DNA of 64,000 nt from NCBI GenBank assembly GCA_000708835.1, contig DF237108.1, positions 1 through 64,000 of the forward strand, in the 5' to 3' direction. This document shows positions 1 to 64,000 of the stretch, in pieces. This stretch comes from Klebsormidium nitens. Lineage: Eukaryota > Plantae > Klebsormidiophyceae. The notes below the pieces were generated by a model, which was not told the DNA's origin, made no database searches, and saw only the letters and a program-made list of their open reading frames with translations. The stretch's first letter is position 1. Every line of letters starts with the position of its first letter. Position numbers and translations under genes: made by a program.

Positions 1-664
1 CGCAGTCTGCTTGAATTCTCCGTGCTTCTTGAAATTCTTCAAGTTCAACTTGCAAGTTGCAGGCTGAGGCAGCCTTTCCTGAGGAAGTTTTGGGAAGCTC
101 CATATGGCACCCCATGCTACCGTAGCCTGTTCAATTGCGCCTCTTTCCACGGCACCTTTGCTCTATTTGCCATACAGGATGGTCTTCTTGAAGCTGATCT
201 GGTAGCCTATAATCAGCTGCGAATGGCAGCCTTGGAGCGCTGAATTGGCGCATTTCTGTTGTTGCTGGGGACTCAAAATTCTTGAAAAGCCACCATGCAG
301 GTTCTCATGAAAGTGCTCCTCATAGGGTTTTCCTCGCTGCCGCTCTTTGCGGCTCTGTGCTGGTTGCTGACTCTAGGGTGCAGGCTGGCAGTTTTCGGGC
401 CTTGTGGACCTTGGAGCTTTGAGAATCACCAGCTAACCTTAGCAAAGAGCTGGTTCGATATAAGGTCTCCCTGGGAACCCTAGCCATAGCCAGAGGTTTT
501 CAGCGGGTCAGTGCAACCACTAGTCTTTCAATCAGGCCGTAAGCTCCTGCATTGGAGAACCCTACATTTTCTAGAACCCTTCGTTAGCTTTCCCAGCTTT
601 TTGGTCCTTGTTGTACAATACACGTAAGCTGGTAGATGTGTACATGTTGTAAACAGTGAAGCAA

Positions 665-3600
665 ATGAACGCTGATGTACGGGAGGGCTGGGAGGACCGG
701 TTCGTTGATTCAGCCTATCCAACAGAAATGGACAATTGGCCGCCAGTTTCAGAAGCAGTAGAAAGGAGCCCCCCTTCTCAAAGCTCAGTGTTTGAGGAGA
801 AGCTGTCCTGCAGAGCTGAGACCACACCCTTAAAAGAGCCATTGCACACAAGCGACTCCCAAATGAGTGATGATGGCCCAAGCAGACCTAGAATTGGCGA
901 ATTGCATGCAGAGAAGCCTTACGAGGGTCTGACAGAGCAGTCTGGGAGGCAGAAGGCATCATTGGCGGTGCCTTGGGTGCCCGAAACGGCGCTTGATTGC
1001 GGAGTTTCTAGTGAATCTAGTTCGCTTGACATAGCATTTATTGACAGCCAGGGTCCTGGGCTCAATGTGGATCTAGACTGGGAGGCATGTTGCGACGACT
1101 CAGACGAGGGCGAGAGCGAGCGAGGGGATGCGCAGCGTCTCTTCAGGAGAGTGGGGCCAGGGGTCGAGGATGACATCACTGCTGGGTGTGGTCATCAGAA
1201 TGTGGAGGACAGGTGGTTTGGGGGAGGCATTGCGAATGGTGCAAATGGGGGTTTGGAGGACAGCTTGGAAGAAGGGGGGGAGGGGGAGGGTGCATTCGAA
1301 AGTGGCTGCTCAGGGAGAGTCGTGCATAAGAGCCAAAGGGACGTGCATAAGAGCGTGGACATAAGAGACGCCGACTGGTGGCGAGACGTCCCGATCGACT
1401 TGTCCGACTGGCCCGACAGTCAGCGGTACGCGTGTCACGAAAAGTACGAGGTTTCGGAGCGGATCGGCGAGGGGACGTTCGGCGCCGTGTACAAGGCAAA
1501 GCGGAAAGAAGATGGGGCGATTGTGGCGCTCAAAAAGTGCTTCAAGCGGAGGCTGGTTATGGGCCAAGTTGAGAACTTGATGAGGGAGGTGCATGCCCTG
1601 GAACGAGTGGACCACCCTAATGTGGTGAGTAAAGAGTTTTGGGTTGGGTTTCAATGTGGGTTTGGGATTTTGAGCAGAACCACAGCCCGTTCAAGCGCCC
1701 TAATGGCTGGTACTGGATGCACTCAACTTAGATGTTGGCTGGTCATGACGTTTCTTGTGTTTGAGAATTGGTGGACAATCCAAGCACGCTGAGAACTTGG
1801 GTGGACTTTTCAACCTCTATCATGGGGTTGATTTGAGGTTCCTGCAATGCGTGTTTAGACTCTGCTTTCTCTGAAGCTTGTCAGGGCCGATCTGAGCCTC
1901 GCCGTTCTTTGGAATAGCGTACGAAGACAAGTTTTGGGCAGCTTTTGGAGCTTTCCTGATCATACGGACGTGCTCTTTAGGGGGCTGCTTCCATTTCAGT
2001 AGATAGTTTACGCAGGCTGGCGGAAAGCTTTCGCATCAAGGTCTGTGTTTTGAAAGCAAGCTGAAAGCTCCCACGCCTAGAAGCGCAACACTTTGCATCA
2101 ACCCACTGCACTGCCCGGCCTCCATTGATTCTAAAGTTCGACCTGCTGCTGACATAAGAAACTTTTGCATCGTTTGTCCTGCAAAAACAGCAACATCAAG
2201 ATGTGATTCCCTCCATCTTCGTGCCTGGAAAGCCAGCCGTACAGACCACGCTGAAAAGCCAAGTACACGACGTTCAGACTCGCCTTTTATACGCCAGGCA
2301 AAGGAACAGTTGCGTATGCTCTTCTCTGACAGGTGAAATTGTTGGACCACTACAAGATGGGCTCAGCGCTCATCCTCATCTTCGAGTTCTGCCCCGCGGA
2401 CCTTGCCCAACTGCTGCGCAACTCGGAAGCGCCCTTAGACGAGGCCGCCGTCAAAGGCTGGTTCATCCAGCTCCTGAGAGGCATCGCGGCATGCCATTCT
2501 GCAGGGATTATGCACAGAGTGAGCCTCAGCGCTTTCTCCTTTCCATATCGAATGACTGTGTTTCTAGGATTCAGGTGTAGGGTGTTTAAGCTTAAAAAGA
2601 AACGCACGACTTTGCTGTGTTTACCTGTCAGCAAGTATGTAGCCCGTCTCTGTCGCCATTTTTCCTGGAAGAGCGGTCATCTGCCTAGCAAGTCTTTCGT
2701 TCTTTAGACTAGTTTTCGTTTTCAATGGTAACAAGGGCAATCGTGTCGATCAGTCTCTCTGGCGGCGCTCGTTTGATCAAGTGAACGGGGATTCATTGAT
2801 TATGAGTCGGAGCAAGTGCGTTGACCTCTTAAGGTTATGGTTTAGTTTCTGGCTTCCTTTTGGGTTCTGAAAGATGTGAAACTATCTGCCTTCCTGACGC
2901 CTCAACTGAACACTAAGGTCGATGTATGCGGGCAATTTTTCAGTCGCATGCAAAACGATTTTCAAAATCGCGCTTTTTCGTATCGGCTTATCATTGTTAC
3001 GACTCTTTCTGGCGTCACAAAGCTTCTCCTTATATTCGCCGGATCTGAAACCGGCCAACCTCTTAGTTGTGCCGTCGACGATTCTCCAAACACTCTCCGT
3101 TGGTCGTCCCCCCACTGCAGTTTCTTTCTCACCTTTTGCAGAACCTGAAGCGGGCCATTTGTGTAATTACCTTTCACGAAACTTTCACGGTTTGTATGCT
3201 CGTCTTTAGCCGTTCATTGTTGCCGACTATCTTCTTCCCGGCAGTGTCTGAAAGTCACCGACCTTCTGAAGGCCTTCAACGGGAGACACCAAGTCTCCGA
3301 TGCTTTTTTTTCCGACCGTTCACCGTGCAGATCCGGGTTTCTCAGTTCTTGCAGGACTTGAAGCCGGCCAAGCTTTTGATCGCCTCCGACGGAGCTTTAA
3401 GGTCGCCAAGTTTGGTCGGCCCGTACAGTTTTTCTGACGTTCGTAGTTGTGAAGTTGCTCTCTTTTATGCAGGATCTGAATGCGGCTAACCTTTCAATCG
3501 CATGCAACACGACTCGAAGGAGAATAGCACTCTCCTTTCTTCTGGCCATTCGCTCCACAACTGTCTGTCTGAACGTTGCAGGACCTGAGGCCAACAAACC

Positions 3601-6600
3601 TTCTGCTTGCCTCCGACGGAACCCCCAAGGTCCATACACTCCTATTTGGGCGTTGCAAGTCTTCTGCTTACGTTCACAGGATCTAAAATCGGCCGACCTT
3701 TTGATTACCTTCACTCCGTGACAAGATCATCTCGATTGTGGCAGGACCTGAAGCCGGCCAATCTTCTGATTGCTTCCGACGGAACGCTCAAGGTCGCCGA
3801 TTTCGGATTGGCCCGTGAGTACGTGGCAGACGACGATCGGCTCTACACGCACACCGTCGCCACCCGGTAAGCCGCTGAGCCGCTGATGTCTCTCCAAATC
3901 CGCTGACGTCATGCTGGCCGCATCTGGCCGCCTTTTCTTCTCAAGTTCCACATTGACCACCAGTACCCTGCCCCTTCTACAAGCTTTAACTTCAGACATT
4001 ACCCCCGTCCTGGAAGCGGAGCATCCGGGATCCCCAAGAGATTACCCTCCCAGAATTCGACGGAAGTTGACCCGAAAGTCGACCCCTGAAGCGTGTCTCC
4101 CCGACCCCCAGAATTATTGAGCTGAAGCCGGTGGCCGCATGCTAGCTTGCGACCCTTTCCCAATCCACCGAATTCCGGAAATTCGAACTCCTCGATTTTC
4201 CTCCTTTTGACTGCCGTTACCATCAGAAAATCTTGAGAGGGACTCGATTGACATTTTTCTAAGATGCCTTCCAACTCTTGACCTCACCTTAAGTCTTTTT
4301 CAAACCCACCAGAAGTCTAGCAGTTTGCTCTTCCTCGATTCTCCTCTATGGACTTGACTGCTGCTAAGACTTCAACTCAAAGAATCCTTGAGAAGGATTC
4401 AAGTTCGTATCTTGCTCAGGTGTCCCAAAAGTCTTCAACATTCTGCCAGTTGGAACCGCGCCCTGGAGCTTCTTTCCTGGGATGCCGCTGGTGAATCTTG
4501 ACCTCACCCCCAACCATTTCCCAAACCTATCAGAGTCCGGCAGGTCGTACCCGCTACGAAATGCATGACACCCTGGAAAGCAGAACGCGTGTCGTTCTTT
4601 CCCAGATCAAACTGTTCCAGTCTTCCATCTCCAATGATACCCTCTAGGTCGTACTGCGCCTCGGAGCGTCTTTAAGGCTCCTGCCGTCACAGTGGCTACC
4701 ATAACCCCATTCCCGAACCCATCTGCATTCAGGCAATTTCATGAGATCTCTCTACAGTTTGCATGCGGCTACAACGTCAACCTTTCAAGTCCATAAAAGA
4801 GGCGTAATGCTTATCCTCTTCCAGAATATTTTAAACCCGTACTGCTTTGCAGGTGGTACCGCGCCCCCGAGCTTCTTTACGGCGCCTGCCGCTACGGCCC
4901 CGCCGTCGACATGTGGGCCGCTGGATGCATCTTCGCAGAGCTGCTCACCGGCAAACCCCTTTTTCCCGGGGACCACGACATCGACCAGCTGAACCGCGTG
5001 ATCCGCACGCTCGGGACGGCAGATGATGCCACGTGGCCCGGCGTCAGCGCGCTCCCCGACTACGGAAAGATCCTCTTTGCGCCCTGCGAGAGGGTGTCGT
5101 GGCCGGGGCTGGTCCCGGGGGGATCCCCCGGCGCGATTGAGTTGCTGGACGGGCTGATACGGTGAGGGTTCATTTTCTGATCCTCTTGGTGGGCGGGGGT
5201 ACGCAGAACTGTTTAGGGAAACTTTCTCTAGGTTCATTTGTGGGTGGAACTGCGGAACTAGTTTGGGGGTCTGTTTCTGGGATTCTTGTGAGCGAGCATG
5301 CGGAACTGGTGATGGGGGTTTCTTACTGTCGTCTTTCTGCAGCGAAGAGAAAGTGAAGGTGCTGCTGGAGAAAAGCAAAGCTAATGCCTTTCTAGTCTCT
5401 TTTGTGGTAGCAATATGAGCCACATTTAAGCGGAGCGCTCCTTGACATCCATCGTATTGGTGAGGAGGCAAGCTTCATCTGGGGGTCTCGTACATTTTTG
5501 GGGGTCAAACGATAGGCATGTTCTGCGCATCTGTTGTGCTCAGGCTGTCATGTGACACAGCGGATCGTGCCCTTTTGTAGCGCGTTTTGAGACCTGTGTT
5601 CGCTTCATAGCCCCACATTCTTCAAGGAGAACGCTCGTGAAAGTGCAAACTCACAAAGTAGCGTGTTGGTCGGATCGAAACTCCAGAGCAGCATGCTCAC
5701 TTTCCGTCTTCGCTTAATCGAGAAGGCATCACTGTCCTTGTGTTGTCTTCCAGGACACGAGCGCTTTTCGGTCGTTTGAGATCCTGATATTGTACAGATG
5801 AAGCAGGCCTAGTGATTTCTGAACCCCATTCTTACTCTCTGAGTAACTAACAATGCTCACAATCACGACCCTCCCAAGTCGCTGCGGAGGGGAGCGGTTG
5901 ACGAGAGGCGATGTTGGCTGGGCGGTTCGTCTCTCCCTGTCGAGCGATCAAAGAGAGCGGCGAACGCTTGGCCACATTCGTGCTGTACAAATTTCTGTGT
6001 TGAAACGTCATTAGACGGCTCATGTAACCTCCGGAGTCTGCCTCGAGCGGCCGACTTAGCCCCATCAGCAGTGCATTGGTCGCCTCCAGCGACCGACTTA
6101 GCCCCATCAGCAGTGCATTGGTCGCCGGAACGTTCTTGTCCTCAAAAAGACCAGCATCCTGGCAAGTGTCATCTTCGCTTTCCTTGGCTGGCTCCTGAAA
6201 CGGCCCTCATCCTAGTTACAGGTATGATCCTGCGATTACCTTGGCTGGTATCTGAAAAGGCCCCCATTCTACTTACAGGTATGATCCTGCGAGTCGCTTG
6301 ACGGCACGGGAGGCGCTCGAGCACCGTTACTTCAAGGAAGACCCGCTGCCGCTCTCTCCTGCGGACTTAACGGTGAGTTCGAAAAGCCGAGGAGAAGTGC
6401 AAAGAAGCGAAGCGGAGATCGAGTCCAGTGGCTAATGAAGTCGAAGTAATCCTGTTGGAGAGTTGCTGCCTCATTTTGGTTAGAAAATGACTTACGGCTG
6501 AAGTTGACTACTTCCTTGGATGATAAGTTTGTCTTGTGTGTTAGCGGCTTGGGGCTTCGTTCGACAGACCCTGCAACTCGAATCCCTCGCAATCAACGTT

Positions 6601-7484
6601 TTCAGTGTTTGATGTAGCTCTCAGACGGTCTAACAAATCCATTCCCTCGCGGATGACAAGTCAGCAAGCAACCAAACTCTCAACTAGAGAGAGATAATCA
6701 CGGAGCTCCTGAATCACAGGCGGTAGAAGAGCCGTAAGATTTTTCTGAGAATTCGAAGACGGCCTGCGCAGCTTTTGGGTGAGGTCGTTTTGTGGCGGGT
6801 CAGATCCGAGCCTTTCTGGCCGTTTCGATTGATCTTGCCTACGAACACGTTGCAAGAGTTACGGTTTTCACTCCAACCTGCTACAAGCCCGAGCAGTGTT
6901 GGCATGGTCAGCAAGGCGGTCCAAAGCCGCACACTTCGTTTCCTTCTTTTTTTGTGTCTGCCTGTGGGTCGTCCCGCATTATGAGGCATGTCAACGAGGG
7001 CACCTTTCTTAGTACGTCCTGGAAGCAAGTGGATCTACTCCAGATCGTTCAACTTTCTTCTGTTGACCCTCTGATGTCTCTTTACCTGCCAAAGCTCTGT
7101 ACAAGAAGGGGAGGAGACTCTGAGAACGGGAACTAACGAGCCTCTATAAGCCCCTCCGAACGTTTCTGACATTCAGAAAGATCGAGGCCGCCTGACCCGC
7201 TCGACCACGAGGACACCCCTGTCCTATTCTGAAGAGTCATGTTTTTCGATTTTGGGCACAACGATGAATGCCATCCTGTCGTCTTTAGCACGCCATAAAG
7301 CTGAATTCTGACGTTGCTCTTGGCTTCCATGAAGGTACCCCCCCCAGGGGCAAGCCCGAATACCGACGAGGACTGGGAGCTGTTTAGCCCAATCTCCCCG
7401 CCTCCTTTGTCGCCCCCTTATCTTCCAGATGAAATCCCCACGCCGCCAGCCCATGCTACTCCAGGCATTCACAATGACCCTTGA
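665..7484 (+). CDS. Cyclin-dependent kinase of the CCRK/CDK20 (LF2)/CDKF-like group, 6 exons, about 606 aa, with a long acidic N-terminal extension
   Basis: Exons 665-1624, 2333-2518, 3745-3866, 4853-5161, 6279-6372, 7335-7484; all introns GT-AG, phases consistent, total 1821 nt. Kinase motifs: [34 protein letters not shown]-loop [65 protein letters not shown]. The T-loop and LPDY region resemble CCRK/CDKF. There is no PSTAIRE. The start codon is uncertain (first in-frame ATG used). Confidence 0.9.
3030..3744 (+). repeat. Six degenerate copies of the 3' splice site plus start of kinase exon 3, inside intron 2
   Basis: DLKPANLL-like starts at 3042 ([10 protein letters not shown]), 3142 (NLKRAI), 3355 ([14 protein letters not shown]), 3473 ([10 protein letters not shown]), 3582 ([17 protein letters not shown]) and 3680 ([10 protein letters not shown]). 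The true exon starts at 3745. Five of the six copies are preceded by CAG. Confidence 0.9.
4440..4700 (+). repeat. Three degenerate copies of the acceptor plus start of kinase exon 4, inside intron 3
   Basis: cag|ttggaaccgcgccctggagcttctttcc (4450), cag|gtcgtaccc (4544) and tag|gtcgtactgcgcctcggagcgtctttaaggctcctgccg (4648), versus the true cag|gtggtaccgcgcccccgagcttctttacggcgcctgccg (4853). Confidence 0.8.
6051..6126. repeat. Intronic tandem duplication, 42-nt period
   Basis: ccgacttagccccatcagcagtgcattggtcgcc occurs at 6051 and 6093. Confidence 0.9.
6180..6295 (+). repeat. Tandem duplication (57-nt period) of the exon 5 acceptor of the kinase
   Basis: ttacag|gtatgatcctgcga occurs at 6222 (decoy) and 6279 (true exon, YDPASRL), each preceded by ccttggctgg..ctgaaa.ggccc. 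Confidence 0.85.
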
Positions 7485-10172
7485 ATTTATCTTGCGGATT
7501 CTGGCTGGTTCCGGTGGTCAAATTAATAGCATGCCGGAACCTACGTCTACTAATGCCTAAGAGCGTTATCATAGATCACTTACGTAAGTTTATGAAGGGT
7601 CTTCTGAGAAGAACGGTTGTTTGGACGAGGAGACTACAAACCCAGAAGCTACATTTCGAAGTTGATTGTTCAATAGTTATACTTCCTGCAAAAGTGGCGG
7701 CCAAGCCATTGACCCATGCTGTGGTCGGATGAAGCGCAGTCGCTTGCCTAAGTGCCGACTCTTAGCAAGGTTTCACTTCAATGTACATGTGACAAAAGCA
7801 GTCAATGAGAGTCATGATAATCATAAGGGAGCCGGGAATGGTACAAATGACATTGAATGAGAAGTTGCCTGCAGGACGACCGTGGGCTGGTCGTGGCGGC
7901 CCTGCTGCAATTCATGTGCTCGTGACCAGGCGGACGCGACTTTATATGCAATTTTCAATTCAACATGTCACTGTGCAATCTGAGCCGGTTCCGAATTGAC
8001 GTACGAAAATACACAGTTATAGCTACACGGTCAACATATTGATCAGCAACTTACTATGCATGTTTGAAATCTATACTACCTATGATGTCGGTTTCGATCA
8101 TAGCAATTGAACTCATGCATGCCATGGCCAGTAGGTCGCCATGAATCCAATTGTTGGCCTAGGGTACGTGGACTAGACATCGTGCATCGACTCATCCGTG
8201 ATCGATGCGCGCAGGCGGCCTGATTATGTAGCTAGATCTGATTGAATTAAGTCTTGTGCATCAAGCAGGATCGAGCACTGCATAATGGAGAGCTGTGCAT
8301 AGCGGATGCGTCGACATCGGTCATACTTGACTGAATGCGAGCCAATGGAAGATCGTGCACTCTAGCTAGCTTCGAAAGGCCCAGATCACGAGGAGCCCTC
8401 AGTCGATGGTCCCCCGATGGTCATGCATGGCCATGCTACGGACACTGGGCAAAAAGGTGTAGATTTTTCAACTGCTCAAGGATACATTTAATCATAGACT
8501 CAACGTGATGGCACGGTTCGTGTCGTACGGTTCAACGTGCCACAGGCTTGGAAGCATGGCCGTTCTCAGTGTGTGGCGTTGTACAATACTCTTCAACTCT
8601 CTGTTCTGGTGCAAGCGGGCCCGTCGAAGAAGCTATTATGACCGCGACATTGTCACTCAACGATTCCTAACAAACGTCCCCCCCACGTCCCCTACAGCCT
8701 GCACTGTCAGATACCAAACTTGAAACGAAAAGCGAATAGCCTCCGACGGCAAGATTACAAGCTTTGCGCAGGCCCGGAGCCTCTATGATGTTTCTGTTGA
8801 TCTATCCACGCATCCACGCACCATGAGTTCTTTCCCTTTGCATTGAGGGCCCCGCTTCCGCTGTCAATCAATCAATCAACATTCCACATTGATCGGAAGT
8901 AACCGCTGTAAATCAACCGACTTTTTGCATGATCCAGATTAAGGGTGCTTGCATTGTTGCATGCTTCGTAATCACCTCAGAGATTCTCAGACCATTTTGA
9001 GCGGTCCCAATTTCTAAAGATTGTGGCACACGAGTGTGGGAGTATCCATCACTAAAGTCAAACCGAGGCTTTCTAGGTGCTTCCGAGGCTGACTAAGTCA
9101 GCGAGGTGAGCGACAAAAGCTCAGGAGCAAGCACAGCTTTTGAGCGAATACTCTTCTCCGAAGCACAGGCTCTTTACACTCTTAGCAGTGGGCGTCCAAT
9201 CTGTTAAACCAGCTGGCAGATTTGTTAGAACTGTTCCGATTCGTCCCGGCGGCCGGTGTTACTGTTGACTCATTTAGGGAAACCAGTTTACACACGTGCC
9301 ACCACGATCTACGCATCTCTATCAAGCTGATTTCGGACCACTCCATGAAAGGAGAGCCGAGCTGTTGCCCGTAATCTGACACACAGGCGCCGTAGTGGGC
9401 ACACATCGGACGAATTCCACACTTCTACAGATTTGCTCGGTTGGGCCCTCGCAAACCACCTTCAAGTCTATTAGAAAGATCCCCTAGCCTGTGCACTGCA
9501 TATGATGGGCAAATTGCTCCTTTTAAAACTTTCAAGTCGGAGCTTGCGAAGCGACTTAGGAACTCCTTTTACGAAGTGACTTATCGACTTATGATTTTGG
9601 CGGCGAAACTAACTTGACTCGTGGACGCACGGCGCAAGGCTCGACAGGTGGTACGAATCGAAGCCACAGGGTTTAGGACCTCCCAATGGTGCAACTAGTT
9701 GCAGAATGATCTTCTCTCAGGCAGGCCCTCGAGCACCACTCCGAAGCCTACTATCCTACTATATGACTCGACGCTATTCATACAATGTGTTGCAACAGGT
9801 TTTGTCCGATTTTGCGCATGCCAACGCAAGCTCCCTCAATAGCTACCTAACACCGCCTAGCATCGGGTCAGGTACCTACTTGTATCGTCATCGTCACGTA
9901 CCAGACTCACTGGGACCATGCGGTAGGTTCCCCGTAGAGAGATGGACTCGGTAATGGAGAGACTTCACTCAGAACGATCATCTGCAGTAGGCCCTGCATA
10001 CCCGATCCGAACAGTTTGTACTATAGGGACTCAACCTGTCAAAAAGAAAGGGTTCAACAGTCGAGGAGTGCTGTAGCAATCTAGCAACCCTTTTCGCCCG
10101 GAGGAGGCTCCATGAGAAGTCATCAGCAGATCGCCCGAAAATAAATGCAAACTCATGCACATGCGTTCAGTC

Positions 10173-10257
10173 GCAGCCTGGCAGGATTTGAACCCGCGAT
10201 CTATCGAGAGTCGATGTTCGCCGAGTCCCTCGGTCTTACCGCTAGACCATTAACCAC
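10173..10257 (-). pseudogene. tRNA-like relic or tRNA-derived SINE head
   Basis: The minus strand has an A-box (TGGTCTAGCGG) with D-stem GTCT/AGAC and a B-box/T-arm GCGGG-TTCAAAT-CCTGC. The acceptor stem pairs poorly and the anticodon arm is non-canonical. Confidence 0.5.
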
Positions 10258-12646
10258 CATCAGCTGGCAACTCTTGTGCGCCCGGGAGACGGGTGGAGTA
10301 GGTAAGTGGTTAGGGAACCTAGCTAACCGTTAGGGTGGGTTGGCCACTTGGCCAGTGCGAGCGCGTGATAATCTTGGTTAGGTGTTTTGGTTTATGTGCC
10401 CCGGTAGCTCGGAATGTTGGAACTTGGTCACACGCCCGATAAGGGCGTCACCGATTAAGGGCGTCCAAGACTCTAACCCACAGTGCCTTCTTTCCCAGCA
10501 CATATCCTCGTGTCGCCGGGAAATTGATCACGTGGGACCAGATTTAGCGACCCGAAATGCGGGCATACGGGCAAGTGGCCGCCGAGGCGTTACAACTTAC
10601 GGGTCACAATATAGCATGAAAGTGTGTCAGTTTCACATTCATTCGAGTCACTGAATCCGGTCAATTCCGTACCACGAAGCAACAATTGGATGTACTGACA
10701 ACACGTCACCGCAACACGTGCATTGTTACAGGATATATGTGGTCAGTAATAACTCGATGTTCCTCCGACTTCGATACCGTTTTTCAAACTCGCCGTTCAG
10801 GTACAAAATGGCGGACTTGGGCGACCGTGGTACCATACCCCACCCGGTGATGGGGACCGACTTGCCGTTATTCTTACAGCCGGGAGCTGAGCGGGCGGTG
10901 CCAGTCTCCCAGCACCGTCCCGACGCCGACGGCGGGCCCGGGCCCGGGACTAAGCGGCCGCTGTAGTGTTAATACTGGTCGTATGAAAAGTAGACTGGTC
11001 GCCTTGTAACGGAAACGTATCTGAGACGGTGTCACGGTCGGTGTAGAAAACGTCACGGGACTTTGACAAATCTGCGTTTGGTCATTCCTAGTTTCGACAT
11101 GTGTACTCAAATCTGTACATGACCTACCAATTATGTACACGTACCAATTATGTACACATGATTGTCAGATCTGTATTTTGATTTTCTGGACTTTTTACTG
11201 CAGAGGACGCCAACAACTCCTATTTTATACTTTACCCTCAAATGATTGTGAGTGCCTGAAGACAGCTCTCAGAGGATGGAACGCCCTCAGTGGCACTCCA
11301 CTGGTCTTCAGACACTTGTCTCTTGAACCTTCGAACCCCCTTGAACCCAAAGGGATAATAGGATAATATGTCTAGTTGCCATAATATATTTGTCTCGATT
11401 GCGCCTCATTTGCATGTTTCCTTTTCTAGTTTGCTCTCTTCTCATGGACCCGATTCCTTGAGTCAAGTGACGAATGATGATTGTAGCCGCCTTAGCGCCC
11501 CGACTATATTTATTGTAAAGCTATTCTTGCCCGAAGTCGTCAATGCAGCAGGGTAATTGACGGTATGATAGTGAGCACATGTGGATCCCATGTGGATGAA
11601 ACAGATGCTAGCAATGAACTATTGAAGTCTTTTTAATACCCACGGTCCATCGATCCCTGGCAAAAAATCATCATATATTGATCACTAGTTGGATAAAATG
11701 TTTGTCACTTTCACGTCACATTCGAAGATGATTAAAATACAAAGAAAGAACCTTCTTTTCAACACTTATCAAGAGCGTCTCAACGTCCTTCGGGGGTTTG
11801 CAAAGGTGAACCAAGATCGAATGCATGATGGCGGGTCCAAAGCATCAATATGGATATCATTCAATAATTCACAACCGGTGTAATTTGCACGTCTCATTTA
11901 TGCGAGGTCCAATGCGCGGTTGATAGTATAATAGTAGGATAGTTTTGATTTTATAACGAGGCTAAACCCTTTAACGCATGCAGCTTCAAGTTCGCAGCTA
12001 CCTACATTGAAATCAGAGAAACAACATGCTATAGTATGTGATGGGTTGGGCATTGCTGAGTGCCATGGTCCCATGGAGACCATGATGATGGAGTGCGGGC
12101 GGCTAATCGGCAGCGAGTCGAATCCGTATAGTACCATCGGTCCATGCGGCATGGGCCCATGCAAGGTAGGTGTGGTAGCCTACAGTTAGTAGGTCTTGAC
12201 TCTTGACCGCCCGGCGGCGAAGTTCGAGTCGGGGCCTCGCCCGGCCAGGCGTTCCGGGGTCCGAGTCCTCGTACGCAATTCTTCCGTACTCCCTTGCCAT
12301 CATGGTCAACGCCCGCCGAGGGTGTGGCTGGCCGATTTCTTCAGAGCCGCGCAAATTGCGGAGTTGCCTCCGTCCTCGACCGTGCGAGAACACTATGAGG
12401 TGTACCAAAAGGGTACACCTGTCTGCGAGTACACTGACCTGCACGTTTCTGAGCGTACCTTCTGAGTCCTGTCGTCGCCATGCTCTTCACACACGCACAA
12501 ACCCCCGTGTAAGCGTGCGTGTAAATATCCTCAAACGAACACCGACAACGTGAAGCAGCTGCGTCACCACAGCTTCTGCTCAGCTCTGATTGGCCAAGAC
12601 GCAGGATTGACTCCACCGGCCAATCAGCGAAAGCGTCAAACCTTCC

Positions 12647-12839
12647 GTACCCTGCACAGTCCTCGGTACAGCAATCAGGTTGTACAGCACGATCAAGTGT
12701 CATCACCACCGTACCTCGATCTGGTACGCAACATTGATCTGGGTAGTGGGTACCTTTAACCTACGTACCGTACCAGGCTAGCGGCTCCCGCTGTACCTAG
12801 TACCTATGTACCGGTACTCGTGACTAGTGAGTACGGTAC
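12647..12839. promoter_or_regulatory. Dense GTAC cluster (candidate SBP-box/CuRE-type element array)
   Basis: 14 GTAC by manual count in 193 bp, against under 1 expected at uniform composition. It lies about 0.9 kb upstream of the gene at 13771. Function is inferred only. Confidence 0.35.
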
Positions 12840-13770
12840 ACTCCAGGTGCTCAGGTCCAGCGTTAGGTATTGTCCGCCAGACACCGCGTCTCTGCAGGCA
12901 GGCAGTAGGAAACATCCATCATGAACGGCCAACTTTAAGTTTGAGCCATACATATCATCCTGGTTTCGCTGCACATCACCCATTATTCTTTGCCATGCAT
13001 GCAAATGATAGCTCCAAAGGCCACTGGCAAATGCTGATAGGGAACGTCAAAATGGGAATTCCCTGTAGTGTACGGTACCCTGACTGAGCAGCCAAGTTCA
13101 GAGCTCCCCTAAAATCACTGGCAGGAGCATGATAGCTGAACGGTCTGGTGAGGGATCTCCCAAGGGGCAGTGGTTGGGAACATTCTTCAGGGTCCATTAT
13201 AGAACAGGCGCCGGCGTTGAATGAGGTCTGAGAAAAGCGTGTCCCCTTTCACAAAGACGGGGAATGCGCATGTTCGGAAACGGCCGTGACGCAACCCTCA
13301 AAACGGCGGCAGCTTTGGTAGCTTGAGAGCGACTCCTGAAGGGCCAATATAAGAGCCCTATAAAAGGGTTCCCCTCGCGGTTTCTTGACAGAATGAGGAT
13401 CGTTGCAAACCGCAGAATTTGGAAAGTCCCTCAGAAGCGGCCGCTTTGAAGCTAGAAGCCACTCCTGAAAAGGCTTGAGAATGCAGCACAACAGGACAAG
13501 GACAAGAATTCGAATGTGCGCCGGCACATTCTGGGTGCAAGCTAGGTCTCTTTGAGCACAGCTCCATTGGCGGGGTCTTGTTAACGCCAGGCCGCCGCTT
13601 GGCCAACAACTTGCTGACAGCTGGCGCGGTTTTGCTCAGGCTTTAACTGGTGGCTTTCAAGACAGCTTTAACAACCAGAAGGAACGGGCGAGTCCTGGGC
13701 GCCTCACATGTTCGATGCCGGGCGAAGGTGATCACAGCTGTCGCATTCCTTTCCATTCGGAGCGGCGACA

Positions 13771-16700
13771 ATGTCTCCCCCCCTTCTGACTTGCGAGCCC
13801 CGCATGCTTTCCCGGGGCCATAGAGCCAGCAGATTGACAACCCCCTTCCAGGACCGCAGGTCCAAACGATTGACGGTGACAATCCCCGAGTCAGCTGCCT
13901 GGCTTGACACACCAAACTGGTGTCAATTAGAACAGCACCTGCTGTCCCCAGACTTGGCAGCTGACTTTGACACCATTGATTTAGACACCGTTCACATAAA
14001 GCTCCCCCAAGCCACAGCCTGCGAGTCGATAAACAGTTTTTGTCCCGGGGGGGAGAGCTTGGGATCCCCAGCAGGGACACCCAGAAGCAGGGACCCCCCT
14101 GGAGAGTGGGGCGACAGCGCCGGCAGTCTGCGGGTGTTTGGAAGCGAGGTGGTGGAGAGCAGCAACTTTTTTGGGGGGGGCGCCATGGAGGAGAGCGACC
14201 CTGAGGGGGGCCCTCCAGCCAAGTGAGCTCCTTTTCTGCAAGCGGTGTCAATGCATTGACAACCTTTATCTTGGTGGGAGTTTCAATTGCACTGAGACTG
14301 AGACTTTCAATTGCACCACCTTTTTCCTGATGTTAGAATGTAGCTCCTGATAAGTTCTCGTCGAGGCGGGTTGAGTCAGAAACTGAGCTGCGCGGTGTTG
14401 GCATATGCAAATGTGCATGCTGAGATGTGCAGCTTGCATGTTGCTGCATCTGTAACACCATTTTTTTGGTGCTATGGTGTGAATGTTCTGATGAAAAGGC
14501 AGACTTGTAGCTACTGGTGTGAGCTCAAAGGAAGCCATTACCTCTCCCTTGGCATGCTTTGTCGTGAGCAAACATAGGGATACTTTTCTGCAGCATCCCT
14601 TCATCTCCTGCAAATGCTTTCTTGGTTGTCTCCCATTCAGAAGAGAAGTGTGGTCCCCTCTCACTCTTGTCACATTCTAAAGCAGCTCCATGCATGCATC
14701 CATACTCAAGAACAGCTGCTAATGCTGGTCTTCTTCTTGCATTCTAACTTTTGGGCTTTGTGCTCAGCTCTGTGATCAGCGCTTGCGTCAAAATGCCTGA
14801 GCATAACCAGGTTACACAGCATACAATAGGCTGATTTAGTATATCTCCATGCATTGCTTCCCTTGCAAAAGAAGCTTTTCTTTTTTCTTAACCTGCCCAG
14901 TGACTACCAGGTTCAAACCTTTTCACAGCCCTCTAAAAGAGGTGAAACAAAGTTTGAGTCAGTCTTTCCTGACCAGCACTTTTGCTTTGCCTCGCAGCCT
15001 ACCAAAGAGTGGCAGTCCTGGGGGAATGCAATGTGTGCCTAAAAACAGGGGTGAAAGGCCCCAAATAACATAAAGTTACGTGAGTAACATAGATTGTGCT
15101 TGGCCCCCAGCCCAGCAGGTTGTTGCAGACAAAGTGGGGGTCGAAAACAGGGGTAAAGGAACGGAATCATGATAAGAGGCTAACCAAAGTCCCGCTTTGT
15201 CTTGCAGCACAACAGAAGAAGACAGCTCCTTGTACAGCCAGTACTTGCAGGAGCTGCCAGCTGGCGCGCCACCTGCAACAGCTGGCGCACCCTTGACCAT
15301 GCCAGCTGGCATGGAGCTGGCAACAGCTGGCATGGCAGCTGCTCCACCGCTTCCGTTTGGTGACCCATACCAACAGACAGGAAGATTTCCAGCCGTCCAA
15401 GCCGTTGCCGCGGCGCCGACGTGGCGCAACCCGTACCAGGCAATAGTGGGGCAACTAGAGCTGGTGAGTGTTGCACAAAGCTTGGATTGGGACCATAAGC
15501 TCTTGCATCCAATCTGCAAAAGAGGCCTTCAAGAAGACAGGGATGAAAAAGATCTCATTGGTGGCTTGCAAATTCCCCTCTTTGAAAAAGCCTCCAGAGA
15601 AGCTAAGGGGAGAGGGTCTGCAACATATTTACAGTTGGACCTTATGCCTTGCTTGAACTTGTAGCTTTCTGATCTAGTGTGTTTATCAGCATGATTGTGA
15701 CGAATTGAGATAGTTTACATCAGTCGGTGAGAGTCAAGAGCAATTCAGACATAGCTCCTGCTCTGTTACTGCGGGCTTTCAGGTGCAGGCTAACATTGCA
15801 AAAGCTCGCCCCTCTTGCAGAGCAATTGCGATGACTTAGGCAGGGCCCTAAGTCCTTCAGAAACTGGGCAGTAGCGAAGGAACCCTTTTGCTTCTGCAAG
15901 AATTGGCTAAGCCTTGAAAGCAGTAAACAATGGCGTTTAAGCATACGCCTTGCTTGGGGGGAGTGCCGAGCCCACCAGATCTTTCAAGGGGTCCCCTTCT
16001 CTGTTCAACACCTCCAGATCCGATCAACTGCTCCAGATTGTCCACCTCCGTAACAACACATGTCGATGAAACGTGCCCTGAAACAGGTTTCCAATTCACC
16101 AAAACCACTCCTCCAATCTCATCAAACCCACTCCTTTTTGCGGTTCCCGCCTTGTACCTTCCGCCAAACTTCCTGCTCGCTCAAAAGTGGTCTATCTCAG
16201 GAATAAACTTTTACTTTGCTGAAGCTTTGGTTGGATCTTCTCGTGTAGCCTTTCCGTTTTATACCCATCTGACCATTCTTGTTATTCAACCCGTCCAGGG
16301 CCCCGGTCTTCCCGCCAGCCAAGCTTCGTTCCTGGCCACCCCCCCTGCTTTGCCCGTGTCTCTACCCCCCCTGGGCCGGGGCTTACCCCCGTTCGAGCTG
16401 CCAAATCCGCAGACGCAACGGCAAGGGGGTTTGCCCCAGCTTAGAGACCAAACGAACCTGCACAACATTTTTACCGAACTGTGGGACGTCTATGAACGCG
16501 ATGCAGACCCCACCACGAACCCCGGGCTTAACCAGCCGGTTACGTATGACCTGCGGGAGGGTTTGGGTAGGCCCCCACCTGAGGGGGGACCAAGGGGAAC
16601 CCAGGAAATGGGATCAGAGGAGTGGGCTCGGGCCCGGTAAGTTTTCCTCTCCCGTCTAGTTCCAATCGTACAGTATCTTAGTCCTCTTTGAATACCGACT

Positions 16701-19700
16701 GTTTCCCTGAATTGCATATGTTCTCCATACGTCTGTCCCGTCCCCTCGGATCCAGCTCCTTCCACTCTTTCGTCGTTCGTCCTCATTTGGTGTCCGCTTT
16801 GTATCTTGTATATCTGTACCGTGTCTGTGGTAAAATGGTTTGCATCCAACTTGTATTCGTACACCTTTCTGTACTCCTATCTGGGACAAAAGTGTTTCCA
16901 TTCTGAAGTCCATCCTCTCTCCTTGCGCTTTCAAGGACCGCTTCAAGACCTGCCTTCAAACGTGCTTCTTTCAAATGGATGAAAGGCGTCGACGTTTAGA
17001 ATTTCTACCACGGGCGACTGAATGCTGCTCATCATGTTGCAAGCTCAGAAGACTTCCAACGTACGCACACGAAGCTAGGGAGTAGACACCCACTACGGCT
17101 CAATCTCTTTTTGATTTACCCGGTCACTCAAACAACACGCCTTGTGCATCTTCTACTACTGTTTCCATCTTTCCAGATTCATCATCGCACGAACGCGCAG
17201 TAGCCCACTCCTGGCTTGTACAAAACGGTTGCCAGCTGAGGACTGAACTGGGACAGAAGCATCTCATTATTCTTCTAAACCCGCCTTTTCTTGTTTTCTC
17301 TGCAGCATCCGTCCGGGGGGATCCCTCCCGAGCCTTCGCCGCTTCCCTTCCGACCCCCCCGCGCCGATCGAACGCGCGCTCCCGCGCCGGGATCAAGAGT
17401 CGGCCGCCCTCCTCCACTTCCCCCAACTCGAGCTTCATCGCGACGTGCCGTTGTCCGACGCGGCGCTGACTGCACTCGCCATATCACTCGGTCTTTTCCG
17501 CCGCGAGGGGGATCCCCTGGGCACGCTTCCCGAGCTCGTGCCACGTGTCCCTGTGCCCGCGGGGGGGCTGCTCCCTGAGCGCTCAGCGGGGCTATCCGGC
17601 GCCGCCGGAAGAGTTTCCGACCTACCCCCGGCGGTGCTCCAAAGAGTGGCGTCCGCGCCCCCTTTGGTCGGTGCAACTCTTCCGACGCTCATCGTTCCTA
17701 CCGACCCTGCACTAGAGTCCCCGGGGGTGGTCTCAGCCGTCCAGCTGGCATCATCGGAGGGCAGCCCAGCCGCCACGTCGACGCCCGCCAAGCGGCCGAG
17801 GAAGCGGACTGCGAGAGGGAGGGCCAACGAGGGACAACTAGAGAAGGCTCCGTCTCTGAAGCGGCCGCCCAGCCCAACGCCAAACGCTCTCAGAGACCCG
17901 GAAGATAACCCGCCGCAAAACCCGGGCGCGGCGGCGGACCCAGCTAACTTGGCGCCAAACCGGACGGTCAGCGGGTGGTCCGTACAGAGCCTGGATGATC
18001 CCCGGGCCGACATTGGAGGTCAGGACACGCGGCGCCCTCTGAAGAAGCCACGTGACGTCTCCCCGGGCGGGGGTGCGACGATGTCCGCGCACTCCAGTGG
18101 GGGGGCAAGCGCTGCAGGGAGCCTCAGCAAGTCGGCGGCCCCCCCCGAGAGCGAGGGGCCGAGGGAGAGACAGGAGGAGAGGGCGCGTAAGAGAAGCGCG
18201 CGCAGAAGTCTGTGAGTCGCTTTCCAATCACGCACTTAGTTTAGCTGAAGGTTGGTTTTTTACTAAGCTAAGATACCGAACAAGAGGGGCTGAAGAGATG
18301 CACGGGTCAACCGAAACCGCGCTTCTGACAAAAGCTGGCGAGTCGCTTCAGATTCCGAGGGGAGCTCTTACTGTATGCTCTCTCCTTTTCTGCTTGGTTC
18401 CCGACGAGTCCTCTGGGGAATTTTTTGTCTGTTTTCAGTCTCGTCTTGACTCGCTCCCGTCAGACTCCCGCCCGGTTTGCAAGTGCCTTTCGGCAAGTCC
18501 GCCTTATGTCTCTCCAATCGCTTGCAGACTCCTTCTCTTCTTCCTTATTTCCTCTGCCATTGGTCGTCTTCTGCCTAAACACTCTGTCCGTCTTGTGCCT
18601 TTCAAAAGTGACCCTACGTTCTCGGCCTCCCCACTTCGTTCTTATATTCTGACTTCCTCTTGTTGCTTCTTCCGTTTCTTTTCTTCTACCATCGTGCAAT
18701 GTCGCGCGCACCGTTTGCGCAGGCCGCGCGAGCAGTGCGCGCGCAAACCTATTTTCTTTATAAGCCCAGGACGTCCGCGCGCTCTTTGCTTCCTTCTCCT
18801 CCCCCAATGCGCCCCTTCCACTTTATCTCCGTATGCAACGCACGGAACCTCAGTCAAGACGGAGTGCGCTACCCTTCCTCCTTAAAGCGCGCGCGTTTCA
18901 TGTCTGTTTGAAGCCCCATCCTCTCCATCGCGCGACCTCCCTTTTGAGCCACGCGCATTCCCTTTTGCCAACACGAAGCGGTCTTCCTGTCCTTCCAAAA
19001 GCGCGCGCGTTTTGTTCGTCCATAGCTGCGCCTCAACCTCCCGATGCGCGGCATCATTTTGAGTCCCGCGCACTCTCCCCTACAGGCTGGACAAGCTGCG
19101 CAACAAGACGTGCGGCTGTAAGCAGGACTGGCCCGACGACATGCAGAAGCTGTTCGACCTGTCACAGAAGCAGTCGAACGACCTCCGCTCTCTGCGCGGA
19201 CAGCTGGACCACGCGAACCGCCGCGACTCCCTGCAGGTGGGTCGCCGACTTTTTCGGTGACACATTTCAGCCTAGCCCGAGCAACCTCTTACTTCCTCGT
19301 GTCACTTGCTTTATTTTTCGACGGGTGGAGTTGGGTCTGGTGGGTAGAGTGAGTGCGGGTGCGGAGCGCGTTTGATTTACGGTTTGCAGTTCGGTTTGAC
19401 GAAGGTTCTGCTTTCCTGTCGTACCTCATATTGTCGAAACCGTATGTTTCCGGTCCGACGCTGAAGCTAGTACTGAAATCCACCGGCTGACCTTGTACAG
19501 GTGGTCTGGTCACAGGCACGTTCAGCAATTATCATTCCTGTTTAAGTGCTTTAATTTCCTCGGCTTTGGTTCTTGTGTTCGACTTCTCGCCTCGTTCTTC
19601 GCTCCGTCCAGCCTCCCGAGTCCAGCTTTCTATAGCCTGGCAAGCAAGAGCTTTTCCAAACCTTTGGTTTAGGTTTTCGTCGTAATCTGGGTTTAGGTTT

Positions 19701-20073
19701 CCTCTGTATCTGAAGTTTCGATGGAAAGTCCTCGAGTGAGCTACCCCAAACTTTAGAAGCTGAGGCCTTCGCGATTTACCACGTGCAGACGCAGGAGATC
19801 GAAGCGCTCCAAAGCGCCGTCGCAGATCTGCAGCGAGCGCTCGACGCCGCGCGCGCGCAGCGCGCGCGCCAGGGGGCCGTTCCGGCGGCGCCCGGGGAGG
19901 GGGCGGCCCAGCCGCGCGCTAATGAGGGCGGCGCGCGCGGGCCTGTGGAAGCGCGCGCGATGGAAGATGCTCGCGCGCCTGGGGCCCGGCGTAGGGAGGA
20001 TCCCCCGGCGGAGGGCAGGGGGGCCCGGTCGAGTGAGGAAGAGTCGAGCAAAGGCCCCCGTTCGAAATGGTAG
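13771..20073 (+). CDS. Protein of unknown function, about 795 aa, Pro/Ala-rich with a C-terminal basic stretch and coiled coil, 6 exons
   Basis: Exons 13771-14222, 15208-15463, 16299-16636, 17306-18211, 19086-19236, 19789-20073. Donors and acceptors are canonical (gtgagc, gtgagt, gtaagt, gtgagt, gtgggt), all phases join in frame, total 2388 nt. No family recognised. The 5' end is uncertain. Confidence 0.7.
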
Positions 20074-20190
20074 ACGTCGAAATGTTGAAGAGGTAGGCGC
20101 AGACCATGCTTGGCACAGTTGACGTCACTTAGGAGGCGGAGTGAGATGATTGGAGGTATAATATAAGTGGAATTCTGCCAGCAAGGTCAA

Positions 20191-20213
20191 GCTGACGTAA
20201 GGCTTACGTCAGC
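20191..20213. promoter_or_regulatory. Perfect 11+1+11 palindrome resembling an ocs/as-1 bZIP element
   Basis: GCTGACGTAAG-G-CTTACGTCAGC, about 120 nt downstream of the stop at 20073. Confidence 0.4.
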
Positions 20214-22974
20214 CGTTTGCCCATGCTCTGGGCCGCTCATCGAGGGCGCGCATTGAGCTTCGGCTCAGTAGGAGAAAGGTGCGAGAAGACCCGATAGGTG
20301 GGGATACGCGCAGGATTGCCCGAACCTTCTGGTGGGCTCAGAAAATGGGTTCTAAAAATGAGTGGAACTGAACACTGTTTCGAAGTAGAGACGCCCGGAG
20401 GGCGTAAAGCGGCCCGGGGGAAGGATTAGGGGACGCGCGCGCGCACCTTGGAGCGCGCGAGGTCTGCGCAATTCGCGCACCAGCTGGATGCACGTACGCT
20501 CGCGTGCGCGAAGCGATTGCGCAGCTATTGGAGGGGAAGACGTACGTAGTTGGATACGAGCTTATTAACCATATCAGCCGTTGATATCTTGACCCATTTT
20601 GGGTCCAGTAGTGTTGGTTAGTGTTTGCTTGTTTGTGGAACCAGAGCACAGTACCGTGGTCGCTATTACAGTAGTATAGGAGTCGTCGCTTTAGGGCGGC
20701 CATTGTGTAGCGCACAATGAGCATAGTGGATTTGCGGCAGTGGGCGGACACGTGGCGCTTTTCCAGAAAAGCCGAGCGCTGCCCCTCTGGGCTGGTGCCA
20801 CGTGGCTCGCGCCCACTTGCAGGGGAGTTGAGCGCAACAGTCAGACAGGGTACGTTTAGCCGCTCGTCAGTCGCACTAATCTGGAGGGTGCCAGTCCGCG
20901 CAATGAAGGCGGGTTGAGCGAGTATTAGGTACGTGTCTTCGTAAATAGATCGTTTGAGTCAACTGTAGATATCTGGCGCCTTTTTAATGATGCGCCCATA
21001 GTAGGTACCTTAATGCACGTCCAGGTTGTGTCTGGTCAAAGGGCAGTCACTCTTGTCAGCGCTGAAAAGGTTTGCCCGCACGTTGCAACCAAGACTTCAA
21101 AGCAAGCAGGCATAGGAGCGTTGGCAAAAAGGATCTCCATCGATAGCCCCAATTCAGCCAGAGCCTGGACCTTGACATTCTGCATTCTGCATGATTATAA
21201 GAAAGGCATTCAATATCAGTTGCATCAGGTCATTCAAACCTGCATCGATCCTTGATACTAACTACTTAAACTTAGTCTCACGTCTATCATATTAGTCGGG
21301 CATGGCAGTTCCAGATAATCAACGCATGTATTGCCGCGCACTATAGCTATACTAACCGTCGTGGATCATGTGCAGATTGTAGCCTTTCATCACGTGTCAT
21401 GGTGCTCATGTGTCAATCAAGCTCAATCGTCTGTTAGGAGTGCAAGTTGTCTCCTGCTTCTTAAGTGTATATTTAGAAGGCCGCAAAGCTTGCCAGGCTA
21501 TAACAGATGCGCCACGGGCCACGGCCAGCTTGATCGCGACGTCGGTTTCATAAAGCATGTAGTTGAGCGCGCGCATATGTAGGATATGCTCTTTCACATG
21601 CAATCACTTTGTTCAATAAATTGCTCATGTAAAAGTCTCTGGCGTGCGACGACTCAAAGCTCAAGACTTATTGCCGCGAGCGTGCGGCCCCCACGGGCCT
21701 GTTTCTAGCCCGTGCGATAACATAGGGCCCTCAAGTGATCCGACCTCTACGATCGAAGGCTCAGGCATGTACCGTACATACATCACATGCATGCAGTCGA
21801 TCTAGATATTGTTTGCGCTACCTACGGTGTGTGGCACAGCGGCCAAATGTCAGCTTGATAAAGTACCATGACGTTGCCGGGTTGCATATTGGCTTGCCTC
21901 TTTACTCTTAGTAAAGAGAGCGCTACAGTATTTGGGGAACGTCGCGGTTCGGGCGACACTGTACGACGCCGCGGTGCGGGGCCCTGAGTGACCCCAGTCT
22001 GCGCTGAATTTTGGACCTGGCTGGCGTTCGACGGAAAACGTACAGCAAAGCCGAAACAGATTGGCACACCCTTATGGCCACTTCGTTTTAGACTCCCTCG
22101 CGCGGCTGCATCGAAACTGCCTCGCCATCGAATGCGCCCGCGTAGCCGCTCGAATGAACCCAACGTAACGCTGTAACGCCCTTCGAAGTCTAATTCTCGG
22201 TGTCGGTCACTTTGGGGCCCCTAACTTGGGGCAGTCTGACCGGGTGACACAGTGTGCTACTACGTATGGTTGATCCATGCACGAAGGTCGGGTCTCAAAT
22301 ACCGGCCTAAGAGTCAGCCTGAAACCCGATGAATGAAAAACCACGGTTTGCATCGATGAGAGGCAAGCCCCCGCCGCCTCTCCGAGGCGGGCCGGTCATG
22401 TTTTACTGGCCGGCCGGGCCGCCCAAGATCATGATTGCGCAATGGTGTGGGCAGTGGTTATAGTGGCAAACACGCTCGACCGGGCCAGGTCTCCTTTCAG
22501 CATGTGCGGTCGCTCTGCTGCCCCAATCACTGAGGCGTTATAAGTATGATCGGACAAGACGGGGAACTCTGTAGCTTGGCGGTTTCGTGCTGCGCAGACA
22601 GCCGTTGTCAATCCTAGGGTGGGCCAATGAGGCAGCTTCAGATTCAAACGTGAGTAAGAGGATACTCACTCACACGCTCGCATACTAGCGTGCTGACAAC
22701 CAACCTTGTCATGCTCGTTTGGAAGTTAGACTGCTGGGTACCATCTCCTCCGCTGTATGTGGGAGGCTCACCAATAGAAACGGTTTGTCAACCGATAAAG
22801 TAAGGTGAATTGCTCTAGATAACCAGATCACAACATTGTGACAACTGTACCGTGCTGCTTGTCCATATACAACATGCACTTCACAAATCACATAGACGAC
22901 GAAAACTTTCAGGTTGCCCTAGCTATTATACATGTGCAAACGAATGTATAATCAACACGGTTTGCGAGCTTCTC

Positions 22975-25900
22975 TCAATCCAATAAATGGTGCACCCACT
23001 CCTCAAGGAACCCGGGCGATCCATACCAGACTCGCGAACCCCTAGCATTTCCGTTTTCAGTGCTCTCAACGACTCCCACGGGCGAATGATACACGCCGTC
23101 GAGCGTCACGTTGACGGCGCCCTCGAGATGCGCGCTCTGCTCTGGAACCACTCCATCGCCCCACGCCTCCGGGTCGCCGCAAACCTGCAAAACAACCGTC
23201 TTTCAACAGCCAAAAAGATTGGCGAAAAAAGAGAAATAGCGTCTTTGCAATATGCATCAGAATGCAGGAATCGTTGTCGTGAGTTAAGAACCTGAAAGCA
23301 AAGAAAGGTTTATCCTTCTTTGTTAGAGATTGTAATCGCTACTATTTTAGAAACTGTTTCGAGGCATTTCTTATTGCTTGGAAGGTTACCGAACATCTCG
23401 CGGCATGGCTAATCAAGACGTTCGCTACCAATGCACACTCTACGAGGAAGTTAGACAAAAGTAAAGCACGAGGAGATTGTGAGCTTGTCGGATCGAAAGC
23501 AGGTCCTCCGTCTTCCATTACAAAAGAGAGCGCATAACTTTCTGGTAAACGCGGCGTTTTCAAGTTCAAAGTGTTTGCCACGGCCATAGAATAGTCTTGA
23601 AAGCAAGGCAAGATCAGGGGATTCACGCCTAAACGCGGATGTTCATTCGGTAGGTTCAGAATGGCTTCAGAGATTACTTTTCCCGACGATTCGCACGCTA
23701 CAACAAATGGAGATGATCCAAGCAAAGAAAGGGAATCGCTAAGAGCACGCAAACAGCTTTGGGGACTCCCTCTGAAGGAGCGTGCAAACCCTAACCCTCT
23801 ACGGTTTAACATAAACGTTTGCTGTGGTCCCCTCCTTGCCAAACCGTCGCCTTGGCCCTCGCTTAACCGACTCAAAGCCCTCCGTGTGGCAACCATAGCG
23901 CCGCTGGAAATCTAAGAGAACCTCTGCGGTGACAAAGAATCGTTCCAACAAAAATGGGGTTAGCAAAATCCGGTGCGCTCACCTGCTTGTAACCCTGCCC
24001 GACAACTTTCCGGTTCCACGTCGACGGTCCTGCAGCCCCCTCGCCTAGGGGCCCCGTTCCCTCGGAAAGGCCACCCCCGGCCAGCGTGCTTGCTGCTTCT
24101 GTAGCTGTGGCGACCACCGCACTGCCAGCGCCAGAAATGGTCGCCCCAACGCCGTGCTCGGGCTCCGAATCACCGTCGAAGAACCTCGCGCCTTTGATGT
24201 ACCTGGTAAAACAAAGCAGCCGCTCAATCTGAAGGTTTAAAGCGATGCTGTGCGTGCGGCGTCTGTTAGATGACCCCGACGCCCACTGGAGTCCTATTTT
24301 TAAAGTCAATATTCGGAGGTGGGAGGTGGAAGGTGGGAGGATCTGAGCTTCGTCCCCAGTCGCAGGTGAAAGAAGGAACCAGAAGGCCTGTAAGTAGGCT
24401 TAGTAGACACCTCAGCGTCCTCTGAAGTACTGGAGGGTTGGGTTTTGATTGGGGCAGAACTGCTTTTAAAATGCTCGACGATCCTTTAGGACAGAGACTT
24501 AAGTAACTTAGAAGTACGAGTAGAGAAACGGATCCCTCTGTAAATTGTTCAGGCATCGACCTTTCTGGGAACCTTCATCAATCGCGGTAAATATCGTCTT
24601 CCGGAGCCCACGAGGTTGTCAGCTTGTGGTCACAGAGTGCCAGATCGCCATGTTACACAAGGGTTTTCCTCTTACGAAACTGGCAAACATTCATGAAATA
24701 GAGTACCCTTCCGGATCTAAACCCGTGACATTTCGATTTCGATCCGGGTCAACCACCTTAACATTGGCAGGCGTTATCAGACACGTTCCATAAGTACATG
24801 ACCCTTACTTCTGTAGATCCAGAGCCACGACAGCTTTGACAACAGCTCCGACTTAAGCTAGCGAGTTAGGGTCGGAAGAACTCACCTCCCAGCAATGCAC
24901 ACATACTTGACCTCATCATGAAAAGCTCCCGGGCAATTGTCCTCCACGTGGTATAGCAGCCCCCGGGTCTGATCAAACACCCCGGGGATCCCCCTGGGAG
25001 GCGGCAGGTGCGGGCTCCCGAGACTGACGAGCGCTGCCACGTCAGCGGTCCCAAACTCGGCCAGGTAAACCCGCGCGAGCCAGCCCCCGGCAGAGTGTGC
25101 GAGGAGTGTCACTTGAGAACTGTCTGTCTGCGCTTTTGCGGACGCAATCGCATCTCTGATGCGATCGAGATACCTAGATGAGGAAGAGGACAGAGTTTGA
25201 CAAGCGGGCTTGTCTGTCTGCCGTGTTAAGTTTCTGCGCAGAGGTTGCGCTGATGCGCATTGGTATACCTAGTGCTCATGAAAATGATCGGAACTCTTTT
25301 GTAAAGATAACCTACGGTTGACGCAGTAGTTCTGCTCGATGACTTGCAACAAAAAAATCAGCCCTGAGACTAGGGCAACCGATAAGGATGGAAGCACACT
25401 TGCCCTACTGACTTCCAGGCATCCCATCCAAAGATTCTTTCAGTAGTAAGAGTGAACACATTGCCATCAGCCATCCCGTCCATTCATAGCGATGATTGTT
25501 CCAGTGCCGACAACCAGAAAATAGCTGTCCGTTCCGGTGGACTTTTCACGATCTAAGTAGTGGCATTAAATGCTTACGAGACATAACTAATTTGGTACAG
25601 AAATTTTAAAAACATACCAGTCCAAGACGGGCCGCGGCTTCAATTCTCCTCTCCAGTACGCTCCATCCAACAGGCCTGCAGCATTCCGCAGCCAATCAGG
25701 GCGCGACACCTGGGCCGTGACGGCTGTCAACCCGTGCTTTGCTAAGTCTTGCTCGAGCTTGGCATAGTCTCCAGTGTTGTTTCCCAAACCCTGCACATTG
25801 GGCAGGGCGGCCATAATCAGCGAGGAGACGCACAACCTTAGCATGTGATGGGGGGAGTAAAGGTGAGTTGCAGAAGCTTGGTGCAGTAGAAGCTTCTCTG

Positions 25901-26928
25901 ACAACATCATTGCAGGGTACGCAAGCACCCGAGTTACTTTGTGGGTGGGCAGATCAATTCCAAGGATTATGAGTTTCAATTTCTACATGCTTATCAGGAT
26001 GGACCCCCAATTTTGCGATTCAGATAAGGATTCACGTCTATTACTGGCAAACTGATTCTCTGAGGGCCTGATTCAATGCCTCTGTTGGGAACTGCTAACT
26101 CTCAACTTTGGTGAAGATATTCGGCATCTGCCGGCGACCTGTTTATCCCTGCAGCTGCCAGTTGAGATCGAGCTTTTCAAAATGGCAAAGAGTGGCTTGC
26201 CAGCGATGGCTTATCTGTTATATTTGTCAGACGATAATTCGCTGTGCGACACCACCCCAGTTTTCGGCAGCTTTTGACGGCCTTCGCCATGAAATGTCAT
26301 TCCCGGCACTGCTGACAGCATTCCCTATGAAAGTGATGAAACACTACATCAGCAACCTTGGACTTGAGTGCTGAACTGGCATGACAGGTACTCTTACTTC
26401 AAAACTGTACTTTTCAAACATACCACCATGAAAAGCAAGACGCAGAAATATACTCGACCACTCAAACCCCAGCCAGCCATCCTGAGAATCTAATGCAGGA
26501 CAGATCTTGCTTACTGGAAGAATGACAACTGGCCGGTACGCCTTTGAATCCTTCTTCTCTTGGCTTCCAGTAACAGCTTCCTCTCCTACTGCCGTTGCAG
26601 CAATGTGTCTTGTCCGCTGACCTGTCCCCTTTGCTTTCTGTGCAAACCATTGATAGAGTCGCTTCTCCTTAACCGCAATTGATCTCTTCCACGTCGGAGA
26701 AAGATGGTTGTACGAGCTGCCAAACACGTCCCTACTCAAAGCCTCCAAGCCGTTCTTCCAACCAGCGACTAGGGCTGACTTCTTGTTCAACGCACCAGCA
26801 TCAGATCTGGCAATCCGAACGGATTTATGGACCTGGTGGGCAGAAGGGCTCTTCGAACCTGCAGTCTGCATCTCTCTTTGTGGAATCCATGCCTGCTGAA
26901 AGTTGCCACTCAGTGTAGCGACTTCCAT
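22975..26928 (-). CDS. Alpha/beta-hydrolase of the PGAP1-like/lipase type conserved in plants and cyanobacteria, about 434 aa, probable organelle transit peptide, 5 exons
   Basis: Exons (minus) 26928-26515, 25790-25618, 25173-24886, 24202-23983, 23184-22975; total 1305 nt in frame. Motifs RPVVILPGLG, nucleophile LLAHSAGGWLARVY, LVSLGSPH, WGDGVVPEQSAHLEGA, GVYHSP give a Ser-Asp-His triad. The N-terminus is Ser/Ala/Arg-rich. Confidence 0.9.
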
Positions 26929-27264
26929 TGTTTCAGATCTTGCCAGAGCACGGGTGCCTAGCAATGCTGAGAAAGTTCAAGGAGCTTGCGAACAAAGAAG
27001 TCAGCGTGGATCATTCAAGGTTGGCAGGATGCAGTGCGACCGCGGCCAGGTGGTCGATTGCACTTGGAATGTCGGGCTGCCAACGCTAGCGCGCGCCTCA
27101 GGAACTTCTTGCCAGTTGCCCTAGCTGGCCTCTGGAGTGGAGTGGAGTGGAGTCAGCACAGGCAAATTCTACTAAGCTGCCGCCATTGTGGCGGCACTGA
27201 CGTCACCATTGGTCAGCTTTCGAACGCGTCCGCAAAGGTAGCAATATAGGTAGCCTCAGACTAA

Positions 27265-27772
27265 GGGCAGAAATACATTGGCCGCAGTTCAGTTGGATTT
27301 TCGAATTTTTTACAACTGAACTGCCGCTTACATTACACAGTTGCTCTCTTGATCAAGAACTGACGCAGTTATGCGGCCAATGCCCCCCGGTGAAATGAAC
27401 TTTCAGATCATATCTTCCGGAATCAACGGAACTGCGAGCTAGAGATCCAAAGGACCTCGGTGAGGTCCTTTGGAGGTCATTTCACAGTTCCTTGGACGAC
27501 CTTGGAGTCTTCCTGGCCACCGGTTTGCCTCCACGTAGGCGTACCGACCCCGAGAAGTGCAGACCGGCAGAATCGGTACGTACGGTTGAGCAATTTGAAA
27601 TTTGAAATTTGAAATTTGGCGCACCACAGCGCCAATGTTTCGGGGGGGTCACGCGGACTCAACTGCGGGGAAAACTGTTCAATGTAACCCGCAGTTCCGT
27701 TGGAAACTGGAAAACTGCGACAGTTGAAATCTAGCGATTTCCAACAGAACTGCGGCCAATGTATTTCTGTCC
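27265..27772. mobile_element. Non-autonomous PIF/Harbinger-type MITE, 508 bp
   Basis: TIRs GGGCAGAAATACATTGGCCGCAGTTCAGTTGGA (left) and the reverse complement of GGACAGAAATACATTGGCCGCAGTTCTGTTGGA (right). TAA flanks both ends (27262-27264, 27773-27775). There are internal AACTG(C) subterminal repeats and no ORF. An extra TIR fragment follows at about 27781-27815. Confidence 0.85.
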
Positions 27773-28679
27773 TAAGGTCCTACAGAAATACATTGGCCGC
27801 GCAGTTCTGTTAGGTGTACGCAGGTCCAAAAGGGTCCATCCAACGGTGAGCTGACACCTGTCCTTTTGAGAAGGAGACGGGTGCGCTCGGTACGTCCTGA
27901 TGCTGCCGTCGATAATGTAAGTCCCAGACCTCCCAGGGCATCTGAGCCGTTGAAGTTCTGCGCGCGTTATTTATGGCGTTTCAAGTTGAGATCGTCGCCC
28001 TAGCCGGTGGTGAAGAGCTTGTTCTGAGTTTCAAAAGCCCCGAGCACCTCAACCACAATTCTAACCCACGATCTGCTCCGCACCCTACCACCAGATCAAA
28101 CCTACCCGTCCCCCGGCTGCTTGCAAGCACAAGTTCGGGAACGAAGCCCCATTAAATTATAAAATTAGGCTTTGGTCCATTCAGCAAGGAAGCAAGGGCC
28201 CCAAGTATGGCAGTGGCAAAGGAGGTCTCCGGATAAATCAGCCAGCCATATGTTACCAGCGTAATAAATGAGCTGCGCTGAGGGCTCTTGGTTTTACCTA
28301 GAAAATGCAGGGCCTTCAACCAGCTTCACCTAAAGCCCGCATGAGCTGAACGTCTGGTCCGCCTTTCAATTGCAATTGAGAGGCTTGAGAGCTCTGAAAA
28401 AAGGCAATTGCCGGTAAAGCTTGAAACCGTCAAGGGACCCCTTGCTAAAGTCTCTTCATAAGCTCAGCTAAGAACGTCAACGAAATGCGGCAGAGTACTT
28501 ACGAGCTAGCTAGTGTATGGAGAAAACGAGTCAAAATATGCCTTGCTTAGCTAGAAACTTCTCATCCAACGGCCTAAACAGCAAACTTAAAAGCCCGCAG
28601 CTCTGAGCAATTGTTGATCTGGCAATAAAGCGTACCGAGCTGATACAAACCGTCATCAAGTCCCGGTGGAGAATCTGAC

Positions 28680-31600
28680 ATGGCTAAGTTGCTCGTGCCT
28701 CTCTGCCTGGCGTTGCTGCTCCTGGGTGCACAGCCTGTGCAGGGGGATATTTACATGCACAACCCCCGGGGGTCAAACAATAAGCTCAATGAGGTACGTG
28801 AAAGTCTACCTTTGGAACAACCCAGGGCACCTCTCGCTTATCCCTTAGTGTAATGAAAGATTACACTCTTTTGGGGAGGTTCTTGTTACCACTTTGTTGA
28901 TCAGCGAGCAGCACAATGCAGGTGGTCTGGTTTGCATCCTTGTGGTTCAGCGGGGCACTTGTTTTTCTGCGGTGGTAAAGCACAGGGTTTCTTGACCATA
29001 GTCGGTCACGGGCTGGTTTGAAGCTGGTCAACTGTCTAATGACCAGACTCGAGCAGTGGCCAGAATTCTAACATGGTCATAACGCGGTTACTGGTAAAAG
29101 AACCGGACTGAAAATTGGTTAGTGAACATGGTTAGCAGCCAAACCTTCATGTGAAGCTGAGGTCTTGCACTGAATCTGACTGGACCAGAAGTCGGACAAG
29201 CTCTGATGCCCCGGCCACTAATGGCATCGCCCCATTGTAGCAAAGCATACTGTGCAAAGGACCGCGAGTTTAAAGGAGATTCTGAAGAGCAGCATTCTAG
29301 TTCTACAATCTGAGTCGCAAATGGAATGGTGCAAAAGCACTGAGCCTGCAGCAATGGAAGTTTCCAGAGTCTGACGCGTTTACTGTCCTGTCAGACTTGA
29401 GCCTTAGGGGCAGACAACGGGGATTTTCTGCTTGTGCCGTGTGATTGCGACATCCACCAATGACACCACCTATCATGCAATTGCAAGCGGACTGGTACAA
29501 GTTTCTGACCCCTCGTTTCCAACCCTGCCCTCAGCAATCCAACACCCGGAACAACGCCAACCGGTTATTTGACAGCCAAAACAACGATAATGGGGGGTAC
29601 CAAGTCGGCGACAACTGTCAGCCTGTGTGTCAAAATGCGAACCAGCAGTATGACAGCCAGAAACCTGGAGCGGGGAAAGGAACGATGTACTATTACGCAG
29701 GGTCGGAGCTATCCTTAGAGTGGACAAACCAGCACGCTTGCGCGCCGGAGAATCTGGGGCCCAACACGCGGTGTGACATCATTATCCAGGTGAGCAGGGT
29801 TGGGCCAAGTGGGGCTCATTTCTTCTGGTCACACAAGGACAAGACTTTTTTTGTCTGGGGCGCTTTGAGCATTGATAATGCTCCCTGTTTCTTGGGGGCG
29901 ATATCTGGCTGCGGTGAAAGAACAGAACCGTTCGTCCACCATGTCAAAAGCGGGTATCCTTTTTCGCATCTCCATCACTCTGGGAGCACATGATCTGCTT
30001 GTTTCAAACGGCAATACACTGGCCTGGGCACCGACAATCTCCAGTGCTTACTTCAAATCCAGCTCGATCAACTCGTCCGCTATCACGTACAACCTCTCCA
30101 CTGCTAGAGTTATGTCAGTAATGCAACCCAATCCGCAAAAACGTCTTCAAAGTAGCCCACTTGCGCTCACTCCCGCTTTATTTGAAAGCAATCCTCCTTC
30201 TTAACCCACAGTATGCTTGCGACTCGACCCCCGCTGACAACAGCACGCTCCGGGACGGAACCAAAACGACTACCATCACTGCCACGTCAGCGGGTGACGT
30301 GGACCCCTCCTCTGGTCGCCACGAGTCGTTCCAGTATTACAGTGACTGCCGGGCCAGGCAGCGGAACCGGGGCCTATTCACAGCGGACCGTAACATGCGG
30401 GATGACATCGGCGCGACGTCGACGAGGCAGAACGAGAATGGCAACAGGTGGGCTGCCCGGAAATCAGACGTTTCGGAGATCATATTTTAATGCAAATATG
30501 CCCAAATCATGAAGGCAAGCGGCGGGACATGTGAGTCGCCCTTTTCTTACTTCCTTTGTCTATTTCCCTTCAAAAGGACCCGTTCTTGAACCTTCCTTCG
30601 CCATCCCTTCTTGTCCAATGAGTCGGAGAAGCATCCGGACCATAAGCGTCCCTGCAGAAAGATAACGCTTCTCACACATCTCGTTCTTACACCCTCCCTC
30701 TTGTGAATCTCGCCAGCCTTCTTCCCAAAGATTTTGACTTTAAGGCGGGCGATGAGGGCCGTGCCATTCTATGTCGATGCCTCTCCTTACAAAAGTCATG
30801 ATACTTCTCGATGACGCCGTTCCTGTCCCGTTATTAGATTAACCCCGCATGCCAACCTTTTTAACCCGGCAGAAGACATCTCGATTCTGCGTTGCCTTGA
30901 GCGTATGTTGCGCGAGATCATTTCCCTGGGCTCAACAGATCAACATCCTAGATCCAACATTGACATGCTCCGCACCCGTACCCACCCTAAATCTCCAAAT
31001 CAAACCCACTCGTCTCCCGAGCGTCATCTAACCCAACATAGCCCTAAAGGAAACATAAGATTGGTGCTATTTTCTGCAGGTACGGCTTCGAGTGTCCGGA
31101 GGAGCGTGACTACTACCCGTACTGGCACCCAACCATGTGGAACGACGCGGCGGTGCTGACGTCAGACACCACCCGGTGTCCGTACTACGCGCGGGAGAGC
31201 GAGAACGTCAAGGGCAGAGGTGAGAGCATCTGAGACCGTTTTTATGCCGCTGCCTGCAGGTCAAGATTCCATGTGAGCATTTAACAGAGGTTTCCTGATG
31301 CCGCCTGTCCCTTGGATCGCCCATCTCAACCGCTTGTTCGGCCGCAAACCTTGGTAGAATTTGGCAGCTCGATGTGTTTTCTCTGTGGCTACTGCCACGA
31401 TCTCGAAGCGTGCACGTCATGAGTTGGGTATATGCTCCCAAGCCTGCCTTTAGGAGGTGCCGACTTTGACTGTTGACATCAATAGAAATTGCTGATTTGT
31501 GCTACCCGCCACAGATTTGAAGAATGCGACTCACGAAGCAGGATAGGCTCCCAGCCGACCTTCTGACGGAGTTGTCAGCTTTGCCTATCGACATGGTGAC

Positions 31601-34600
31601 TTTGGAAACCCTGCAATTGAACCACGACTGAAAAGCATGTGAGTGATCAGGCAGGACTAGGCTCAAGCCGACCACTCAACCAAGCTGCTGATTCTGACTC
31701 TCAACCAAGCGACGAACACGTTCATCTCTGCTCTCAGGTTTCTGCTCGCTTCCTCAGTACAACAACCAGGCCGCCTGCGAAGGCGGCACGGCAGGCGGCA
31801 CCTGGACTCAAACGTCGCCGCGAAAGTTGCCGCCCCCTTTCTGCGGCCCGGTGCCCATCTCCCGGGACAACCACCTGGGAGACGTCGTCGGGGGAAGCAT
31901 GGCCAGCTACAATTGGACGCTGCCAAACCCGCCCCCCGGTCTCACGGTACGGACCGGTTGATGGCTCCGCTTGCTTAGCCTTCGCTCCTTGATGCTTGCT
32001 GTCTTCGTACCTAGCGCTTCCACCTCAGGAATCGGTGCTCTTCGCAGCCATTTGGTGTGCCGCGCTTCCTGTGTTTAGAAAGGACGAAACAGGGTGGGAG
32101 ATGTGACGTATATGCGACGTGAGTGTAGACGTAGTTTCAACCCTGGCTTCAGCGCGCGAGGTCCTCTCTCTCGCCCAGTTCCGCTTCCGGGTCCGTGCCG
32201 CGCTTCCGCTCGCTCTCCGCTCTGTTGCAAGAAAACGTTCTTTTGTCTTTTCGCATATCCCGTCTCGGCTGTCGAAGCAACGTTTTTGAGCAAATGTTCT
32301 GAGCGGAGACTCTATGTCAAAGCGACACGCTACCTCTGCAGGCTGCCACGTGTGTCCTCCGCATTCGCTACAACATCACGACGACCGACTTCACCGCCTG
32401 GCCGGTGGGCCGATTGGATGGCGTAGACTCGCGAAACAACAATGATCGGAGCCCGGTTACCAATAACCCGGAGAAAGACTACCTCGGGTTAGGGTACAAC
32501 AAAACAGGCCCATTGAGACTAGGTAAGAGTCAGCGTCCCTTGTTATCGATAACCAGGGGGGAACTTCAATGCTAACCCTCCTTGCTTGAATTGCGGGAAA
32601 AGGTATTTTGTGGCCCAGGGGTTGGAACTGGCTGGGAAGCTACGAGCTCCCATTCTGCGGCCCTTTTCATGCAGTGCGCTTCTGGGATCAGCTGTAAAAC
32701 GAGAAGCGATAACGGTTTCGGTTGACGACGTTCTCAGCTCCGTTCTACATGACGGCACAGGCTCACAGAATCACTTCGTTTGTCTCTGCCTCTCTGAGAT
32801 GAAGGGCCGACTCAATGTAAGCCTAGTTGAGCAAGCGAGGGTTCACAACGTCAGCTTAGAGACAGGCGTCGTATCGAAATATTCCTAACCCTTCTGTTTT
32901 ATCTTAAAAACGTGCCCTTCCGTTCTCGCAGCGATGAACACCGCCCAGTTCGGACGGACCTTCCAGGACCGGTCGCACGTGTGGGTCCTCAAGTCGCGCC
33001 CCGCTGACGTCGACGATGACACGCGCATCATCAACGTTAACGTCAGAGGTAGGAGGGGGAACATTGTACAGGTGAGGTTCTTGTTCGAACGTCTTTTGAT
33101 ACTTAGATGCTCACCTTTGACACCCGTTTCGTGTCGCATTTTATAAGCAGATTTGGCGAATGGTAAAATGCAGGAACACGAAGCTTCCTTAGGAAAACTT
33201 CCTTGAAGCTCAAAACCTTTTGCAGCATGCTGATCAGCGTCTCTGGCGATCATGGAACGACTGCCGCACCCTTTCCAGAATCGGAGTGAATTTTCAAGCT
33301 TGTCATACGCGCATTCAGCCGTCAAATCCTCTGCATTTGACCTGCAGGTGTACCCTTCCGTTGAGTACGACTTCGTGCCGACGCGCTTCCACGCGGGTGT
33401 GGGCGACCTGCTACATATACAGTGGACTGGCTCGGACGCCAATAGCCAGGGGAACAATGGAAACGTACGTCCGTAGCTGGGCCTTAAGAATCCTCACACC
33501 TTTTCAGATTCTGTATGGAAGTCTTGGCTTACGAACGTATCAGAAAGAAGCGCGCGGCTTCGTGCTTCGCTGTCCGATCTCATCCCCCTAGAACCGCCCG
33601 AGACGTAGTAAATGTACAAGAGGGCACAGTGACGTCAAAGTGCCGGAGTCAGAGGACAGACTGACTTCAGCGGATTTGTATACAGCGGTTACTAGATTGG
33701 AAACGTACCTCGATGCTGACATCATGATGTCATAAACGCAGGGCCGGACGTCGACGGACCGCAGCAACCTGGTCCAGATCGCGTCCGCGGCCGCGAACGT
33801 GCCGCTGTCCGCGGCGTCCAACACGCTGCTGCTCGCGCGCAACGGGAGCGCGGACCCCGCGGCGCTCGCGCGCTTCGCGTACCTCAACCAGACGGGGTGC
33901 AACGCGGGGGAGACGGACCAGAACGCGCTGGACAACTGCAAGGTCAGGAAAAGGTTTGGAAAGGTTACGGATAACCAGCTAACCTTTAAAGTTCAGATTC
34001 GGACGAGACTCAAAGTTTTTGGTGTGGAGTCCTCGTAAGGCTGCGATGATCCAGCAGAGTTCAAACTTCGTGAGCTGCTTAGGGTAACAGTATCAGAAAA
34101 TGAAGTGCTCAGTATCGAGACTTCTAAGTTTCTTAGCTACTGTGTATGACCAATAGAGACCCATTGATTTGGCGGAGTCTTGGAGACACGTATGCAGCAC
34201 TGCTACCTTTTCGTCCACCTGCGCTCGTAATTTGAGTAGACCTTCCGCCAAAGAAAAGCCTTCTTGAGCTCAGTCTTACAACTGCATAACCCACTGCTGC
34301 GCCAGGTCCTAAACGCGGCCCCCGCATATTTCGACGGCGGCCTGGTGGAGCTGCGCGCTCAGGGCACCATGCACTTCATGTCGACCCGGAACAACGCCTT
34401 CTCCAACCGGTCACAAAAGTTGACCGTTATCGTCGGCCCGGGGAAAAGAAAACCCAATCTACCCGCCATAATCATTGGGTCAGTGGTCGGGTTACTGGTA
34501 GTTGCAACCGGGGTGTTCTTGCTGGCGGCGTTTTGGGTCGGGGCGGAGGCCGGGGGAGGGGTCGGATTGGGCTCAGCGATCATCATCGCTAGGTAAGCTA

Positions 34601-37600
34601 GACATTAGGACAACGGAGAAATTCGCACTTCGATTTTGCTCCAGCGGGTATAACCTTTTCAAGGCAGGGCAACCGAGATTGAAACTTACGAAACAGGGGC
34701 GATTGAAGGACAAGCAGGTATCTTGTACAAAACCTGATGGGTTTTTGAAACCTTGAGATGTGAGCCCAGGAATTCTTTGAGATAGAAATGTCAATCTGAG
34801 ATTCGCGCCGGTTATCTTCGCAGCTGTGAGAAGGGTTGGCTGGGGCCTCGGTCACGCACTCTATCATCGTGCCTGTTTCATGTGAGGCTCTGGAATTGTT
34901 TTGAAGCATCACAGCAGAAGGGACATATCCGTCTTCGTCACACAACAAGCGGAACCCCTAAGATCTCCCCACATGAAGCATCTGAAATATGAATTTGCTG
35001 AAGGCTCTCTTATGGTGCTTTCGCACCAAAAGTGTGAAAACGGACAGCTATACAACCAAGAATCGAACCAATCCCAAGGTGCCACGTGCCGTGCAGGACG
35101 AAGCGGCGGCTCTTCTTCTGGAGACGGCCCCCAGTGCACTCGCTTGTCACCTCGGCAGCAGCTCCAGGTTCGCCTTTTTTTGCCCACCTCTAGTTTGTTG
35201 CCTCTCCGCACCATTTGTCGTCTCTACGCGCTGTGTCATGATTTCTTCCGCTTTGAAATGGCAAACCGAGCTCGGGCCGTGTTAGACTATCTTGGCAGTG
35301 ACTCAAATTGGGGGCCGTAAGTGAGTAAGTTGATAAGGTGTCCGGCATTAGTTTATCCGCTGAAAAAGCTGCTGAAATTGTGCTGGAAACGGTGGTTAAC
35401 CGGCTTTCAGTTTGCATTTTACAGAAACGTTTGCAGCGCCTCACTTTACCAAAAGAATGATAACAGTGAACAGCAAAGATCGTGTTACAGGCCAGTGCTG
35501 CTTCACACCGGCAGGTTTTGCGGATGATTTACGGAACGGTCAACGAGATCCAGGAAGACAAGTTGAACCTAATCTTGTGGTTTCCAAGTCTCTGATGTGC
35601 CAGCTTCGCTCCAAGGAACGTTGTTTGGAGCACTCTTGAACTTCTACTTCGGACAGGTCAAACCCGCCTTTTCTCATCCTCGCCCAGTGCCGTTAGGAGC
35701 GAGTCAAACGGATTGGTGCTCGCTGTCCCCACTCCGCAACATGTGCTTCAACAGTGCCCATCTAGAGACATAGGAGGAGGAGATCCCAGAAATAACCGAC
35801 TTCTTAAACACCCATCTGCAGATTCACCGGGCGCAATTACGACCGGGCCAAACGGCATGGTGCTTTCCGTTCCCACGCCTCCCGACACCCCGGTGAGAAA
35901 AGGCGCCCCCGGCGGACTAACCGGCCACTCAGGCCCGTATAACCCGCTGGTTACATGGTGGGTTAACCTCGGCCGGGGAAACCGGTTCCTGGGCATCTAC
36001 GGAACGCTGACGGCCGCGGCCGCTCTCGACGGGTGAGCGGCGCTTTGGAGGCTCAGGGTTCTGGGATTTCAGGGTTCTGGGGTTTCAGGGTTTCGGGGTT
36101 TTTGGGTTTTTGGGTTTCCGATTTTCTTTAAAGAAGAAGCATCGTTTGATTGGAAGATAGAAGGGCTGTCATCCCAAGGCCTTAAACAATGTGAGGGACT
36201 GACCTTTTGTCGGTCTCGAGCCTCGAGTTCGTTATGTGACAACTTTGGGTGAGACTTAATTCGCATCCCTTTGAGTATTGATCGTGCGCAGATTTCAGAG
36301 CAATTACCCACGAAATTTGAAGGCCTCGTGGTTCAGTACAGAATCTAATTCGGTCCGCTTATATCTGCTTGTATGAGTCCACAAGTTCTTTCGGTAAAAG
36401 AAAGCTGTTTGGACATTAGTGGTTTGGCTTTGCTTTAAAATGCAGGTTCATCACAAACGTCAGCCGCCTGTCCGGCCCGGCGGGGGCGTTCTTCCCACTT
36501 GCCAAAGCAGGAGGATACATGTGAGGAGCAATCCGCCGCTAACCTCTGAATGATTCAGAAGCTGAGGCAGAAACTTAGGCTCAGAAGGTAAACAGTCCAT
36601 TGAAGCTTTTTGCGGAGGCCGTTGTTCCATGTCTATGTTTGTACGTCTTACGAACAGACTTGTACGAGAATAGTAGCTCAGTCAACGGGACTATGTTGTT
36701 AGATTCTACCCGTCAGCCTCCCGTATGGGCTCATCGAAGTCCTAGGATCCGACACAAATCATCCGGATTGTCGTCCCAGTTGTGACTGTTATCTCTCCTC
36801 TGAGTAAACGACCAGAAACCTATGCGATTCATCTGTGAGACATTCTTTGGGCTTTGCCTGCAGGCTGGACTTCAACTGCACGCTGATTCTGTTCCCCATG
36901 ATGCGCAACATCATGAGCTGGCTGCGGACGACGCCGCTGTCCGAATGGGTCCCGCTGGACGAACACATCACCTTCCACACGCTGGTGAGCCGCAGCATTC
37001 GATGGCGAAGAAAATATAGTCGAAGCTGACGCACGTTCTGCAACATTGTCGAAACATGGAGTTTTCGGTGGTTCAGAGTGGTTTTGAGTGACGAACATAG
37101 TGTATGTCACAAGCTGGTGATCCGCGGCATTCGCCGCCGGAAAAAATGCATTGAATAATCCAGAAGCTATCTTTACCATATTGTCGAACACATGATGACC
37201 TTCGGTGTGAAGTTGTGGTCCTCTGAGCGAACACGTGATACACTTCGGATCGGACAGCGGACAGAGCGGGGACAATGAGAAACAGTCTTCGCAGGATCGG
37301 AGTTGGGGACACTGTTGGAAAGGTGGTCACTGACGTAAGGCAGGGCTTCAATTGGATCCAACCGTCGATGGTCTCGAGGAACTCAATCTGACGGTTCGAA
37401 TGACACCCTAGGTGGAACCTGCAGAGGTTGTGCCTCGCAGCACAGCTTAGAAGCCAGATCTTGCATTCTAGTGAGCATCTAGGGCTGAGAGCACCGCCGT
37501 GGCACCAAATACCGACACCGACACCGTCCAACAGCGTCCCTGCTTCCGGTTAGCGAAGACAACTGTTCCTTGTCCCCGCTCGGAAAGTTAAAGATGAGCG

Positions 37601-40600
37601 AAGATCAAGAACGATGCGAATAAAAATGCAGATGCAGCTTTAGCAGGGTTCAGAGCCCCGCAACCCTGTGTGCAGGTCGCCGCGGTGATCGCGTTCGCAT
37701 CCGCGTTCCACATTGCGATGCACTACGCGGCGGGCGCCCAGATGGGCATTCTACGACATTACGTTATCGAGACGCTGCCTGGCGTCACAGGTCAGCATTT
37801 TACCTGCAAGGTCTAATGCGTTCTACGAAGATCTGCAGAGAAGTCTTGTGTATACATAGATCTCAATTCTGGTTTGTTTTTATGCTCGTCCTTCTTCCTA
37901 AGAAGCGTGGTTGCTCAACAGCAGAGATATAAAGAGAAGCCAGCTACTCTAGCGTGAAATTTTCAAAGACTATCCCTGTTTCTCGAGCTGAAATTCTATC
38001 TGCTTTTCACCGAAGGAAACAAGCTCATCCATTCTGACTACTGCAATATTAGTTAGGCCGTACACTCCAAAGAAAATTTCGCTCGGCAGGATTACTTGGG
38101 GTTACATACTCTCAGCTCCAAACCATGAGCCGAATCCAATGTTCTCAAATCAATCCCCCTCTGCGCAGGCCACCTGATTGTGCTCCTAATGATCCCCATG
38201 TTCTTGACCGCCCACAACAGCATCCGCCGGGGCAAGGGGTTCAATTTTCGAAAGCGCAAGATCGGCGGCTACGATCTCTTCTTCAACGTGCACCAACTCT
38301 ACATCCTAGTTTTCATTCTTCTTTGGATCCACTCCCCGTCTTTCCACAAGTGGTGCTTTTGGCCGGTGGTTCTATTCATTGTGGATAAGCTGGTGGGGCA
38401 CCTGCGGTCGGGGCGGGAGGTGCGCCTGCTGCGGGCCTGGTGAGAATACGCCCCTGCTTTCATCGGGCTTACGTCCGGTCATTCTAGGCTCACATCCTGG
38501 GAAGAACTCGCCCCGTTCTTGACCAGTGCTTGCGTCCTGGTGATAAAAGGGTCCTGTCCTTGTTTGGTGCTCACATCCCAATAAATGGCGCTTCTGCTTC
38601 TTAATATTGTTATTCCTATGGCCAACATGCTCCTGTGATTCTCTCGATTATGCTATACCCAAGCGCACGTTGCTGACAAAATCCTACTCACTTGATCTTA
38701 CGTGTATAGCATTACGTCTGTTCTATTGCCCCCTGCTTCGCTCCAATCCTCTGCAGCGGGATCGTGGGCTGCGGGGTGTTGTGGGCCAAAATTAAAATTA
38801 ATTTCCATTTCGATTGCTGCCTCTTTTGAAAGTGCATGCCAGGAATTCTGACTATCATAAGCTTCGCTTTGGCTCCTGCAGAGTCTTGAGAAAGTACCCA
38901 TTTGAGCCCCAACAACTGCGTGCCTCAAAGACTCACGCTCTCACGCTCCCTTTCTTCGCAGCAACGAGACGACCGGAACGGATGTGATGCGCATCGAAAT
39001 GGCTATCGACCGGTTCCACTACAAACCGGGGCAGTACCTGTACATAAACTGCCCGGCGATCTCCAAGCACGAATGGCATCCGTTTACCATTACGAGCGCG
39101 CCGGAAGAAGCGATCGTGTCCGTCCATATGAGGACACGTGGCGACTGGACGACGGGGCTGCGGCAGCTGCTGAATCCGGAGAACCTCAAGGAGGTGAGGG
39201 CGGAAGGATATCAAAGATGGCTAATGCAAACATCTCTAGCGCCTGACTCTCGTCCCAGATTTGAATCAAAAGCTCAGTTGACAAGCTTGTACGTGAGCGG
39301 ATGAAGAAGAGTGGGAAAGGCGTTCTGATCATGAGTTCTGTAAGATTCCGCTAGAGCCACCCTTGCAGACGAGGACTACGAGTCGTGGGTCCAAAAGGAT
39401 GCAAGCGAAGTCCCTCAAACAAATCATTTGGGCGATGGTAAATTAAACCGTAATACTTGTACCAAACCAGGGTCTCAAAAAGCAACATGCGAAGCACTAG
39501 GTAAATAAATCAATCAAGTGATCAACTTTGACGTCCCGTAGGAGCCATGAGCGGTCCTAGGATTGAACTAGTCCGGCTTGCCAAATCAGACCGCTTCGAT
39601 TTGAGAGTCGATCCTTTTCTCCCAGGTTGACTTCTCTGACATCAGCGCCTTGTCCCGGGCGTCCGCCCCAGCCACCAGCGCGACGCGCGCCAAGCCGCTC
39701 TCACCGCTCGCGCCCGCGTCCGCCCGAAACCCTAAAACCCCGGACATCGCCGATGCGAAGAAACCAGACGCGAAGCCGGCCGCGGAACCCGTAAAAGAAA
39801 ACGAAACCCCTCCCGCAAAGACGTCGTTCTTCGGCGGGCGGGGAGCCAAGCCCCGGGCGAAGCCCGAGCTTGGGAAAGGAGAGAAAGATCCCGGGGGATC
39901 CCCCCGGGCGGAAGCGTCCCAAGCTACCCCGGCCAGCGTGCAAGCGCTGAGCAAGATCGCCGCTCAGAAGGAAGAGAACGCGGTACCCACCGGGCAGGGA
40001 GAGGTTCCTGGTACAAACCCGCCGGGCGTTCCGCTCGAGCAGGTCGTGAGCGGGGAGCGCCCGGCGGGAGGCGCTGCGGCCGCGGCCGCGACGCCGCTGG
40101 CGCGCGCGGACGCGATCTCGCGCGCGCCCTTGATCCGGGTGGACGGACCATATGGGTGAGGAATTCTCCAGGATAGGTATGAAGAGCTGCAATCATATCC
40201 GACGAAGCTAAGGTTAACATTATACTTCCAATATGCCTTAGAAAGCCGTAACCCGACCTCTAATTCAACTTAACACCGTCAGTTAGACCCTGATCTGAGC
40301 ACGTGTCAACCTAGGAGACGGTGATGCTTGTGGGTGCCGGGCCTTGTGTAACACTCGTGTTTTGTAGCACACTTCAACCGATCCAATCTCTCCAACCCAC
40401 CTCTAACCGAGTTGATTAACCACCTTAGGGCGGGGTCTGAGCACGTGGTGGACTACGATACGGTGATGTTGGTTGGCGCCGGGATCGGTGTGACGCCGTT
40501 TGCCGCCGTCTTGAAAAGCATCCGCCTCCGCTGGCGCCGCCAGGCCGCGACCGGGGGGCCGCTGGACACCGTCTTTCCGCTCAAGGTGAGGGCGGAACCG

Positions 40601-42072
40601 GAGCCGCTTGGCGGATACCTTGTTGGAAATACTTTTGGTTGCAAGCACAAGTGGGGGAAAGAACGGATAGTTCTGGCCTTTTTTCGGTTATTTCGAATCG
40701 TAATCAATTGCTTATCGCATGTTAAGCTTCAAGAGTCGTCACGAATCGACGTTGAAAGCACAAAGTCCTTGTGACCCAACCCAACAACCCCTCAACTTCT
40801 GACCACGTAAGACTATGTAACAAACCTTGTTACATCAGACACTCAGAGAGGAAACCACACCGAGAAGCAAAGCGTTGCTTATAGCCGCTAACCCAGATGT
40901 TGAAAACTCTGGCTAAATTTCGCCTGCAATTCTGTAACCCAGGTCTACTTCTATTGGATCTGCCGCGATCGGCAGGAGTTCAACTGGTTCAGCTGGCTGC
41001 TCGCGGAGCTCGAGCACGAGGACGTCAGGTAAGCGCGCGCGCGCGGCCGCGCACCAGAACCCTTAAACCCTTGCAATCCCAAGTTTGCGCCCGGGAAGCC
41101 AGCACGGTGCTTCGATTCTCCTGCAAGAAAGTTGTGTCAAACTTGCATTTGGTTCAGCTTTCTTATAGATTCAGTTCTAAAGAACAGACTGTCCGGCCGA
41201 CGAATAGTGACCTCATTACTCCCTTTGTTGTTACAAACTGGCTCTTCTGCCCTCGTTCGAAGCTTATCTGTCGTTTTCTTGTTGGTCCAGGCTAATACCT
41301 AGAGATTTGAGCGATGAGAGGCAGAACATCTACCCGAATTGTTTCAATGATTTTTTGACCTCTCGGTTAGCCACATGCCAGCGGTTCCCGCTTAACCACC
41401 TCGATGGTAAATCTCATGCTTAGCGCTTTCGCCGTCTCTCTCCCCAGGCTGAGCAACCGGTTCGAGATCAACACGTACATGACCGGCGAGTTAAACCTGG
41501 ACGAAGTCGTCACTCAGAACAAGGACACGTCAGCAAAGAAGGGCGCGGAGGTGAGACCCCGCCTCACGACCTCTCAACATGTTGCGCTGCGCAATCATTC
41601 CTCACTACCAGTATTCTTCCGAGGGGCAGAACAACTAGAGTTGAGTAGAGCCTTCGAGCACCTCGTTTATGAAGCCCGATCTGCATGTATGTGGTCACGC
41701 TTGTGATTGAGAGGGACAAATCGTCCAGTCAAAGGTCAAGCTTTGGCAGCGCGCCACAGTTGCTTGCTCCAGTAAAATCGACGTCACGAACTATCTTGCA
41801 GCAGATTAGTGGGCAGGAAGTATAAACTGTTCGCACATTCGCTTCGAAATAATAACAAGATTCTCGACGCTTTGCAGGTCGCGTGGGCCGGCAAGAAGTG
41901 GGCGGGGCGACCCAACTGGAAGCGCATCTTCAAGAAGGTCGCCGAGACGCACGGCGGCAAGACCGTCGGCGTGTTCCTGTGCGGCCCCGGGGCGCAGGAG
42001 CTGCGGGACGCGTGCAAGAGCAACACAACGCTAGGGGGAGCGACCTTCGACTTCCACAAGGAGAACTTCTAA
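28680..42072 (+). CDS. DD3-3-family ectodomain fused to an NADPH oxidase (NOX) core, 22 exons, about 1348 aa
   Basis: Exons 28680-28793, 29535-29789, 30212-30447, 31080-31219, 31738-31946, 32342-32522, 32932-33071, 33348-33464, 33742-33942, 34306-34592, 35097-35167, 35822-36032, 36446-36520, 36864-36984, 37676-37790, 38169-38439, 38962-39193, 39626-40155, 40429-40585, 40943-41028, 41448-41550, 41878-42072. All introns are GT-AG, total 4047 nt, no internal stop. Both halves are secure. Their joining depends on the 71-nt exon 35097-35167. Confidence 0.8.
28746..34434 (+). other. DD3-3-family extracellular domain (after a 22-aa signal peptide)
   Basis: Signal peptide [22 protein letters not shown]. 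Motifs [121 protein letters not shown] and [13 protein letters not shown] match my recollection of Dictyostelium/animal DD3-3 proteins. Many N-X-S/T sequons are present. Confidence 0.85.
35950..42072 (+). other. NOX catalytic core: 6-TM bis-haem domain plus FAD/NADPH dehydrogenase domain, no EF-hands
   Basis: Haem histidines [16 protein letters not shown] (14 apart) and [15 protein letters not shown] (13 apart). FAD motifs [38 protein letters not shown] motifs [35 protein letters not shown], and C-terminus FHKENF. Confidence 0.95.
36056..36114 (+). repeat. Intronic array of eight G-tracts (telomere-like, G-quadruplex potential)
   Basis: agggttctgggatttcagggttctggggtttcagggtttcggggtttttgggtttttggg begins about 23 nt after the donor at 36033. 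Confidence 0.7.
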
Positions 42073-43528
42073 TCAAAGGTTGATTTTCCGGAGGGTTGAC
42101 AATCAGTAACGGGCGGAAGGCCGGCGAGCTTGATGACGAGGCGCAAGAAGAGATCATGTAAACGGCGGGTGTTACCCCTAAAAGCAGCAAACAGAGGGGA
42201 GAACACCGTAACGTCTACCAGGCAGTGTCTGCACGGGAACGGCCAGAGTGTATTCTATGTATAAGGAGGCTAGAATTGGGCGGGGCAAGTACTATATATG
42301 GTGGTACACTTATATTCATGCGACGTTCGGTGGCCTGTGCCAAGAGCTTCACTTGATGCGTCTAAGTGGTTCACCCCGAGTACCGTCCGTAGGGCTTGCA
42401 ATGCCTTTTCTGTGTCGAGCTCCTGATATTAGTGCGCTTGTTTTTCGACCCAATTGAACGGCCCACGTTTGGTACGTGAAAGAGTTAGACGGTTCGATAG
42501 CGGGCAATCCCTAAGATGGTCAGAATGTAAACCCCGTTTGGTCCCATGGTGGACGCGGGAAGCGGCGTATGAACCTTTACGGTTTAAATTTTCAAGATTG
42601 AAACGCTCCGCTTGCTGGGGGTAGATTCGATAGGTTAGAGGTAAGGACAAATGCTGGGCGGTTCTTGCAGAACTTTGATTGGAATATGTACTGCGACCCT
42701 TGCTGATACAAAGAATAAGTTCGTTGCAAGCATGAAAATATGCTTGGGCAAAGGATTGCGCTCCGCTTCGACAGGCGGGAGACTCGACTTATTTACTGTA
42801 CTGACGAAGTGATTCTGAACATGTCTCATTGACTAATGCCTTTTGGCAACGTTCAGCGGTATCAACGAGTCAAATAATCGAATCGAAACCAATTGCGCTA
42901 TGTATCCTGCAAGGGATCACCTTCCGTCGCTTGACGTGGCTGAGGGCACATGGTGAAACATGTGGAGCAACTTCAGCACTCTCGACTCTTTTGCCATGTA
43001 AATCCAGCTAGTAGAACAGCAGAAAGTAACCAACTCAAATCTGCTTTAGTTGTGCAATCATTCCAGCTCGGATTCGCATTCTCGGGCAAAAGAAACTGGC
43101 AGAGGCGGAGTATGTTGTGCAATTACGTTCGAAGTTGGCGGCTGCCAAAAAGAGATGGTGCACTGCACGTGACCTCGGTAGTCAAAGTCAAGCATGTCCA
43201 TATGCACATCCATGGTGGGAATCGCGCTGGTCTTTGTACCGTGAGCTCAGGTGTGCCAGCATTTGGATCGATCGTACGTAAGCAATTGACTGAACCGACC
43301 AGAGATACCACTGACGTCATGCTAGAAAACGTCACCCAGATTTGCAGCGAGGTGACCAGTGTCGGAAGGATGCCTTGAATCAGCTCCTCCCAATCAGCTC
43401 CGAAGTGTTCACTCGTTTCTGAACATCTTCGTCCTTCTTTAACGGAAAGATTTCGACTTTTAAGCAACATCTTTTTGTTTTCCAGAGTGTCGATAGTGAG
43501 AGCTCGGCATATATGCAATATATTTGAA

Positions 43529-43599
43529 TGGGTGAATCTGTAACGAAGGCCAGCTTGCACTCGAAAATCAAGCTCTGGCATTTGTTACAGATTCACCCA
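43529..43599. repeat. Intergenic inverted repeat/hairpin, 71 nt
   Basis: Perfect 16-bp outer stem tgggtgaatctgtaac / gttacagattcaccca, plus an imperfect inner stem gccagcttg / caagctctggc. Confidence 0.8.
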
Positions 43600-44138
43600 G
43601 TCGCAAGAGGTAAACGTGCGCCGCCCAGACAAGTTCCGTGAGATTGGTCTACTTTGAGTCCATCAATTTGCAGAGGTGCACGGCAGTAGTACCTGCAACT
43701 GTGGTGCGAAGCTTACCAGCTTACATGGATATGGAGTCGGCCACCGAAGGGATTCATCTCTGCTCTTGCCAACCATGCGTGCCACGACGTCGTGATCAGG
43801 ACTAATGTCGGCCAATATGCGAAGTCGATCGGACTGATTGGACGGCATGCTTTCGCCGTTCTTCCCGATTCTCAAGTAGGTGCCGTGTGTCTTCCTGCAT
43901 CATCCTATTGGACATGCATCACAGATGTAATCATTGAGGTTCAAAAGGACCCATCAGGCCCAGGGTCAAAACATCCGCGGAGATAGTGTGAAATGATGGC
44001 AGAGGAGGCCGGGCTGGCCCCGGGGTCGTCAACATATATGTTTGTGAGGGAATGCCATGATGTCTAATCCGTCAAGTTGGCTGAATACATGGGAGCCGCA
44101 GGCTCCCCGGAGCTTGCTTGCTTGCAGTTGTACTGAAC

Positions 44139-44539
44139 CAGGGGGGTTGGGGGGGCGGAGCCCCCCCCTAATTTTCAAGGAACAAAAGCTGAGCGCGGTG
44201 GTGAGCTGTGCTCGTCTTCTCTACTGGATTGCGTCGAAAAAGAACGAAAAAATCGTCAAAAATGATTGGAGACAAGCGGGATCGAACCGCTGACCTAATG
44301 CAAGTTACTGACGTCATGCTGACGACATTGCTAAGCATTTGCTCTACCAACGGAGCTCTATCCCCTCAAAACTTGATCAACTCCGCACCCATAACATAAG
44401 CTATGATCAATCACCGCTTCTTGGCAACCCTTTCTGACACCTTGTTCGATCTCTTCGCCGGTACATACCGTAGTTTCAGCCCCCGGCCTTTTCAACCTCT
44501 ATAAAACCGGGGGGGCTGCCGCCCCCCCGAGCCCCCCCG
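44139..44539. repeat. Pair of GC-rich imperfect inverted repeats bracketing the tRNA
   Basis: 44139-44175 caggggggttgggggggcggagcccccccctaatttt versus the reverse complement of 44503-44539, cgggggggctcgggggggcggcagcccccccggtttt. Confidence 0.6.
44267..44365 (-). tRNA. trnA-AGC: tRNA-Ala (anticodon AGC) with a 26-nt intron at the canonical 37/38 position
   Basis: Acceptor GGGGATA/TGTCTCC+A with G3:U70; D-stem GCTC/GAGC; anticodon stem AATGC/GCATT with loop TT-AGC-A[intron 44328-44303]T; variable loop AGGTC; T-arm AGCGG-TTCGATC-CCGCT; T5 and T6 runs just downstream. Positions 8 and 14 are atypical (G8, C14). Confidence 0.85.
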
Positions 44540-44843
44540 CTTTCTTCCTCTTTGGGCCTTTGTTTCACTGCACCTGATTGAGCTACTTGTGCTCTGATTT
44601 GTTGATTACTTATAGACGCCAGGTGTCCGTTTCTGATTCGCCCTTTCTGGCGGCAATGGGGCACAAAACAAGCAACAACAAGTTGAAGCTTGTGTGGAAT
44701 CATGTTCTCAAAGTCAGCATTCTCAGCATCGCCTTGAACGGCGTCATTTTGAGCAGAGGCACCGAGGCGATGAACCTCCTGGCAAATGTAGTACCGAGGC
44801 CCAGCAGAATCCTCTAATCCAACGTGAAAGTTTGCTCGTCGTC

Positions 44844-47800
44844 ATGGCGCCGCTATCAGCATCAGTGTATGCGCGGAAGAAGAAAGATAAACGAGCAAGT
44901 GGCAAGCCAGTTGCGAAGAAGCGACCCGGCCCAAAGTCTAAAGGAGCTCCTAAAGAAGCAGCGGATGCCGCGCCAGCTGGGCAGAAAAGGAAGCGCCCAA
45001 CAGAGATAGTACCCAGTGCTTCAAAACGAGCACGGAAAGCGGGTGGCAGGGGAGAAGATGCATCCTCTATTTTGGAGAAGAAGCAGAGAGTTGCTAAGAA
45101 AAGGGATCAAGCTGCCAAATCAGAGGAGAAGAAAGTGAGGGCGGCAAAGAAGGAGGATCAGACGGTGGCTGCCAGTGAGAAGAACAAGGTCAAGGTGTCT
45201 GTATCCTCTGCATTGCAACGGGGGAAGAAGCCGGCAAGGGCTGGAAAGACGGCGGACGTAGAATCAGCGCGTTCGAAAGGTAAAGGGACAGGTTTGGGTG
45301 AAGATGGAAAGAGTGCAGCGGGCCAGGGCGTCAAGCGGAGACCCGGGCGGCCGGAGCAAAGCAAGGGAGGGGATGAGCCAAATGGTGGGGAAGAGGTGGC
45401 GGTCAAACGAGGACGTGGGCGGCCAAAGAAAAGTAAGGAGACGGAGGAGGAGAGCGGTGCACAAGAAACAGCTGTCAAAAGGGGCCGAGGCCGGCCAAAA
45501 GGAAGCAAGAACAAGGATAAGGGGAGCAATGCACAGGAAAGAGCTGTCAAAAGGAACCGTGGGCAGCCGGATAAAAGCAAGAAGCCGGACAAGCCAAGCG
45601 GGTCACAGGAAGCTGTCAAAAGGGGTCGGGGGAGGCCAAAGAAAGCCGAGGCAGAGGAGAATGCAGGCTCTGATCCAAAAGGCAAAAGTGGTCAGAAGGG
45701 TGGAGCAAAGAAAGCGCCGCCGCCCAGAGCAAAGTACCTTGACCGGCTGGAGTTCGACGGCACCCTGTTCGAAGCGGGCGACTTTGTCTACATCAAAAAG
45801 ACTGACGGGGACAAAGAAGAGTCTGACGAAGAGCTTGAGGAGTGCCGGGTCTGTGGGAACTGCCCGCAGGAGGGGGAGGACATGCTGGAGTGCGACACCT
45901 GTCTTGGGGGTTTCCACTTGGGGTGTTTGGACCCCCCCTTGGAGGAGGTTCCGGAGGGGGACTGGAATTGTCCGGCGTGCTGTGGGGCAGAATGTGGGGA
46001 CTGGGTGACCAGGACGAGGCAACGGCGGCGCACGCTGAGGGAGCGGTATCTTGCGGGAGAGTTGTACATGGCAAGGATAAACATGTGAGCTGTTTCATTA
46101 TTCAAGTGTATGTTGGTGCAATGGTGGCGGCTGTGGGCTTTGATAGGATTGGGGTCTGAAAGCCTAGAAAACATTGTGCACCACAGAAAGTATGCGAGGA
46201 GCTGGACCGGGTCGACGTTTGGATATGTGGAGTAATTACGGGTTCCTGGGGGTGAATGCTAACTGTGTCAGAGGCTTGACTGGGTGCTGCCCATGATAGT
46301 CAATGGGGGCCTCGAAGCCTGCCTCAACGGTACTTAAAGTCCTGACCTCCTGAACAACGGCAAAATGAGTTGAAGCTTCAATATTTCCATCTCCCAATCT
46401 CCATATTGCTTTCAGACAAGATATTGAGACACCAACGCAACACGAAGTCAGTGCACAGATGGGTGGGGTCGTTGGGGGGTAAGTGCTGGTAGGAATGCAG
46501 AGAATATACATCTTCAAGTTTCTGGTTGTTGATGTAAACTATTTTGCGAGCCTAAGCTGCTCACTATCCTTGCTTGTCTCACTTTCTCTAGAGATCTATC
46601 ATATTCGCGTTAGCCAAAATACTTAAGAATTCAAAGCTAAAGCTCTTTTAATTGCAGGATGTGGCAGGAGCCCAACGGCGACTATTACTTCCGGGGAAAC
46701 TGGTTGGACATTCCAGAGGAAACGCACATGGGCAGGCGTGAGCATAACCACCGGCGGGAGGTCTTCTTGTCGACTCTGGAGGACGATGTTTCGGTAAGCT
46801 GCTGGGAGCCATGCTCAGATAGCAAACGGCTGCCCCGTGCCGCAAAACGTGTTTTGACACCTGGCAATTGGCAACACGGTCACCAGGAATTTCGAAATTC
46901 TCTTCAGAGCATGATTTGAGGGAGGAGATGTCGGTTCAAAACTCGTAAAGTGACTCTTTGTCTAGGCAGAGCTTATGGTTTGTCAGGAGACAAGCCAAAC
47001 CAATTTGCAAGTCTTTACCACTGTGTTCAATTTGAAGGACCTCTCACAACCTTGGACCAAGAGATCCCTTTTCCGAAGTACATTTGTTTGGGCTTATAAG
47101 CTGATACATTTTGCTGTGCAACTGGGTGCCTGCTCAAGCCCCGGTATGGCCCACTGCAAAGGCCGATGTATTGGGCATAGATCATAGTATATTACAATCG
47201 GAAATGCTAAATCGTCGTTTGGTTTAGTCAATCATGCTGCCTTCTGCTTCGCTTCATCGGAAGGATTCTTGTGCATATGCAACATCTGAAACTATCCAGC
47301 GTATTGCTTTTGAACTTGCTGTATACTGAAAGCGTTCCTTTCTGTCAGATGGACTCCATTATCCGGCATGCGTGGGTGTACCCGCGAGAGCGCTTCGAGC
47401 AGGCGGCCAACGAGGGTGATGACGTGTACCTGCTCGAGTATGGGTACTGCCCACGAACGCAGCGCTACAAGCGGATCGACGACATTGTGGATGACGGGCG
47501 GGGCTGGAATTACGAGGTCAGCGCTCTGCGGCACTTTGCAGCCGTTTTAAAAAGTTACATGTATGAGTTTCGAAACCCGATTCCAAGACTTTAACAGCCT
47601 ATCTACGGCGTGATAAAGTTTGTAAAAAGTCGTACTGCCGATTGACGTCATTGCAGATGATGGATGGGGCTGGTATTACGAGGTCAGATTACGGCGAGTC
47701 ATTTTCGTCGGAGTTTACAGAATACCTTGAAACTCTTAAGAACTGATTCTAGAGTGCCTTAGCAGATTGCATACGAAATGTTAGAAGTCTGCAGAGACAG

Positions 47801-50800
47801 TACAAGCGGACTGATGACATCGCGGATGATGGGCGGGGCTGGAAATGTGAGGTCAGCGCTCGGCGAGCTTTTCGTGTTCGACCTATGGAGGGGTTCGTGT
47901 GACGTTTTGTAAACTGAATTGGGAGTGTTTCAGCAACTTTCGTGGCGAGTATACGGGTTCGATTTCGAAAAAGTTAGCGACAATGTCCGAGTCCTCTTAA
48001 ACTCCAACGTGGCACTCTCTGTTTTAGGTCAGCGACGAGGATGGCGACTTTCGGCCGTCGAAAGACGAGGGCGGCAGTGCGGACGAGGAATTCAGTGCGG
48101 AAGAAGAAGAGGAGAACGGAGGGAAGGAGGGCCCAAGGAGGCGGAGAGCGGCCGGAACCAAACGGAAACGGAAGGAAAGGACGGAACCGACTTCCAGGAC
48201 GCAGGTGCGTTGATGTCAGCCGTGTTAGAATGGAGTGGCGGACTGTTTTGGACAAGTTGTGATGGTCTCGCTAGGACTGGGAAGATCGAGGTCCTTCTTG
48301 GGTCCTTGAACCAATCAGAAGGGCTTCCTTGCACCACTTGATTTTATTCTGAAATGCCTGCTAAGCAGACACGCAGGAAACTTGTTGTGCTTACAGGGCT
48401 ACGTCAAACCTGAAAAGTAAGAATCTAGTTCCTCTTGGTCTACCTCGAACTCTGAAGAGTCTGAAAGTGGACTCACTTCCATGGTAACAAGACAAGGGCT
48501 TCGGAATCAGTGGCGACTCATTGCTGGCTACAATCACGCCACACTGTCCTTCGTCTCCCCCCCCGCCTTCGTCCTCCTCCGCATGCGATTTGCAGAACGC
48601 TTGGCGACAACATTTACGCGCTTCTATCCTTCGTTTCCCCTCTACCTTGCTCCTCAACCGGGACATTACGCCCTGTGCTTTCGTAGAACCTGCTGTGGGA
48701 GCAGCCACTCGCTTGTATGCTTCCCCTTCCCCTCTGCTTTTCTCGCTCATCGCACGAAGTGCCGCGAGCTTTTGCAGAACGCCCGGCGGCAACAGTCACG
48801 CTCTTACATGCCGCTGTTTTCCCTTCTGCCATCGTCCACAATCGGAACACCACTGCTGGTGCTTTTATTAAATGCGTGGCAGCAACAGCCAGGCGCTTAT
48901 ATGCTTCCGCTTTCCCCTCTGCATTTGTCCCCAATCGGAACACCACCGCTTGTACTTTTTCTCCCCTGTTTTATCTCGCATTTCTAGTTCCTGCTCCTTT
49001 TGCTGTTGCAGAACGCGCGGCGGCAACGGCTGGAAGCGCTGGCGCAACTAGGCGCGAAGGAGATCCCGGCCGCGGCGCGCAAGCGCAAGCTGACCCGGCT
49101 GGAGGCCGCACAGGAGGCGCTGACGTTGGCGGCACTGCCGAAGAAGCTGTCGTGCCGGGACAAGTAAGTGATGCCGCTTTATTTTCCTACCTATTTACTC
49201 TGCATATCGTTCTTGATTCTAAAGTCATCGTTGTCAAATCCACAAGACCCTGTTCAAATTTGGATTTTTAAGTTCAACCATTAAAGTCTAACAAGACCCG
49301 AATCTTTGTTAAGTCCAGGAATCCAGTACCTGCGGTCGTCGTCCCTCCAAGAATTCCGTGCCCTATATCATCCTGATCCAATCTTACCCCGTGCTCTTCA
49401 AACCCTAGATTGCATCATGAAGGTAATAAGGTCGCGCGAGCTTGTCCGTCCCTCTGGCGAACGGGTCGAGCGCAGTTTGGCTGGAACAGCTGACGTCAGC
49501 CTGTAATCTTCCCGCAGGGAGCGTCAGCAGGTGACGTCATTCGTGGAGGAGGCCGTGTCGGCTGGCGCCGACTGCCTCGGGAGTTGTCTGTACATCAGCG
49601 GAGTGCCGGGGACGGGCAAGGTGAGGGTGGCAACTATCTGCCTGTTGAACATTAGTTCCGTTGCACGGTCATCGGAAAAGTGGTCTCAGATGCTGACAAG
49701 CATTTTGAAGGCTTAGTGGAGTGACCTACGATTGTTTGGTTGAGTAGACGGAAGCACCGGAGCGGAGGCATAAGCTGATTAGACCCTCTGTCTCTTTACC
49801 ACATTTCGACATCTCCTAGTTGGAGTCCAGATTTCCGCATTAGTGCTTCAGAGTTGCGCAAAGCCCATTCTTAGCAAGGACACCTTGTTCAAGCAGCAGA
49901 TCCAGGCTTCAAACCTGGAAACAAGGCAGTGAGTTAGTGCACGTTCCTTAGATACGCCAGGTGTTTTGAGCTTTGATCTTGGACTCGCAGACGGCCACGG
50001 TGCTCGAGGTGATGCGCGGTCTGCGGCGGAAGGTCGAGGCCAAAGAGCTGCCGCCGTTCCAGTTCGTCGAGATCAACGCGCTGCGAGTACCCTCCCCGGC
50101 ACACGTCTACACCGTAAGTTTATCTTTAGCTTGACATACCGGGTTAGCTGCTAACCCACTCCGACGCAGCTCCATCGAATCTGCTCTTGACCGGCTCCAG
50201 CGTGGACATACAGAGTCTGCAATGGACCTTTTGTACGGTAGCTTTACCGGGTTATTCACTGTGTCGAGGGCACAGTGAGGGCTTTTACAACGTGAGAGTC
50301 TCTGACATTGCTGAAAGTGAACTCGGTTCGCCTTCCTGAGTGTCTTCCAGGATTGTTCAGACGAGCAACGTGACTTGAATTTGAAGGCTTGCCTCTGGCA
50401 TCGTTCACGATAAGGCCCCGGAACCACAAATAGCAGCCGTCGGATCACGAGGATCACGTACCCTCGCTTTGCGCTTTCTCATTGCTGACGTACACCCTGC
50501 GCTGACGTCACTTTCAGGCGCTGCACGAGGCCCTGACCGGCGAGCACCTCGGCCCCAAGGCCGCCCTGGAGCGCCTCCAGCAGCGCTTCGAGGGGGCGCC
50601 ACGTGGCAGGCCTGGATTGGTCCGCCGCCCGCTCGTGGTTTTGGTCGACGAATTGGACCTGCTCGTGACGCGCAACCAGTCCGTGCTGTACAACATCTTC
50701 GACTGGCCCACGCTGCCGCACTCGCAGCTGATCGTCATTGGTGAGTTTCTGCTGACGTTACATGATTCCTGCGGACGTCACTCAAAGGTTCCTGGGTTAG

Positions 50801-53800
50801 AGCGCTTGGACAGTTGCTTGTGATGCGTAAGCAGTCGGTGCTGTACAACATCGTCGACTGGCCCACGCTGCCGCACTCGCGGCTGATCGTCATCGGTGAG
50901 ATCTGCTGACGTCACATGGGGTTTTGCGGACGTCAGTTGGTTTTCCCAGCTTTTACAAGACTCTCTGCGGATGTGAGAACGCGGGTTTGCGCTTTTCAAC
51001 GTCTTCGACTGGCCCAAGCTGCCGCGCTCGCGGCCGATCATCGTCAGTGAGAATTTGCTGACGTCACGGTGTTCTTGGTCACAACAATCTCTGCTCTTGG
51101 ATTTACGGGGCATTCAGAGTTGCGGATATGGAAAAGAAGATTGAAAACCTTGCGCGTAAATGTTTGGCAGGCACTGCGAACACAATGACCCTTTCGGAGC
51201 GGATGCTCCCCGCGTCGCGAGACGGATGGGACTGCAGCCAGCCGCGTCAGGCGCCGCTTCAGCGCCCGTTTCCAAAAGCAGGCTTCTCTTTGGAAAAAGC
51301 AAAGATTACGCAGTCTTCAAACATTCCAACCCTTTGCAGGCACTGCAAACACGATCGGCCTTCCGGAGCGGATCGCGCGCCGCGTGGGTCTGCAGCAAGC
51401 GCCTTTTCGTAACCCGACGTTTTCAGCTTTTTCGGTGGAAAGCGGAGCAATCATTACCCATCTTTACAAGTCCAAAAAGTGAAGCTCATGTTTTTGAAGG
51501 AGTTGCGACTACTATCGACCTCCCCGAACGGATGCTCCCTCTATCGCCAGTTGCATGGGGGGAGCGGAAAGCCGCGTTCGCCTCCTGAAACGCGTCTTGT
51601 TAACACCCACTAAATCTTTCGCTTATCGGGCGAGCGAGCAAGGATCGCAGAGTCTCCTTATCTCTCACACTCCAAACAAAACTTCTTGCAGGCATTGCGA
51701 ACACGATCGACCTCCCCGAACGAATGCTCCCCCGCATCGCAAGCCGCATGGGCCTGCGGCGCGTGGCGTTCAACCCGTACACGCGCGAGCAGCTGCAGGA
51801 GATCGTCGCCGACCGGCTGACCGGAATTCCGGCGTTCCGGTCGGAAGCCATCGAGCTGGCGTCGCGGAAGGTGAGCTTTGATGTGCTGATTCTGGGACCT
51901 GGGGTGATGATGCATTCTGCAGGCTTCCAGTACATGACGCCACTGCTTCATGCGGGTATCATCAGGCTTGTTCAACAGACAAGCTGCTGAAATTGCGCCT
52001 TGTTATTATAACGTAGGCTTTACAGTCGATTGACATTCGAACTTATGCAAGTAAAGTTCATTTGTATCTTTAGTCAGCGATTAGCTTCGGGTGCGTTTAC
52101 GAAGCTAGTTCACCAACGGAGAGTTGAGTACAGACTAATGACAAACGGCTATTGATTTGTGCGCATTGGCTATTGACTGTTAAGTATTGACTTTTGACAT
52201 CAAATCACTGATCTTCAACTCTTGATCGCTGATCGACTCATTAGTTGTACCTGGTTTCTCTCTACTGACGTGATGTCTCCGGAAGATGCAGCTTTGGTTG
52301 TACTGAGGGGTCATGGCTCTCAAGAGCGTCCGTCAACGCTCAAAATCCGCTTCCCTCCTGTTCCGTTCCGATGCAACCCTTCCGTTCCGCCCAGGTCGCC
52401 TCCGCCTCGGGCGACGTCCGCCGCGCGCTCGAGCTCTGCCGCCGGGCCGCCGAGCTCGCTGCCGCACGCCAAAAAGAAGCGCAGACGTTAGCGGCTGACG
52501 TCACGGCCACTTCTGGTCCAAGTCCCGGTTCCGGTTCCGGTTCCGGTGCGGGACCGAGCTCCGCCGGAAAGGAAACGGAGGACGTTTTGGTGGAGCTGGG
52601 AGACGTGGACGCGGCCGTGAGGGAGATGTTTGACTCGCCGCACATCAAGGTAAGCATGTTTCTTTTTTCCTGTTTCATCTTTTCTAGGTTCAGTGGTTGA
52701 ACAAGTCAGCAGAATCTTGAGGTGAAGAGGTGTATCGGACTTACCGCACATCAAGGTAAATGTTCCTTGTTCTTCAATTGTTCCGTTGTCTTCTATCTAT
52801 TGTTTTTGCAAGGTTTGGTGAGGACGTCAACGGATATTTTTCCAGGACAAACTGGATGTGGGGTATTGAATGCGAGAAGACAGCGGCGATAAGATTGATA
52901 GTATCCTCCGGCAAACATTTGATCTCCTGTGGGCTCTTTTCCGGTCAGCTCGTCAGACTATTGTCATTGACGGCTCCTGTGAAATTCCGCAGGGACATCG
53001 ACGGTTCCCCAACGATTCAGCCCACCAGCGCTCCTGACGCAGTCAATCGACGGCTCTGATCGTCCAATTCAGAGCATCGAAAAGCCCCTGTGGCTCAAGG
53101 CAGAGCGTTCAGTCGTCACAACCAGCAAAAGGTTTCTCTCGGACTTCTGACCAACGGCTCTCCTTGTTTGTTGCAGAGCATTGAAAGGCTGTCGCGGCAC
53201 GAGCAGATCCTGCTGCTGGCCCTAGTCATGATTTCAAGGCGTACCGGCATTGCCGAGACCACCTTCGAGACGGCAAGTCCCTCCTGTCCACGAGCTAGTT
53301 CTTCATTCGCTCCGTTCGAATGCCGGATCGTTCACTCTCCTCTCTCTCTTCGTCATCGTGTTTTGAGTCGATACTTACCAGGATGCCGTGGTGATTTCTG
53401 AGCACATTTCTGTCTTTCACGTATGACTTCGTTTACTACTCCGGGCCGCTGTTGCTCTTGAGGACAATGAAACTCTGCTCGAACCGGGGACTTCCTGAAG
53501 CCGTTCATGCATGATTAGTTTTGGAGGTCAATACTGTTCAGAGGAAATGAAGTAGTGGGAGCAGGCATTACAAACCTCAAGTGGCATCAAACCTTATCGC
53601 CTTTGTGCAAACCACCTTCGCTTTTAACCGAATCCTCGTCATATCTGCGGGGTCTTTGAAGGAAAGCAGCCATGGATGAGCTACTTCGTCTCACGTCATG
53701 CTGACGTCAACTTGTGCTATGTGTGCCAGGTGGCGGGCGCCCACATCGACATGTGCCGGAGCCACGGGGAGCTGCCGCCGAGCCATGCGAACCTCGCAGA

Positions 53801-55103
53801 GATAGTGTGAGCACTCTAATCACTCTAACCAGGATTAGGAGCTAACCCGGTTTCGTTTCCAGTCCAATCAGGTCCGGTAACAAGTGTCAAGCGGCTTTGA
53901 GAGTAAGCGAACTTCGCTGGGATACTGGGCAAACCGGTCACACCCTTCGGAGGTTCTAGCCCGTCCGGAATCCACTCAAGTTCGGCGAAATGCGAGCGTC
54001 CTTTGAGAGGAAATCAAGAAGAAGGTCGACTTCAAGCCACCTTGCAAGGGAAACCAGGAAAAGAACAGCATGGGGAGGGTACGGAAGAAAATTTTGAGGC
54101 CGGAGATTCAAATAAATCTGGAGTAACACGAGCATCTTGTGTGATTGCGAGGTGCGCTTTGACTCCCTGCTCAAACATCCTGATTTGTTAAGAAGTCGAA
54201 TCCTTCAATTTCAGGAGTCGGCTGGGTTCCAGTCACGTGCTCATCTGCGAACCGGGCCATAGGCACCGGCTCCGAAAGATTGAATTGAACGTGCCCAGGT
54301 GAGAGACTCCACAACTTCGATGGAAGCTTAGGGTACTTATTAAAAGGGTGAGAAATAGAGGTGTGTCATCTGAGAAAGGCTGAGGAGACTCGCAAAAATT
54401 TGTACGTTTACGAGCGCTGAAGAAGGCAGCAATGAGCCGAAGTCCTTAGCGTGGGTAAGAAAACTCTTGGAAGCAGAGTTATGTGGGCACTCGACACCTG
54501 CAGGGTTAGCGGTCTTCAAAAAGTTGTCGAGGAATTTGTCGGGAAGATCTTGCGGTCTAAGCAAGTTCACAATGGCGGAAAACGTTTGGAAGTTCCTAGG
54601 ACGCTTGGCGAGCTCTTGAAGTGTCGTGCGGGCGTTTCTTTGGGCATCTGAACCGGCCTGTGAAGGAATAGTTGCTCTGGCGGTTGCTCTGGTGACCATT
54701 TAGCGGCTTTGCCGTTAGATGGTCGCCAAAAAGAGGTCTTTTGTAGGGCAGTTGCGTTTGAACGACACCTTGGCGCAATCCGCTGATTCTGTACTTGAGT
54801 ATCAAGGCGCTCTCGGACCACTTGGGTTGAAAATCGATTGTAATGAGTGTCATCAAGGAATTGATGGATCAAAGATTATGATTCGTCTTCTAGCATTTTT
54901 GCACGCGTTCAGGATACTGACCCGCTGGAAAAGGCGCCTCGGAATCTGCTTTAAAGCTTTGGTTCTTGACGCAAGCCGTGTGGCTGTTTGTTGTTGAAAT
55001 GACTTCCTTGTATCTTCGTGCTTGCAGCGACGATGTCACCTTCGCTTTGAAGAGAAACGCCCAAGTGACGTGGCTACAGAAGCTAGCCGAGCAAAGGAGC
55101 TGA
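44844..55103 (+). CDS. ORC1: Origin recognition complex subunit 1, plant type (BAH with embedded PHD, AAA+, winged helix), 14 exons, about 1029 aa
   Basis: Exons 44844-46084, 46658-46793, 47349-47516, 48028-48204, 49012-49163, 49518-49620, 49991-50113, 50518-50740, 51692-51870, 52395-52649, 53177-53272, 53730-53806, 54215-54298, 55028-55103; total 3090 nt. C4HC3 PHD (CRVC...CDTCLGGFHLGC...CPAC), BAH (IPEETHMGRREHN, GDDVYLLEY), Walker A GVPGTGKT, Walker B VVLVDELD, IANTIDLPERM, SGDVRRALELCRRA, SDDVTFAL. Confidence 0.97.
45330..45644 (+). repeat. Five tandem AT-hook-like repeats in the ORC1 N-terminus (about 24-aa period)
   Basis: VKRRPGRP (45330), VKRGRGRPKK (45402), VKRGRGRPKG (45474), VKRNRGQP (45546), VKRGRGRPKK (45615); spacing 72, 72, 72 and 69 nt. 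Confidence 0.85.
47517..48027 (+). repeat. ORC1 intron 3: two degenerate copies of the exon 3 end plus donor
   Basis: gatgatggatggggctggtattacgag|gtcag (donor at 47683) and gatgatgggcggggctggaaatgtgag|gtcagcg (47852), versus the true gatgacgggcggggctggaattacgag|gtcagcg (47517). Confidence 0.9.
50741..51691 (+). repeat. ORC1 intron 8: two copies of the upstream exon end/donor and three copies of the downstream acceptor/exon start
   Basis: Donor copies at 50896 and 51047 follow VLYNI.DWP.LP-like sequence. Acceptor copies at 51171, 51340 and 51500 encode ANT.DLPERM-like starts. The true exon starts at 51692. Confidence 0.9.
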
Positions 55104-56098
55104 CGTGGCTAGATAGTGGACACGAAAAGGTGTCGGGCGATGAAGCCTTGAGGCGTAAATGCATTTTCGCGTCGGGAATGCTCACGTCCTCGAACCATTT
55201 CAGCAGCCCAAGTAAAGGCACATAGTTGACGATTGAGTGGTACCATCTGTTCCTTTGGCATTTACGTGATGCAAGTGAGAGATGGCAATGTTTGCCAAGT
55301 GCTAGCTTGTTGATCCCATCAAGCTTGAAATTGGCCTGCACCATAAGTACGAGAGTGATCTGCCGCTTAAATCTGCATCATTTTCATTGGTCTAAAAGAG
55401 TGCTCTCTTGCCCGCCTTACATAGCATTTGGATCTTCTCGATGAGCGATCCGAGATATCCGAGGGAAAAGTACAGATGGAACCATAATTCGGCGTTTGTT
55501 CTGACAACTACTTCGACGTTTATGACCTCATTATGGGCATACCTATCCGGACACTTGAAGAGTTTATTTTAGCCTACAGTAGGTAGTAGCCTCAGCCAAT
55601 CACAGAGGAGTGGCTCGTCAATACATCATCACAATAGTAAGTACCAGGTGTTTGGAAGCGCTAAGGCACCAGGCCGATCGAGAATTTTAGGCAGTAGAAG
55701 ACAGAGACCGGATAACCTATCGACTAATTACCGGTCAATTGGCCCTATTAGTGCTAACCCGTGTCAATGCATGTCAATCATTGGATTCCAAAGATTCAGC
55801 GGACCTTCATGGTCAAATGGTGGCCGCCCGATTGCATGCAGCTGTGCACACAGCACCGTCGATGAGTCGTCATTTTATCGTGTTCACACTGTCGTTTCAA
55901 AACCCAACTCTATTGCCATTCATTCGTTGGTGTTAATGCGCCCAATAGGCTTCTGTGAACCCCCATTGTACTGGCAGCTCTGCTTCAGCAAAATTTCATT
56001 CCTGCTTCCACCCTTCGCTACATCTCTTGTCGGTTCCTGATCAGATCTCGAGCGCCCTTTCTTCACAAATCCAGCGTTGCCCTTCTGGTTTGCAACAG

Positions 56099-56684
56099 GT
56101 GAGTTGTGCAATCGTCTGCGCTATACGAGAAGTTGTTGGAAAGGTTTACTCGGAAGGGCTTGATGGTCTTCTTGATCTGACTGTTTTTGGCATGTCATTT
56201 GATGCTTCATTAGATCTATTATGTTATTTTTTGGCTAGATCCAAGGATGGGAGGAAGATCTGGCTTTTACGATTAAACCCACCAACATGATCGTCCCTCG
56301 AGCATTTGGTGCTGCAATGGTCAGCATTTGTCACTAACAGATCTGAGGAAGAATGAGAAAGAGAGATAGAAGTGGTAATGATTGAAAGGTTGTTGTGTCC
56401 GGTCGTACCAGAAGCAAGAATATACTTGAGTGGATAGATGGGGTCTTTTTGCAGTCATCTATGGTTTTTGTCTCTTGGAGGGGCAAGCTGCTACACTTCT
56501 GTTCCTGTGAATCCGCTGAGATCTGCACACAAGGAACATCTCACTAGCATTGGTGCAAAGCTGAGAGGTTGGATGACCGATTTTAGATGTATTTGCTTCT
56601 TGATTAGGCTGTGAAGGCTTGGCCGTGGATGTTCTGGAAAGAACGATCTTTTTGTTGTGCTCATATCTTGTTGTTCGTTTGCAG
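56099..56684 (+). other. Probable 5'-UTR (leader) intron of the SAM synthetase gene
   Basis: Donor cag|gtgagt at 56099 and pyrimidine-rich acceptor gtttgcag| ending at 56684, 7 nt before the ATG. Confidence 0.6.
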
Positions 56685-56691
56685 CGTCACA

Positions 56692-59600
56692 ATGGCTCAA
56701 GAGACTTTCCTCTTCACGTCCGAGTCCGTCAATGAGGGGCACCCTGATAAGCTGTGCGATCAGGTGTCCGACGCCGTGTTGGATGCCTGCTTGGCACAGG
56801 TAATCTAAAGTTTTTTTGCGCTGCGGGTGCAAGTATAGAGTTGGTTTTCATTATTGACAGGATCTGCGTTGGTAGCCTGGATTGCAACAGCTCATGAATC
56901 TTGCCATGTTCTAGATAATACTAGCAGCTTACTGGCTCCAATATGGCAATGAAGCCGTCCAAGGGCCCTATGTTTCTGTGGATCTGAGCAAGCGCTCACA
57001 ATCTGGGGAATGCTCTGGTTTGGAAAGGCAGATAAACGAATGATACTTGTGACTGGTGTCCCGACAAGAAGCTTCAGCTCTGGCTTGAAAGTTGCAGTCA
57101 GATCTGCTGTGGTCAATGCTGCAATGCAACAGCCTAAACAGGTGCATAATGCAGATCTAATATTTTCGACTTCATGTTAGGGTAGGGCCAAGCCAAGGTA
57201 GGTCACGCCCGGGGAACGGGTGAGGTTGCTTTGGGGGTTCAAAAGAATGTCAACTCTGGTCTTGGTTACTAATTTCTTTTAACTGAGGGAATTGATCTAA
57301 CTAAATATAGGCTAATGTCAGCCTACACTTGAAACTAGTTGCAGATCTTTTCAAGATTGGTGATTCACCAGTCACAATCGGGGCTCGTGTGCAGGACCCT
57401 GACAGCAGGGTTGCCTGCGAGACTTGCACGAAGACCGACATGGTGATGGTCTTCGGCGAGATCACGACCAAGGCCAAGGTTGATTATGAGAAGATTGTGC
57501 GGGACACCGTGAAGGAGATTGGCTTCATCTCAAATGAGGTTGGCTTGGACGGCACCAACTGCAAGGTGGGTGGAGCATAAACCCTCGTCATTTTGCATAA
57601 TGCTGCATTTGGACCAAGAAGATTCATTGTATCTGTGAGGTTGAGTTATGTGTTGTGTTCCCAGAGAATGGTGTTTGATTCCATCTAAGCTCCCTGTTGT
57701 AATGATCGTGTTGGGTTGATTCCAGGAACAATCTTGCGCCTGCTACAGACAGTCTTTTCCTTTTTAAGCGGACCAGATTGTCTGTGCAATTGAGTGCAAC
57801 TCAGTCTGAATGCAGCAAGTCATACGGAACTTGCAACTAACAAGCCTATATCTTGTCGCAGTTATCCTTCATCGTAAGTCTTTGTTGAACATCACAGCTG
57901 ATCATGTGCAGTAGTACATAGAGCAGCCTCTGTGTGCACAAAGCTGATCCTGTCCCTTCAATCATGCATTTTTTTTGCGCAGAAACTCAAAAGTTTTCTC
58001 TCAACATCGTTCCTTACAGGTCCTTATGAACATTGAGGAGCAGAGCCCTGACATCAAGCAGGGTGTCGACGCCAAGAAGCCTGAGGACATTGGTGCGGGC
58101 GACCAGGGACATATGTTTGGCTATGCCACTGATGAGACTGAGGAGCTCATGCCCCTGACTCACGTGCTGGCCACCAAGCTTGGAGCCAAGCTCACGGAGG
58201 TAAGCCACTGTTTAGATCCCAGTTGTTTACAGTTTGATGAAGAGAAGCGACGTATCTGGGCTGGCGCTGTTGCTGGTCCCGTTGTTAGCTTGCTTTATGT
58301 AAATAACTGGTCCTCTGAGCTGCAACTAAAAATCAGCATTGAAAAGCAGAAAAGATGAATCTGGAAAGTGGATTAGCAGTCCTCTTAGCATTTTGGGGTA
58401 TGGAACTTGGCAGCTGGCAAGTTGGATCCAGGGCAATGGAGCGTCAGTCTTCCTGGCAGTCTTTCATCTCAGTTTCTGTTCTAAGAGTGTGGCCTCTTTG
58501 AAGAAGATGAGTTTTGCTATCAACTGCTGTACAAGCGCGTGATAAATGACGGAACCCCCAGTCACTTGGAGAAGGGGCATTCTCGCAGAAGTGAAGATGT
58601 TCACAGCCTTGAACAGTAGTCCTTGGTTGATTGGACGTGATGGAGGCAATCAAAAGGCCTCTGGTATGTCTTTTGAGGGATAATGTCTTTTATCTCGCTG
58701 TTTCTCTACTCAAGGACAGCCAAAACAGAAGATTTGTGCCACCAAAGATCTTTTGATTCTTTCTATAACCCAGTAGATAGTGAGGGAGATTGCAATCAAG
58801 TGATGGTGTTTTTGATGGTGTTTGTTTCTGCTCACGGCCCACTGTGACAAGGTCGTTGTTGTTGGATCATGTCTATTTTCTGTATCCTCAAGTCCAACAG
58901 GAGGTACAATCGAACATAAGCACTCAAATCTCTTTCTTACACTACTCAGGTCCGGAAGAATGGCGTCTGCAAGTGGCTGCGGCCCGACGGTAAGACGCAG
59001 GTGACCATCGAGTACAAGCTGGAGAACGGCGCCACCGTCCCCGTGCGTGTGCACACCGTCCTCATCTCCACCCAGCACGACGAGACCGTCACCAACGACC
59101 AGATCGCCGCTGACCTCATGGAGTGAGTTTCGGGACGAAGTGTTGCTTGAGGTTTTCAAGCGATGCGGTTACATATTGCGTGTTCAAGACTTTAGTGGAT
59201 TTGGTTTGTTGATGCTTGAGACTTGGGGTGAACATAGAGCTGAGGAAGGGTGCAGATGCGGAGATGCTTTGACAAATCTGTCCCGCTCTTGTCCTACTTC
59301 AAGGTCTTGTCCTACGTCAAGGTCACGTAGATGCATAATGGAGCAGGCACAAGATTTTTTGTTTCAATCGCGGCTTGTAGCTAGGTAACAGGCCTTGAAT
59401 TGGTGAAGATCAACGACGAGTAACACGGCCTGATACTGCTTGCTCAATGTGATTTTTCCCTGCACAACTCTTTTCTCTCCTGTTCTGCGTTGTGAATCTG
59501 TACATTTGTGCTGTTTTGGGAGAGTCATCAGATTAGTGCTATTTTCTCTGGACCCAACTATTCTTGCCCTTAACCACTTCCTAAGCCCTTCGCTTTATGC

Positions 59601-61038
59601 TCTGCCCAGGCACGTCATCAAGCCCGTCATCCCCGCCAAGTACATGGACGACAAGACCATCTTCCACCTGAACCCCTCAGGCCGCTTCGTCATTGGCGGG
59701 CCCCACGGAGACGCTGGCCTCACCGGCCGCAAGATCATCATCGACACCTATGGCGGCTGGGGCGCCCACGGAGGCGGTGCTTTCTCCGGAAAGGACCCCA
59801 CCAAGGTAGGGGTCAATCTTCTTGTTGCAGACGTGGTTGTCTGTCCGACTATAGCGAGTGGTCCGGAATAGGGAAGGGGGGAAGGGGGGGAGCAAATGTT
59901 CCATGGAATGTGATCTTTGAGTAACTGTCAGTTTGCAGATAGCTTCTGTCCTTTTAAAAAGGCACCTCTTTGGACCAGTTGTAAGCACGTCAAAAGGTCT
60001 TTCTTGAGCAGATGGCTCCTTTCAGTTACATTCAATTGTGTTCGAGATAGAGTCTCCAAATCATCTGAGCTGCCAAAAGGACGATACTACCTGTAGCATC
60101 AGCCTGCCATTGCCTCGTGTCCTTTTTCTGAATTGGACACACACGGTTGCTAGGTAGTCGCTCTTCCCTGTCAGTCAAATGTGAACGGGTCTTGTGTATT
60201 GCTACAGGTCGACAGGTCTGGTGCCTACATCGTCCGCCAGGCAGCCAAGAGCATCGTTGCTTCCGGCCTGGCCAGGCGCGCGATCGTCCAGGTAAGGCTC
60301 GTTTTGGCAGATCATCTCAGGCCACGCCGGCAATAAAACCGCTCTCTGCCATCGGCATGCATCTTTCCTGGATTCTTATCTGGATGGCGACAGAGCTGGG
60401 AGCTGAAATCCAGAAGCTGCATTAAGTCATTCCGGCCCGATTGTTCAAGTTGTCCAGTGCTGTCTTCCAATTACTTGCCTCGACGGTTTCCATTTTGAAG
60501 CTGAAATGTAGGATCTGGGTCTTCTTAAGTATGTTGGTCCTTGAGTCGCTCATGTGCTTTACATTGTGGGTGGCTTGACCGCCCTGCCGAATTCGTTGCG
60601 CGTCTCTGCAACCACCTCTCAACATGTTTGCATGGTTCACAGTGAGTACGCCCTTGAGAGCAATGAAAAGGCTCATTGTGAGTGCGCCCTTGAGCAATGA
60701 AAAGGCTCATTGTGAGTGCGCCCTTGAGCTATGAAAAGGCCGGTTTTTCCCTGGTCCCTGATGGTGGAAGCTGTCCGAAACAGGTGTCGTACGCCATCGG
60801 TGTCCCCGAGCCCCTGTCCGTCTATGTCGACACCTACGGCACCGGCAAGTACCCCGACGCCAAGATCCTGGAGGCCGTCAAGGAGAATTTCGACTTCCGC
60901 CCGGGTATGATTGCGATCCACCTCGACTTGAAGCGCGGTGGCAACAAGCGGTACCAGAAGACCGCTGCGTACGGACACTTCGGGCGCGACGACCCCGACT
61001 TCACGTGGGAGGTCGTGAAGCCCCTCAAGGTCGAGTAG
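56692..61038 (+). CDS. MAT: S-adenosylmethionine synthetase (methionine adenosyltransferase), 7 exons, 388 aa
   Basis: Exons 56692-56799, 57395-57565, 58020-58199, 58950-59122, 59610-59805, 60208-60291, 60784-61038; total 1167 nt. Motifs [85 protein letters not shown]. Confidence 0.99.
60642..60740. repeat. Intronic minisatellite, 3 x 34-36 nt, each unit starting with GTGAGT
   Basis: gtgagtgcgcccttgagcaatgaaaaggctcatt-like units at 60642, 60678 and 60712, in the last MAT intron. Confidence 0.9.
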
Positions 61039-62682
61039 GGCGGGAATTTGTAACAGTAGGTAGCTAGCTGGCCGGCCCATCTGCCGTCTGTTGGGCCCCG
61101 AGAAAGGTCTGCCATTGGGCCTTTGGGGCTGAACACGCCCCCCTCCCCAGCCCGCTATCAGCGCAAGTTGCTTACTGTTGACGACAGGTCTATCAAGGAC
61201 TGCTAATAAGGTGCGGAAGTATGCGGCATATTTGGACAATCCGGAAGATGTTTGAGTAGTCTTCGCTTGATTATTGAGATGTTTCGAGTTTGCGCCATGT
61301 ACTCTAAACCAATCGACCTTGATGGCCCATAATAACGAACTGGCCGTCAAGATTGTGGACACTGTCGACAGAACGCTGGCCTGCCAGATCACTAATTGGA
61401 CAGATCGCGAAATGATGGTTCTCAAACAGTCAAAACGGCACCTGCTTTTAAAGACAGCCTGCATGGCCTGTTGATGAACAGGGTTCACCAGGGTGAGCTG
61501 CTTGAGTGCAGGGGCGCCGCTTTTATTCCAGAGCCTGCCCCTGGCACACTGATTTATAGATTTCACAAGTAAAGACGCAAACAAACTATTGTCTGAGGAA
61601 TCATTGAATAGTCCGTTACCGGACCCCAGTGCTTGTGGCTACCTTGTTGTGCCGGGCGCCACGCGGTGGCTACACCCACCTCGTACATGTTAATTGTACT
61701 AACTCCCGGCTTGCTTAGCTCATATGTGGTGTCAATGGATGATATAGCGATCGTGCAATCAAAATTACTTAGTGGACATGCACTTGTACAAAATCTTTTG
61801 AATAAGTGCATGATCACGGACTTCGACAGTGGCGGCAGAATTGATTGTCAAAGTCCGATCATGTATAGTAGTTCGCCGGCCGCAATCTTTCAATACTTGT
61901 GCGCATTTAAGTTGACCGTGACTGCATTGTAGCTGCGGGTTTCCGATCTAGCATGCGGTGCTTTACTTCCTGCACAAGCACGACTGCCATGCTCAGAGCG
62001 GAGGCCGCCTCAGCTGTACGGCGATCAAGCCTGATCGAGCTCATGCATGAGCCATGGCCGCGGCCCAACTGAGACGTCAGTCCCCCAACCGCGGCGCCCT
62101 CAACACGCTGGTACTGGCGGTCCGGCATACAAAATGCTGCTGCCCCACCTAGAACTTATTTCGGCCAACTTGATTGGCCTTGCTTGGAGTATGTGACTTG
62201 CGGACCACACGACTCGACTCGTCAGCGAATGATACGCTGATATTATACGCGTAATTCATGTCCACCTGATAGTAGCCGCAGAATCAATGTCTGAAAAAGA
62301 AAGAATCCATCCATTGAATGGTCGGATGGAGTCGACCAGATGCACAGGGCTTGCGGCCCTTGACTCGATCTGCTATGTAGACCGACCATTGCATGCAAGT
62401 CTCGCGACAATGATATCTATCCTCCGTTGCGTACACGTGACGAGCGCGGGTGAGGACTGGGTCCTGCCTTGGCAGGAAGAAGACAATCATTTTCGTAGCA
62501 CTGAGCCGGCTTACGTTCAACGACCACTTGTCAGCGGGTCGATCCGGAACCCCAACTCTAGCACATACCTGCGGGTCTTCTGGCATGAGCGGACGCAACT
62601 TCCTTCCCTAGCTGGCAATCCAACACTCGCGTCGCCAATGTATTTCTAACGTCTATCCTTTTTCGCAACGCACTTAAAATAA

Positions 62683-63537
62683 TCATTCCCTCAACACTTG
62701 TTTAACGAACTTTTTAGTCTTGCCCGCGTTCGTCTCGGGCCGGAACGTGCACTTCTCCTCGAAGTCCTCTTCCGCCCGCCTGGCGACTTCCGCCTTCCGC
62801 TGCTCGCTGCCGGAATGCAGCCGGAACGGCTGGGGCTTGGTTGACTGCCGTGAGAGGTTGGAGGGGATCTCGAGAAGGAAAGCCCGCCGCTCTCGTTCCT
62901 CTTGCTCCTTTTTCAGGCGCTTTGACATCTCTTGCAGCTCAAGATATCTGCGGGTAGCAAGCGAAGATGACAGGAGCGAGATGCAGGCCAGACGGTCGGT
63001 CAAAGAACGGAGCTGTGGGACGAAATAATGTTCCGATGAACCAGGCGCGGAGCTCCACTCCAGAGTCGGAGACGAGGAGATTTGAGGGAGGAAACATCTT
63101 GCATAAAGGGGCTTCCATTCCATAAGCGTGCCCAAGAACAACCGATGAGGACAGAAGTGATCGAGAGGGGAGCGGAGCAGGGACGACTCTGCGTCAGGCA
63201 ATCTGTATCAAAGACCAACATTGCTTCAAAGTCAGACGAAGTGGATTCGAGTTTTCTCATCTTGGGCAGGATACGTGCAGCTTCCCCGCCCCTCTGTAAC
63301 ACCCTGCTCACTATTTCAGACGTCCGCTGATCCTAGTAATACTAAAGTCTTTGAGCGGGGGCCGTTGCCAACCCGCTTGCGAGAGAGGCTGCACCCTCAC
63401 CTGCCAAGCCCGGGGACTATCACCGGCTGGTCCAGCTGTTCCGGTGGCGTTCCGTTGATCGCCGGCCGGAACGTGCAATCCTGCAGCTCCTGCTCGCGCT
63501 GGAGCTCGCGTACGGCCTCAATGCGCGCCAGCCGCTC
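62683..63537 (-). CDS. 3' part (last two exons) of a coiled-coil protein with CTFRP repeats; the gene continues beyond the window
   Basis: Exons (minus) 63537-63401 and 62947-62683 join in phase 2: ERLARIEAVRELQREQELQDCTFRPAIN...STKPQPFRLHSG...EEKCTFRPETN. The CTF.P.I/N and T.PQPF.L motifs recall microtubule-associated/ciliary proteins (inference). Confidence 0.7.
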
Positions 63538-64000
63538 CTGCCAAAAAAGTCTCATGTTTTAGGGTTTCGGTTCGATATTGTCGGATTTCACTCAAATGAT
63601 GTCGCTTTTCCTGTTCTTTGCTTATTGAACAGGTAATCAGGCATTGCGCAATGAGATGCAAAGTTGGACTTCCTGGCATCAAGCGACTGGTGATCTGTAC
63701 CTGTCAGCGAAGGTCTTCGCTTGTGAATGGTTCTAAGTTGAGAATGCCGCCTTGACCAATATGACTGGGCACTCAACAGGCTGCGCTGATAGGCCCAAAA
63801 TCTCAAATTCAGATGGCAGATACAACGTCCTCATGCAACAAGAAACAAAATTAGACTCCGAAAAACTTACAATTCAAATTTGACTCTTTCTTCGTCGCGG
63901 AATGTATCGGAAACTAGCTTTCGTACCGAACGTCAAAGACCAGGGTTAAGAAAGAGCGTCACACGACATTTTGGGTAAAGGTGTAAGTTAGGCTTACCCT

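What the first reader, a model, noticed from the sequence alone, without database searches (positions are those of the whole stretch)
28680..42072. Candidate new NADPH oxidase architecture: DD3-3 ectodomain + TM + EF-hand-less NOX
Seen in sequence: one spliced frame of about 1348 aa runs from a signal peptide through a Cys-containing domain with many N-glycosylation sequons, then a hydrophobic helix ([26 protein letters not shown]), a basic stop-transfer stretch ([11 protein letters not shown]) and a roughly 80-aa Pro-rich linker. It ends in a NOX core with all four haem His and complete FAD/NADPH motifs. Established knowledge: plant RBOHs, NOX5 and DUOX carry cytosolic EF-hands; DUOX is the known NOX with a large ectodomain (peroxidase-like) and a seventh TM; DD3-3 proteins are poorly characterised secreted or surface proteins known from Dictyostelium and some invertebrates. 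Inference: this is a DUOX-like topology with DD3-3 in place of the peroxidase domain, possibly a receptor-oxidase that couples wall, adhesion or ligand sensing to apoplastic ROS. It would also hint at a function for DD3-3. I know of no description of this fusion but cannot verify novelty. The weakest link is the 71-nt bridging exon (35097-35167, donor GTTCGC). It does fit phase 2 to phase 1 exactly, and I see no TGTAA signal in 34.6-35.8 kb whereas one follows the NOX stop (weak evidence).
Basis: partly seen in the sequence, partly recalled or inferred. Interest (0 to 1): 0.92.

Follow-up and report, generated by a model that had tools for sequence, protein, structure and literature searches.

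The report
NADPH oxidase fused to DD3-3 ectodomain
This alga-like genome has one real, spliced gene that joins a large DD3-3 cell-surface domain through an extra membrane helix to a complete NADPH oxidase, and the same fusion turns out to be an old, widespread and apparently undescribed branch of the NADPH oxidase family.

Summary
I rebuilt the gene independently as 22 GT-AG exons (28680-42072, + strand) and got the same 1348-aa protein:
- signal peptide
- a roughly 555-aa DD3-3 ectodomain with 7 sequons and 14 Cys
- an extra helix, TM0
- a roughly 90-aa Pro-rich cytosolic linker with no EF-hand
- a complete NOX core

The doubtful 71-nt bridging exon is real. One RNA contig carries exon 10 end, exon 11 and exon 12 joined at 34592>35097 and 35167>35822. 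A second run supports the 11>12 joint.

The fusion is not peculiar to this genome. 108 fetched proteins carry both halves in the same order. They come from green algae, dinoflagellates, chytrids, aphelids, Amoebozoa, a malawimonad, diplonemids and a pelagophyte, and many are single transcripts. Their NOX cores form one clade (SH-aLRT 97), apart from NOX1-4/NoxA, RBOH and EF-hand NOX.

The ectodomain is a true DD3-3 domain. Its C-terminal part has a cupredoxin-like fold without type-1 copper ligands. Its N-terminal part is only weakly LPMO-like.

The topology is DUOX-like (7 TM). The ectodomain's job is inferred only. I found no paper linking DD3-3 to NOX. Verdict: a real new variant of a known kind, of high interest.

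The parts
28680..42072 (+). Whole coding span of the DD3-3-TM0-NOX gene. 22 exons: 28680-28793, 29535-29789, 30212-30447, 31080-31219, 31738-31946, 32342-32522, 32932-33071, 33348-33464, 33742-33942, 34306-34592, 35097-35167, 35822-36032, 36446-36520, 36864-36984, 37676-37790, 38169-38439, 38962-39193, 39626-40155, 40429-40585, 40943-41028, 41448-41550, 41878-42072.
   Evidence: Model built: 4047 nt, 1348 aa, no internal stop. RNA contigs confirm seven introns. The other introns are the top-scoring GT-AG pairs that keep frame and homologue collinearity.
28680..28745 (+). Signal peptide (aa 1-22, [22 protein letters not shown]).
   Evidence: Hydrophobic N-terminus. The conserved mature start D-x-Y-(L/M)-H-N-P-R-G-S-N-N follows it, as in homologues.
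28746..34461 (+). DD3-3 ectodomain (aa 23-583, exons 1-10, introns included in this span). 7 N-glycosylation sequons and 14 Cys.
   Evidence: 51-57% identical to the ectodomains of the closest fused homologues and 38-44% to animal 'protein DD3-3-like' proteins over the whole domain. The homologue model matches Dictyostelium DD3-3 at E 7e-59. No Pfam family matches.
34462..34539 (+). Extra transmembrane helix TM0 (aa 584-609), followed by a Gly-rich hydrophobic stretch up to the exon-10 donor at 34592.
   Evidence: Kyte-Doolittle peak 2.72. A hydrophobic helix sits at the same place in all fused homologues. It is modelled as helix 565-598 in homologue P0176.
34594..34596 (+). In-frame TAA directly after the exon-10 donor. 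Retaining intron 10 would end the protein as a TM-anchored DD3-3 protein.
   Evidence: Read from the sequence. No RNA coverage was seen in intron 10, but depth is too low to exclude such an isoform.
35097..35167 (+). 71-nt bridging exon 11 ([24 protein letters not shown]), the basic stop-transfer stretch and start of the cytosolic linker.
   Evidence: RNA contig X1 record 2 joins it to exon 10 (34592>35097) and to exon 12 (35167>35822). The X3 overhang supports the second joint.
35822..38439 (+). Exons 12-16: the rest of the Pro-rich linker and the six-helix ferric-reductase (haem) domain, with R760, H784, H798, H802, T824-G825, H866 and H879.
   Evidence: RNA joints 36032>36446, 36520>36864 and 36984>37676. 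Pfam Ferric_reduct. Alignment with NOX2 and NOX1.
38962..40155 (+). Exons 17-18: FAD-binding domain (HPFT at aa 954, GDWT) with an Ala/Pro/Lys-rich insert of about 170 aa, ending in VDGPYG.
   Evidence: Pfam FAD_binding_8, E 4e-20. The exon-18 acceptor is ambiguous: 39626 versus 39998 or 40043. Homologues carry inserts at the same place.
40429..42072 (+). Exons 19-22: NADPH-binding domain ([15 protein letters not shown]-terminal FHKENF) and the stop codon.
   Evidence: Pfam NAD_binding_6. Motifs located.
42157..42161 (+). First TGTAA after the stop. It is a candidate green-alga-type poly(A) signal.
   Evidence: there is no TGTAA on the + strand between 32816 and 39339, so none lies in the 34.6-35.8 kb junction zone.

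Best explanation
One gene encodes a type-I, seven-helix NADPH oxidase. After signal-peptide cleavage, a roughly 555-aa glycosylated, disulphide-rich DD3-3 domain lies outside the cell. TM0 crosses the membrane. A short basic and Pro-rich linker with no EF-hands runs in the cytosol. A canonical NOX core follows, with six helices, two haems, and FAD and NADPH domains on the cytosolic side.

Electrons go from NADPH to FAD, to the inner haem, to the outer haem, and then to O2 at the conserved Arg/His pocket (R760/H802). Superoxide or H2O2 is therefore made on the outer face, directly under the tethered ectodomain, as in DUOX.

The protein belongs to an ancient, monophyletic NOX subfamily found across eukaryotic supergroups. 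Its hallmark is this DD3-3 ectodomain, which has a weakly LPMO-like beta-sandwich followed by a cupredoxin-like domain that lacks the classical copper ligands.

Shown: the gene structure, the fusion, the topology logic, the family and the NOX signature residues.

Inferred: that it makes ROS, and that the strongly conserved ectodomain works on or with the oxidant made beneath it (DUOX-like coupling) rather than being a passive anchor. The confidence of 0.8 is for the architecture and NOX-type electron transfer. For the ectodomain using or converting the ROS I would give about 0.4.
For: Fusion:
- RNA joints across exons 10-11-12.
- My model aligns in single HSPs across the junction with transcript-derived homologues: residues 8-997 with Nephroselmis P0173 at 50.5% identity, 23-1348 with P0020, and 22-1348 with Ceratiomyxa P0016.
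- 108 fetched proteins have both halves in order, with 77-315 residues between the two matches.
- All ten long hits tested carry Ferric_reduct and FAD_binding_8, and nine also carry NAD_binding_6 (the tenth, P0038, is C-terminally truncated).
- The collinear locus exists in Cymbomonas, whose annotated CDS P0234 already spans the DD3-3 C-terminal part, TM0 and NOX.

One family:
- The fused NOX cores form one clade (SH-aLRT 97). The window groups with the green algae Cymbomonas and Nephroselmis (99).
- Fused-type ectodomains lie on one side of a branch (94), away from stand-alone animal and amoebozoan DD3-3.

NOX identity:
- The NOX part of the closest homologue P0173 (residues 690-1265) scores NOX2 at E 1e-50, NOX5 at 1e-46 and DUOX1 at 4e-42 by sequence.
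- Homologue model versus NOX2 Z 31.7, NOX5 Z 29, DUOX1 Z 26.6, with two DUOX1 alignments reaching into TM0.
- All residues that PMC3591440 uses to separate ROS-making NOX from metalloreductases are present (His-101, His-119, Thr-178, Gly-179; here H784, H802, T824, G825).

Ectodomain:
- High-confidence model, pLDDT 87.6 and pTM 0.88.
- Matches Dictyostelium DD3-3 at E 7e-59.
- Cupredoxin fold for residues 405-578: Foldseek probability 1.0 and VIA Z 6.8.
- 46 invariant columns across 60 sequences from protists to animals, plus six His conserved in at least 52 of 60.

Cytosolic linker:
- The Gefionella homologue P0174 carries SH3 domain families that no other fused homologue has, alongside its NOX domains. 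It has a long insertion in the TM0-to-NOX linker region, where I take the SH3 domain to sit.
Against: - RNA support is thin. It comes from Logan contigs at depth about 3, all from one study. The exon 10>11 joint has only a 20-nt side.
- No enzymatic data exist for any member.
- The full-length AlphaFold model of a homologue has pTM 0.55, so packing of the ectodomain on the NOX outer face is not predicted with confidence.
- The cupredoxin-like domain has no Cys/His/Met type-1 site. The mature N-terminus is Asp, not the His needed for an LPMO histidine brace.
- LPMO-like matches are only Z about 5, within the tool's stated noise range.
- An isoform ending at the TAA after exon 10, or an internal start at M663 ([10 protein letters not shown]), cannot be excluded at this depth.
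Confidence: 0.8

Rival explanations
1. Receptor-oxidase. The DD3-3 ectodomain is a ligand, adhesion or wall sensor. Its occupancy switches the NOX core on or off through TM0 and the linker, and the ectodomain itself does no redox chemistry.
For: - Stand-alone DD3-3 proteins are also type-I membrane proteins with the same ectodomain but different cytosolic ends: short tails in animals and TPR repeats in Planoprotostelium. The Gefionella fused form carries an SH3 domain, most likely in the linker. This is the pattern of a conserved sensor with interchangeable outputs.
- The ascidian homologue HrSMLP1 is a haemocyte surface glycoprotein tied to allorecognition (PMC6916515).
- Dictyostelium DD3-3 knockout alters aggregation and cAMP signalling, as cited in PMC6208332.
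- No canonical metal site was found.
Against: - The ectodomain is unusually conserved for a receptor: 38-57% identity from algae to molluscs, with 46 invariant, mostly polar or aromatic positions.
- Both of its fold relatives are redox-protein folds.
- No ligand is known.
- No mechanism for signalling through a variable linker of 20-150 aa is evident.
Confidence: 0.3
2. Transmembrane reductase rather than oxidase. The haem core passes electrons to a metal centre or substrate held by the ectodomain, for example Cu/Fe reduction for uptake or reduction of an extracellular redox enzyme. The analogy is with FRE reductases working with Fet3 or Ctr, or MsrQ with MsrP.
For: - The ectodomain's cupredoxin-like part resembles the first domains of Fet3, EfeO and FtrB as much as it resembles plastocyanin.
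- There are weak LPMO/X325-like matches.
- Six conserved His and an invariant acidic cluster, E-C-P-E-E-R-D, could bind metal.
- JGI auto-named one member 'predicted ferric reductase/plastocyanin'.
Against: - The core keeps the O2-site and NOX-signature residues that metalloreductases lack (H802, T824-G825, R760) (PMC3591440). It ends in the NOX-type FHKENF.
- It clusters with NOX proteins. No FRE-type reductase was among the hits to the NOX half, and the tree held no FRE sequences, so placement relative to FRE was not tested.
- There are no type-1 copper ligands and no histidine brace.
Confidence: 0.12
3. Two separate neighbouring genes. One is a TM-anchored DD3-3 protein ending at TAA 34594. 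The other is an EF-hand-less NOX starting near 35858. The joined RNA is an occasional read-through (conjoined) transcript.
For: - There is an in-frame TAA right after the exon-10 donor and an ATG in exon 12.
- RNA depth is only about 3, and the exon 10>11 joint has a 20-nt side.
- Stand-alone TM-anchored DD3-3 proteins exist elsewhere.
Against: - The only RNA seen across the zone is the spliced fused form, and a second run's contig enters exon 12 from exon 11.
- There is no TGTAA signal in the gap.
- Exon 11 fits phase 2 to phase 1 exactly.
- The same order, TM0 and linker occur in 108 proteins from many supergroups, many on single cDNA contigs of about 4.2-4.6 kb.
- The NOX core belongs to the clade that is fused everywhere else.
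Confidence: 0.04

Closest known systems
DUOX1/DUOX2 (dual oxidases)
   Same: It is the only described NOX type with a large N-terminal ectodomain and a seventh helix ahead of the six-helix core. In two structural alignments of the homologue model with DUOX1, the match reaches into TM0/M0 (model residues 581-1159 to chain residues 608-1551). The topology logic is the same: ectodomain outside, linker inside, ROS made beneath the ectodomain.
   Different: - There is no peroxidase-homology domain. The ectodomain is DD3-3, with LPMO-like and cupredoxin-like folds.
- There are no EF-hands in the cytosolic linker.
- The core is not placed with EF-hand NOX5-like sequences in the tree. DUOX itself was not in the tree.
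- A DUOXA-type partner is unknown.
NOX2 / NOX1-4 and fungal-amoebozoan NoxA-type oxidases
   Same: - Best sequence and fold matches of the homologue cores: NOX2 at E 1e-50 (P0173) and Z 31.7 with 35% identity (P0176 model).
- No EF-hands.
- All haem, O2-site, FAD and NADPH motifs are shared, down to the C-terminal ...KENF.
   Different: - A separate clade, with SH-aLRT 97 against 94 for the NOX1-4/NoxA group.
- It lacks the long extracellular E-loop of NOX2.
- It has an 11-residue basic insertion in the cytosolic loop before TM5 and a variable insert in the FAD domain.
- It has the ectodomain and TM0.
- Dependence on p22phox or cytosolic subunits is unknown.
Stand-alone DD3-3 proteins (Dictyostelium DD3-3; animal 'DD3-3-like'; ascidian HrSMLP1)
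   Same: - The same ectodomain of about 550 aa, at 38-44% identity to the window.
- The same conserved blocks: [44 protein letters not shown] and STRNNxFSNRSQK.
- Also signal peptide plus a single TM (PMC10022678).
   Different: - They end in short or unrelated cytosolic tails. Animal forms carry an extra segment of about 180 aa before the TM.
- Their ectodomains fall on the other side of the tree from the fused type.
'Unclassified NOX-like' sequences of Chlorophyta and Chytridiomycota in Massari et al. 2022 (PMC9421330)
   Same: They are described as EF-hand-less NOX-like proteins outside the eight named classes, in the same phyla where I find the fused family.
   Different: That paper mentions no ectodomain or extra helix. 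I could not check whether their sequences are the same proteins.
Cupredoxins / multicopper oxidase domain 1 (plastocyanin, Fet3, laccase, Cu nitrite reductase)
   Same: The fold of ectodomain residues 405-578: VIA Z 5-6.8 with 94-119 residues aligned, and Foldseek probability about 1.
   Different: The type-1 copper ligands are absent. The ligand loop is replaced by the invariant STRNNxFSNRSQK motif.

Membership tests
NOX (ROS-generating NADPH oxidases of the ferric-reductase-domain superfamily) | Six-helix domain with two bis-His haem sites (His pairs spaced 14 and 13 in helices 3 and 5) | tested here: met
   H784/H798 and H866/H879. These are invariant in 60 fused homologues.
NOX (ROS-generating NADPH oxidases of the ferric-reductase-domain superfamily) | [quoted passage not shown] | tested here: met
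   H784, H802, T824-G825 and R760, from the alignment with NOX2 and NOX1. Criteria are quoted from PMC3591440.
NOX (ROS-generating NADPH oxidases of the ferric-reductase-domain superfamily) | FAD (HPFT) and NADPH (GxGxGxTP, CGP) motifs and an aromatic C-terminus | tested here: met
   HPFT 954, GAGIGVTP 1185, CGP 1319 and FHKENF at the end. Pfam FAD_binding_8 and NAD_binding_6.
NOX (ROS-generating NADPH oxidases of the ferric-reductase-domain superfamily) | NADPH-dependent superoxide/H2O2 production | not testable with these tools
   Needs expression and an assay.
DUOX | N-terminal peroxidase-homology ectodomain | tested here: not met
   No peroxidase Pfam family in the window exons or in 15 homologues. 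The ectodomain fold is DD3-3 and cupredoxin-like.
DUOX | Extra transmembrane helix between the ectodomain and the NOX core (7 TM) | tested here: met
   TM0 at aa 584-609. It is conserved in homologues. Helix 565-598 in the P0176 model overlaps DUOX1 M0 in two alignments.
DUOX | Cytosolic EF-hand pair between TM0 and the core | tested here: not met
   No EF-hand loop pattern in the 1348-aa model. No EF-hand Pfam family in the fused homologues.
RBOH / NOX5 / NoxC (Ca-regulated NOX) | N-terminal EF-hands; tree position | tested here: not met
   No EF-hands are present. The fused clade is separate from the RBOH and EF-hand NOX5-like clades.
DD3-3 protein family | Homology over the whole ectodomain of about 550 aa to Dictyostelium DD3-3 and its animal homologues | tested here: met
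   The window ectodomain aligns over residues 1-580 at 38-44% identity to 'protein DD3-3-like' of corals and molluscs. The model of its closest homologue matches Q58A42 (Dictyostelium DD3-3) at E 7e-59, TM 0.85. No Pfam model exists for the domain.
Cupredoxin (blue copper) domain | Greek-key beta-sandwich fold | tested here: met
   Residues 405-578 of the P0173 model: VIA Z 6.8 with 94 of 95 residues aligned to a cupredoxin, and Foldseek probability 1.0.
Cupredoxin (blue copper) domain | Type-1 copper ligands (His, Cys, His, Met) | tested here: not met
   There is no conserved Cys, His or Met in the C-terminal ligand loop, which reads STRNNxFSNRSQK. Only H445 is conserved in this domain.
LPMO / X325 copper proteins | N-terminal histidine brace (His1 after the signal peptide) | tested here: not met
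   The mature N-terminus is Asp (D in 54 of 60 sequences). The nearby His is under 80% conserved.
LPMO / X325 copper proteins | Ig-like beta-sandwich fold | tested here: inconclusive
   VIA Z 4.4-5.2 to AA9, AA10, AA13, AA15 and X325 over model residues 24-400, within the tool's stated noise range. A weak language-model lead to LPMO_10 scored 0.62.

The most novel reading that the evidence does not exclude
DD3-3-NOX is an ancient, previously unnamed NOX class, possibly dating to early eukaryotes. In it the ectodomain is itself a redox or ROS-using enzyme fed by the oxidase beneath it, making a self-sufficient extracellular oxidase. By extension, the stand-alone DD3-3 surface proteins of animals and slime moulds, which are linked to allorecognition, immune responses and aggregation, would work with ROS supplied by separate NOX or DUOX enzymes.
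Probability: 0.25. Interest if true: 0.92.

Novelty: new variant of a known kind. Interest (0 to 1): 0.8.

Why it matters
- DUOX has been the only NOX known to carry a large ectodomain and a seventh helix. A second, independent ectodomain-bearing NOX lineage changes the picture of NOX diversification. This lineage is spread over green algae, alveolates, stramenopiles, Discoba, malawimonads, Amoebozoa and early fungi.
- It probably explains part of the 'unclassified, EF-hand-less NOX' noted in Chlorophyta and chytrids (PMC9421330).
- It gives the first mechanistic lead for the DD3-3 family. That family is a highly conserved but functionally obscure surface protein found from Dictyostelium to corals, molluscs and ascidians. 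The lead is a Rosetta-stone link to extracellular ROS or electron transfer.
- It offers tractable test systems. Chytrid, aphelid, dinoflagellate and algal members could all be expressed.
- For algae and coral symbionts (Symbiodiniaceae have several copies), it is a candidate source of the extracellular superoxide that is widely measured but poorly assigned.

Tried and rejected
- Pfam on the DD3-3 exons and on 60 ectodomains found nothing meaningful.
- A profile search of PDB sequences with the ectodomain alignment found nothing.
- The spliced 1348-aa protein has no reference, so it could not be handed to the remote tools. Structure and database work therefore used the closest homologues as proxies: P0173 (57% identical ectodomain) and P0176. 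The window protein itself was analysed only locally.
- The full-length AlphaFold model of P0176 gave pTM 0.55, so I draw no conclusion on how the ectodomain docks on the core.
- LPMO membership is rejected: there is no N-terminal His and Z is only about 5.
- A type-1 copper site is rejected.
- The window's own annotated protein did not appear in either protein search, so I cannot say how public annotation models this locus.
- The organism was not identified. Splice sites, TGTAA use and nearest relatives (Cymbomonas, Nephroselmis) point to a green alga.
- The scan's earlier findings held nothing, by place or by words.
- Five 'stand-alone' sequences sit inside the fused ectodomain clade. Four proved to be truncated or partial predictions. 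One (P0047) may be a genuine short form.
- The 58-nt RNA match inside intron 11 could not be explained.

Full report
**What is there**

The region lies in an intron-rich eukaryotic sequence of about 52% GC. The 3' exons hit Pfam Ferric_reduct, FAD_binding_8 (E 4e-20) and NAD_binding_6. The 5' exons hit nothing.

I searched with the largest 5' exon (29445-29990) against 1.84 billion cluster representatives. That gave 272 hits. Beside proteins of about 600-780 aa, there was a set of 1246-1430 aa in which the match sits at the N-terminus. All ten of the long ones tested carry Ferric_reduct and FAD_binding_8 in their C-terminal halves, and nine also carry NAD_binding_6; the tenth, P0038, is C-terminally truncated. 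tblastn of these proteins against the window gives collinear hits on the + strand from 28.7 to 42.07 kb.

From these anchors I built the gene by scoring GT-AG pairs that keep frame. The result is 22 exons, a 4047-nt CDS and 1348 aa, with the stop at 42070-72.

**The weak link, tested**

If intron 10 were read through, the frame would stop at TAA 34594-96, immediately after the donor AG|GTAAGC. Two separate genes was therefore a serious alternative.

Four RNA runs of the same organism hold parts of the zone. Laying their contigs on 32300-38200 gave seven GT..AG joints. Contig X1 record 2 is 190 nt at depth 3. It is fully accounted for by 20 nt ending at the exon-10 donor, 70 nt of exon 11 and 100 nt of exon 12.

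Run X3 has a contig that enters exon 12 with a 10-nt overhang, GCAGCAGCTC. That overhang is the end of exon 11.

The other five joints (33464>33742, 33942>34306, 36032>36446, 36520>36864, 36984>37676) were each recovered as the top-scoring pair by my splice scoring, which validates the method.

Caveats: depth is low, all runs come from one study, contigs are not single molecules, and the 20-nt side is below the tool's 31-letter rule. A chance 20-mer match at that phase-correct donor is negligible by my estimate. No TGTAA lies between 32816 and 39339 on the + strand, and one lies 85 nt after the stop.

**The protein**

| Feature | Position |
|---|---|
| Signal peptide | aa 1-22 |
| Ectodomain (7 sequons, 14 Cys) | to about aa 583 |
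| TM0 | aa 584-609, then a Gly-rich hydrophobic stretch |
| Stop-transfer stretch [11 protein letters not shown] | exon 11 |
| Pro-rich linker, no EF-hand pattern | to about aa 700 |
| NOX core | about aa 700-1348 |

Aligned with NOX2 and NOX1, the core has:
- R760 (Arg-54 in NOX2 numbering)
- H784/H798 (His-101/115)
- H802 (His-119)
- T824-G825 (Thr-178/Gly-179)
- H866/H879 (His-209/222)
- [18 protein letters not shown] and a C-terminal FHKENF

Relative to NOX2, the family lacks the long extracellular E-loop. It has an 11-residue basic insertion before TM5 and a variable insert in the FAD domain. In the window this insert is about 170 aa, rich in Ala, Pro and Lys. Its acceptor (39626 versus 39998 or 40043) is not fixed by RNA.

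**The fusion is a family, not a local accident**

A search with fused homologue P0020 gave 1286 hits at E<=1e-10. Most of the best 120 are 1050-1490 aa and carry NOX Pfam domains.

Named sources:
- Green alga: Nephroselmis pyriformis
- Symbiodiniaceae: Symbiodinium, Cladocopium, Durusdinium, Effrenium
- Other dinoflagellates: Gymnodinium smaydae, Yihiella
- Chytrids: Spizellomyces punctatus SPPG_05133, Gonapodya, Gorgonomyces, Phlyctochytrium, Boothiomyces, Rhizophlyctis, Globomyces
- Aphelid: Amoeboaphelidium
- Amoebozoan: Ceratiomyxa
- Malawimonad: Gefionella
- Diplonemids: Artemidia, Rhynchopus
- A pelagophyte

Many are complete ORFs on single transcriptome contigs of 4.2-4.6 kb. My model aligns with them in single HSPs that run straight through TM0 and the linker: 8-997 with P0173 at 50.5% identity, 23-1348 with P0020, and 22-1348 with P0016.

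In the green alga Cymbomonas, the annotated 787-aa 'NOX' P0234 already starts inside the DD3-3 domain and runs through TM0 into NOX. The rest of the ectodomain lies collinearly upstream on the same contig. It is separated by a reverse-transcriptase element that evidently split the annotation.

**Trees**

NOX cores (48 rows, quick IQ-TREE):
- All fused cores, plus fragments of fused genes, form one clade (SH-aLRT 97).
- That clade is apart from NOX1-4/NoxA-type (94), RBOH (100), SH3-NOX (100) and EF-hand NOX5-like sequences (100, used as the outgroup).
- The window groups with Cymbomonas, Nephroselmis and two unnamed sequences (99).
- Chytrids with the aphelid, dinoflagellates, and diplonemids each form supported groups.

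Ectodomains (55 rows):
- Fused-type domains lie on one side of a branch (94), away from stand-alone animal, Planoprotostelium and Diacronema DD3-3.
- Of the five 'stand-alone' rows on the fused side, four are truncated or partial predictions. One (P0047) may be a genuine short form.

This fits one old fusion inherited largely vertically. I did not run formal tests (AU tests, rooting, a full reference set).

**What the ectodomain is**

An alignment of 60 ectodomains has 46 invariant columns. The conserved blocks include [73 protein letters not shown] and STRNNxFSNRSQK. Six His are conserved in at least 52 of 60 sequences, and there is an invariant acidic cluster.

AlphaFold2 on this alignment (first row P0173:1-585, 57% identical to the window's domain) gave pLDDT 87.6 and pTM 0.88. 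The fold searches gave:
- Dictyostelium DD3-3 (Q58A42) at E 7e-59 and TM 0.85 over its full length.
- Other DD3-3 clusters, including the Spizellomyces fused protein.
- Beyond the family, only residues 405-578 find relatives. These are cupredoxins: plastocyanin, a purple cupredoxin, domain 1 of laccases, Fet3, ascorbate oxidase and Cu nitrite reductase. Foldseek E is about 3e-4 with probability 1.0, and VIA Z reaches 6.8 with 94 of 95 residues aligned.
- Residues 24-400 give only Z 4.4-5.2 matches to LPMO families and X325.
- A language-model search gives weak leads (0.58-0.62) to LPMO_10 and Copper-bind clusters.

The type-1 copper ligands are absent and the mature N-terminus is Asp, not His. 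The domain has redox-protein folds without the textbook metal sites.

Stand-alone DD3-3 proteins are also type-I membrane proteins with varied cytosolic ends.

**Whole-protein model**

The model of P0176 (1159 aa) gave pLDDT 79 and pTM 0.55. It shows the ectodomain, a 34-residue TM0 helix, a disordered linker and a NOX core. The core superposes on NOX2 (Z 31.7), NOX5 (Z 29) and DUOX1 (Z 26.6). Two DUOX1 alignments extend into TM0. Domain packing is not confidently predicted.

**How it most likely works**

Shown: one gene; a topology with the DD3-3 domain outside and the dehydrogenase domain inside (signal peptide, sequons and Cys outside; positive charges after TM0; the Gefionella homologue carries SH3 domain families, most likely within its long linker insertion); and a complete NOX electron path with the O2-site residues.

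Inferred: NADPH-driven superoxide or H2O2 production at the outer face without Ca2+/EF-hand control, under a tethered and highly conserved ectodomain.

For the ectodomain's role I rank three readings:
1. It uses or converts the oxidant, by DUOX-like coupling: about 0.4.
2. It senses a ligand and gates the oxidase: about 0.3.
3. It receives electrons or metal: about 0.12.

**Literature**

No paper in the searchable library contains both 'DD3-3' and 'NADPH oxidase'. The eleven papers that mention DD3-3 concern expression lists, ascidian allorecognition (PMC6916515) or Dictyostelium. Searches for the Spizellomyces locus tag and for cupredoxin plus NOX plus ectodomain found nothing.

Two broad NOX evolution studies do not describe this architecture. 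[quoted passage not shown] Subscription-only literature was not searchable.

**Verdict**

It is a new variant of a known kind: a NOX subfamily with a DD3-3 ectodomain. It is present in the databases but, as far as I can tell, not described. Its function remains to be tested.

Noticed in passing
window 35413-35470 (inside intron 11): A 270-nt RNA contig from run X4 matches only these 58 nt, with 1 mismatch, and has 132 and 80 unlike letters on either side. There are no clean splice sites at the ends on either strand and no second copy in the window. It could be a rare alternative exon, an antisense RNA, a chimeric contig or an element from elsewhere in the genome.
   Followed up: partly
window 39626-40155 (exon 18): An Ala/Pro/Lys/Ser-rich low-complexity insert of about 170 aa lies inside the FAD-binding domain, between GDWT and VDGPYG. 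Three in-frame acceptors (39626, 39998, 40043) score almost equally, so the insert length is uncertain. Homologues have variable inserts at the same place.
   Followed up: partly
L001 (Cymbomonas tetramitiformis LGRX02000370.1) 43-17696: This is the orthologous fused locus. Ectodomain exons lie at 43-4172, then about 6 kb holding a reverse-transcriptase (RVT_1) gene on the opposite strand, then the rest of the ectodomain, TM0 and NOX at 10516-17696. The public annotation splits it into a 518-aa gene and a 787-aa 'NOX'.
   Followed up: yes
P0174 (Gefionella okellyi) linker; P0307 and P0314: One fused homologue (P0174) carries SH3 domain families and a long insertion in the cytosolic linker between TM0 and the NOX core, where the SH3 domain most likely sits. 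A separate small clade of ectodomain-less NOX proteins also has an SH3 domain. This hints at regulation through proline-rich partners. The window's own linker is Pro-rich (PTPPDTP).
   Followed up: no
NOX core, window aa 840-860 (exon 16, about 38214-38276): There is a family-specific basic insertion of about 11 residues ([13 protein letters not shown]) in the cytosolic loop before TM5, and the long glycosylated extracellular E-loop of NOX2 is absent. Both features are shared by the three fused homologues aligned.
   Followed up: partly
stand-alone DD3-3 proteins P0275, P0278, P0264, and fused homologues: A juxtamembrane motif just after the TM helix recurs in animal stand-alone DD3-3 and in many fused proteins. 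It has the form (R/K)xHPxxK, for example FRRHPDKW, FKLHPKKW and RKHPDKR. This suggests an ancestral cytosolic docking site. The window protein lacks it.
   Followed up: no
window 656-1792 (+) and 44694-46088 (+): Neighbouring open frames hit Pfam. One is a protein-kinase domain start (E 1e-12). The other is a PHD finger (E 7e-10), about 2.6 kb downstream of the NOX stop. Both are ordinary flanking genes.
   Followed up: no
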